Part shown: piece after piece, positions 1 to 35,500 of the stretch
Layout of the letters: each line of letters begins with the position of its first letter
Position numbering within the stretch: position 1 is the stretch's first letter
NCBI GenBank assembly: GCA_050259395.1
Contig: JBLNAO010000102.1
Span: 1-35,500 of the forward strand
Source of the DNA: Chloroflexota bacterium
Lineage (GTDB): Bacteria; Bacteroidota; Bacteroidia; Bacteroidales; VadinHA17
Length of the DNA stretch: 35,500 nucleotides
Direction of reading: 5' to 3'
Notes under the pieces: model-generated
Database searches by the model: none
Told to the model about the DNA's origin: nothing
Seen by the model: only the letters and a program-made list of their open reading frames with translations
Translations under genes and position numbers: made by a program

Positions 1-282
1 TCATTTGATCTTTATTCTCATATTGTTGACCTCGATAAGACAACGAAAACTGTGGGTCAAAAGTATTTTTCCGGGAATGTCAGCCTTACACGTGGCATCA
101 CTCTTGGAATTAAGCATATCCTCGAGGCAAAAACAGCGATTCTGCAGTTGTCAGGCAACCGCAAGGCTCCTGTTGCCGCAAGGCTTCTTAGAGAGGAGGT
201 GTCAGCTGATTTCCCGGCATCGGCTATGAAGCTTCATGCAAATTCTTATCTTTTAATGGACAGGGAAGCCGCAGGTGAATAG
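1..282 (+). CDS. nagB: glucosamine-6-phosphate deaminase, C-terminal fragment (5' end lies outside the window)
   Basis: Frame 1 is open from base 1 to the TAG at 280-282. The translated tail ...GITLGIKHILEAKTAILQLSGNRKAPVAARLLREEVSADFPASAMKLHANSYLLMDREAAGE matches the remembered NagB C-terminus (e.g. ...DFPASAL.LH....L.DREAA). Confidence 0.75.
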   Translation, partial: SFDLYSHIVDLDKTTKTVGQKYFSGNVSLTRGITLGIKHILEAKTAILQLSGNRKAPVAARLLREEVSADFPASAMKLHANSYLLMDREAAGE

Positions 283-1381
283 TATAAATGGAAAGAAAAC
301 TGCTGAAGCGCTGGTTTCCGTCCTGAAAAATGCGGACAGCGTTGAGAAATCCGCATTGCTTGGTTTTGACGCATGCATCGACACTCTTGTCAGCGTTGTG
401 AAACAGAGACACGACGACGGATCCGACGAGTATTATTCGAGTCCCGGGGAACTTGGCGGTGTTCTCCTGAAACTGGGAACCAAAAGTTGCGGACTGGAAT
501 TGAAGACTAAAATTTCCAGACCAGGGGGAAACATGGCCATAACTGCGAATGCCCTTGGCAGGCTGGGAGTTAAAGCAGATTGTATCGGTACATTCGGTTA
601 TCCTGATATAAACCCGGTTTACCGTGCAATTTCACCTGCATGCACTCTCCATACAGTTGCTGATACAATTACTGCAACCGCCCTTGAATTTGATGTCTCG
701 AAGATTATCATTTTTGACCCCGGCCCATATAACCATCTTAGCTGGGAAGATATCGTGGAGATTGTCAGTATCGATCAGCTCAAAAAACTGGCCTCCGGGA
801 AAAAATTGATTTCGTTTCTTAACTGGAGCGAAATAGCAAATTCAACATCAATATGGAAACGCTTCCTTGACGATATCTTTTCCGGCTTGCCCCAGGGTGA
901 TAAAAAAATATTCTTCACCGATTTCTCAGATTGTTCGAGAAAGTCGAAGAGCGAGATAACTGAAGCAACAGAAATTCTTCATACATACAGGAAATATTTC
1001 AGGGTTGTTTTAAGCCTTAATGTTAACGAATCATTGCTTGTCGCGAAAGCCCTGGGTGTAAAGGAATCCGGCTCGGATGAACAATTCCTTGAGACTATGC
1101 ATAAGGCATGCAATGTGGATATTATATTGATCCACAGGATAAATGATGCCCTTGCTTATGACGGGTCCCAATGTGTCTCATGCGATACATTCTTCACCGG
1201 TGAGCCAAAAATCCTGACCGGAGGCGGCGATAACTTCAATGCAGGCTTCTGTTACTCGTCTTTCTTTGATCTTGACCTTTCCAGTTCACTGCTTCTGGCA
1301 AATTCGGTTGCAGGCTATTATGTCAGGGAAGGACATAGCCCTGATATTGACGGGCTTGTGAATTTTCTTTCAGAGGTTTAA
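275..1381 (+). CDS. PfkB-family carbohydrate kinase (specificity unknown)
   Basis: A 368-aa ORF starts at the GTG at 275, which overlaps the nagB stop by 8 nt. The first in-frame ATG lies far downstream (the Met in RPGGNMAITANALG). The C-terminal TGGGDNFNAGF resembles the PfkB DTxGAGDxF anion-hole/catalytic motif, and GGNMAITANALGRLG resembles the N-terminal GG motif. Confidence 0.55.
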   Translation: MNSINGKKTAEALVSVLKNADSVEKSALLGFDACIDTLVSVVKQRHDDGSDEYYSSPGELGGVLLKLGTKSCGLELKTKISRPGGNMAITANALGRLGVKADCIGTFGYPDINPVYRAISPACTLHTVADTITATALEFDVSKIIIFDPGPYNHLSWEDIVEIVSIDQLKKLASGKKLISFLNWSEIANSTSIWKRFLDDIFSGLPQGDKKIFFTDFSDCSRKSKSEITEATEILHTYRKYFRVVLSLNVNESLLVAKALGVKESGSDEQFLETMHKACNVDIILIHRINDALAYDGSQCVSCDTFFTGEPKILTGGGDNFNAGFCYSSFFDLDLSSSLLLANSVAGYYVREGHSPDIDGLVNFLSEV

Positions 1382-4300
1382 ATACTTTTACAGGACCATT
1401 ATTCCGGGCTACTACAAGAAGGTCGCCTTTTAATCCTTTTAACAGCAAAAGCCCTCTTGTTTCACCATCGAGGTAACACCCTGTCGACTTCGGAGGAATA
1501 TACCTGAACCTGCCTGTACCGTCACCTGCCAGGAAGTAGCCGTAACCTGCATCATACCTGCCGACTTCGGGCTTGGCATTGTACATGTTTCCACCCATGA
1601 GGATATCGGGATTGCCATCGCCATTGAAGTCGTTTATAATGGCTGCATAGACAGGAGAAAACTGGACTTCATCAGGCAGGATGACCCTGGTGAAATTACC
1701 ATTCCCGTCATTTAAAAAAACGCTTGTCTCGAGAAGATCAGCCTGCAGCCTGATTGAATTCTTAAGCTGGGCAGGAGAGAAGATATCATCTATTTTCTGA
1801 TCCTTGTACATTTCATATTTTGGGTATTTACGCATCAGCTCGGGAATCTGGTTGACAAGATCGTGCTTTAACGGAACAGGGTAGGAGATATCGCCGTCGA
1901 AGGTGCACACAATCTGCTCGACTGCGCCATTCATGTCAAAATCATTGATGTACATGCTCACAGGTTTTTGACCTGTTGCCTTGAATCTTGAGTTAAGCCC
2001 ATGATTCCCCGCCACAAAATCGATGTCACCATCATTATCCAGGTCTCCCGTTGTAATGCAGTTCCACCATCCGGACGTTGTTGAGTCAAATGCAGTTTTC
2101 GTTTCCCTGAAACGACCACCTTCATTTAAAAAGACCTTTAAAGGCATCCAGTCCCCGGCAATAAGAATGTCCTGGTCCTTATCACCGTCAACGTCAGCCC
2201 ATGACATGTCCCTGATCATTCCCGAAGCTGTAAGTCCAGGTGCAATTTCATCAGTGACATTTCTTAAGTTTCCTTTCCCGTCATTCTCGAGTATGTATCC
2301 ATTTACCGGCACTCCATAAGCAAAAGGCTTGAGTCTTATTCCAACAAATAGTTCCTCAGTGCCGTCATTGTCGAAATCTGCGGCACGTACACAGGAAGTA
2401 TTCTCGTATTTCCAGGCGGGGAGGATCTGATCTGATCTTTTAAATCCTCCTTTGCCATCGTTGATGTACAACCGATCATTCAGGGCTGAGGAGCTCTCGG
2501 GAAATTCATTTCCGCCGCTTGCCACATATAGGTCCTTATCATCATCACCATCGGCATCGAAGAACTCGCACCCCGTATCTTCCGATAACTTGTCGGCTTC
2601 AAATGCGGGCACATTCAGTTTCGTAAATCTTCCGGAGCTTTGTTGAATGAACAAACAGCCTGCCTGCCCCCGGGCTCCGCCAATGAATATATCCTGCATG
2701 CCGTCACCGTTCACATCCGCGCTGCACATTCCCGGGCCTTCCGTTGACATCATGTGAAAGATCAGCGGTTCCCTTTCGAAATCATTGAAGTTATCCTCCT
2801 TATGTGTGAATTCCAGTATTTTTTCATTGGATAGATCTTCAAACATTTTGTCTTTCGCATTCGGCGGATTTATGATGGAAAAATCCATCCGGATCCCGTC
2901 TTTCTGTTCGAGTGTCAGTGTCTGGTCGGTTTTTACATCAGTCAAAATGGTCAGGCCACCATCGGGCCATTGAACTATGAGGCTGTCGAGCACTGTAACC
3001 GGGCCCAATCCCAGGTTAGGCCGGTTATCGACAGTGGAAAGATACCCTCTTGTCGGTATCTGCTCGAGATACATTTTTTTCCCTTCATGTATTGCCAGGA
3101 TTTTAGCGCCTAATGCGTCGGTATTCCCTTTTGCGCCTTTCAGAATAAGCTTGAGATAATGATTTTCTGTTCCCTTTGTCTCAGAATTATTCCTGTAAAT
3201 GAACATCGGCATGTTCACGTTATTGACAATAAGATCGAGATCACCGTCGTTGTCAAGGTCAGCGTAAGCAGACCCGTTAGAGAAAGATGGATCTGCAAGT
3301 CCCCATTCATCCGCGACATTTTTGAACCTGTTATTTCCTATGTTTTTGAATGCATAGCTTGGTATCTTAACCGAAGGTATTGCATCGATAAGAGCTTTGT
3401 AATCAATCTTGTTGCCCGACATTATCGACATCACCACATCCCTGTTTGAAAAATACTGGATGTAGTCCTGGTCTGTCAGATCCTTATAGATTCCGTTTGC
3501 CACGAAAATGTCCTTCATTCCATCATTGTCCATATCCATGATCAGTGCGCCCCACGACCAGTCTGTTGCTGCAACGCCCGCAAATCTGCCAATTTCGCTG
3601 AATGTTCCGTCTCCATTGTTAAGCTGAAGAACATTTCTTGTGAACTGGTGGTGGTAACCGTTATCGGCATTTGACTTATAATTGTTCCAGTCATCGAAGG
3701 TTGTTTTTGTCTTCAGCCTGTCATTATGCTCAGGGATCATATCTGTTGCAAATACTTCAGGCCAGATGTCGTTATTGAGGTCAGCCATGTCTCCACCCAT
3801 GGAAGCAGCAGAGATTGAAGGCATCATTGATGTCAGGCACTCACTGAAAGTGCCGTCATGATTGTTTATATAGATGTAATCCCTTTCGAAGAAGTCATTT
3901 GCAACATACAGGTCTGTCCAGCCGTCAAGGTTGATATCGCCGGCAGTTACACCCAGCCCGAAAGCGATCAGGCTACCGTAAATGCCTGCCTCACGGCTGA
4001 CGTCGGTAAACCTGTCTCCGTCATTCCTGAAGAGCTTGTGTCCGCCAGTTGAATCACGTAACTCCCTGAGATTATCTTTCAGGTTGAACGCGCTGATTGC
4101 TTTTGGAAAGTTTTTAAGCACATACAGATCGAGATCGTTGTCCTTATCATAATCGAAGAATACACCCTGTGTCGAGTTTCCATGTTCATCGATACCGTAT
4201 TCGGAAGCTTTGTTCGTGAAAGTCAGGTCGCCGTTGTTAATGTACAGTTCGTTCCTGCTCTGAACACCCCTTATATTTCCTGATTTGCACACGTAAATAT

Positions 4301-4685
4301 CAGTATGTCCATCACCATTTACATCCGCCATGCTTACACCGGTTGACCAGCCTTCACCCTGAATTCCGGCCTTCTCCGATATATCCTCAAACCTGAAATT
4401 CCCTTTATTTAAGTATAATGTATTCTTGCCCATATTCGACGTCATGAAAATATCTGTCATTCCGTCGTTATTGATATCCGCAAGGCCTACGCCACCGCCA
4501 TTGTAGAAATTTCTGAAAGTATAGATGTTGAATTTTGACTCGAGCTGTTTCGAATAATCCAGTGAGTTGTTAAAATCAGCATGAGTCACTGAAGCAGGAA
4601 GAAGAGTGAAAAGTGCGTTATTCTCATTCTTGCACCCCATGAACAGAAGAAAAGTTGTCAGCAAAAACAGTGTGAATTGTCTCAT
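1323..4685 (-). CDS. FG-GAP/VCBS-repeat + UnbV/ASPIC (CRTAC1-like) lipoprotein, paralog B
   Basis: A 1120-aa ORF with an ATG start and a lipoprotein signal (TFLLFMGC). It has two blocks of integrin-type Ca-loop repeats, including DINNDGMTDIF, DVNGDGHTDIY, DYDKDNDLDLY, DINLDGWTDLY, DMDNDGMKDIF, DLDNDGDLDLI, DVNGDGMQDIF, DADGDDDKDLY, DVDGDKDQDIL, DLDNDGDIDFV and DFNGDGNPDIL. A central UnbV/ASPIC-like segment (TRGYLSTVDNRPNLGLG...VQWPDG) separates the two blocks. Confidence 0.8.
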   Translation of the reverse strand: MRQFTLFLLTTFLLFMGCKNENNALFTLLPASVTHADFNNSLDYSKQLESKFNIYTFRNFYNGGGVGLADINNDGMTDIFMTSNMGKNTLYLNKGNFRFEDISEKAGIQGEGWSTGVSMADVNGDGHTDIYVCKSGNIRGVQSRNELYINNGDLTFTNKASEYGIDEHGNSTQGVFFDYDKDNDLDLYVLKNFPKAISAFNLKDNLRELRDSTGGHKLFRNDGDRFTDVSREAGIYGSLIAFGLGVTAGDINLDGWTDLYVANDFFERDYIYINNHDGTFSECLTSMMPSISAASMGGDMADLNNDIWPEVFATDMIPEHNDRLKTKTTFDDWNNYKSNADNGYHHQFTRNVLQLNNGDGTFSEIGRFAGVAATDWSWGALIMDMDNDGMKDIFVANGIYKDLTDQDYIQYFSNRDVVMSIMSGNKIDYKALIDAIPSVKIPSYAFKNIGNNRFKNVADEWGLADPSFSNGSAYADLDNDGDLDLIVNNVNMPMFIYRNNSETKGTENHYLKLILKGAKGNTDALGAKILAIHEGKKMYLEQIPTRGYLSTVDNRPNLGLGPVTVLDSLIVQWPDGGLTILTDVKTDQTLTLEQKDGIRMDFSIINPPNAKDKMFEDLSNEKILEFTHKEDNFNDFEREPLIFHMMSTEGPGMCSADVNGDGMQDIFIGGARGQAGCLFIQQSSGRFTKLNVPAFEADKLSEDTGCEFFDADGDDDKDLYVASGGNEFPESSSALNDRLYINDGKGGFKRSDQILPAWKYENTSCVRAADFDNDGTEELFVGIRLKPFAYGVPVNGYILENDGKGNLRNVTDEIAPGLTASGMIRDMSWADVDGDKDQDILIAGDWMPLKVFLNEGGRFRETKTAFDSTTSGWWNCITTGDLDNDGDIDFVAGNHGLNSRFKATGQKPVSMYINDFDMNGAVEQIVCTFDGDISYPVPLKHDLVNQIPELMRKYPKYEMYKDQKIDDIFSPAQLKNSIRLQADLLETSVFLNDGNGNFTRVILPDEVQFSPVYAAIINDFNGDGNPDILMGGNMYNAKPEVGRYDAGYGYFLAGDGTGRFRYIPPKSTGCYLDGETRGLLLLKGLKGDLLVVARNNGPVKVFKPLKENSQARQYQGYVLP

Positions 4686-4755
4686 TTTGAACTCTTGTTT
4701 CGCAGAGTTGTTAGAATTTATTTCTTATTTAAGCTTTACAATCAACGCTTTACGC

Positions 4756-5370
4756 TCAATGCTCATCTCTCAAACTATCCGGTCTCACCCCGCTCCAGTC
4801 GTTCTTTACGAGCATGTCTGTAAATACAGCCCACACATGTAATTCATCTTCCTTGAAGATCGTAATCCTCCTGTTCCCATCGAGTTTAACATAAGCCATA
4901 CCATGTTCAGGGTGTTTAACTTTCAGGAATCCTTTCCCGTAAAGATCTTCATACCAGGCAACAACATCTTCCTGAAGCTTATCAGAGGAGAGCTCTTTAT
5001 TCCAGGGAGCCCACCCTTTATATACGAATTTAACGGGCATTTCGAAGATCTTTCCATTATTAAACCTCGGGTAAAAATCCATCTGTCCCGGATGATCAAG
5101 TTCTTTCTTCAGATCATACTTTACCGTCGTATTGGTTTCACCCTGCCTTATAATGCCTTTTTTGTTCAGGTTCCAGCACTGCATATAAAACTCCTTCTCC
5201 GGCATTCCGAGATAGATTCCCATGAAAAGTGAGTCAGAGCGCCTCCCTGAAGCCAGTTCCTCCCTGAGCTTTTTGTCGTATTTTGATCTGGGCGAACAGG
5301 ACGATAATACACATCCGGAAAGGATGATTAAGCAAAGTGTTATATTCAGAAATCTGCTCTCAGTACTCAT
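4756..5370 (-). CDS. hypothetical lipoprotein, no family recognised
   Basis: A 204-aa ORF with an ATG start and a signal peptide plus lipobox (LSGCVLSSC). Its start overlaps the upstream gene stop by 11 nt, which implies operon membership. Confidence 0.6.
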   Translation of the reverse strand: MSTESRFLNITLCLIILSGCVLSSCSPRSKYDKKLREELASGRRSDSLFMGIYLGMPEKEFYMQCWNLNKKGIIRQGETNTTVKYDLKKELDHPGQMDFYPRFNNGKIFEMPVKFVYKGWAPWNKELSSDKLQEDVVAWYEDLYGKGFLKVKHPEHGMAYVKLDGNRRITIFKEDELHVWAVFTDMLVKNDWSGVRPDSLRDEH

Positions 5371-8300
5371 AATATTCCATTTTCTTATTATTCAAACCTA
5401 TTGCCAGGATATTTTTCCCTTTAATTTTAAGCAATCCAAAATCCCTGATCTCGCCTTTTGTAAAAAGTCCCGATTCTCCGGGCAGTACTGCATGCCACTT
5501 ATTTCCTCCTTCACCTTTGAGCAGTAACCCGTAAGAAGCATCATTTATCCCGTTTTCAGGCTTTGACCTGTAATTGTTGCCACCGAGTATGATATCACAG
5601 ATTCCATCCCTGTCAAAATCCTCCGAAGCTATTGCATAGACAGGTGATAACTGGGCTTCGGAAGGGAGAGGGGATAATTCGAATTTTCCTGAGCCTTTGT
5701 TGATAAGAACCGAGGTTTCGGAAGTACAGGCAACCAGAATATATGATCTTTTTAAAATATCTGATGTAAAGAGATCATTAATTGATGCATCCTTGTAATC
5801 ATCGAACCTGATGAATTTTTTTCTTAAGGAAGGAATTTGTGCAGTCAGATCATTTTTCATCACAAGAGGATACAATTTCCCATTGTCAGTTGTGCAGATA
5901 ATCTGTTCTATTGAGCCGTTCAGGTCGAAATCATTTACATACATTGTCAAAGGAGAGAGTGTGCCTGCCCTGAACCTGTAATTCAACCCGTCATTACCCA
6001 CAACAAAATCAACCAGTCCGTCATTGTTCAGATCTCTGGCGGCAACCCTGTGCCAAAACCCTTCAGTATCAAGTAATCCTGAACTTTCAGAGACATCGCT
6101 GAAAATTCCTTTTTCATTTGACAGGATCTTTATTGGCATCCATTCACCCACAATCAGCATATCCTGGTCATGATCACTATCGATATCCGCCCAGGCCATG
6201 TCCGTAACCATTCCAATACTACTCAGTGCAACTGCTTTGGTTGAACTCACATCCCTGAAGTTTCCTTTCCCGTCGTTTTCAAGCAGGTGACTGCTTGCAG
6301 GCAGCCCGTAACTGAAAGGGATAAGCCTTGTGCCAACGAAAAGGTCTATGTCACCATCATCGTCAAAGTCACAGGGCTTAATGCAGGAATTACTTTCAAA
6401 TTTTTCTCCGGTGACGCTTTGACTCAATGCAAATTTGCCTTTTCCATCATTAAGGTACAACCTGTCAGTGAGGGCGGAGGACGATGAAGGAAATTCATTG
6501 CCTCCGGTTGCAACGTAAAGATCGGTATCACCATCTCCGTCAGCATCGAAGAATGCACAACCGGTATCTTCGGATATTTTGTCTGTTTCAAACAATGGGA
6601 TGTTCGTTTTATGAAATTTCTCCGCATCATCCTGAACATATAATTCCGAGGGAGAATCTTTGGCATTACAGGCAAAGAGGTCATCAAGCCCATCGCCGTT
6701 GATATCCGCAATTGCAAGCCTGGGACCCTCATTCGAGCTCATCCTGAAAAGGAGCATATCACGTTCGAAATCATTGAAATCATTTTCGATATGCTTAAAT
6801 TCCGGTCCTGACGTTTCAGTGTGCCGGAAAACAGGATGATGGAGTGGTGAGGCTTTCCTGAATTCAATGATATCGATATCACTCTCTGAAATTTTGAGTG
6901 TTTTATTTACCTCCGGATCATGGATTACAGAAAAGAAGCCATCAGGCCACATGATCAGCAGAGAGTCGATCTTTGCAACAGTGCCGAGACCGAAATGAAG
7001 GATGTTTTCCACGCTTGATTGAAATCCCCTGCCCGGACTAAGTTCCTGGTAATTCAGTTTTCCATCATGATAGAGGGTTACTGCAGCCCCTGTTGCCCTT
7101 GTGTTTCCTGACCTGCCCTCAAGTTTCAGCTTCAGATAACTGGTCTTCTGGTTTTTCTCTGATCCGTTTCTGTATATGAAGGGCTCCATATTGACATTGT
7201 TGACTACAAGGTCCAGGTCTCCGTCGTTGTCAAGATCTCCGTAAGCTGCTCCGTTTGACCATGAAGGAGTACCAAGCCCATATTCCACAGCTTTATTCTC
7301 AAATGTAAGATCATGGTTGTTACTTAACACATAATTCGGAATCCTCGTGGAAGGAATCCTGTCAATGATCTTCACAATTGGCTGTTTTTCATTTCGCATG
7401 AGTGTCCTCATAACGTAAGGGTCTGAATATATATCCAGAAAATCGCGGTCCAGAAGATCTTTGTAAATGCCGTTCGCTATAAAGATGTCTTTCCAACCGT
7501 CATTATCGATGTCGAAAATAAGGGCGCCCCAACTCCAGTCTGTTGCGCTGACATTGCTGAACCTGCCTATTTCACTGAATGAATTATTCTGATTATTAAG
7601 CTGCAGTGTATTTCTTGGGAACTGGTGATAATATCCCGATCTGACCTTCATCCGGTACCTGCCCCAATCTTCGTAAACTGCCTTGGTCCTGTACCTCGGA
7701 ATGTCTTCGGGTGTCATTTCAGTGACAAATACTTCGGGCCAGGCATCGTTGTTCAGATCAGCGATATCCGAGCCCATGGCGCCCAGGCTTATTTCCCTCA
7801 TCTGGTCTTCAAGGCATTCCGTGAAAGTCCCGTTTCCTGCATTGATATAAAGGTAATCTCTTTCAAAAAAATCGTTGGCCACATATATATCCATCCAGCC
7901 GTCACGGTTCACATCGGCGATGCTGACTCCAAGTCCGAATCCTATTTTGCTTCCGAAGATTCCCGCTTCTGCAGTAACATCGGTAAAATGGCCAACATCA
8001 TTCCTGAACAGCATGTTTGCGCCAAGTGTATCCCTTATCTCTCTCTGCCCGGGTTTGATATCGAATTCGGTAACAGACTGAAAGGAGTTGTTAAGAAGAT
8101 AGCAGTCAAGGTCACCGTCCCTGTCATAGTCAAAGAAAGCTGCATGATTCGACAAACCGAGAACATCTAATCCGTAGTCATGGGCTTTTTCAGTAAAAGT
8201 AAGATCTCCGTTATTTATGAATAGCTCATTCCGGCGGTCAGGTACGTCCGGCTTTCCTGATTTGCAGACATAGATATCAAGCAGACCGTCGGCATTAACA

Positions 8301-8677
8301 TCAGCAATGCTCACACCTGTTGACCAGGAACCATGGCCTGACACTCCTGCTTTTTCGGTTATGTCCTCGAAAACAAAATCGCCTTTGTTGATATAAAGCC
8401 GGTTTTCAACCATGTTTCCGCAGAAATAAATATCCGGAAGATCGTCTCCGTTGAAGTCGCCGATTCCCACGCCTGCACCATTATAAAAATTCCTGTAGGT
8501 GTATGTATTAAATTCTTCGGTATATTCCAGTCTGTTGAGAAAATCTATTCCGGTGTGATTTTTTTCAATAATAGAGAAAAGAGGTTTGTTATCAGGATTG
8601 TTATTTCCTGATACACAGGAATATAGCACAAGCAAGATTGGCAGAATCGATACTTGCCCGGATCTGAAGTAGCGCAT
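5360..8677 (-). CDS. FG-GAP/VCBS-repeat + UnbV/ASPIC (CRTAC1-like) lipoprotein, paralog A
   Basis: A 1105-aa ORF with an ATG start and a lipobox (LVLYSC). Its architecture is the same as that of 1323-4685: repeats such as DFNGDDLPDIY, DVNADGLLDIY, DYDRDGDLDCY, DVNRDGWMDIY, DIDNDGWKDIF and DLDNDGDLDLV, then the central GRGFQSSVENILHFGLG...MWPDG, then DINGDGLDDLF, DADGDGDTDLY, DFDDDGDIDLF, DIDSDHDQDML, DLNNDGLVDFV and DFDRDGICDII. Confidence 0.8.
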   Translation of the reverse strand: MRYFRSGQVSILPILLVLYSCVSGNNNPDNKPLFSIIEKNHTGIDFLNRLEYTEEFNTYTYRNFYNGAGVGIGDFNGDDLPDIYFCGNMVENRLYINKGDFVFEDITEKAGVSGHGSWSTGVSIADVNADGLLDIYVCKSGKPDVPDRRNELFINNGDLTFTEKAHDYGLDVLGLSNHAAFFDYDRDGDLDCYLLNNSFQSVTEFDIKPGQREIRDTLGANMLFRNDVGHFTDVTAEAGIFGSKIGFGLGVSIADVNRDGWMDIYVANDFFERDYLYINAGNGTFTECLEDQMREISLGAMGSDIADLNNDAWPEVFVTEMTPEDIPRYRTKAVYEDWGRYRMKVRSGYYHQFPRNTLQLNNQNNSFSEIGRFSNVSATDWSWGALIFDIDNDGWKDIFIANGIYKDLLDRDFLDIYSDPYVMRTLMRNEKQPIVKIIDRIPSTRIPNYVLSNNHDLTFENKAVEYGLGTPSWSNGAAYGDLDNDGDLDLVVNNVNMEPFIYRNGSEKNQKTSYLKLKLEGRSGNTRATGAAVTLYHDGKLNYQELSPGRGFQSSVENILHFGLGTVAKIDSLLIMWPDGFFSVIHDPEVNKTLKISESDIDIIEFRKASPLHHPVFRHTETSGPEFKHIENDFNDFERDMLLFRMSSNEGPRLAIADINGDGLDDLFACNAKDSPSELYVQDDAEKFHKTNIPLFETDKISEDTGCAFFDADGDGDTDLYVATGGNEFPSSSSALTDRLYLNDGKGKFALSQSVTGEKFESNSCIKPCDFDDDGDIDLFVGTRLIPFSYGLPASSHLLENDGKGNFRDVSSTKAVALSSIGMVTDMAWADIDSDHDQDMLIVGEWMPIKILSNEKGIFSDVSESSGLLDTEGFWHRVAARDLNNDGLVDFVVGNDGLNYRFRAGTLSPLTMYVNDFDLNGSIEQIICTTDNGKLYPLVMKNDLTAQIPSLRKKFIRFDDYKDASINDLFTSDILKRSYILVACTSETSVLINKGSGKFELSPLPSEAQLSPVYAIASEDFDRDGICDIILGGNNYRSKPENGINDASYGLLLKGEGGNKWHAVLPGESGLFTKGEIRDFGLLKIKGKNILAIGLNNKKMEYYEY

Positions 8678-8703
8678 AGTGACCCGTTCAGATTTTTAAA
8701 ATA

Positions 8704-8745
8704 TAAAGAGAGCAAACAAATATAATGAATTGTTTGCTCTCTTTA
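8704..8745 (-). terminator. 16-bp perfect hairpin between susD and the downstream propeller gene (intra-operon attenuator or terminator)
   Basis: The arms tAAAGAGAGCAAACAA (8704-8719) and TTGTTTGCTCTCTTTa (8730-8745) flank a 10-nt loop. On the minus strand the hairpin is followed by TATTTTAAAAAT. Confidence 0.5.
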
Positions 8746-8767
8746 AAGAGCCTATAGAGCCATTATC

Positions 8768-10411
8768 CTAGTAACCCGGGTTCTGTACCAGGTTTGGATT
8801 GGCAGCAAGCTTGGCTTTTCCTATCGGGAATAATTTGAGATATTCACCAGGGATACCAAGCTGGTCACCAACATTATTGAACGGGATGACCCATTTTTGA
8901 TAGTCGTTCCAGAAACCCCAGCGGATCAGATCCTGCCGCCTGTAATGTTCTGCAAACATTTCCCTGCCCATCTCGTTAAATAGCTCGCCTCCGGCAACCA
9001 CGGGTCCTTCAAGCTGGAAGCTGATCTTTCCATCGAGAGTTGTAAGAGCCGTTAAACCTGCCCTTTGCCTTACCATATTCACAAGTGGTAATGCTTCAGC
9101 TGTTCTTCCGAGCCTGAAGAGGGCTTCAGCCTTCATCAAAAGCACATCGGCATAACGGAAAATCGACATGTCGTTGCTCATATCAGAAGTGCCACCAACC
9201 TGGTATTCCCATTTGCCTATCCGCACACCGGATTGTCTCCATGCCTGCGGACCAAGCTCATTTATCTGTGGTTTACCTGTGCCGATATTTCCGAAATTGA
9301 GAGGTTTCCCATCAGGATCTGTGCCATCAGCGCCATCGTCAATAACAATTTTCCCCCCGCTTGTGAACTGGTAGCCGGCAAGGAAGTTGCCACGATTGAC
9401 TGCAGGTGCTGTTGCTGTACCGACATCCCCTTTTCGCAGATCCTCAGGACTGTATGAATTATAAAATTCTTCCAGTGTGCAGAATCCGTTCCATGGCTGG
9501 GAAGTGAGGTTATAAGTGAACTGGCTGCCATAGTGCAGTGTCTGCATGTTCATGTTAAATCCTGTAAAGAAGATCTGGTCGTATGGAATTGCGAAGATGA
9601 ACTCCTTGGAAGATGAATTATTCACATTGAAATTGGAGAAATAATTACTTTCCAGTGAGTACTTCCCGGAATTTATGACTGAATCACATGCAGAAATTAC
9701 CTTTGCCCATTGTGCCGTTCCCGAATAGACCTGGGAGTTCAGGTATAACTTTGCAAGAAGAGTCTGCGCTGCATAATAGTTCATTCTTCCGTAAGTAGTT
9801 CCATCGACAGCTCTTGAGAGTAAAGGGATCACAGCCTCAAGATCGGCAACAGTGTTGGCGAAGACAGTTGCCCTGGCCACAGTTGCGGGAGCTGAAGAGA
9901 CCCCAATAAAATCGACAACCCAGGGCACGTTCCCATACAGATCGATCAGCTGCCAGTAAAACCAGTTGCGAAGAGCCTTCAACTCAGCAATATATGCTTC
10001 AGCTGTTGTTGCATCAACCTGACCTCCTTCAGACAGGGAAGTGAACTGATATATGAGCCTGTTGGCTGTGTTTACACCGGCATAACAAAAATCCCATGCA
10101 GAACTCATATCATTATCTTCAAATTTCCATGAATGCAGATGGAGCCTTCTCCAGTTTCCGCCATCATCCCAGTCAGATCCTCTTGTAGGTACAACCATCT
10201 CATCTGTAGTCACTTCCTGTAAATTGTAAACAGAACCTGAAGCATAACCACCCAATTGAGTATATGCAGAACCCAAGGCTGAAACAAACTCTGCTTCGGA
10301 CTTGAAGAAATTGGCGGGAGTAACCTCACTGTAGAGTTTCTCATCCAGTTTTGTGCACGACAGGCTGAAAACAGCAAGTGACAGTGCTATCAGAAATATG
10401 GACTTTTTCAT
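8768..10411 (-). CDS. susD: SusD/RagB-family nutrient-binding outer-membrane lipoprotein
   Basis: The gene lies directly downstream of susC. The start chosen is the ATG at 10411, giving MKKSIFLIALSLAVFSLSC (signal peptide plus lipobox). An alternative ATG is at 10435. The fold-typical TPR-like N-half and a C-terminal ...FRYADVLLMKAEA...R.ER..ELFAE..RR.DLIRW-like segment (IFRYADVLLMKAEALFRLGR...FAEHYRRQDLIRWG) are present. Confidence 0.9.
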   Translation of the reverse strand: MKKSIFLIALSLAVFSLSCTKLDEKLYSEVTPANFFKSEAEFVSALGSAYTQLGGYASGSVYNLQEVTTDEMVVPTRGSDWDDGGNWRRLHLHSWKFEDNDMSSAWDFCYAGVNTANRLIYQFTSLSEGGQVDATTAEAYIAELKALRNWFYWQLIDLYGNVPWVVDFIGVSSAPATVARATVFANTVADLEAVIPLLSRAVDGTTYGRMNYYAAQTLLAKLYLNSQVYSGTAQWAKVISACDSVINSGKYSLESNYFSNFNVNNSSSKEFIFAIPYDQIFFTGFNMNMQTLHYGSQFTYNLTSQPWNGFCTLEEFYNSYSPEDLRKGDVGTATAPAVNRGNFLAGYQFTSGGKIVIDDGADGTDPDGKPLNFGNIGTGKPQINELGPQAWRQSGVRIGKWEYQVGGTSDMSNDMSIFRYADVLLMKAEALFRLGRTAEALPLVNMVRQRAGLTALTTLDGKISFQLEGPVVAGGELFNEMGREMFAEHYRRQDLIRWGFWNDYQKWVIPFNNVGDQLGIPGEYLKLFPIGKAKLAANPNLVQNPGY

Positions 10412-10451
10412 ATTGTATCTTTCTTTTTTATTCATTTCCAGGCCCTCCCGA

Positions 10452-13448
10452 TTAAAATATAATATTTGCTCCCAGAGTAAAGGACCTGGTCCTGAACCAG
10501 GTGTTCCTCCTGTCGACTCCCGGTACCAGCGGGCTGTTGAGTGTTCCAAGGTTCTCTGTATCCTGGTACCTCGGGTTAGGATCAACTCCTGTATAACCGG
10601 TAATATAGAACAGATTGTTCCCTGCAAGGTAAAGCCTGATCTTTTTAAAATCGCCGCTTGAAGGCAAACCGAAATTATAACCGATGCTCATGTTGTCGAG
10701 GGCAACGAACGATGCATTTTCAACGTATTTGCTCGATAAAGTTCCTGAAGTCACATTCAGGAGTTTACCCTGTGGATTCCGTATATTGGCAGCGCTTTTA
10801 GGAAGATTGTATGATGTTATATAATTTGGAACTTCATAAAATCCCCTGAATGAATTAATCAGATCGTGGCCGAAGACACCGCGGAAAAACAGGTTAAGGT
10901 CCCATTTCTTATACGTGACTGCATTGCCGAAACCAATCAGGAATTTAGGCAGACCGTTACCTGTAACAACACGGTCTGAAGCGTCTATTTTCCCGTCTTC
11001 ATTCGTATCTTCAAAAACGAATTTCCCGTCAGCATCAATTTCCTTGAATTTATAAGTAAGCAATTGCCCGAGCGGTTGTCCTTCCTCCACAACTGTCAAA
11101 GGAGTCTGGTTTTGTCCGGGAGAACCCATATCGCCCAGTTCCTGCCTTCCGTATTCCAGGTCAGCCCCGTTATAGCTGCCTGAAAGTGAAACAAGTTTGT
11201 TGCTTATATTATATGAAGGTGTGAGAGTTACCATATACGTAAGGTCAGGCTTACCTATCACATACCAGTTCAAAGTAAGTTCCAGTCCACTGCTTTTCAA
11301 TTTGCCAAGATTGAGCCATGCCTGGTTATAAAGGTTCGGCGGCACAGGTACCTGGTATTGCCACAGCAGGTCTGTAGTAGTTTTTGAGTAATAATCAAAT
11401 GAACCTGACAGCTTGGAATCAAATAGCGAGAAATCAAACCCGGCATCGAATTGTCCTGTTTTTTCCCATTTCAGATCGGCATTATTATTACTGACCGGTG
11501 AATAGCCGGGAATGAAACTTCCGTTATAGAAGAAGTTTCCCTGGGGGCCCAGCCTGAGAATGGAAAGATAACTGTTCGATGGCTGGTTGCCGGTAACTCC
11601 GTAATTTATGCGGATTTTCAGGTTGTCGATGGCGCTTGAATTTAGGAGCTCAGAAATATCTGCACCTCCTCCGATAGCAGGAAAAAGACCCCATTTATTC
11701 TGGGTTCCGAATCTTGACGAACCTTCATACCTGGCACTGGCAGTGACAAAATAAGTGCTTGCTATGTTCACGTTCAACCGGCCGAAGAATGCGATGAGCT
11801 TATTATCGTCCTTGTAGCTCGTTATTGTGCCTTTCCCGTTTTTGAAATCAAGCGCTGCACCGAGGTTATTAAATGTAAAGTTGTCTGTCAAGAAATTTCC
11901 TCCCTGGGCATAAAATCCTTCATTTGTGAAATCCTGGTAGGAATAACCTCCCAGGGCGCTTATGTTAAGTGCAGAAGAAATATCACCTGTATAATGAAGT
12001 GTTGATTCAAACAACCTGTTCAGTGAATTGCTTGTGTTCCTGCTCGCCAGACCGTTTCTGTTCATTCCGCCCCAGTAGTCGTGCTTGTTCAGATACTCCC
12101 CAAAGAGGTTTCCAGTGATCTGTGTTGAATAGAACGCGTCAACCGTAAACCCCTTCAGAAGTTCATATGTGCCTTTCATCGAAAGGTTTACTAACCTGTT
12201 TTTCCCTTCCCTGGTGTTTTGCCTTATTATTGAAACAGGATTATAGTAGTCAAACAGCACTTGCTGGAAATATCCATTATATACGTCATACTGCTCGTCG
12301 GTGCTCATTACCGGCGCGGTGGGATTATAAATTGTTGCATACCTGAATGCCTCCGTGAACCCCGGATTATAGTCCTTCTCTGTCGCACCCAGGTTAAGAT
12401 CAAGGGTGAACTTGTCACTCAATGCTTTCTGGGTAAAGTTGATCCTTCCGTTAAGCTGGTTGAATCCTGAAAAGATCTGAACACCCTCCGCAGTCCTGTA
12501 GTTGACTGAAGCCCGATAGGTGGTTTTATCAGTTCCGCCGGAGAGAGAAATATTGTGAGTTTGTGATAAGGCTGTCCTCTCTATCTCCTTGAACCAGTCG
12601 GTGTTGCCCTGAAAGTCAGTTCCAAGTCCTATTTCGGATGACAGGGATCTCCATTCGGTTGCGTCCATGACAGGAACATTCTTTGCGACCATTTCCGATG
12701 TCACATAGCCATTGTACTCAATAGATGATGTTCCAGCCCGTCCTTTCTTTGTCGTTACAAGTATGACGCCGCTTGATCCGCGTGTTCCATAAATGGATGC
12801 AGCTGAACCATCCTTGAGTACGTTTATAGATTCGATATCATTGGGATCCACGTTGTTAAGATCACCGCCAATAACCCCGTCGATAACAATAAGCGGACCG
12901 AGGTTAGCGCCTATAGTGCTCATTCCCCTGAGTCTTATATCAAATCCTGCGTTGGGATCACCTCCGGGTTTGCTTATCGACAATCCGGCAACTTTTCCCT
13001 GGATTAGCTGCACCGGATCGCTGATGCTTCCTTTTACAAACTGATCGGACTTGACCTGCGCGATTGAACTCGTAACTTCCCGTCGCTGCTGGGTGCCATA
13101 CCCGACAACAACCACTTCGTTGAGTGTGCTCAGCTCCGGTACAAGAGTTATATTTATTGTTGTCCTGTCACCAACTGTTACGGTTTGTGATGCGTAGCTG
13201 ATAAACGAGAACACCAGCACAGCATCATTCCCGGGGACATTGATCGAATAACTTCCATCAGAGCCGGTCATTGTTCCCTGCTGTGTACCCTGTACAACAA
13301 TATTAACCCCCGGAAGTGGCCCTTCATCCTGGGATGATACGACCCCTTTGATGGTTTTTCCCTGACCAAAGCCGAAAGATGCCGCAAACCCAAAAATGAG
13401 AAGTAATAAAAAACTTCTCTTCCATTGTGTAGCAGAAATGTTTGACAT
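10452..13448 (-). CDS. susC: SusC/RagA-family TonB-dependent outer-membrane transporter
   Basis: The start chosen is the ATG at 13448 (MSNISATQWKRSFLLLLIFGFAAS...). The protein has a CarboxypepD_reg-like N-domain (IKGVVSSQDEGPLPGVNIVVQG...DGSYSI), a TonB-box/plug (EVVVVGYGTQ) and a long beta-barrel that ends in the terminal aromatic ...ANIIF. There is no N-terminal STN/anti-sigma signalling extension. Confidence 0.92.
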   Translation of the reverse strand: MSNISATQWKRSFLLLLIFGFAASFGFGQGKTIKGVVSSQDEGPLPGVNIVVQGTQQGTMTGSDGSYSINVPGNDAVLVFSFISYASQTVTVGDRTTINITLVPELSTLNEVVVVGYGTQQRREVTSSIAQVKSDQFVKGSISDPVQLIQGKVAGLSISKPGGDPNAGFDIRLRGMSTIGANLGPLIVIDGVIGGDLNNVDPNDIESINVLKDGSAASIYGTRGSSGVILVTTKKGRAGTSSIEYNGYVTSEMVAKNVPVMDATEWRSLSSEIGLGTDFQGNTDWFKEIERTALSQTHNISLSGGTDKTTYRASVNYRTAEGVQIFSGFNQLNGRINFTQKALSDKFTLDLNLGATEKDYNPGFTEAFRYATIYNPTAPVMSTDEQYDVYNGYFQQVLFDYYNPVSIIRQNTREGKNRLVNLSMKGTYELLKGFTVDAFYSTQITGNLFGEYLNKHDYWGGMNRNGLASRNTSNSLNRLFESTLHYTGDISSALNISALGGYSYQDFTNEGFYAQGGNFLTDNFTFNNLGAALDFKNGKGTITSYKDDNKLIAFFGRLNVNIASTYFVTASARYEGSSRFGTQNKWGLFPAIGGGADISELLNSSAIDNLKIRINYGVTGNQPSNSYLSILRLGPQGNFFYNGSFIPGYSPVSNNNADLKWEKTGQFDAGFDFSLFDSKLSGSFDYYSKTTTDLLWQYQVPVPPNLYNQAWLNLGKLKSSGLELTLNWYVIGKPDLTYMVTLTPSYNISNKLVSLSGSYNGADLEYGRQELGDMGSPGQNQTPLTVVEEGQPLGQLLTYKFKEIDADGKFVFEDTNEDGKIDASDRVVTGNGLPKFLIGFGNAVTYKKWDLNLFFRGVFGHDLINSFRGFYEVPNYITSYNLPKSAANIRNPQGKLLNVTSGTLSSKYVENASFVALDNMSIGYNFGLPSSGDFKKIRLYLAGNNLFYITGYTGVDPNPRYQDTENLGTLNSPLVPGVDRRNTWFRTRSFTLGANIIF

Positions 13449-13590
13449 AGTTAAATTGTTTGAATGACTATTCTGTAGTAATCTTAAATTCCTCAACCAA
13501 AAAAGATTAACCAAACGAATTATCACAGGAAAAAATCGAAACCAAGCACCACAAAATCAAGCGAGTATTCAGGATTATCACCTGTTTACA

Positions 13591-13598
13591 CAAAAATA
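13591..13598 (-). promoter_or_regulatory. Bacteroidota -7 box (TAnnTTTG) candidate for susC
   Basis: The minus strand reads TATTTTTG. It lies about 143 nt upstream of the susC ATG in an AT-rich divergent intergenic region. Confidence 0.3.
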
Positions 13599-13836
13599 AT
13601 CAAACTTTTTGGATTAAAAAAGTATTAAAACGTAATTAAAATCCAATGAAAGAACGAAAATGAAGTGCTTTTGTTCATGCCAAATGTGGCTACTTACGTA
13701 TTAAGTTTAAAAACATAGTTTATTATTCAATATTTTTCTACTTTAGCGAAGGTGCGGCGGAGTCATCCGCTACATTATAAAATATTAAAATACATCAACA
13801 AAAACGGATCTTAATAACTCACAGAAATTCTAAGAA

Positions 13837-14718
13837 ATGAGAAAGTTAATTATTGTAAGTTTAATGCTTACGACGACAGTCCTTCTTTCCGGACAGCAAC
13901 AGGGAAATCAGAACAGGCAAAACCAGCAGGGAAATCAACCCGCAGCTGCTCAATCAGCGACCCCTCAGGCTCCGGCAGCACAGCCGCAGCAGAGACCACA
14001 GGGAAACAACGCCAGACCGCAGGATCCCAACCGCATGGTTCCTGGAATGACTGAGATCTTTGAACCCGAAGTTCCTATTGTACAGCCCGGTGCAAAGGAC
14101 AGTGATCCTCCTTCAGATGCAATCGTTCTGTTTAACGGAACCAATGTCGACAAAGAATGGACAGATGCAAGAGGCAATCCCTCGAAATGGATCATCCAGG
14201 ATGGAAACCTGGTATGCGTTAAAGGTTCAGGTGTGATCAAGACAAAAAGAAAATTCGGAAGCGTTCAGCTTCACATCGAATGGAAAAGTCCTTCAGAAGT
14301 TATCGGCAGCGGACAGGGGAGAGGCAACAGCGGCGTTTACCTGCAGGAACTGTATGAAGTACAGGTACTTGACAGCTATGATAACAAGACCTATCGTCAG
14401 GGCCAGGCAGGCAGTCTCTACAAGCAGCATGCACCGCTTGTGAACGTTAGCCGCAAACCTGGAGAATGGCAGTCATATGATATTATCTACACTGCTCCCA
14501 CATTCAATCCCAAAGACACTACAACATATCTCACTGCACCGCGCGTTACAGTATTGCATAATGGTGTGCTTATCCAGAACAATGTAAGCCTCAGAGGTCC
14601 GACACAATATATAGGTATACCTGAATACACAATCAAAGTGCATGGCCCACAGAGCCTTGTTCTGCAGGATCACGGCAACCCTGTTGCTTTTAGAAACATC
14701 TGGATAAGAGAACTTTAA
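13837..14718 (+). CDS. DUF1080 (3-keto-disaccharide hydrolase family, concanavalin-like fold) secreted protein with a Q/N/P-rich N-terminal linker
   Basis: A 293-aa ORF with a signal peptide. The W..DG.L......G.i.T...F.d..L..EWk pattern is present (KWIIQDGNLVCVKGSGVIKTKRKFGSVQLHIEWK), along with NSGVYLQ..YEVQVLDS and the family-typical C-terminus LQDHGNPVAFRNIWIREL. Confidence 0.8.
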   Translation: MRKLIIVSLMLTTTVLLSGQQQGNQNRQNQQGNQPAAAQSATPQAPAAQPQQRPQGNNARPQDPNRMVPGMTEIFEPEVPIVQPGAKDSDPPSDAIVLFNGTNVDKEWTDARGNPSKWIIQDGNLVCVKGSGVIKTKRKFGSVQLHIEWKSPSEVIGSGQGRGNSGVYLQELYEVQVLDSYDNKTYRQGQAGSLYKQHAPLVNVSRKPGEWQSYDIIYTAPTFNPKDTTTYLTAPRVTVLHNGVLIQNNVSLRGPTQYIGIPEYTIKVHGPQSLVLQDHGNPVAFRNIWIREL

Positions 14719-14792
14719 ACCTATATGGTTATTTTCATAAATATTTTGCTTAATTTTATACACTCATACTAAATTTTAAACTACCTGGTAAA

Positions 14793-16286
14793 ATGAAAGA
14801 AGATTCAAAGAACATTAGCCGCCGGACCTTCATCGGTACAACCGGGGCTGCTGCAGCAGGTTTTACAATACTCCCGAGCTCCGTTATAGGAGGCCTTGGA
14901 AAAAGAGCTCCAAGCGACAAGCTGAATATAGCTGTTGTCGGTATAGGGGGAATGGGTAACTCAAACCTGAAGAATGTTGCTCCCACAGAAAACATAGTTG
15001 CACTTTGCGATGTTGACTGGGGATATTCAAAAGAAGTATTCGAAGCTAATCCGAATGCAAAAAGGTACTGGGACTGGCGCAAGATGTACGACGAAATGGC
15101 TAAATCAATTGATGGTGTCATCGTTGCTACTGCCGACCATTCTCATGCCGTTGTTGCTGCGAATGCAATCACCCTTGGAAAGCACGTTTATTGCCAGAAG
15201 CCTCTCACGCACACTGTTTACGAGTCAAGGCTGCTAACAAAACTGGCTGCAAAATATAAAGTTGCAACCCAGATGGGTAACCAGGGTTCATCAGCTGAAG
15301 GCGTTGACCTCATTGTTGAATGGCTGAACAATGGTGAAATCGGTGATGTAACAAAAGTTGAAGCTTTTACAGACCGTCCTATATGGCCGCAGGGTCTTAA
15401 CCGCCCCAAAGGCGAGTGGGTTCCCGATACACTTAACTGGGACCTCTTCATCGGACCGGCACAGATGCGTCCTTACAACAGCATTTATACGCCATGGAAC
15501 TGGCGCGGATGGTGGGATTTTGGTACAGGTGCTCTTGGTGATATGGCTTGCCATATTCTTCACCCTGTATTTAAAGGACTGAAACTTCAGTACCCGATCA
15601 AAGCTCAGGGAAGCTCCACACTGCTTCTTACTGACTGCGCTCCCAATGCACAGATGGTTAAACTGACTTATCCTGCCAGAACAACTGCGAAAAATGCAAA
15701 AATGAAGCTTCCGCAGGTTGAAGTTGTATGGTACGACGGTGGTCTCCAGCCCGCTAAACCTGAAGGTTGGCCGGCAGGGAAGAACATGAACGACCAGGGT
15801 GGTGGCGTTATCTTCCACGGAACAAAAGACAAAATCATTTGTGGTTGTTATGGAGTTAACCCATGGCTGCTCTCAGGCCGCAAGCCTCAGGCACCGCAGA
15901 CACAGAGACGCGTTGCGAATGCAACAAGAGGCGGACACGAAATGGACTGGGTACGCGCAGCTAAAGAATCTCCTGACAGCAGGGTGCTCACAAAATCCGA
16001 TTTCTCAGAATCAGGACCATTCAACGAAATGGTTGTTATGGGCGTTCTCGCAGTCAGACTCCAGGGCCTTAACAAGGAACTCGAGTGGAATGGTGAGCAG
16101 ATGACGTTTACAAACATCGGCGCTGATGAAAAACTAAGGCTTACAGTTTCGGATAACTTCACCATCATCGATGGCGACCCGAAATTCGACAGACCCAACA
16201 TTACAGTCGATGCCAAGTCGTTTGCCAACGAAATGATTAAGCATACATATCGTCCGGGCTTCACGCTCCCCGAAATGCCTGCATAG
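14793..16286 (+). CDS. Tat-exported Gfo/Idh/MocA-family oxidoreductase
   Basis: A 497-aa ORF with a twin-arginine signal (SRRTFIGTTGAAAAGFTIL) and a Rossmann motif (LNIAVVGIGGMGNSN). The family-typical DVD.../...ATADHSHA.../EKPL-like YCQKPLTH segment is also present. Confidence 0.85.
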   Translation: MKEDSKNISRRTFIGTTGAAAAGFTILPSSVIGGLGKRAPSDKLNIAVVGIGGMGNSNLKNVAPTENIVALCDVDWGYSKEVFEANPNAKRYWDWRKMYDEMAKSIDGVIVATADHSHAVVAANAITLGKHVYCQKPLTHTVYESRLLTKLAAKYKVATQMGNQGSSAEGVDLIVEWLNNGEIGDVTKVEAFTDRPIWPQGLNRPKGEWVPDTLNWDLFIGPAQMRPYNSIYTPWNWRGWWDFGTGALGDMACHILHPVFKGLKLQYPIKAQGSSTLLLTDCAPNAQMVKLTYPARTTAKNAKMKLPQVEVVWYDGGLQPAKPEGWPAGKNMNDQGGGVIFHGTKDKIICGCYGVNPWLLSGRKPQAPQTQRRVANATRGGHEMDWVRAAKESPDSRVLTKSDFSESGPFNEMVVMGVLAVRLQGLNKELEWNGEQMTFTNIGADEKLRLTVSDNFTIIDGDPKFDRPNITVDAKSFANEMIKHTYRPGFTLPEMPA

Positions 16287-16327
16287 ATCAACAGTCAGCA
16301 TAACTGCTGATATTGTATAATTTTATG

Positions 16328-16368
16328 AAAGTCACAGGTAAACATTTTTACCTGTGACTTTGTTTTTT
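16328..16368 (+). terminator. rho-independent terminator after the Gfo/Idh/MocA gene
   Basis: A 15-bp perfect stem, AAAGTCACAGGTAAA (16328-16342) / TTTACCTGTGACTTT (16347-16361), encloses a 4-nt loop. A T6 run follows at 16363-16368. Confidence 0.75.
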
Positions 16369-16393
16369 ATACAATAATAAAATACAAGTAGTT

Positions 16394-17167
16394 ATGAAGG
16401 CATTGAATATTATATTTTTCGGTACAGTCCTGCTGGGATTGGGTGCATCATGCGGTTCTCAGGGAGGACAGAAAAATGATGAGAATGTAAAAAAGGATAC
16501 TGTGACAACTGCGGTTCTTTCGAAAAATCCCGGCGATGAAGGTTTTGTCGACATTTTCGATGGTAAAACTGCATCAGGATGGAGAGGCTACAACAAAGAC
16601 TCTTTTCCGAAGGGTTGGGAAGTGGTGGATGGAACACTTCATTGTATTGGCTCAGGAACAGGTGAAGCAGGTTCCGGCGGAGACATAATCTATGGTAAGA
16701 AGCTTGGCAACTTCGAGCTGAGGCTCGAGTGGAAGATCTCTGAAGGAGGTAACAGCGGAATCTTCATCCTCGGACAGGAAATACCCGGGCATCCTCTTTG
16801 GCATTCTGCGATGGAAATGCAGGTCCTCGACAATGAAAGACACCCCGATGCCAAACTGGGTAAAAACGGTAACAGGATGGCAGGCTCACTCTATGATATC
16901 CTGCCTGCAAATCCGCAAAACGCCAAACCTGCAGGCGAATGGAACGAAGTGAAGATTCTTGTTTACCAGGGTACAGTGGTTTTCACCCAGAATGGTGAGA
17001 ATGTGGTCGAATTCCATCTTTGGACAGACGAATGGAAAAATCTGGTTCAAAATTCCAAGTTCAAGGATTATGAATGGTTCATGAATCCTGCAAAAGAAGG
17101 ATATATCGGCCTCCAGGACCATGGCAACGATGTGTGGTTCAGAAATATAAAGGTAAAGGAATTATAA
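16394..17167 (+). CDS. DUF1080 (3-keto-disaccharide hydrolase family) lipoprotein
   Basis: A 257-aa ORF with a signal peptide and lipobox (LGLGASC). Family motifs present are GW..y......GW.V.DG.L (SGWRGYNKDSFPKGWEVVDGTLHC), FELRLEWKISEGGNSGIF, MEMQVLDN and the C-terminal LQDHGNDVWFRNIKVKEL. Confidence 0.85.
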   Translation: MKALNIIFFGTVLLGLGASCGSQGGQKNDENVKKDTVTTAVLSKNPGDEGFVDIFDGKTASGWRGYNKDSFPKGWEVVDGTLHCIGSGTGEAGSGGDIIYGKKLGNFELRLEWKISEGGNSGIFILGQEIPGHPLWHSAMEMQVLDNERHPDAKLGKNGNRMAGSLYDILPANPQNAKPAGEWNEVKILVYQGTVVFTQNGENVVEFHLWTDEWKNLVQNSKFKDYEWFMNPAKEGYIGLQDHGNDVWFRNIKVKEL

Positions 17168-17179
17168 TCTTATGTAATT

Positions 17180-17208
17180 GTAGAGACGATGCAATGCATT
17201 GTCTCTAC
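17180..17208. terminator. hairpin between convergent genes (possible bidirectional terminator)
   Basis: GTAGAGACGATG-caatg-CATTGTCTCTAC forms a 12-bp stem with one G-U pair. It sits between the stop at 17167 (+) and the stop at 17211 (-). The flanking U-tracts are weak. Confidence 0.45.
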
Positions 17209-17210
17209 GT

Positions 17211-17777
17211 TCATAATCCAATTTCCTTTGCCACTTCCCGCATCCCCATGATGCAATCGGTTATTAACTGATCGAGTGGTAAGCCCAACATCTGTGCTCC
17301 GTTTTCAATGACTGAGCGGTCAACCCCTGCCGCAAACCTCTTGTCGTTCCATTTCTTCTTTACAGATTTGGCTTCCATGTCGAGAACACTTTTTGATGGC
17401 CTCACAAGAGCGCTGGTTGCAACCAGTCCTGTTAGTTCGTCAACAGCATATATTGTCTTTTCCAGCAGGGTTTCTGGCTTAACATCGGTCACCAGCCCCC
17501 AGCCATGGCTCAGCACAGCCCTGATGTATTCTTCCGGCCAGTTGTTTTCCCTCAGGATCTTCTCAGTCATTTTACAGTGCTGCTCCGGGTATTGTTCATA
17601 GTCCAGATCATGGATCAGCCCGATTATCCCCCATTTTCCCTCGTCTTCACCTGCCTTCCTGGCCATGTACCTCATTACTCCTTCAACTGAGAGTGCATGT
17701 TTTGTGAGGCTTTCAGATTTGTTGTATTTCCTGAATAACTCAAAAGCCGATTCGCGGGTAGGTTTCACTTCCGTCAT
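17211..17777 (-). CDS. HD-domain metal-dependent phosphohydrolase (small, stand-alone)
   Basis: A 188-aa ORF with an ATG start. The H...HD signature is present (TKHALSVEGVMRYMA...GLIHDLDYEQ), with later HGW and D residues typical of HD-superfamily hydrolases. Confidence 0.7.
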   Translation of the reverse strand: MTEVKPTRESAFELFRKYNKSESLTKHALSVEGVMRYMARKAGEDEGKWGIIGLIHDLDYEQYPEQHCKMTEKILRENNWPEEYIRAVLSHGWGLVTDVKPETLLEKTIYAVDELTGLVATSALVRPSKSVLDMEAKSVKKKWNDKRFAAGVDRSVIENGAQMLGLPLDQLITDCIMGMREVAKEIGL

Positions 17778-17802
17778 AATTCTTCTATTTTAAATATTGA
17801 TA

Positions 17803-20800
17803 TTATTTCAACTTGATGAAAGGCACTGTTTTGTTGATCATTTTACCCTTGATGTTAAGGTAATATGTCGCCGGGGCAAGTCCCGCTCCCGACAGCGTTA
17901 TTGTGTTCCCTCCGCTGGTAATATCTCTGTCGGTGCTAAACATTGCGGCCCCTGCTGAATTATTGATCGTAAGCCTTATCCTGTCGGCATTCAAACTGTT
18001 AATGAATACGGTAAAATCATTCACGACAGGATTGGGATATATTATCAGAGCCTCTGATATTTCAGTGTTTTGGATCTCCAGGTTGAGCGTGTCATTTCCA
18101 GTGTAATCGTCACTGTTATTATAGCCGAAAACAGCAAGATTGTAGATACCGTATTTGGACAGGTCAGCTTTGGTTTTGAAAGCAATTTCAAGAGAATCGT
18201 TCCCGGGAGGCAGAACCTCGTCAAAATGTTGCCGGGTTGCGGGTTTATTGTCTATGTTGTATGCAAGGTTGAATCCATTGATGGTATCTTTACCTGTATT
18301 AAGCAGCATGACCCTAAGCATCGCCTGACCAACGTGGTTTTTATTGATCGGAGTCACTATCCTGGCAACCTGGAGGTCTTTTCCGATATAGTTGACCGAT
18401 CCTGCATTTGCAAAATCAATCAAGTCGATCCATGCGCAGTCGTTACCTCCGGTTACAGAATTGTCTTTTTTATACTTCCATTCCATCTTATTCAGCCCTT
18501 TCGAAACCGGAACAGCAATTTTTGTCCATGCAATATCTCCCGATTTCTTTAGCAACTCCCTGTCATTGAGAACAAAGCTCATATAATCGTAAGTGGGTTC
18601 GCATGATACCTTATACCAGAATTTAAGCGTATCATCAGCCGGGTACCATGTTCTGATGATCAGAGATGATGTCCCGTTATGTGTTATAAGTCCAGATCTT
18701 GCAGAAGTGGCACCTTCATAGAAACTGCCCTGGGTGATAGTCCATGGAACAGGAGAGGTGTTAATCCATGGGAAGATGTTGAATGACATTGCTTCGAAGC
18801 CTTCCCTGATTTTTCCTATCCTGATTGTGAAGTCTCTGTTGATTACGAATGGATATGAATTGAGATGAGATGAAACCTGTATGTAGTTACCTGATGACAG
18901 CACATCTGAAAGGCTCACTTTCAGGGAAATATCTGTTGTCTGCAGGGATTTAAGGAACCTGTTGCTAACTGCGGATTCAATAATATTGATACCGCTGCTT
19001 GAGCTGCCGATACTAAACTGCCCTGATGCATCGCTGCTTCCTTCGTTAACTATTCTGAAAACAAGATTGAATGTTTCTCCGGGGTCTGCAATATGGTCTC
19101 CGTTGCCTGTGCCTGTATCATCGATAAGGACGCTTGTAATGAGTAATTTTGGCGAGTGTACTGTAATGTCGACAGGGTAATGTTTCTCCGAATCATCACT
19201 CTTAACAAGAAGGTCCAGAGAAGCAATTCCCATGTCGGGAACATTTTCTGCTATGTCAACGAGGAACTTGTCGGCAAGGACAACATTTGTGCGGCTCTGA
19301 ATTGTGCCAATGAACGCTGAATCCTGTTCTATGTTTATCCATCCCGATCCGGAGCTCAGTTTCGCGTATACATTATGTGCATCGGAAAGCCCCATGTTGC
19401 CAAGATTCAAAGAGAGATAAAGCTTCTCGCTGAAGTCTGCTTTCCTGTTGTTATTGCCGGTTTGATCGTTAATAACAGCTTCGTTCAGATTCAGGAATTC
19501 CTTATGGATGTTTGAAAAATATATTGTTTTGATTATCGGATACCTGTTCTGACCGGTAATAACTACCAGGCATGAATCATTTGACAGACCAGGCATGTCC
19601 AGAGTTACGCCTCCGGAAACACCACCGAACGAAGCATCCCACAAGGTGTCGAAATGTGAAACGGCAACGTATGCAAAAGGCTCAACAGGCAGAGTGAATG
19701 ATTTTAATCCGTTAGGGAGAGTATCCGGAAGATTTACAGAGAACGGATATGGTTCGCCGATAACAGGGATCATACTGGGATCTCCTACAACATTATATGT
19801 TTCCCAGTAATATTTTTTCCAGCGCGATGTGCTTGAGCTTACCGAAAGATTTCCTGCATAATTGATCTGCCCCAGGGTGTAGTACCAGTCTGCAGGGTAT
19901 TCTTTATGTGTATGGAAGAACCTGTCGAAAACTCCATAACCTTTACCTGAATAATTAGGATTTTCTGTAATGCTTCCCAGTCCGACAGTCCAGTAATAAT
20001 CTTCAGTCCAGTAAGAATCATTTGAACAACCGATGAAGGCTGAAGCACCCTTGTTCTTCGCTAGAACAAGCCTGTTGCCGAAGGATGATTCTGAATTGAA
20101 AGTTGCTGTTCTGCACGCATTGCTTATGACAACAGGATACATGTTACTGTTTTTCAGCAAGGCTGTGTCGGCAGTTTTGATGTCGATATGAAGCCATCCG
20201 CCGGCATCTCCGTGGCCTGAATAGTTGATTAAGCCTGTTCCCTTGTTGATGATCTTTATTATTGAATCTTTCTGCTTTTTGAGGTAAAGATCAGGATCGG
20301 CGCCGGAATAGTAATAAAAGTGGTTCTCGTTTATATTGTTTGCGGCTGTGAGGTAATTTGAAACCAGGTACCTTACCTGGCCGTTCATAAATGTTGCATT
20401 GTCAGGATCATACCCGGCCGTTGCAAGAGCGTTCCTGTAAAACTCGTTTGTGCTTGTGAAGCTGAATTTTTCATATTGAATTATCTTATTCAAGGCAATC
20501 CTTGCTTCGGTGGTGTCTTTTGCAGGAAGCCTGCCGACATACATCTCAGGAATGTAATCACCGTTTCCCGTGAACTCGCCATAATACATGTCGGTATAGT
20601 TTGAAGTGGTTCCTGTGCCGAAACAGGGAATAACTTTGATATCTCCTACTATAAGAAGGTAATCAGGGGCAGGTTCATCCGCAGTAACGGAATTATATAT
20701 TTTGGAAACTGCATCTTTCAGCTGCGAAACACTGGTTCCTGCATATGAAGCTCCTTTATATAAGACCTTTACCCTGAAACCTTTTTGAGTCTTCCATTTG

Positions 20801-21588
20801 ATGAAAGGGCGAAGCTGTTTCCTGAAAGCTGTGTCAGTGAGGATTACCAATCCGGCGGGCTTGTCTGTGTAATCGGGAACAACATCCCTGTTGTAGTTCA
20901 TCACACCCTGAAGGATCGATTCACTAAAGAGCGATGATTGGCTCTGCGCTGATCTGAGGCTGACCGGCTGGCCGAATAGCACCTCTATCTTCATTGACGT
21001 GATGACTTCGAGGGTATTTGATTTCGGATTGTACTGCACGGGAGAAATCATGAGGTTTCCAAGGTTTGAATTCCTTGCTTTTCCCAGGAAATCAATAGTT
21101 GCAGTATCACCTTTTATTAAACCCTTCAAAGAGTAAACATTCCTGTCCATCCGGAATTCCGGTTTGTCCCTTTGAATGGTTTTGGCCTGGCTTTCCTGGG
21201 CAGGGTACAGAATTCCACGTATTTTTCCCGAAGCAGGTCTTATTTTCTCTGATCTCACCTCGGAGATCCTGATTCTGTAGGAGCGGTTCTCAGGAAGGGC
21301 AATAAGCCGGCTGAACACGGGAAGCTCGGGCTTGCCGGTCTCCGAACTTGTTACATGCCCTGGAACTGAAAGCCTGTAGAATTCACCATTCTCATTTTTC
21401 AGGGATTTTAAAGCAAGTTCAGGAAGACGGTAGTTAATTGTCACTGAACCATCCTGCCCGGTTACGTATTCAGTCGCCTCATCATTGGGACTGAACCTGA
21501 TGTTCCTGGTGACCTGCCCGTATGCAGTTATGAAAAAAAACAAAAAGAAACACCAGAGAACAGTGCGCTTTCTTTTTCCTAACCCCAT
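17803..21588 (-). CDS. C25 (gingipain-family) cysteine peptidase with T9SS C-terminal sorting domain
   Basis: The ORF track begins at the TTG at 21591, but the ATG at 21588 is more likely. After the signal peptide come a propeptide-like N-domain (GEFYRLSVPGHVTSSETGKPELPVFSRLIALP) and a His/Cys dyad with caspase-like spacing. The dyad is YSGH460GDAGGW (codon 20212-20214) and VVISNAC493RT (codon 20113-20115). About 700 aa of beta-rich accessory domains follow, and the last ~80 aa look like a Por secretion tail (IIYPNPVVNDFTVF...YYLNIKGKMINKTVPFIKLK). Confidence 0.8.
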   Translation of the reverse strand: MGLGKRKRTVLWCFFLFFFITAYGQVTRNIRFSPNDEATEYVTGQDGSVTINYRLPELALKSLKNENGEFYRLSVPGHVTSSETGKPELPVFSRLIALPENRSYRIRISEVRSEKIRPASGKIRGILYPAQESQAKTIQRDKPEFRMDRNVYSLKGLIKGDTATIDFLGKARNSNLGNLMISPVQYNPKSNTLEVITSMKIEVLFGQPVSLRSAQSQSSLFSESILQGVMNYNRDVVPDYTDKPAGLVILTDTAFRKQLRPFIKWKTQKGFRVKVLYKGASYAGTSVSQLKDAVSKIYNSVTADEPAPDYLLIVGDIKVIPCFGTGTTSNYTDMYYGEFTGNGDYIPEMYVGRLPAKDTTEARIALNKIIQYEKFSFTSTNEFYRNALATAGYDPDNATFMNGQVRYLVSNYLTAANNINENHFYYYSGADPDLYLKKQKDSIIKIINKGTGLINYSGHGDAGGWLHIDIKTADTALLKNSNMYPVVISNACRTATFNSESSFGNRLVLAKNKGASAFIGCSNDSYWTEDYYWTVGLGSITENPNYSGKGYGVFDRFFHTHKEYPADWYYTLGQINYAGNLSVSSSTSRWKKYYWETYNVVGDPSMIPVIGEPYPFSVNLPDTLPNGLKSFTLPVEPFAYVAVSHFDTLWDASFGGVSGGVTLDMPGLSNDSCLVVITGQNRYPIIKTIYFSNIHKEFLNLNEAVINDQTGNNNRKADFSEKLYLSLNLGNMGLSDAHNVYAKLSSGSGWINIEQDSAFIGTIQSRTNVVLADKFLVDIAENVPDMGIASLDLLVKSDDSEKHYPVDITVHSPKLLITSVLIDDTGTGNGDHIADPGETFNLVFRIVNEGSSDASGQFSIGSSSSGINIIESAVSNRFLKSLQTTDISLKVSLSDVLSSGNYIQVSSHLNSYPFVINRDFTIRIGKIREGFEAMSFNIFPWINTSPVPWTITQGSFYEGATSARSGLITHNGTSSLIIRTWYPADDTLKFWYKVSCEPTYDYMSFVLNDRELLKKSGDIAWTKIAVPVSKGLNKMEWKYKKDNSVTGGNDCAWIDLIDFANAGSVNYIGKDLQVARIVTPINKNHVGQAMLRVMLLNTGKDTINGFNLAYNIDNKPATRQHFDEVLPPGNDSLEIAFKTKADLSKYGIYNLAVFGYNNSDDYTGNDTLNLEIQNTEISEALIIYPNPVVNDFTVFINSLNADRIRLTINNSAGAAMFSTDRDITSGGNTITLSGAGLAPATYYLNIKGKMINKTVPFIKLK

Positions 21589-21697
21589 CAATGTTAAATA
21601 ATTAACACTAAATTCTAAATTACCTGCAGCAAGTTATGAAATTTACATGTAATATGTATTGCCTTTTAAAAATTTGGTAAGCAGTGTTGAAGCCCCA

Positions 21698-21714
21698 ATT
21701 GAAATTATTTCAAT
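21698..21714. promoter_or_regulatory. 17-bp perfect palindrome (8-1-8), candidate operator upstream of the MBL/AKR operon
   Basis: ATTGAAAT-T-ATTTCAAT ends 33 nt upstream of the ATG at 21747. Confidence 0.3.
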
Positions 21715-21746
21715 CTTTGTATATAAATGAAAAAGGAGGAGAAATT

Positions 21747-22499
21747 ATGAAAGGGAAAAGCTTGTATACATTGAAAAAAATAGGTTCAGCATTAATATTT
21801 GTACTAATATCTATCACCATGAAATCTCAGGGCATTCCAGAATATGATAAGATAGAAACAAAGGCCGGACCCGTTGAGATGCATTTCATAGGACACGGTT
21901 CCCTGATGTTCAAGGTGAACGGAACTGTGATTTACATTGACCCGGTGCGCAGTTCAGGAAATTACGACTTCCTGCCGAAAGCTGACATAATTCTTGTCAC
22001 TCACGAGCATGGGGATCACCTCGACGCTGAACTCATCGGAAAGCTGAAGAAGCAGGGCACTTTTGTTTTCTGCAACAAGAACTCGTCCAAAACTATTCCA
22101 TGGGCAATGGTGATGACACCCGGTTCAAGGCAGGAGATCAAAGGGATTGTAATAGATGCTGTCGATGCGTATAATATTGTTAATGAAAGAGCTCCCGGCC
22201 AGCCGTTTCATCCGAAAGGAGAGGGGGTTGGTTATATACTTACCATAGGTGGCAGAAGATTCTATATCGCGGGCGACACTGAAAACACACCCGAAATGAA
22301 AGCCCTTAAAAACATTGATGTGGCTTTTCTTCCCATGAACCTTCCCTACACCATGACTCCCGGGATGGTGGCTGATGCCGCTAAAGCATTCATGCCGAAA
22401 ATCCTTTATCCGTATCATTACGGAGAGACTGACACGGAGGAGCTTGTAAATCTGCTTAAAGACTCTAAAATTGAAGTGAGAATCAGAAACCTTAAATAA
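21747..22499 (+). CDS. secreted MBL-fold metallo-hydrolase
   Basis: The start chosen is the ATG at 21747, which is preceded by AAAGGAGGAGAAATT. The ORF-track start at 21684 is a GTG. The protein has a signal peptide (LKKIGSALIFVLISITMKSQG), the metal motif VTHEHGDHLD, and later GDTE and HY residues. Confidence 0.75.
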   Translation: MKGKSLYTLKKIGSALIFVLISITMKSQGIPEYDKIETKAGPVEMHFIGHGSLMFKVNGTVIYIDPVRSSGNYDFLPKADIILVTHEHGDHLDAELIGKLKKQGTFVFCNKNSSKTIPWAMVMTPGSRQEIKGIVIDAVDAYNIVNERAPGQPFHPKGEGVGYILTIGGRRFYIAGDTENTPEMKALKNIDVAFLPMNLPYTMTPGMVADAAKAFMPKILYPYHYGETDTEELVNLLKDSKIEVRIRNLK

Positions 22500-22507
22500 G
22501 ACCATCT

Positions 22508-23701
22508 ATGAGGAACATTGACAGAAGAAGCTTTATCAGGACAGGAGTTGCCGGAGCAGCCGGAATGGCCGCTTTTTCACCTGCTGTTGCATCAGCTTCA
22601 TCATCCCTGCAGGAACAGAAAATCATAACACGGAAGCTTGGGAATACAGGGATGGTAATCCCGGTTATCAGCTTCGGCGTTATGCGTGCCGACAATCCCA
22701 ATCTCTGCAAAGCTGCACATGAGAAAGGCATAAAGCTCTTCGATACTGCAAACGGTTATCAGAATGGCAATAATGAAACCATGCTTGGCAATTTGTTCAG
22801 GACATATCCCAGGGAGTCATTCTACCTGGCTACAAAGGTTAAACCTGCCGGTGTCGACAGGGATGGAAAGCCTTCTGCCGAAACAACTGCCGATGAATTT
22901 CTCGGAAAATTCGCGACAAGCCTTTCAAGGCTCAAAATGGATTATGTGGATATTCTTTATGTTCATGACATCAGGAATACTGATATGCTTGAATATAAGC
23001 CAATTATAAATGCTGTTAAGAAACTTAAAAAGGACAAAAAAGTCAAGTTCATCGGTTTTTCAACACATGCCAATGAACCGGCGGTAATCAGCGCCGCAGC
23101 AGATCTGAAAACATTCGACGTGATCCTTACTTCATACAACTTCAAGCAAGCCTATGCACAGGAACTTTCAGCTGCAATAAGCAAGGCTGCAAAATCGGGC
23201 ATCGGAATAGTTGGTATGAAACCTATGGCGGGAGGTGGCTTCCTGGATAAGGAAAAGACGAAAAAGATTAATCCCACAGCCGCGTTGAAATGGGCTTTGT
23301 CAAACCCTGATGTGACTACCCTCATTCCCGGCATGACTGAGTTTGATCATCTTGATACTGATGTGAAACTCTTAACAGATCTTACTATAACTGAATCTGA
23401 AAAGCTGGATCTCATCGCGGCTTCCGCAGAAACCGGACTTTACTGCACCCAATGTACCAATTGTCTGAAAGAGTGCCCGAAGAACCTTCCTGTTAATGAC
23501 CTTATGAGAGCTTACATGTATGCTTACGGTTACTCGAACCCAAAAATGGCTTATTCGTTGCTTAGCGAGCTGGGTACCGGTGCAAACCCGTGTGGTGACT
23601 GCGGAATATGCAACGTAAACTGTACCAAAAACTTCAGCATAAAAGAGAAAATCGCGGATATTTCAAGATTATCCGTTATCCCTGAAGATTTCTTAGTATA
23701 A
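22508..23701 (+). CDS. Tat-exported aldo/keto reductase with C-terminal 2x[4Fe-4S]-type cysteine motifs
   Basis: The twin-arginine signal is DRRSFIRTGVAGAAGMAAFSPAVASA. AKR tetrad candidates are D79/Y84 (FDTANGYQ), K110 (LATKV) and H153 (YVHD). The two ferredoxin-type motifs are CTQCTNCLKECP (C313-C323) and CGDCGICNVNC (C362-C372), encoded at 23444-23623. Confidence 0.8.
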   Translation: MRNIDRRSFIRTGVAGAAGMAAFSPAVASASSSLQEQKIITRKLGNTGMVIPVISFGVMRADNPNLCKAAHEKGIKLFDTANGYQNGNNETMLGNLFRTYPRESFYLATKVKPAGVDRDGKPSAETTADEFLGKFATSLSRLKMDYVDILYVHDIRNTDMLEYKPIINAVKKLKKDKKVKFIGFSTHANEPAVISAAADLKTFDVILTSYNFKQAYAQELSAAISKAAKSGIGIVGMKPMAGGGFLDKEKTKKINPTAALKWALSNPDVTTLIPGMTEFDHLDTDVKLLTDLTITESEKLDLIAASAETGLYCTQCTNCLKECPKNLPVNDLMRAYMYAYGYSNPKMAYSLLSELGTGANPCGDCGICNVNCTKNFSIKEKIADISRLSVIPEDFLV

Positions 23702-23759
23702 GAATATTGTAAATGAACCGCGAAGTATGAAAAATGCTTTGCGGTTTAAATATATTTCA

Positions 23760-24605
23760 ATGATGAAAGCTAAATTACTTACCCTTCTCGTATTCATTTT
23801 TTCTTCCAGCCTGTTTGCACAGGAGATAACTCTTCCTGAGTTGAGCGGCTTCAAAAAACAAACGAACTATCCTGTTTTTACCCCCGACAACCTGTGGGAT
23901 TTCATCAATGGTGCTGCAGACAATTACCTGGCTTACGGGTTCGTGGACCTTCATGTTGCAGAGTACAAGAAAGGCAAGGATGTAATCAAGCTTGAGGTTT
24001 ACCGGCATAAGGACAATACGCTTGCTTTCGGCATTTATTCTTCCGAGCGTTCTCCGTCATTCAGGTTTGTGAACCTGGGCTCACAAGGCTACAATGCCGA
24101 CGGATCCGTCAATTTTTTCAAAGGGAATTATTATGTAAAAATCCGCACTTATTCCAAAAAGGAGAAAACACTACAGTCTGCGCAATCTCTTGCCCAGCAG
24201 GTCGCAGACATGCTGCCTGGGGAAGCAGCTATGCCGGCAGCTATCACGCAGTTTCCCGGTGCAGGGAAGAAAACCAACGAGGAAACATACATCAACGAAA
24301 GCGTCCTTGGCCATAATTTCCTGAATAATGCCTTTAAGGCAAACTATGAAGTGGGACCGGATGTGTTTTCTATCTTCATTTTTGACAAGCCTTCCCCTAA
24401 AGAAGTGATGGAGACAGTCAACTCTTATTTACAGGCGGTTAAGATGGATCCATCCGATGATGATAATGGCAAGATGGTGCTTCAGGATGGTTATAATGAA
24501 ACCATATTCCTTTCATGGAAAGGCAAGAGGATAGTTCTGATGTCAGGCCTGGCAAAGGATCAGAGTGAAATTGCAGATAGATACACTTCCGAAATACTGA
24601 AGTGA
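23760..24605 (+). CDS. secreted hypothetical protein (no family recognised)
   Basis: The start chosen is the ATG at 23760, giving MMKAKLLTLLVFIFSSSLFAQ as the signal peptide. The ORF-track start at 23727 is also an ATG. The gene is in the same orientation as the AKR gene and follows it after a short gap. Confidence 0.55.
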   Translation: MMKAKLLTLLVFIFSSSLFAQEITLPELSGFKKQTNYPVFTPDNLWDFINGAADNYLAYGFVDLHVAEYKKGKDVIKLEVYRHKDNTLAFGIYSSERSPSFRFVNLGSQGYNADGSVNFFKGNYYVKIRTYSKKEKTLQSAQSLAQQVADMLPGEAAMPAAITQFPGAGKKTNEETYINESVLGHNFLNNAFKANYEVGPDVFSIFIFDKPSPKEVMETVNSYLQAVKMDPSDDDNGKMVLQDGYNETIFLSWKGKRIVLMSGLAKDQSEIADRYTSEILK

Positions 24606-24617
24606 TTTACTGATATT

Positions 24618-25616
24618 TCAGGAAAACCATTCCCGTTCACGGTTTTTAAGCTCAGTGAGCACTTTAAAGGCAGAATTTACATTATCGACAACCTGGAAGT
24701 CGAACATTCCGACACATATAAAATCTGCTCCGTTCTCGAAGGCAAATCTGAATCCATCGGCAGGCAGTATGGCGCCACCTGCAAGGACCTTGAATGCTAT
24801 CCATGGCTTTTTGATGGTTTTCATGTAATCCCGTGTTTTATCAGGGAAGAGATCAAACATGTTATCATGGATCTGGTTGTGGTCGTTTGATCTTTTGGCA
24901 TCGACGCTGAATTCTTCCCTCTGTTCAACAGGATGGGCAGACCAGTATTTGTCGTGATGAAAGGTCTTCACATAAAAATCAGCAGGTATGTTTTGTTCTT
25001 CACATGTTCTGATCACTGTTAATGCATGAGCGCCTACCCCTGCCATAAAACCTTTTTTCTTAATGTGCTCCACAGCTTTTCGCAGTTCCTGAATTTTGCC
25101 TTCTCTTACATAACGGTCAGCTTCACCACCCTGAATGTAGAGGGCATTGGCTCCGTTATCGACAGCCCTGTCTATATCACCCAGGAAATCGGCAGGTTTC
25201 AGATAAGTCTGGCAAATTGATTTCATCTTTCCTTTCATCTCCCTGAGGTACCTGTTGAAAACCGGATAGTTGGGGTTCGTCATGAACGCTGCAGTAACAC
25301 CGGCCATTTCGGCAATATGAAGAGTTTCGATAACTTTTTCGTCGGTATTGTAAGCCTTAAAAAGAGTATTTGCATAATTCAGATCTCTTGCGTGAGCATA
25401 CCCGCTTATCTGATTGCAGCCGATCAGCATGCGGCTCAGGGTAAGATCGCCAAGCTTTCCTTCAGGCAGTTTCCCTTCAACATTCTTCAGTATTTCTGAA
25501 TGTCGCAAACCAGGTTTTCCTGCAAGAATTGCAGGGACTGCTGCTGCAAGAGGCAATGCTGAAATGGTTTTTATGAAATCGCGTCTCTTTCGGAGGGATG
25601 AAAATAAGCTGTTCAT
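24618..25616 (-). CDS. Tat-signal protein of unknown function (possible beta/alpha-barrel)
   Basis: A 332-aa ORF with an ATG start and the twin-arginine motif LRKRRDFIKTISALPLAAAVPAILAG. It lies 38 nt downstream of the multiheme cytochrome gene on the same strand. It has no Cys clusters or other cofactor motifs that I can recognise. Confidence 0.6.
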   Translation of the reverse strand: MNSLFSSLRKRRDFIKTISALPLAAAVPAILAGKPGLRHSEILKNVEGKLPEGKLGDLTLSRMLIGCNQISGYAHARDLNYANTLFKAYNTDEKVIETLHIAEMAGVTAAFMTNPNYPVFNRYLREMKGKMKSICQTYLKPADFLGDIDRAVDNGANALYIQGGEADRYVREGKIQELRKAVEHIKKKGFMAGVGAHALTVIRTCEEQNIPADFYVKTFHHDKYWSAHPVEQREEFSVDAKRSNDHNQIHDNMFDLFPDKTRDYMKTIKKPWIAFKVLAGGAILPADGFRFAFENGADFICVGMFDFQVVDNVNSAFKVLTELKNREREWFS

Positions 25617-25654
25617 TATACCCGTTTTAAAAGTTAAAACAAGTTACAAGGAAA

Positions 25655-27154
25655 TCAATAAAGATATGTATGGCATTCTGCACAGTTTCCTTCATACCAT
25701 GCTGTGCCGATATCTACAGGGTGCCGGAATCCAAGACTTTTTTTGATGTCAGAGTATTCCATTTGTCCGGGGTTTCCCTGACCAACAATTGTGTGACACA
25801 GATCACAGTTCTTGGATATTGTTCTTCCATCATCAGATTTGAATGAATCGTTATGACATCTGAAGCAGCCATTGCTTTCCAGATGGCCGATATGTTCAGG
25901 GTACACGTCATAAGCAACCTTCATGAGAGGGAAGTTGTTACGGTTGAATGCTGTTTGAACCGCCGTAATCGAGTTGTTGATCACATCCGTATTCTTCTGA
26001 TATATTTCAGGATAATTCGTTTGATAAAAGCCGGTTATGCCTGCTTTGATTCTCATCATTGCGGTATCCTTATCAGTGAATGTTTCCCTGAGGACTTCCA
26101 TCGAAGCCTTTTTGATGAAGGGAATTTCTTTCCTTGCTTCCCCTGTAAGCATCACCTTGTCGAAATAGACACTTGGCGATTCATAATTATGCGAAGGCCG
26201 GTTATGGCAGTCTATGCAATCCATCGTTCTCATCTCCGATGCGGCCATCACACTGTCTGAAACCGGGATGTTGTCATCCTTGTAGATCACCGTTTTACCT
26301 GTAGATGCATCGGTGTACCTGACGTAATTGATTACCTCTCTTTTGTCGTTTTCAGACTGGTATTCTATTTTCACAGATGGATTGATATGCCAGTGAATTC
26401 CTTCAACATGCCCCAGACCGCTGTATTCGGGCCCTGTCTTCATTTGCAGTACAACATCCCATTCGGTGTTGAGCGAATCGGCAAGGAAATACTTGTGTGT
26501 CCAGAGTGAACGGGCATAAAATTTCTCCGGCCAGTGGCATTTTTCGCATGTCTCCCTCGCAGGACGCAGATCATGTAAAGGCGTTGCTATAGGCCTGCTG
26601 TAATCATTTGTAAGCACAGCATATATCTGGTGCAATCCCGACAATTTGGATTTTACATACCAGGAAGCTCCGGCCCCTACATGGCATTCGACACAAAGCA
26701 CATTGGCATGGGGTGAATTCTGGTAAGCCGTGTGCTCAGGTTCCATCACCTTGTGGCAGAGAAGCCCGCAGAATTCGACCGATTCTGTAATATGGTAAGC
26801 CTTGAAGCTGCCCATTGTGGACAATACAAGCACTAATACTGTCACAATTGTGAAAATAAGGAAGGCATTCCTGTGATCGGGAAGGTTAAGGTCAATCCAT
26901 GGCAACTTCTTCTCACCGGTGAGGCCTTTTTTTCTCCTGTTTCTTCTCTCTCTTATCATGCCTATGGGTATAAGCAGGAGTCCGAGCATCATGAATCCCG
27001 GAAGAACTATATATATGAAAAGGCCCAGGTTGGACTGATCATTGGCCATTATTTTTGAGAACCAGAAGAGCACAATGATCAGGATAAGGTTAATTGCAGC
27101 TGTGATGGCTCCGATTATTGTAAGCCAGTTCTTGGAAGATTGAGGCAGGTGCAT
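25655..27154 (-). CDS. membrane-anchored NapC/NirT-like multiheme c-type cytochrome (7 heme motifs, ImcH-like architecture)
   Basis: The ATG at 27154 is preferred, because the ORF-track start at 27196 is a TTG. There are three predicted TM segments: WLTIIGAITAAINLILIIVLFWF, LGLFIYIVLPGFMMLGLLLIPIG and AFLIFTIVTVLVLVLSTMG. The NapC-like module is ESVEFCGLLCHKVMEPEHTAYQNSPHANVLCVECH. Using ORF-track numbering, CXXCH motifs are at C168, C217, C327, C444, C464 and C505, and a CX3CH motif is at C143. Confidence 0.85.
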   Translation of the reverse strand: MHLPQSSKNWLTIIGAITAAINLILIIVLFWFSKIMANDQSNLGLFIYIVLPGFMMLGLLLIPIGMIRERRNRRKKGLTGEKKLPWIDLNLPDHRNAFLIFTIVTVLVLVLSTMGSFKAYHITESVEFCGLLCHKVMEPEHTAYQNSPHANVLCVECHVGAGASWYVKSKLSGLHQIYAVLTNDYSRPIATPLHDLRPARETCEKCHWPEKFYARSLWTHKYFLADSLNTEWDVVLQMKTGPEYSGLGHVEGIHWHINPSVKIEYQSENDKREVINYVRYTDASTGKTVIYKDDNIPVSDSVMAASEMRTMDCIDCHNRPSHNYESPSVYFDKVMLTGEARKEIPFIKKASMEVLRETFTDKDTAMMRIKAGITGFYQTNYPEIYQKNTDVINNSITAVQTAFNRNNFPLMKVAYDVYPEHIGHLESNGCFRCHNDSFKSDDGRTISKNCDLCHTIVGQGNPGQMEYSDIKKSLGFRHPVDIGTAWYEGNCAECHTYLY

Positions 27155-27211
27155 ATTGCTGAAGTTTAGGATTATATAAATATACTGAAAAATCAATAAA
27201 TAACCTGAATG

Positions 27212-27223
27212 TGATAATTATCA
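27212..27223. promoter_or_regulatory. 12-bp perfect palindrome TGATAATTATCA (Fur-box-like half sites) upstream of the cytochrome gene
   Basis: The palindrome lies between the thrH stop (27244) and the cytochrome start, 58 nt upstream of the ATG at 27154. GATAAT/ATTATC hexamers are the building blocks of classical Fur boxes. Confidence 0.3.
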
Positions 27224-27243
27224 GCCTCAAACCTTTCTGCGTT

Positions 27244-27837
27244 TCAGCAGTTGAAGAAATCCTTCAATTCATGGTATGTTCTTGCCACTTTGAGGTCACT
27301 GTTCTCCTTCATCACATTTTCAGGAGGACTAAAGAGGATTCCTGTATCAGATTGACGAAGCATTGAGATGTCGTTGTAAGAATCGCCAATGCCTATCACT
27401 TTGTAATTCAGGCTTTGAAGAGCTTCTGCAACCCTTCTTTTTCCGTCAGGCTGTCTTAATTTGTAATCTGTGATCATACCGTTACTGTCTGTGACCAGGC
27501 TGTTGCAGAAGATCGTTGGATAATCGAGCTGTCTCATCAGCGGACCTGCAAATTCGGTGAATGTGTCGGATACAATTACAACCTGTATACGGTTCCGGAG
27601 CCAGTTAAGCATGTCCCTTGCTCCAGGCATTGGTTTCAGTGTTGAGATTACATACTGGATATCCTGGAGAGTAATGTTATTCTCCTTAAGGATTTCGAGT
27701 CTCCTTTTCATGAGGAGATTATAATCGCTGATGTCGCGGGTGGTAAGCTTCAGCTCGTCAATACCTGTTTTTTTGGATACGTTTATCCAGATTTCTGGTG
27801 CGAAAACGCCTTCTAGATCGGAACAGACTATTTGCAT
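27244..27837 (-). CDS. thrH: phosphoserine phosphatase / homoserine phosphotransferase (ThrH family, HAD superfamily)
   Basis: A 197-aa ORF. It is collinear with the remembered Pseudomonas ThrH sequence: MQIVCSDLEGVFAPEIWINVSKKTGIDELKLTTRDISDYNLLMKRRLEIL here versus [50 protein letters not shown]. The HAD motifs DLEGV, VSDTF and GDSYND are present. Its ATG lies 3 nt after the thrC stop. Confidence 0.85.
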   Translation of the reverse strand: MQIVCSDLEGVFAPEIWINVSKKTGIDELKLTTRDISDYNLLMKRRLEILKENNITLQDIQYVISTLKPMPGARDMLNWLRNRIQVVIVSDTFTEFAGPLMRQLDYPTIFCNSLVTDSNGMITDYKLRQPDGKRRVAEALQSLNYKVIGIGDSYNDISMLRQSDTGILFSPPENVMKENSDLKVARTYHELKDFFNC

Positions 27838-27840
27838 TTT

Positions 27841-29196
27841 TTAACGGTTCTGGAGAATTATTTCTTTTAATTGTGAATATTCCGGATTTATGGTCTGAAA
27901 GAATTCCTTTTTTGAATCAAGCTGTGCTAAAGAATCGGGCAGAACAGGTGCGAAATTGAGTATTTTCACCAGCTCTTCAGGGAATTTGGCCGGGTGTGCT
28001 GTTTCGAGTGAAATATATATATAATTTTCATTCCTCTGATTATCAATATATTCTTCAATTCCTTTCCAGGCAACAGCTCCATGAGGCTCGAGAAGCACAT
28101 TAAGCTCACTAAAGGCATCAGCAATCACACTGAGCGTATCTTCATCAGATACTTTAACGCTGAAAATTTCATCCTTCAACTTTTCAGACGGTTGCCTGAG
28201 GATATTTCCCTTCTCATCCATAATGCCCCCGTATAAAGAGAGAATACGCGGCAAATTACTCGGATGCCCCACATTCATGGCGCTTGAAATGCATTTGACG
28301 GAAGGCACAATTGGAACATAACTGCCGGTTCGAAGGTAAACCGGAAATTCATCATTGGAATTTGTTGAAACAATGAATTTTTCAACCGGTAACCCCATCT
28401 TTTTTGCAAAAAGCCCGGCTGTTACATTTCCGAAGTTTCCTGAAGGCACGCTGAAGATGACCTTATCAGAGCGGGTCGAAGTAACCCTCGACCAAGCGTA
28501 GAAATAATAGACAGACTGTGGCAGAAGGCGCCCGATGTTTATCGAGTTGGCTGATGTAAGAGGAAGGTGGCTCAGCGCCGGATCGAGGAATGCTTTTTTG
28601 ACAAGGCCCTGGCAATCATCAAATTTACCGTTGACTGCAACAGTTGTGATATTGCCGCCCAGTGTTGTCATCTGTTTTCTCTGCATCAAAGATACTTCAT
28701 CCTCCGGAAACAGGACTATTACCCGGATGTTAAGTAAACCGAGAAATGCATTAGCGACCGCGCTTCCCGTATCACCTGAAGTGGCTGTGAGGATTGTGAG
28801 ATTTCTTTTTTCCAGAGCAAGAAAGTGCTGCATGAGCCTGCTCATCATCCTGGCTGCAAAATCCTTGAACGATGCGGTTGGTCCATGGTCGAGACGGAGG
28901 ATGTATTTCTTTTCTGTGACGCTTTCAATAGGAACAGGGAAATTAAAGGCATCCCTGCACAGCTTTTTCAGATCTTCCCTTCGGATGTCACCGGAGGTGT
29001 ATTTATCTATTATTTCAGTGGCAATCTCATGGAAAGCCATGTTTCTGAAACTATCAAGCTCATCCTCAGAAAAAAAAGGAATTTTATCGGGCATGAACAA
29101 CCCTCCATCAGGAGCAAGTCCCTTAAGCAGCGCATCCCTGAAGCTTACTCCTGAAATCTTTCCGTTTGTGGATTGATATGTAATTTTCCTCTTCAC
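27841..29196 (-). CDS. thrC: threonine synthase
   Basis: A 451-aa ORF with a GTG start at 29196, 7 nt after the thrA stop. The N-terminus YQSTNGKISGVSFRDALLKGLAPDGGLFMP and the PLP-lysine region GPTASFKDFAARMM are typical of long-form ThrC. Confidence 0.9.
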   Translation of the reverse strand: MKRKITYQSTNGKISGVSFRDALLKGLAPDGGLFMPDKIPFFSEDELDSFRNMAFHEIATEIIDKYTSGDIRREDLKKLCRDAFNFPVPIESVTEKKYILRLDHGPTASFKDFAARMMSRLMQHFLALEKRNLTILTATSGDTGSAVANAFLGLLNIRVIVLFPEDEVSLMQRKQMTTLGGNITTVAVNGKFDDCQGLVKKAFLDPALSHLPLTSANSINIGRLLPQSVYYFYAWSRVTSTRSDKVIFSVPSGNFGNVTAGLFAKKMGLPVEKFIVSTNSNDEFPVYLRTGSYVPIVPSVKCISSAMNVGHPSNLPRILSLYGGIMDEKGNILRQPSEKLKDEIFSVKVSDEDTLSVIADAFSELNVLLEPHGAVAWKGIEEYIDNQRNENYIYISLETAHPAKFPEELVKILNFAPVLPDSLAQLDSKKEFFQTINPEYSQLKEIILQNR

Positions 29197-29203
29197 TGTT
29201 CAA

Positions 29204-31633
29204 CTATACATTTATTACTCTCATGAGGTCTGCAAAAATTCCACCTGCAGTTACATCGGCACCGGCGCCGTAACCTTTTATTACAAGCGGAAGCTCTTTG
29301 TACCTGTTGGTGGTGATCAGCACAATGTTGTTGCTGCCGTCGAGATTCCAGGATGGATGTTCAGGTCCAACCGGGGTAAGGGCAACCGAAGCTTTTCCTT
29401 TGTCGAGTATTGCAAAAAACCTCCATTTCCTGTTTTGCAGCTCCAGTTTTTTCCTTTCAGTTTCAAAATGTTCATCAAGCTCTTTTACCTTATCAAAGAA
29501 GGAGGTAAGATCACCTTTAAAGCATTCGTCAGGCAGTATTTTTTCAACTTCGACATCTTCCTTTTCAAGCTGATAACCTGCTTCCCGCGCGAGTATCAGG
29601 ATTTTCCTTACCACATCGGTACCGCTAAGGTCAATCCTGGGATCGGGTTCTGAATATCCGATCTCCCTGGCTTTCCTTATTGCAGAGCTCAGTGGCATGT
29701 CGGGGCCCAATTCATTGCAAATGAAGTTCATGGTTCCGGAAAGTACCGCCTCTATCCTTAGAACTTTATCGCCGCTCAGCACAAGGTCGCTTATCGTTCT
29801 TATAACCGGCAATCCGGCTCCAACAGTCGTCTCGTACATGAACTTGACTCCTTTCTCTGAAGCAATGCTTCTGAGCCGCCTGTAGTATGGTAAGCCTGAT
29901 GAACATGCAATTTTATTGGCCGTCACAACCGATACGTAACTTGAAAGAATTTCAGGATACTCCATGGCTACCTTTTGTTCCGCCGTGCAATCGACAAAGA
30001 CGGAGTTTCTGAGATTCAGCGCTGTCATTCTGCTGATGAATGATGAAAGATTGGCTTTTTCGCCTTCGGAAGAAAGCACTTCCCTGTAATCTTCAAAAGA
30101 TATGCCTTTAGGCTCGATATGCATCCTGCGGCTGTTCGTAATGCCTATAAGATTGATTCTTACGTTATGTTCAGAAAGAAGGACTGACTGCTGCTGCTTT
30201 ATCTGTTTCAGGAAGCTTGATCCCACCAGGCCTGTCCCTGCAACAAAAAGATGCATTTCCTTGAATCTCGACAGGAAGAAACCATCGTGAATGACGTTAA
30301 GAGCTTTCCTGAGGTCCTCGTGCCTGATGACAACTGAAATATTGAGCTCAGATGAACCCTGTGCGGTTGCGATCACGTTTATGCCGTTCCGGCCGAGCGC
30401 TTTGAAAAGAGTCGCCGATATGCCTGGCGTGTTCTTCATCTTTTCACCGACTATTGCAATAATAGACAGGTTTTTCTCCACAAGAATCTTTAGCTCTTTG
30501 TTGAATTCTATTTCATTCCTGAATTCAGCATGTATCTCATCTGCGGCGATCGATGAATCGATCGGTCTGACAGCAAACGATATGGAGTATTCGGATGAAG
30601 CCTGGGTAATAAGGATTATGTTAACGTTTTTTCGGGCCAGTGCGCCGAAAAGACGCATCGAGGTTCCCGTTACCCCCACCATTCCTGTACCTTGTATAGT
30701 TATAAGGTCTATCCTGTTGATTGACGAGATTCCCTTGATCGGGCTCCTTACCTCGCCTGACTGTTTGCTGCTGATAACAGTCCCGGGTGCTGAAGGGTTG
30801 AAGGAATTGAGTACTTTTATTGGTATATTTTTCTTATAAACCGGCCGCAGAGTAGGAGTGTAGATCACCCTGGCGCCAAAATGCGAAAGCTCAATTGCCT
30901 CAGAGTAGGTGAGACTTTCAATCGCATAAGCTTTCTCAACATTTTTCGGATCTGCCGTCATGAAACCGTCTACATCAGTCCAGATTTCGAGAACATCTGC
31001 CTCGAGCGCGGCCGCAATGATGGCTGCACTGTAATCAGATCCGCCTCTGCCCAATGTTGTTGTGATGCCTTCATTGTTGCAGGCAATAAAGCCGGGGATG
31101 ATCGTTACATTGGAACTCTTGTCAACGTTCTTTCGGATAAGCTCATCAGTCAGGCTGAAATCTACATTTGCGGAGCCGAAATTGCTGTCTGTCTTTATAA
31201 TCTGTCGCGCGTCCAGATAACTGCTCCCGTCAATAATGTTGCTGATTATCAGGGACGAAAAAAGTTCGCCCGAGCTCAGGACCTGATCAAGTGAATGCCT
31301 GCTCAGTTCGCGTAAAAGGTATATTCCGTCGAGTGTTTCCTTAAGTGCAGAGGCGATCAACCCTATTTCTTTTATTACTCTTTCAAGGTTCCTGCCGGCA
31401 ATGAGTTTTTTTGCAAAATCCTGGTGCTTTGAGATCATTTTTTCGACCTCTGCATGATATTCCTTATTGCGAACAGCCGCCTTTTCGCTGATTCTCTTCA
31501 GTTCATCAGTCACGCCGCTGAAGGCTGAGACAACAACAACACATGGTTCAGTTACAGAATAAATGATCTTTGCAACTCCCAAGATCCGTTCAGGAGTCCC
31601 AACTGACGTGCCGCCGAATTTCAGGACTTTCAT
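29204..31633 (-). CDS. thrA: bifunctional aspartokinase / homoserine dehydrogenase
   Basis: An 809-aa ORF. The aspartokinase N-terminus is MKVLKFGGTSVG, with ...TTLGRGGSDYSAA further on. ACT-like repeats lie in the middle. The homoserine dehydrogenase C-half contains VAGTGLVGSSF...TANK...GAGLPVI.... Confidence 0.92.
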   Translation of the reverse strand: MKVLKFGGTSVGTPERILGVAKIIYSVTEPCVVVVSAFSGVTDELKRISEKAAVRNKEYHAEVEKMISKHQDFAKKLIAGRNLERVIKEIGLIASALKETLDGIYLLRELSRHSLDQVLSSGELFSSLIISNIIDGSSYLDARQIIKTDSNFGSANVDFSLTDELIRKNVDKSSNVTIIPGFIACNNEGITTTLGRGGSDYSAAIIAAALEADVLEIWTDVDGFMTADPKNVEKAYAIESLTYSEAIELSHFGARVIYTPTLRPVYKKNIPIKVLNSFNPSAPGTVISSKQSGEVRSPIKGISSINRIDLITIQGTGMVGVTGTSMRLFGALARKNVNIILITQASSEYSISFAVRPIDSSIAADEIHAEFRNEIEFNKELKILVEKNLSIIAIVGEKMKNTPGISATLFKALGRNGINVIATAQGSSELNISVVIRHEDLRKALNVIHDGFFLSRFKEMHLFVAGTGLVGSSFLKQIKQQQSVLLSEHNVRINLIGITNSRRMHIEPKGISFEDYREVLSSEGEKANLSSFISRMTALNLRNSVFVDCTAEQKVAMEYPEILSSYVSVVTANKIACSSGLPYYRRLRSIASEKGVKFMYETTVGAGLPVIRTISDLVLSGDKVLRIEAVLSGTMNFICNELGPDMPLSSAIRKAREIGYSEPDPRIDLSGTDVVRKILILAREAGYQLEKEDVEVEKILPDECFKGDLTSFFDKVKELDEHFETERKKLELQNRKWRFFAILDKGKASVALTPVGPEHPSWNLDGSNNIVLITTNRYKELPLVIKGYGAGADVTAGGIFADLMRVINV

Positions 31634-31652
31634 TATTCCGGTTTATTTAAAA

Positions 31653-31682
31653 AAGAAATGCATCTTCAGCGATGCATTTCTT
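31653..31682 (-). terminator. hairpin plus T-run 20 nt upstream of the thrA ATG (terminator of the POT gene and/or thr leader structure)
   Basis: The minus strand reads AAGAAATGCATC-gctgaa-GATGCATTTCTT, a 12-bp stem. It is followed by TTTTAAATAAACCGGAATA and then the ATG. Confidence 0.5.
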
Positions 31683-31686
31683 CAGG

Positions 31687-31694
31687 CAAAAATA
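31687..31694 (-). promoter_or_regulatory. TAnnTTTG -7 box candidate immediately upstream of the thrA leader hairpin
   Basis: The minus strand reads TATTTTTG at 31694-31687. Its G lies 5 nt before the hairpin begins. Confidence 0.25.
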
Positions 31695-31797
31695 ATAAAA
31701 TAAGGTTAAAATGACCCTTGAATGAATTTTATTAATCTGATTTTATTGTTTTACAGATAAAATGCAGCAATTGTATGGTAATGGTATAAATTTAACA

Positions 31798-33600
31798 TCA
31801 GCTCTGAGACGCTTTTTCAAGCCTCCTCAGGATTGAAAATATGAAAGCCGCTGACACGAAGCAGCATACGATAAAAACAAGCCAGAGTGTGGTAAGGTTC
31901 ACCTTGTCCCAGAGAATGCTTCCGATGAACAGGAGCTTATTTCCTACAGCCGTGGCAAGGAGCCATCCGCCCTGCATAAGTCCCTGGAACCTCGATGGAG
32001 CAACCTTCGACACGAATGAGAGTCCCATAGGGCTGAGGAACAGTTCAGCTACAGTAAGTACAAGGTAACTGCTCATCAGCCAGTATGGAGTGACCCTGCT
32101 GGCATCAGCTACGGGAGCGCCGTTGAGAGAGGCAGGCGATGGAGCACCGATAGATGCGATGAGAATAATTATGAATCCCAGTGCTGCTATGATCATCCCT
32201 ATGCCGATCTTCTTCGGCGTTGAGGGTTCTATGCCCTTTTTGTTAAGCCAGGCAAATACTCCCATGACGGGGAATGTAAGAGCAACGATGAACAATGGGT
32301 TAAAGGACTGGAAGATTTCAGGAGATATCGAACTCATTGGCCTTTCAAAGCCGTTATATAAATAGATTGCCAGCGCAAGACCGGCTGCAAAGAGAATTCC
32401 GCCCCATATCTTCATTTTTGTCGCAATGTCCCTGGAGAGAAGGATCACCATTCCTGCAACGGCGCCGATAACTGCAAGCATTGAAGGTAAGGTGAAAAAC
32501 AATTTCGTGAAAGGTCCGACCTGTTTTACAGTATAATCTCTTGCAAACAGTGTGAGTGTAAGACCATTCTGATGGAATGACATCCAGAAGAAGATCACAA
32601 CGAAAAATACCAGGACAAGGGCGGTTATTCTCGCTCTTTCTTCTTTCCTCGATGTCAGAATGATCCATGTGACAAAACCCGCAAACAATCCGAAAGCAAA
32701 ACCAGATGTCCATCCGACATTTTGTATAAAATGAAGCGCAAAAGCGGTAAGACCCATTGCTATCAGGGCGAAAACAAGAGGAAGAGGTTTGAAATCCACT
32801 TTTTCGGCAGCATCGGCTGCGATCCCGGTCTTCTTTTCCTTATTGGGAAGAAGCTTATTGAAGAATATGTAAACGAGAAGCGAAATAACCATTGCGCCTG
32901 CTGCGATCCCGAAGGCATAATTGTAACCCCTGGTGAAGACATCGAGGTACTGGTGAGCGAAAGCAGAAAGGTCGGTAACCGGTCCGCCCAGATTAACTTT
33001 ATTGGCAAGTCCCTGGAAAACAGTCGGATCAGTGAGAGTGCCATTAATGTACTGATGGCAGAGTGAAGGAAGGCTGGCATCGTGTGCAAAACCGTTTGTT
33101 CTGAGCCACCAGTTTCGTATTCCTTCAGCTGCAAAGGGAGCAAAGAAAGCTCCGACGTTGATTCCCATATAGAAGATCATGAATGCTGAGTCGCGAAGCC
33201 TGGAATATTTCGGATCGTCGTACATCTGCCCGACAACTGCCTGGAGATTCCCTTTGAAAAGACCATTCCCGAGAGCGATTGTCATGAGACCTGCTATTGT
33301 GACTGTAAGCGACAGACCAGGCACCGCCATGATGACATAGCCTGCAAACATTATCACGATTCCTGCAAGTATAACAAGCTTATATTTCTTTGTAGAGTCT
33401 GCCAGTATGCCACCAAGGAGGGCAAGTGCATAAATGCTGAAGTAGAACCAGCTGTAAATATTGCCTGCATCAGCAGCAGTAAGGTTGAATTTGGCCTGAA
33501 GGAAGAGGACCAGGATGGCCATCATCGTGTAAAATCCGAACCTTTCCCCCATGTTCGAGAAAAAGGCAACCAGAAGACCATTGGGATGATTTTTCAGCAT
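31798..33600 (-). CDS. POT/PTR2-family proton-dependent di/tripeptide transporter
   Basis: A 600-aa polytopic membrane protein with the PTR2 signature region FFSNMGERFGFYTMMAILVLFL and FKGNLQAVVGQMY. There are about 14 hydrophobic segments. Confidence 0.85.
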   Translation of the reverse strand: MLKNHPNGLLVAFFSNMGERFGFYTMMAILVLFLQAKFNLTAADAGNIYSWFYFSIYALALLGGILADSTKKYKLVILAGIVIMFAGYVIMAVPGLSLTVTIAGLMTIALGNGLFKGNLQAVVGQMYDDPKYSRLRDSAFMIFYMGINVGAFFAPFAAEGIRNWWLRTNGFAHDASLPSLCHQYINGTLTDPTVFQGLANKVNLGGPVTDLSAFAHQYLDVFTRGYNYAFGIAAGAMVISLLVYIFFNKLLPNKEKKTGIAADAAEKVDFKPLPLVFALIAMGLTAFALHFIQNVGWTSGFAFGLFAGFVTWIILTSRKEERARITALVLVFFVVIFFWMSFHQNGLTLTLFARDYTVKQVGPFTKLFFTLPSMLAVIGAVAGMVILLSRDIATKMKIWGGILFAAGLALAIYLYNGFERPMSSISPEIFQSFNPLFIVALTFPVMGVFAWLNKKGIEPSTPKKIGIGMIIAALGFIIILIASIGAPSPASLNGAPVADASRVTPYWLMSSYLVLTVAELFLSPMGLSFVSKVAPSRFQGLMQGGWLLATAVGNKLLFIGSILWDKVNLTTLWLVFIVCCFVSAAFIFSILRRLEKASQS

Positions 33601-33641
33601 AATTAGCAGTATTAGAGTTATTCGCCTGATTTAATTGATAA

Positions 33642-33649
33642 CAAATATA
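33642..33649 (-). promoter_or_regulatory. TAnnTTTG -7 box candidate for the POT transporter gene
   Basis: The minus strand reads TATATTTG, 42-49 nt upstream of the ATG at 33600. Confidence 0.3.
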
Positions 33650-33694
33650 TCAATCTTCTTCAAAAAATTTCTTCCTTTTGAATTATGAAGAGGT

Positions 33695-33702
33695 TAAATT
33701 TG
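33695..33702 (+). promoter_or_regulatory. TAnnTTTG -7 box candidate for nnr
   Basis: TAAATTTG ends 18 nt upstream of the ATG at 33721. Confidence 0.3.
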
Positions 33703-33720
33703 TAATTCGAAAAAGCGGAC

Positions 33721-35235
33721 ATGAAAATTTTCAGCTGCGACCAGATCAGGGAGATCGACTCCTATACAATCATCCATGAACCTATTGCTTCCATTGATCT
33801 GATGGAAAGAGCTGCAGGGCGGTTGTTTGGCTGGATCAGTGAAGAATTCAGTCATTCAGACCATTTCATGATCTTTACCGGACCCGGTAATAACGGAGGC
33901 GACGGGCTGGCACTGGCGAGAATGCTTGGGAAAAACGGATACCAGGCAGAGGTATTTCATGTAAGTTTCACTGAAAAAACATCAAAGGATTGGGAGATCA
34001 ACAGGAAACGTCTTGAAGATGTGCCTTCAGTTAAGTTCAGTGTTATAAATAACGCGGGTCAGATACCCCTGATATCAAGCGATGATATTGTAGTTGATTC
34101 AATCTTTGGCTCAGGTCTCAATCGTCCTGCCGATGGTCTTGCCCGTGAGATAATACAACTCATAAACCAGACTGATGCCGTCAGGGTATCAGTTGACATG
34201 CCTTCGGGACTGTTTTGCGAAGACAACGGATGCAACGATCCTGAAGCAATAATACATGCTGATTTCACTCTTTGTTTTCAGTTCCCTAAGCTTGCATTCC
34301 TGTTTCCGGAAAATATGCAATTCGCAGGAATCTGGAAAATTCTGCCAATAGGCCTTCATGAAAAAGCGATAGCAACTGGTGTTACTCCCTATCATCTGCT
34401 GTCTAATGAGGATTTGGCGCTTATACTTAAAATACGGACGAAATTTGACCATAAGGGCAATTTCGGGCATGGGTTACTTGTTGCAGGTTCCTATGGCAAG
34501 ATGGGCGCTGCAGTGCTTGGAGCAAGTGCGGCTTTACGGGCCGGCATAGGCCTTATCACATGCCAAATTCCTTCATGCGGCTATGAGATCATACAGTCAT
34601 CTCTTCCTGAAGCAATGGTAAAAACTGATGCAGCGGAAGAGTTTATTACATCTGTAGGAGATACAGGGAACTATAGTGCAATCGGAATCGGGCCGGGAAT
34701 AGGAACTGCGAAAGAAACACAATCGGCATTAAGGAACCTTCTTGCAGGTTTAAACAAACCACTCGTACTCGATGCTGATGCACTGAATATTCTTTCAATG
34801 AACAAGGAATGGCTGGAACTGATTCCACGCGGGACAATCCTCACTCCGCATCCTAAGGAATTCAGCAGGATCGCAGGTGAAACGGCAGACAGTTACCAGC
34901 GTCTGCAGCGACAAAAAGAATTTTCTCAAAAATATGGTTGCATAATAGTTCTGAAGGGAGCCCACACCTCAATTACATTCCCCGATGGCAATGTTTATTT
35001 CAATAGTACGGGAAACCCAGGTATGGCTACAGCAGGAAGCGGCGATGTGCTCACAGGGATACTGGTATCACTGCTTTCCCAGGGCTATTCACCTGAAAAC
35101 GCCGCTGTTCTGGGCGTTTACCTTCATGGTCTTGCCGGTGATATAGCAGCAGAAGGTTTATCTTTCGAGGCAATTATTGCCTCAGATATAATTAACTGTA
35201 TAGGAAAGGCGTTTAACAGAATCAGAGGATTTTGA
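33721..35235 (+). CDS. nnr: bifunctional NAD(P)H-hydrate epimerase / ADP-dependent NAD(P)H-hydrate dehydratase
   Basis: A 504-aa ORF. The YjeF_N half contains GPGNNGGDGLALAR...DSIFGSGLNRP. The carbohydrate-kinase-like C-half contains HKGNFGHGLLVAGSYGKMGAAVLGASAALRAG...LDADALN...TPHPKEF...GNPGMATAGSGDVLTG. Confidence 0.9.
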   Translation: MKIFSCDQIREIDSYTIIHEPIASIDLMERAAGRLFGWISEEFSHSDHFMIFTGPGNNGGDGLALARMLGKNGYQAEVFHVSFTEKTSKDWEINRKRLEDVPSVKFSVINNAGQIPLISSDDIVVDSIFGSGLNRPADGLAREIIQLINQTDAVRVSVDMPSGLFCEDNGCNDPEAIIHADFTLCFQFPKLAFLFPENMQFAGIWKILPIGLHEKAIATGVTPYHLLSNEDLALILKIRTKFDHKGNFGHGLLVAGSYGKMGAAVLGASAALRAGIGLITCQIPSCGYEIIQSSLPEAMVKTDAAEEFITSVGDTGNYSAIGIGPGIGTAKETQSALRNLLAGLNKPLVLDADALNILSMNKEWLELIPRGTILTPHPKEFSRIAGETADSYQRLQRQKEFSQKYGCIIVLKGAHTSITFPDGNVYFNSTGNPGMATAGSGDVLTGILVSLLSQGYSPENAAVLGVYLHGLAGDIAAEGLSFEAIIASDIINCIGKAFNRIRGF

Positions 35236-35264
35236 TACGATTATTCATTAAATAAAATCAGGTT

Positions 35265-35500
35265 ATGAAGAATTTAAAATGGTTCACGGCATTATTGGTT
35301 ATATCTTCAGCGCTTTCTTCGTGCTACTCAGGGCGGAAAGCAATGGAATCTGATGCCGTTGTTTCCCCTCTTTCACAGAAGACGGCAGTCACTGACGGAA
35401 GCATTATATACGCGTTGCCCAGGACAGTTTTCAACATCGTCGTTGAAACGGAAAGAACCATTGAGAAACCCGGTCCTTACTGGCGTTATGCGGGTGATCT
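35265..35500 (+). CDS. lipoprotein of unknown function, N-terminal fragment (runs off the window)
   Basis: From the ATG at 35265 the frame stays open to the window end. It translates to MKNLKWFTALLVISSALSSCYSGRK..., a signal peptide plus lipobox. It is absent from the ORF track because no stop is reached. Confidence 0.5.
   Translation, partial: MKNLKWFTALLVISSALSSCYSGRKAMESDAVVSPLSQKTAVTDGSIIYALPRTVFNIVVETERTIEKPGPYWRYAGD

Follow-up and report, generated by a model that had tools for sequence, protein, structure and literature searches.

What could a SusC/SusD locus import, and how could its cargo be broken down, when two large propeller lipoproteins are encoded in place of glycan-degrading enzymes? 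The question is raised by a five-gene unit in the window, i.e., the whole stretch of 35,500 nucleotides analysed here.

The five-gene core

Five intact, closely spaced ORFs on the minus strand fill positions 1323–13448, with intergenic distances of 16, 90, -11 and 70 nt from susC to the gene for propeller B. The first gene, susC (10452–13448, minus strand, likely start at the Met at 13448), encodes a SusC/RagA-type TonB-dependent transporter with a signal peptide, an N-terminal CarbopepD_reg domain, a plug and a barrel. It scores 677 bits against TIGR04056 (cutoff 368), it also carries the TIGR04057 signature, and Pfam and NCBIfam profiles find no STN domain in it. The next gene, susD (8768–10435, minus strand), encodes the SusD/RagB-family lid lipoprotein (SusD_RagB 103 bits, SusD-like_3 49 bits, lipobox ...FSLSC). 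Its nearest characterised relative in the PDB is the starch-binding SusD of B. thetaiotaomicron (3CK7, 72.9 bits).

Propeller A (5360–8677, minus strand, 1105 aa; Pfam, AF2 and Foldseek) and propeller B (1323–4685, minus strand, 1120 aa; Pfam, blastp and the lipobox FMGC) are FG-GAP/ASPIC lipoproteins, both with a lipoprotein signal. They are paralogous, with 52% mutual identity in blastp. Each contains 10–11 FG-GAP_3 stretches and one UnbV_ASPIC domain according to Pfam, and 10–11 Dx[DN]x[DN]G calcium-loop motifs, 11 of them in propeller A. The architecture of propeller A is a CRTAC1-like unit, i.e., an N-terminal FG-GAP propeller and an ASPIC/UnbV beta-sandwich, followed by a second FG-GAP propeller at the C-terminus. 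It has at least 8000 homologues, and at E<=1e-30 these form 5698 clusters at 50% identity. A small orphan lipoprotein of 204 aa (4756–5370, minus strand) is encoded between the two, its start overlapping the end of the propeller A gene by 11 nt.

Structurally, the AF2 model of propeller A (pLDDT 74) aligns in Foldseek to vertebrate CRTAC1 (PDB 9ETN) with an E-value of 5e-24 and a TM-score of 0.69 on the target. The remaining matches are generic multi-propeller scaffolds with TM-scores of 0.1–0.3, including one GH74 at 0.2–0.3. In both propeller proteins, the first 600 residues share the propeller and beta-sandwich of the CRTAC1 ASPIC/UnbV family, the calcium-type Dx[DN]xDG loops are found in the bacterial proteins, and the similarity is also detected in sequence (phmmer E 2e-11, profile E 1.5e-17). 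However, the identity is just 18%, and the bacterial proteins differ from CRTAC1 in being lipoproteins, in having another FG-GAP propeller at the C-terminus and in being encoded in SusCD operons. As the biochemical function of CRTAC1 itself is not established, no mechanism can be transferred from this similarity.

Pfam and NCBIfam give no match to any GH, PL, CE, peptidase or regulator family in the five core proteins. The first-pass annotation had described a five-gene minus-strand unit lacking GH/PL/CE genes, an STN domain and a regulator, and these profiles bear the description out, including the absence of any CAZyme family from the core. It had also allowed for the propellers being unrecognised enzymes or calcium-dependent binding proteins; neither their sequences nor profiles match an enzyme in Pfam, NCBIfam or the PDB, and the matches to characterised proteins are limited to CRTAC1 and integrin alpha. 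In the entire window there are no HTCS, SusR, ECF, anti-sigma or LacI genes.

Sugar genes flanking the core

That the propellers are the only cargo of the locus holds inside 1323–13448 but fails just outside it, where genes for glycoside-cleaving enzymes begin at 13837, 389 nt past the susC start codon. The divergent operon at 13837–17167 consists of a dehydrogenase gene and two DUF1080 genes. The dehydrogenase (14793–16286, plus strand) is a Tat-exported glycoside 3-dehydrogenase of the BT2158 family (NF058561 equivalog, 858.7 bits, cutoff 750). It is nearly identical to the crystallised AL3/BT3-type dehydrogenases (PDB 8TDF and 8TDH, E-values 8e-208 and 8e-205), and its twin-arginine motif SRRTFIG is kept in orthologues. 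DUF1080b (16394–17167, plus strand, PF06439 176 bits) is a BT2157-type lipoprotein and a putative 3-keto-alpha-glycoside 1,2-lyase and 3-keto-2-hydroxy-glycal hydratase. No PDB entry is clearly closer to it than BT2157 (8TDA, E 2.8e-77), and the eight active-site and metal residues reported for BT2157 all align and are identical. DUF1080a (13837–14718, plus strand, PF06439 135 bits) is a secreted member of the 3-keto-disaccharide-hydrolase family with a Q/P-rich linker. It is only 30% identical to DUF1080b and belongs to an uncharacterised subfamily, with 4QHZ as its best PDB match (E 8e-70).

The biochemical roles of BT2157- and BT2158-type enzymes are established (Liu et al. 2021, PMC8121099; Nasseri et al. 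preprint, 10.1101/2024.03.25.586180). From the homology, the divergent operon is predicted to encode a non-Koshland pathway of oxidation, elimination and hydration. Such a pathway escapes GH/PL/CE annotation. A Tat-exported BT2158-family dehydrogenase and a BT2157-type DUF1080 lipoprotein are also found in the BT2156–BT2160 and Alistipes AL1–AL5 operons. However, the BT2156-type TIM-barrel beta-lyase, the BT2159-type second oxidoreductase and the SusR-like BT2160 are missing from the window, which instead has a second DUF1080 protein from another subfamily and pairs the operon with a SusCD-propeller module. The Nasseri preprint contains no mention of PUL, SusC or TonB, and hence none of such a pairing.

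On the other side of the core lie two sugar-related genes on the plus strand. The first (1–282) is the 3' end, cut by the window edge, of a NagB-like gene of the glucosamine-6-phosphate deaminase family, with 64% identity to residues 148–237 of the NagB-like protein of locus L003, a protein that itself reaches 197 bits against TIGR00502 and so misses the cutoff of 236.9. Its stop codon at 280–282 lies in an 8 nt overlap with the start of the second gene (275–1381), which encodes a PfkB-superfamily kinase of the prokaryotic ketohexokinase (Khk) family (PF25270 151.5 bits, cutoff 35), a family anchored on haloarchaeal fructose 1-kinases. The kinase gene is convergent with propeller B, their 3' ends overlapping by 59 nt, and the cluster with the kinase is found in 11 genomes, the window included.

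Linkage and control in relatives

The co-occurrence of SusCD with CRTAC1-like genes was surveyed in 80 species-level genomes. The order SusC-SusD-propeller-lipoprotein-propeller is seen in 50 of the 51 other genomes whose sequence extends 9 kb or more upstream of the gene for the small lipoprotein, and this is no chance arrangement. The gene set is widespread among Bacteroidota and so far unstudied; a search of the accessible literature found no paper describing this type of locus.

The first-pass annotation saw a PUL without a degradative partner. The divergent dehydrogenase and DUF1080 genes do not support this picture, and their linkage recurs in relatives in three arrangements. In the divergent arrangement, orthologues of about 80% identity are found in 10 loci in addition to the window. 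In the co-directional one, found in 9 loci, the order is MFS>DUF1080>GFO'>(NagB>Khk>)SusC>. Here, the spacing from GFO' to susC is roughly 170–420 nt, so that a single transcript is not assured. In the third, the genes are downstream and convergent. The persistence of the linkage through rearrangement argues for selection. Both types of GFO carry twin-arginine signals and should thus work in the same compartment that receives the cargo of SusC. At least one of GFO, DUF1080, LacI, Khk, NagB and MFS accompanies the module in 23 of the 34 loci that have SusC and adequate flanks.

A LacI regulator gene is present in twelve of the relatives' loci, and a palindromic operator, nnAAACGTTTnn with the core AAACGTTT, is located specifically upstream of susC. 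Among intergenic matches to the exact core in 1.57 Mb scanned, 11–12 of 15 are at a susC promoter, and within two mismatches the operator is found in 13 of 54 upstream regions compared with 0.84 in shuffles. The earlier view of a locus type without a regulator is not supported in the relatives. In the window, the control region between susC and the dehydrogenase operon (13449–13836) contains a Bacteroidetes-type -7 box, TATTTTTG, at 13598 on the minus strand, and no intact LacI operator; the best match to nnAAACGTTTnn is TCAAACTTTTTG at 13601–13612, with four mismatches. No operator was found upstream of dehydrogenase operons, only of susC, so co-regulation with these operons does not follow from it.

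Proposed function and alternatives

We suggest, with moderate confidence, that the five genes are not a self-sufficient PUL but supply one half of a larger carbohydrate system, capture and import at the outer membrane, while cleavage in the periplasm would be oxidative and not hydrolytic. SusC would be the TonB-dependent barrel and SusD its lid, while the two propeller proteins of about 1100 residues and the small lipoprotein would be accessory outer-membrane lipoproteins forming a utilisome-like complex with them. The calcium-stabilised propeller faces would capture a soluble glycoside or an oligo- or polysaccharide at the surface and pass it to SusCD. After import, the sugar chain could be trimmed in the periplasm, starting at the non-reducing end and without hydrolases, (i) the Tat-exported dehydrogenase oxidising C3 and (ii) the DUF1080 lyase/hydratases then eliminating and hydrating. 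Cytoplasmic phosphorylation and isomerisation of the released monosaccharides would then fall to the Khk-like kinase and the NagB-like enzyme. A LacI-type repressor acting at the operator in the susC promoter would control the module in many relatives; in the window this regulator may have been lost or relocated. There are hints that the substrate is an alpha-linked glucoside or heteroside. According to the Nasseri preprint (10.1101/2024.03.25.586180), the oxidative enzymes work strictly in exo mode and depend on partners when the substrate is a polymer, which fits their pairing with an uptake machine.

The gene layout agrees with this proposal. In canonical PULs and utilisomes (starch Sus; levan and dextran of B. 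thetaiotaomicron), adjacent susC and susD are followed by genes for outer-membrane lipoproteins, as they are here, and the CarbopepD_reg-type N-terminal domain of SusC and the sugar-related neighbours are further points of likeness. Propeller A directly after susD, the three accessory lipoproteins and the tie of this trio to SusCD in nearly all loci match the utilisome layout, and a complex of several lipoproteins probably assembles around SusCD. However, canonical PULs contain the GH, PL and CE genes that this operon lacks, their SGBPs are of the Ig/CBM type and accompanied by a surface glycanase, where here there are CRTAC1-like double propellers and an orphan 200-aa lipoprotein, and their regulators are HTCS, SusR or ECF/anti-sigma, where the relatives of this locus have a LacI-type one.

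A further difference from canonical PULs speaks against the import reading. In distant relatives, conservation is higher for the accessory proteins than for SusC and SusD: between orders the median identity is 51–53% for the propellers and 44–45% for SusC/SusD, and within the module the orthologues of propeller B are conserved best. Such conservation is unusual for surface glycan-binding proteins and fits an enzyme at least equally well. Beta-propeller folds occur in several families of polysaccharide lyases (e.g. PL11, PL22, PL24/25 and PL42), in some cases with calcium dependence, and these enzymes target glycans at the cell surface or outside it; on this likeness the first-pass annotation had based its suggestion of an enzyme. 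A less likely reading is that the double propellers are the missing surface depolymerases, a new family of calcium-dependent beta-propeller lyases or hydrolases that cut a polymer down to sizes fit for SusCD, with the periplasmic oxidative enzymes finishing the work. The locus would then degrade glycans without any Koshland glycosidase. Three paralogous propeller lineages (A, B and a third about 45% identical to B) persist as distinct orthologue groups, and many invariant polar residues lie outside the calcium loops, e.g. in NDFFERDY, WSWG and HxENDFNDFER, both points in favour of this alternative. However, beyond the shared fold class, nothing links propellers A and B to these lyases in sequence, in profiles or among the top-ranking fold matches; the sole good fold match, CRTAC1, has no known catalytic activity, and the propellers show no recognisable catalytic constellation. 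Multiple protein-protein contacts in a complex could equally explain the high conservation.

Less probable still is that the module is a self-contained glycan uptake system, its clustering with sugar genes being lineage-specific and without direct coupling in a pathway, with CAZymes elsewhere degrading the substrate. GFO and DUF1080 are missing within 10 kb from half of the well-flanked loci, among them all those outside the Bacteroidales-like group, and none of the sampled Cytophagales, Flavobacteriales or Saprospiraceae loci has them. The linkage is not universal, a point against the import reading as well. Other loci instead carry GH130, GH65, GH127, GH32 or MGH1-like genes; these occasional GH neighbours point in different directions on the substrate, which also counts against the import reading. 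The restriction of the operator to susC and the multiple copies of DUF1080 and GFO genes in Bacteroidota (one Pedobacter genome has ten DUF1080 proteins) would fit as well. Against this, GFO and DUF1080 stay only a few kb away from the module in each of the three arrangements, and in 9 genomes MFS-DUF1080-GFO'(-NagB-Khk) lies directly upstream and co-directional. A BT2158-like GFO and/or DUF1080 gene within 10 kb in 17 of the 34 loci with SusC and adequate flanks is also far above chance, for which our own rough estimate, scaled on the Pedobacter genome, is a few percent within 20 kb.

A ligand other than a carbohydrate (a peptide, protein, metal chelate or secondary metabolite) bound by the propellers as calcium-dependent adhesin-like receptors is very doubtful. 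In its favour are precedents for non-glycan cargo, a SusCD reported to import a ubiquitin homologue and a two-gene "PUL" affecting vancomycin susceptibility, as well as the protein-binding FG-GAP/CRTAC1/integrin relatives and the label "enediyne biosynthesis protein E4" given to propeller homologues in one database. Against it, the recurrent neighbours are all sugar-related (GluP/FucP-type MFS transporter, LacI, NagB-like, Khk and the GH families above), a sugar repressor of the LacI type serves as regulator in the relatives, SusD has the starch-binding SusD as its closest characterised relative, and no peptidase, siderophore or biosynthetic genes recur beside the module in the surveyed genomes.

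The small lipoprotein has no match in Pfam, NCBIfam or PDB sequences, and its AF2 model (pLDDT 76, an alpha+beta fold) gives nothing significant against the PDB (TM-scores of at most 0.35). It has 805 homologues, none of them named, and is found in 71 of the surveyed genomes, always between propellers A and B. Its basic N-terminus, C-SPRSKYDKK, suggests that it may face the periplasm.

Gene content and conservation of the core

The core consists of five minus-strand genes: susC (10452-13448), susD (8768-10435), propeller A (5360-8677, 1105 aa), a small lipoprotein (4756-5370, 204 aa) and propeller B (1323-4685, 1120 aa), where both propellers are also lipoproteins. The Met at 13448 opens the signal peptide of SusC, and the ORF list runs to a GTG at 13526. 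The gaps from susC to propeller B are 16, 90, -11 and 70 nt, i.e., spacings compatible with a single transcription unit. All five ORFs are full length compared with their homologues, which speaks against pseudogenisation.

SusC scores 677 bits against the SusC/RagA subfamily model TIGR04056 (cutoff 368) and contains the CarbopepD_reg, Plug and barrel domains. Neither Pfam nor NCBIfam finds an STN domain beside these three, in agreement with the first-pass annotation. SusD matches SusD_RagB and SusD-like_3 above their cutoffs, and its nearest characterised relative is the starch SusD (NF033071, 135 bits; 3CK7, 72.9 bits). The adjacent susC and susD genes, 16 nt apart, make the locus a PUL in the minimal sense; co-localised CAZymes are expected of canonical PULs, yet not demanded by the minimal definition. 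In Pfam and NCBIfam, the five core proteins match no GH, PL, CE, peptidase or regulator family, so that the description of the unit as lacking both CAZymes and a regulator holds as written. The same searches find no GH, PL or CE anywhere in the window, which therefore lacks the co-localised CAZymes of a canonical PUL, and the whole 35.5 kb also lacks the regulator of a typical PUL, as it contains no HTCS, SusR, ECF, anti-sigma or LacI gene. Many SusCD loci without CAZymes are known to PUL specialists, and they are usually set aside as unassignable.

One genome per species was scanned, in total about 185,000 species genomes, which gave at least 598 stretches, at least 579 of them confirmed as encoding relatives. 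The best 80 of these were examined with 10-kb flanks; the window proteins were mapped onto them and the neighbouring ORFs clustered. The co-occurrence survey of SusCD and CRTAC1-like genes in Bacteroidota that had been proposed earlier reveals a nearly invariant gene order. Among the best 80 loci, SusC, SusD, propeller, small lipoprotein and propeller follow each other in 50 of the 51 whose sequence extends 9 kb or more beyond the small lipoprotein gene on its upstream side. Most surveyed loci, though not the window, have a third propeller that shares about 45% identity with B. The carriers, both MAGs and isolates, are labelled Bacteroidales, Rikenellaceae, Cyclobacteriaceae, Cytophagales, Roseivirgaceae, Flammeovirgaceae, Marinoscillum, Chryseolinea, Maribacter, Flavobacteriaceae, Chitinophagaceae, Saprospiraceae and Phaeodactylibacter; cultured carriers include Maribacter, Marinoscillum luteum KCTC 23939 and Chryseolinea sp. 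T2.

Propeller A alone has 5698 clusters of homologues at E ≤ 1e-30 in a library of 50%-identity representatives, and the best 150 are all about 1100 aa long. Together with the at least 579 relatives and the near-invariant order across several Bacteroidota orders, this makes the locus type a common one. No description of the module was found in CC-licensed PMC papers and bioRxiv, where absence is not proof; as far as that literature shows, the locus type is widespread and uncharacterised.

In three of the surveyed loci (L033, L042 and L058) two or more SusCD-propeller modules stand one behind the other, and as many as about nine propeller genes fall within 25 kb, which indicates a paralogous expansion of the module.

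A divergent operon of predicted oxidative enzymes

The core is not isolated. An operon on the opposite strand starts at a distance of 389 nt from the start codon of susC. Its first gene, DUF1080a (13837-14718, plus strand), encodes a secreted protein whose DUF1080 subfamily differs from that of BT2157 and is uncharacterised; its best PDB match is 4QHZ. It is followed by a GFO/IDH/MocA oxidoreductase (14793-16286, plus strand, 497 aa) and by the lipoprotein DUF1080b (16394-17167, plus strand).

The oxidoreductase scores 858.7 bits against the NCBIfam equivalog NF058561, 'BT_2158_fam glycoside 3-dehydrogenase' (cutoff 750), and aligns to the crystal structures 8TDF (E 8e-208, 694 bits) and 8TDH (E 8e-205). 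It carries the twin-arginine motif SRRTFIG, and this signal is kept in the orthologues. With the equivalog match, the fold and the Tat signal all present, it is predicted to be a glycoside 3-dehydrogenase of the BT2158 family. Enzymes of this type oxidise C3 using a tightly bound NAD, with 3-keto-glucoside serving as re-oxidant in assays (Nasseri et al. preprint, 10.1101/2024.03.25.586180), and it has been proposed that Tat-exported BT2158 oxidises a disaccharide in the periplasm (Liu et al. 2021, PMC8121099).

DUF1080b aligns to BT2157 (PDB 8TDA) with E 2.8e-77. BT2157 acts on 3-keto-trehalose (PMC8121099), and its active and metal site consists of Glu103, Asn134, Glu164, Gln166, Tyr190, Lys245, Gln273 and His275 (10.1101/2024.03.25.586180). 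Assuming an offset of +9 between the chain and the paper, DUF1080b is identical to 8TDA at all eight positions, and it is thus a probable lyase/hydratase of the BT2157 type.

The operon differs from the BT2156-BT2160 operons, which also have a TIM-barrel lyase, a second oxidoreductase and a SusR-like regulator. None of these (BT2156, BT2159 and BT2160 types, respectively) is present in the window, i.e., the operon is not a complete one. The BT2156 type is the beta-lyase (10.1101/2024.03.25.586180) and the BT2157 type an alpha-lyase. A TIM-barrel family, and hence a beta-lyase of the BT2156 type, was likewise absent from the neighbour clusters of the survey that were scanned against Pfam (all except c16 and c19).

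As the oxidative enzymes lie outside every GH, PL and CE family, they were missed by the criterion of the first-pass annotation. Its interpretation therefore stands only in part: the unit itself has neither CAZyme nor regulator, but cleaving enzymes of the BT2158 and BT2157 types adjoin it. More generally, a PUL delimited on a single strand can leave its degradative partner out of view.

We suggest that the locus forms the half of a larger system that captures and imports at the outer membrane, with non-Koshland cleavage in the periplasm, a reading to which we give an even chance. Cleavage would proceed by the oxidation-elimination-hydration pathway and would be fed by SusCD-propeller import. 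By kind, the locus would then be a PUL or utilisome, where the complex is predicted from the gene linkage (50/51) and the lipoprotein signals. SusC, PULs and TonB are not mentioned in the Nasseri preprint (10.1101/2024.03.25.586180). The neighbourhood is a concrete, testable link between SusCD import and an oxidative pathway to which PUL annotation by CAZymes is blind. Should the coupling be real, the pathway would extend from disaccharide scavenging to SusCD-fed substrates, and it would suggest that some of the PULs counted as 'CAZyme-less' do not lack that function.

Two smaller features of the operon can be added. After its signal peptide, DUF1080a has a Q/P/N-rich low-complexity linker of about 50 residues (QQQGNQNRQNQQGNQPAAAQSATPQAPAAQPQQRPQGNNARPQDPN), unusual for a periplasmic enzyme, which may be a tether or spacer. 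The stretch between the dehydrogenase stop at 16286 and the DUF1080b start at 16394 contains a perfect hairpin of 15 bp and, after it, a T-run (16328-16361, plus strand), a possible terminator or attenuator that would split the operon. The terminator scan of the window was at chance level, and for Bacteroidota neither sigma-70 promoter scans nor terminator scans are informative.

The propellers and the small lipoprotein

Propellers A and B are 52% identical. Each consists of 10-11 FG-GAP_3 stretches, one UnbV_ASPIC domain, 10-11 calcium-type loops (Dx[DN]x[DN]G) and a lipoprotein signal, with FG-GAP_3 scores of 249-268 bits and UnbV_ASPIC scores of 57-72 bits, all over cutoff. They thus have the arrangement that defines the CRTAC1 / ASPIC-UnbV group, an FG-GAP-type beta-propeller followed by an ASPIC/UnbV domain. 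However, they depart from the CRTAC1-like core of a single propeller and TTR domain by a second, C-terminal FG-GAP propeller (about 650-1105) and by the lipoprotein signal. In the AF2 model of propeller A, a predicted beta-sandwich (about 513-597) separates an N-terminal from a C-terminal propeller. With a mean pLDDT of 74 and a pTM of 0.53, the model can be relied on for the single domains, though not for how they are placed relative to each other.

Could the propellers themselves be enzymes? The first-pass annotation had named membership of a characterised CAZy or peptidase family as what would weaken its claim. Pfam and NCBIfam give FG-GAP and ASPIC only. In a Foldseek search of the PDB, murine CRTAC1 (9ETN) is the sole good match to the propeller A model (E 5e-24, TM 0.69 on the target, 18% identity). 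The remaining matches are generic multi-propeller scaffolds with TM 0.1-0.3, among them DDB1 and GH74, which we do not take as evidence, and no enzyme fold is found above TM 0.3. Both phmmer and a 40-sequence profile, searched against all PDB sequences, matched only CRTAC1 and integrin alpha chains, which gives no support for placing the propellers in any characterised lyase, hydrolase or peptidase family and leaves the first-pass claim unweakened on this count. Thus, no hidden catalytic family was found by Pfam, NCBIfam, phmmer, the profile against the PDB, or AF2 with Foldseek. Homologues of propeller A number at least 8000 at 90% clustering; where they bear a name, it is 'VCBS repeat-containing protein' or 'enediyne biosynthesis protein E4'.

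No part of the module is better conserved at long range than the propellers. The median identity over 16 distant loci is 53% for propeller B and 51% for propeller A, compared with 45% for SusC, 44% for SusD and 41% for the lipoprotein. Many of their invariant polar residues fall outside the Ca loops. Such long-range conservation and invariant polar residues are atypical of surface glycan-binding proteins and leave room for the propellers being new surface enzymes, although the conservation could also reflect the constraints of a multi-protein complex. We consider a new surface enzyme unlikely. The more specific proposal, in which the double propellers are a Ca2+-dependent family cleaving glycans at the surface and form, with the 3-dehydrogenase and the DUF1080 lyases, a complete system free of Koshland glycosidases, is slightly less likely still. 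If the propellers do cleave glycans, the ASPIC/CRTAC1 fold would gain its first biochemical function, none being known even for the vertebrate proteins. The reading that we prefer, a capture and import half coupled to periplasmic cleavage, would, if the coupling is real, also offer a tractable bacterial route to the function of this fold.

The small lipoprotein has 805 homologues, all unnamed, and no match among Pfam, NCBIfam and PDB sequences. Its AF2 model (pLDDT 76) has a predicted alpha+beta fold without a significant PDB fold match (best E 2.8e-3, TM 0.26-0.35). Weak matches to UTRA/chorismate-lyase-like folds, which bind small molecules, are not trusted.

Linkage, regulation and substrate

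Counting the window itself for the DUF1080, GFO and Khk families, the commonest non-core neighbours in the best 80 loci are DUF1080 proteins (24 genomes), BT2158-like GFO oxidoreductases (23), NagB-like proteins of the glucosamine-6-phosphate deaminase family (13), LacI-family regulators (12), ketohexokinase-like (Khk) kinases (11) and GluP/FucP-type MFS transporters (8). Three arrangements of the oxidative genes are found. In the first, as in the window, DUF1080, the glycoside 3-dehydrogenase and DUF1080 are divergent from susC, which may be preceded by a lacI gene (10 loci, orthologues about 80% identical). The second is co-directional, with the order MFS transporter, DUF1080, GFO', optionally NagB-like and Khk genes, and then susC (9 loci). 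In this set, GFO' denotes a paralogue with 37-39% identity that scores 437 bits on the BT2158 model, under the cutoff, and has a Tat signal. The third is a downstream convergent set (3 loci). Genomes of the window type also have the Khk/NagB-like pair followed by a fragment of GFO'.

It could be argued that this is adjacency without coupling of the pathways. The oxidative genes accompany the module only in the Bacteroidales-like group, whose propeller A shares at least 58% identity with that of the window, and not in the sampled Cytophagales- and Flavobacteriales-type loci. Within the loci that have SusC and adequate flanks, GFO and/or DUF1080 are present in 17 of 34. One Pedobacter genome has ten DUF1080 genes, from which chance adjacency is roughly estimated at a few percent. 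LacI genes adjoin susC in 12 of the best 80 loci, and a search of 1.57 Mb of loci gives 27 copies of a LacI-type palindrome with the core AAACGTTT (forms GCAAACGTTTGC, TCAAACGTTTGC and GAAAACGTTTGA). Of these copies, 15 are intergenic, and 11-12 of the 15 lie directly upstream of the module's susC. Within two mismatches, the palindrome is found in 13 of 54 susC upstream regions, compared with 0.84 expected from shuffles. In L008, L011, L014, L018, L037, L045, L053, L059, L062, L063 and L071 it is located about 160-350 nt upstream of susC, a place for which it is highly specific. The usual regulator of the module is therefore predicted to be a LacI-type sugar repressor, and the window has no regulator. 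The window lacks the palindrome, and the best match there is a degenerate remnant, TCAAACTTTTTG at 13601-13612; the susC ATG is preceded, at a distance of 150 nt, by a Bacteroidetes -7 box (TATTTTTG). No shared operator joins the susC promoter to the dehydrogenase operon, and the palindrome is not upstream of GFO/DUF1080 operons, so co-regulation with the oxidative operon is not supported. We regard adjacency without coupling as quite improbable.

At least one of six recurrent sugar families is present in 23 of the 34 loci with SusC and adequate flanks, and a ligand other than a glycan, as the first-pass annotation had allowed for, is very unlikely.

The other side of the core also carries sugar genes. 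A NagB-like gene, of which only the 3' end lies within the window edge (1-282, plus strand), is 64% identical to its homologue in the surveyed locus L003 and suggests a putative amino- or keto-sugar phosphate step. It is followed by a PfkB-superfamily kinase (275-1381, plus strand) of the 'prokaryotic ketohexokinase' Pfam family (151.5 bits), a family anchored on fructose 1-kinases. The NagB-like stop, TAG at 280-282, overlaps the GTG start of the kinase by 8 nt, which suggests a possible translational coupling. The kinase and propeller B are convergent and their 3' ends overlap by 59 nt.

Several substrates were considered. A fructan or sucrose (the Khk kinase, and GH32 after the module in two Cytophagales loci) and a hexosamine (the NagB-like gene) both have too little support. 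Alpha-glucosides have the BT2157-type alpha-lyase, GH65 neighbours and the nearness of SusD to the starch SusD in their favour, again too little to commit. We have a weak preference, in fact a guess, for alpha-linked gluco-oligosaccharides, glucosides or heterosides, and commit to a carbohydrate and no further.

Glycoside hydrolases are scarce neighbours in the best 80 loci: GH130, nearest to the BT3780 beta-1,2-mannosidase model, in five loci, GH65 and GH127 in three each, and GH32 and an MGH1-like GH in two each. GH32 is co-directional after the module in L030 and L040 (Cytophagales/Cyclobacteriaceae). In L038, L075 and L080, GH127 and an MGH1-like GH follow the module, with an AraC regulator upstream in the latter two, while L070, L077 and L078 have a set of PAP2, FGGY kinase and MIP channel after it. 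These eight loci lie outside the Bacteroidales-like group, and the same import module may have been re-purposed for different small glycosides in different lineages.

Further along the window, an HD-domain gene (17211-17777), syntenic in L019, L060 and L076 with 80-88% identity, sits between DUF1080b and a 1262-aa gingipain-like C25 cysteine peptidase (17803-21591, minus strand) with a propeptide and a T9SS C-terminal sorting domain. The region 21684-27196 encodes a metallo-beta-lactamase-fold protein, a Tat-signal aldo/keto reductase fused to a 4Fe-4S dicluster domain, a DUF6599 protein, a 332-aa ORF without assignment and a NapC/NirT-type multihaem cytochrome, and is possibly a periplasmic redox group. 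Cytochromes as re-oxidants of BT2158-type enzymes are a speculation of the Nasseri preprint (10.1101/2024.03.25.586180).

Follow-up and report, generated by a model that had tools for sequence, protein, structure and literature searches.

Much of anaerobic respiration and of extracytosolic detoxification is the work of periplasmic enzymes connected to the quinone pool. Inner-membrane cytochromes of the ImcH family are needed for the reduction of high-potential extracellular acceptors. Homologues of ImcH (GSU3259, Geobacter sulfurreducens) are described as proteins of about 495-519 amino acids with three N-terminal transmembrane (TM) helices, a CX3CH motif near TM3 and six CX2CH motifs; they are regarded as quinol oxidases, their genes reportedly associate with other cytochrome genes and not with enzymes, and a survey of 2018 listed one Bacteroidetes homologue (PMC6295460). 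NrfH, NapC and CymA, with four haems and one helix, follow the related logic of a membrane quinol dehydrogenase that feeds a periplasmic enzyme. DoxD/DoxX proteins are small membrane subunits of other quinone-linked dehydrogenases, namely the thiosulfate:quinone oxidoreductase DoxDA (TQO) and the hydroxyhydroquinone (HHQ) dehydrogenase BtdLS (PMC10084136). For ApbE-flavinylated systems such as NqrC/RnfG, PplA and FrdA/UrdA, Meheust et al. 2021 distinguished five membrane classes (NapH-, MsrQ-, PepSY-, DsbD- and NQR/RNF-like), and the modular substitution of flavinylation and cytochromes is documented (PMC8238504).

The locus considered here lies in a 35,500-nt stretch of DNA (the window, meaning the whole stretch analysed) from a Bacteroidales lineage. 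Its five genes, A to E, and their parts are as follows.

A, 21747-22499, + strand: Sec-secreted metallo-beta-lactamase-fold hydrolase (Lactamase_B_3, HEHGDH)
B, 22508-23701, + strand: predicted Tat substrate, an aldo-keto-reductase barrel that ends in a 2x[4Fe-4S]-type ferredoxin domain
B residues 313-372, 23444-23623, + strand: two CxxCxxCxxxC cluster motifs, at 313 and 362
C, 23727-24605, + strand: secreted DUF6599 protein (Pfam)
D, 24618-25616, - strand: stand-alone, predicted Tat-exported TIM-barrel protein of an unannotated family, without DoxX and flavinylation motif
D residues 1-33, 25518-25616, - strand: predicted twin-arginine signal peptide (RKRRDFIKTISALPLAAAVPAILAG), homologous to the internal RR-TM5 segment of DoxX fusions
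E-D intergenic spacer, 25617-25654, - strand: 38 nt between genes on the same strand, with no terminator-like site
E, 25655-27154, - strand: ImcH-type heptahaem inner-membrane cytochrome, 499 aa
E residues 1-115, 26810-27154, - strand: three TM helices, presumed quinol-interacting anchor (hydropathy peaks at 11-29, 44-62 and 97-115)
E residues 129-496, 25667-26770, - strand: periplasmic multihaem domain with seven haem-binding motifs

An ORF check of the window bore out the coordinates of all five genes and the features ascribed to them, and the hundreds to thousands of homologues found for all five proteins show that none of the genes is a chance ORF. A and B are separated by 8 nt, the stop codons of the convergent genes C and D lie 12 nt apart, and the spacing between E and D is 38 nt, as the original prediction had it. 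Its description of A as a Sec-secreted metallo-beta-lactamase-fold protein and of B as an aldo-keto reductase (AKR) with two 4Fe-4S-type motifs agrees with Pfam matches and signature motifs. The predicted Tat signals of B (DRRSFIR) and D (KRRDFIK), S/T-R-R-x-F-L-K-like motifs ahead of a hydrophobic stretch, were likewise recovered, the latter being conserved in family representatives. The claimed lack of a known terminal reductase also held, as no catalytic subunit of the Nrf, Nap, Tor, Dms or Psr type was found among A-E or the annotated flanks; in a CXXCH scan of the window, no ORF besides E carried more than one motif.

E had been described as an ImcH-like heptahaem, NapC/NirT-like cytochrome with three TM helices, and this description stands. 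The assignment to the ImcH type fits when E is judged by architecture against the published ImcH description. E (homologues span 497-501 aa) falls within the ImcH length class of about 495-519 aa and has the three N-terminal TM helices. Its haem motif at residue 129, CGLLCH, is the atypical CX3CH beside the TM domain, following TM3, and the remaining six (at residues 154, 203, 313, 430, 450 and 491) are CXXCH. A NapC/NirT-like region covers TM3 and the first haems, matching PF03264 (Cytochrom_NNT) over residues 96-186 with 37.2 bits (cut-off 24.1; 3.1e-09). No ImcH model in NCBIfam matched E, and an alternative start codon, TTG at 27196, is unlikely. An equivalog of NrfH, NapC or TorC was considered and rejected, as the scores lie below the NCBIfam cut-offs (NrfH TIGR03153, 7.3e-15 and 55.2 bits against 134.2; TorC, 25.6 bits against 455) and the seven haem motifs and three helices of E stand in place of a tetra- or pentahaem, one-helix architecture; the PDB entry for NrfH, 2j7a, was matched with E = 0.005. 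Although E shares N-terminal homology with the NapC/NirT group, it is not accompanied by NrfA, NapAB or TorA. Its setting differs from that of ImcH too. While ImcH genes, with their role in extracellular electron transfer, are reported to have further c-type cytochrome genes beside them, the sole gene downstream of E encodes a Tat TIM-barrel protein, no other cytochrome occurs in the 35 kb, and the host is a Bacteroidales lineage, whereas the list of 2018 had a single homologue from Bacteroidetes.

That downstream protein, D, has 332 residues and matched nothing in Pfam or NCBIfam. Its family is without a model in either collection and no literature on it was found, yet it comprises 1,338 clusters at 50% identity from at least six phyla, with members in over 590 GTDB species of Bacteroidota, Acidobacteriota, Planctomycetota, Calditrichota, Hydrogenedentota and Omnitrophota. 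Most members stand alone with a twin-arginine signal, as D does. About one in five scorable clusters has a DoxX membrane domain at the N-terminus and, behind it, an ApbE flavinylation motif (DAVSGAT or HAITGAT) that agrees with the motif as defined in PMC12052999. The best 120 homologues of D are mostly such proteins, of about 514 aa with N-terminal PF07681, and fusion or adjacency of DoxX and D is also seen in Acidobacteriota, Calditrichia and Bacteroidaceae loci at 44-57% identity. Of 78 fused relatives 67 carry the strict flavinylation motif, versus 2 of 42 unfused ones, and so do 14 of 19 fused representative clusters. Its position in the fusions is conserved, some 35-45 residues ahead of the barrel, and in 22 Acidobacteriota loci apbE (Pfam, 3.9e-81) lies directly downstream of the DoxX-D gene. 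Fusion to DoxX, the ApbE motif and the adjacent apbE in relatives together suggest that D is a redox module of the periplasm with a connection to the quinone pool. The proposal that the 332-aa protein is a quinone-pool-linked redox partner thus gains strong and independent support from relatives in several phyla. Among family representatives, nearly all stand-alone members have the RR motif and fusions keep it internally, and many His and Asp residues are invariant in the alignment. In Planctomycetota, D copies adjoin a gene for a DeoC/LacD-family aldolase, a neighbourhood specific to that clade.

Compared with the known ApbE-flavinylated systems, the relatives of D likewise carry a periplasmic-side motif on a membrane module with apbE adjacent. 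However, this module is DoxX, outside the five classes of Meheust et al. 2021, the motif lies in a linker ahead of a TIM barrel, and FMN_bind, DUF2271 and DUF3570 are lacking. DoxX-D also resembles DoxDA and BtdLS in combining a four-helix DoxX-type protein with a catalytic subunit in a quinone-linked system, but the subunits of those enzymes are separate, with flavinylation or a Tat TIM barrel unreported, whereas those of DoxX-D are fused.

In the D of the window, neither DoxX nor the flavinylation motif remains. D is without DoxX (PF07681) and begins at its RR signal, with a gap to E of merely 38 nt. The motif D-x-x-[S/T]-G-A-[S/T] is absent from D, and an alignment with fused relatives (A3) shows a deletion in its place. 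The AF2 model of D (pLDDT 78.5) has eight beta/alpha units and is poor over the conserved segment 224-255; Foldseek matches to it are generic TIM barrels (AKR, DERA, IGPS, ThiG; TM 0.4-0.57), and no cofactor site was identified in D. Identification of D as an aldo-keto reductase was rejected, with no Pfam match, an hhalign probability of 1.3% against B, and a likeness to AKRs that is fold-level only (TM 0.54-0.57).

Tentatively, we favour the reading that D is a quinone-linked oxidoreductase subunit to which E couples, with A-B-C as accessories. D would be the catalytic subunit, a TIM barrel located in the periplasm, of an oxidoreductase family not yet characterised. It would fold, and probably load its cofactor, in the cytoplasm, which would explain the near-universal twin-arginine signal, and it would give electrons to, or take them from, the quinone pool of the membrane. 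In the fused form, four-helix DoxX precedes a fifth helix that contains the RR motif, and the flavinylation motif comes next; there, on the side of the periplasm, ApbE would attach FMN. The sub-lineage of the window has lost DoxX and the FMN site by deletion, the former internal RR helix has become an N-terminal Tat signal, and E is the only membrane redox module that remains at the locus. E may then couple menaquinol/menaquinone to D via its periplasmic haems. Gene content, motifs, family architectures and neighbourhoods are observed here, while the loading of a cofactor, the direction of electron flow, contact between E and D, a part for A-B-C and the substrate are inferred. E in place of DoxX-FMN would fit a haem-for-flavin swap like those described for other extracytosolic enzymes. 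A-B-C would probably be accessory periplasmic enzymes acting on the same substrate class in the Bacteroidales clade. It is conceivable, though rather doubtful, that the D family as a whole is an undescribed periplasmic oxidoreductase class with a modular quinone link, made either by DoxX and ApbE-attached FMN or by a separate ImcH-type heptahaem cytochrome.

Gene neighbourhoods, sampled in 80 genome-scan loci and in loci obtained by protein look-up, bear on this reading in different ways. Wherever E occurs (more than 20 loci), its gene and that of D share a strand, with E upstream; E is, on the other hand, missing from about 12 relatives that keep DoxX-D. The linkage of E and D is partly supported. 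All members examined of the DoxX-less sub-clade to which the window belongs (the window, L001/2, L008 and L093) have E, while L022/L023 and L029 have a DoxX-less D without E nearby, and the association of E with loss of DoxX (10:3 against 8:12; Fisher p = 0.07, phylogeny-uncorrected) is not significant. E and DoxX-D occur together in about 11 relatives, which argues that E is not a simple replacement for DoxX. This coexistence with an intact DoxX-FMN-D would also suit a short periplasmic respiratory loop, in which E and D work in series via the quinone pool without touching each other: D would use electrons from a periplasmic substrate to reduce menaquinone, by way of DoxX-FMN or some other carrier, and E would re-oxidise menaquinol towards a high-potential periplasmic or extracellular acceptor. 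Such a loop agrees with the view of ImcH homologues as quinol oxidases (PMC6295460) and with quinone reduction by DoxD-type subunits (PMC10084136), but it leaves unexplained how a DoxX-less D, as in the window, would reach the quinone pool, and no acceptor cytochrome is encoded nearby. We consider it improbable.

Alternatively, and as a real though less than probable possibility, the genes could be neighbours by descent: E would be a free-standing ImcH-type quinol oxidase for periplasmic or extracellular acceptors, D would have its partner elsewhere or use soluble carriers, and A-B-C would be a separate operon, with synteny frozen in one Bacteroidales lineage. The adjacencies of E-D and D-CBA are indeed restricted to one Bacteroidales clade, outside which A, B, C and E are all missing from the vicinity of D. 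Within it, the thrA-thrC-HAD genes and a C25 peptidase are equally syntenic and all relatives show collinearity from thrA through to the C25 peptidase, so inheritance alone could account for the linkage. The five genes do not act as a single conserved unit in this comparison, and A-E as one system is weakly supported; the trio of metallo-beta-lactamase, AKR-FeS and 292-aa proteins does stand beside D in that clade but nowhere else. Descent would also be in line with E having been gained or lost independently of D, with unrelated genes between the two in several relatives (a gene for an M28 peptidase and, in L091, also one for a redoxin), and with the reported company of ImcH genes, cytochrome genes and not enzymes (PMC6295460). 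Yet E was never seen away from D in the sampled loci, no terminator interrupts their 38-nt same-strand spacing, and the window holds no other cytochrome to take electrons from E. C, moreover, adjoins D in 28 of the 80 genome-scan loci as well as in look-up loci and is always convergent with it in the Bacteroidales clade; most loci have 8-12 nt between the two stop codons, and loss of B or A (L010, L025, L089) does not part C from D. It seems very improbable that D has a non-redox role, as an aldolase- or hydrolase-like TIM barrel of the periplasm for which DoxX is a mere membrane anchor. The Foldseek matches do include DERA and other class I aldolase/phosphate-binding barrels, the motifs ADFYVKT and AFKVLAGG presumably recall the two lysine motifs of DERA, the invariant His and Asp could form a hydrolytic metal site, and the Planctomycetota copies have their aldolase neighbour. 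That neighbourhood is clade-specific, however, a hydrolase would not need a DoxX-type anchor, and a position-conserved ApbE motif with adjacent apbE would have no role in a non-redox enzyme.

The relatives of D, in which a DoxX anchor, a site for covalent FMN and a neighbouring apbE come together, supply a testable hypothesis. If the D family is such an undescribed class with a modular quinone link, DoxX would be a sixth flavinylation-associated class of transmembrane electron transfer, and the DoxX-D fusions would join the Sec/Tat dual-pathway polytopic proteins as new members. Extracellular metal reduction has so far been the setting of ImcH-like cytochromes; they would gain an enzyme-coupled role outside metal-reducing bacteria, with a possible enzyme partner in Bacteroidales of soils and sediments, and a single clade would offer a natural series of flavin-versus-haem rewiring.

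Of the genes convergent with D, A matched Lactamase_B_3 (1.1e-20, 74.7 bits) and secondarily Lactamase_B_2 (58.7 bits) in Pfam; HEHGDH at residue 86 is the HxHxDH motif of the metallo-beta-lactamase fold, and the N-terminus is hydrophobic and of Sec type. B matched Aldo_ket_red (PF00248, 1e-31, 110.5 bits against a cut-off of 24) and, besides, Fer4_9/17/8. It keeps the AKR signature residues D79/Y84/K110/H153 in the motifs DTANGY at 79, LATK at 107 and LYVH at 150. Its twin-arginine signal is a prediction to which Pfam TAT_signal gave a weak score (17.5 against a cut-off of 22.7). With the AKR barrel, the Asp/Tyr/Lys/His signature and two 4Fe-4S motifs, we take B to resemble the COG1453-type aldo-keto reductases with a C-terminal Fe-S domain, of which we know of no characterised member. 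It differs from these in its predicted Tat export to a compartment without NAD(P)H, so that electrons presumably enter via the Fe-S clusters. C, with a Sec-type signal, matched DUF6599 (PF20244, 1.6e-46, 158.6 bits against a cut-off of 27); its true start is probably 23760, because homologues have 280-281 aa. It has 1,537 homologues, all clade-like, and its AF2 model (pLDDT 77) bears in Foldseek a weak likeness to the two-domain alpha+beta periplasmic proteins TP0453, RseB and MucB (TM 0.21-0.27).

The five consecutive genes match the original prediction exactly, with open reading frames and sequence features confirmed:

A, 21747-22499, + strand: secreted metallo-beta-lactamase-fold protein (Lactamase_B_3, 1.1e-20) with an HEHGDH motif
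B, 22508-23701, + strand: aldo-keto-reductase barrel (1e-31) with Fe-S motifs and a DRRSFIR twin-arginine signal
C, 23727-24605, + strand: DUF6599 protein (1.6e-46) with a Sec-type signal
D, 24618-25616, - strand: stand-alone TIM-barrel protein with a KRRDFIK twin-arginine signal and no match in Pfam or NCBIfam
E, 25655-27154, - strand: cytochrome with three hydrophobic helices, one CX3CH and six CXXCH motifs, and an N-terminal NapC/NirT match above the Pfam cut-off

B keeps the Asp/Tyr/Lys/His signature residues and carries two CxxCxxCxxxC motifs. C probably starts at 23760, 11 codons downstream of the annotated-length start (window 23727-23760), because its homologues have 280-281 aa, and a TTG start for E at 27196 is unlikely because E homologues have 499 aa. 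E and D are separated by 38 nt. An Rfam search of the window returned no riboswitch or other RNA matches, and promoter and terminator counts in the window were about those of shuffled sequence.

The identification of E as a cytochrome was upheld, with the refinement that its first haem motif is CX3CH. According to a genomic survey (PMC6295460), ImcH homologues have 495-519 aa, three N-terminal helices, six CX2CH motifs and an atypical CX3CH adjacent to the membrane domain, and they resemble NapC/NirT around helix 3. E shows all of these architectural features, the likeness being judged by architecture and not by alignment with GSU3259, and scores below both thresholds for the NCBIfam NrfH and TorC equivalogs. 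It is strongly conserved, as its best 120 homologues share at least 69% identity and nearly all have 496-501 aa. No second cytochrome occurs within the 35.5 kb of the window and, as originally predicted, no known terminal reductase catalytic subunit was found among the five proteins or the annotated flanks.

Homologues of D number in the thousands. A profile search of the D family gave 1,338 clusters at 50% identity with E-values of 1e-3 or lower (226 of these at 1e-30 or lower), and a scan of species-representative genomes located the family at a minimum of 591 places in Bacteroidota, Acidobacteriota, Calditrichia, Hydrogenedentota, Planctomycetota and Omnitrophota. The AlphaFold model of D is an eight-stranded beta/alpha barrel (pLDDT 78.5) in which a conserved insert, residues 224-255, is poorly modelled. 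Foldseek matches were generic TIM barrels of no specific family (aldo-keto reductases, DERA-derived designs, IGPS and ThiG; TM 0.4-0.57). Sequence and profile searches against the PDB gave nothing significant; their only matches, to an IMPDH/GMPR-like beta7-beta8 phosphate-binding-type motif, had E-values of 0.013-0.2. Residues H75, R77, D78, H197, K217, H220, D222, H246, H250, D251 and K276 are invariant across the family. The conserved cysteines C67, C135 and C301 were rejected as Fe-S ligands, being replaced in Acidobacteriota members. D and B are both Tat TIM barrels, but a paralogous relationship was rejected at the sequence level (hhalign probability 1.3%).

The closest relatives of D are informative. 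Most measure about 514 aa and carry a DoxX domain (PF07681) ahead of the D barrel; an internal twin-arginine motif, RRELLKGLAGLPFLA, is retained and followed by a fifth hydrophobic helix, and DAVSGAT or a close variant lies about 30 residues beyond the twin-arginine motif. This corresponds to the minimal ApbE flavinylation motif, D-x-x-[S/T]-G-A-[S/T] (PMC12052999). The strict motif was present in 67 of 78 fused as opposed to 2 of 42 unfused D homologues among the top matches, and in 14 of 19 fused representative clusters. In Acidobacteriota the DoxX-D fusions carry HAITGAT, and an ApbE gene (Pfam 3.9e-81) lies directly downstream in 22 loci. These form a conserved two-gene unit (L043-L077, e.g. 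L065:502-3343), and in one locus (L064) two tandem DoxX-D copies precede ApbE. Two Hydrogenedentota loci combine a Tat signal, DGMSGAT and D without DoxX. Stand-alone D proteins make up the majority of scorable representative clusters and nearly always begin with RRxF[LIV]; beyond DoxX, Tat signals and a single TPR, no domain fusions, and none that were informative, were seen among D-family representatives.

DoxD and DoxX proteins serve quinone-linked dehydrogenases as membrane subunits with four helices (PMC10084136). Together with this precedent, the DoxX fusions, flavinylation motif, ApbE and Tat signals mark D as a predicted redox module of the periplasm, folded prior to export and repeatedly wired to the quinone pool. 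That D is instead non-redox is highly improbable. The principal survey of membrane modules associated with flavinylation (PMC8238504) does not include DoxX, and a literature search for DoxX with flavinylation or ApbE found no relevant paper. As their internal twin-arginine motif is kept ahead of the fifth helix (P0029, P0033, P0089 and L009-L034), the DoxX-D fusions may be polytopic proteins whose insertion involves both Sec and Tat. Proteins of this kind are known from few families, actinobacterial Rieske proteins among them.

In an alignment of D relatives, the window's D begins just ahead of the former internal RR helix, which is now its predicted N-terminal Tat signal, and the flavinylation site is gone through a short deletion. 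A rough NJ tree suggests at least four losses of DoxX within the Bacteroidales clade. Some relatives retain relics, among them a truncated tail of DoxX and a degraded motif (DAVSGAP in P0062), and these often accompany insertion of an M28 peptidase gene between E, or a HAD gene, and D (L006/L016:8487-9968, L092:4488-5969, L022:6470-7951).

Within a single clade of Bacteroidales, where D identity is about 54-100%, the genes run thrA-thrC-HAD-(E)-(DoxX)D, with C-B-A convergent to them, beyond which lie a SpoIIE-type regulator and/or a C25 peptidase. Where E is present (more than 20 loci) it is always upstream of D on the same strand, usually 13-100 nt away, with the M28 gene and once also a redoxin gene in between in some loci. 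DoxX-D occurs without E in about 12 loci and with E in about 11; because of this coexistence a strict replacement of DoxX by E was rejected. DoxX-less lineages comprise 10 with E and 3 without, an enrichment that is only suggestive (Fisher p = 0.07, uncorrected for phylogeny); E is present in all examined members of the window's DoxX-less sub-clade. C is the neighbour that accompanies D most faithfully and is retained where B or A is missing (L010, L025, L089). Its family is small (1,537 matches) and appears confined to the Bacteroidales clade; the neighbourhoods of E and C cover the closest 120 homologues, all of this clade.

Outside the clade, A, B, C and E were all absent within 10 kb of D or DoxX-D, and the remaining neighbours are heterogeneous. 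Four tandem D paralogues, three with an RR signal, precede a Tat-signal GFO/IDH/MocA gene in Omnitrophota (L083:9893-14036). In Planctomycetota (L076-L084, e.g. L082:5131-10963) a DeoC/LacD-family aldolase gene (Pfam 8.5e-71) directly precedes stand-alone D, with aroB-like and fused aroD/aroE-like genes nearby; the aroA'-like and aroDE neighbours were treated as clade-specific and not taken as a clue to aldolase function. Distant Bacteroidaceae DoxX-D proteins (44% identity, DVLSGAT; L071:2845-9079 and L074) neighbour genes for a Tat-signal xylose-isomerase-like TIM barrel, a uroporphyrinogen-decarboxylase-like protein, a sulfatase and a PhyH-like dioxygenase, as read from sequences and not from Pfam, possibly hinting at glycan-derived substrates.

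The proposal of a NapC/NirT-type anchor feeding an uncharacterised periplasmic enzyme gains support, in the case of E and D, from the predicted DoxX/FMN/ApbE wiring of D relatives. Flavinylated and cytochrome modules are known to interchange between related extracytosolic enzymes (PMC8238504). E would then couple directly to D, an ImcH-type cytochrome feeding a periplasmic enzyme, a model we favour tentatively and at slightly less than an even chance. Against this, the link rests on adjacency in one clade of frozen synteny, and E is neither necessary nor exclusive. A plainly inherited neighbourhood could explain the E-D-C-B-A arrangement and is a serious but less probable possibility. A serial quinone loop is unlikely. 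All five genes as one system, as first proposed, find little backing.

Quinone-linked periplasmic oxidoreductases with a membrane anchor are already known as a kind of system; no description could be found of the D family of enzymes, of its predicted DoxX-FMN wiring or of its pairing with an ImcH-type cytochrome. As to the substrate, a lactone, keto-sugar or carbonyl compound is no more than a lead. C may be an accessory specific to the clade, as, less firmly, may B and A. The model of C suggests a periplasmic protein with two alpha+beta domains, weakly resembling TP0453 and RseB-type proteins (TM 0.21-0.27); no cofactor motif was found in it, nor any mention of DUF6599 in a literature search. 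B is a predicted Tat-exported Fe-S aldo-keto reductase with no periplasmic NAD(P)H to draw on.

Besides the five genes, the window encodes a further exported redox module, a Tat-signal GFO/IDH/MocA oxidoreductase (14793-16286, SRRTFIG), flanked by two 3-keto-disaccharide-hydrolase (DUF1080) genes (13837-17167) in a synteny kept in L003 and L089. The C25 peptidase beside the five genes (17803-21591, - strand) has a T9SS Por_Secre_tail. The close relatives found for C, D and E all belong to Bacteroidales or Bacteroidia, and the NCBI label of the MAG contig, 'Chloroflexota bacterium', probably reflects a binning error; two related proteins, P0010 and P0255, bear the label 'Methanosarcina sp.' in the same way.
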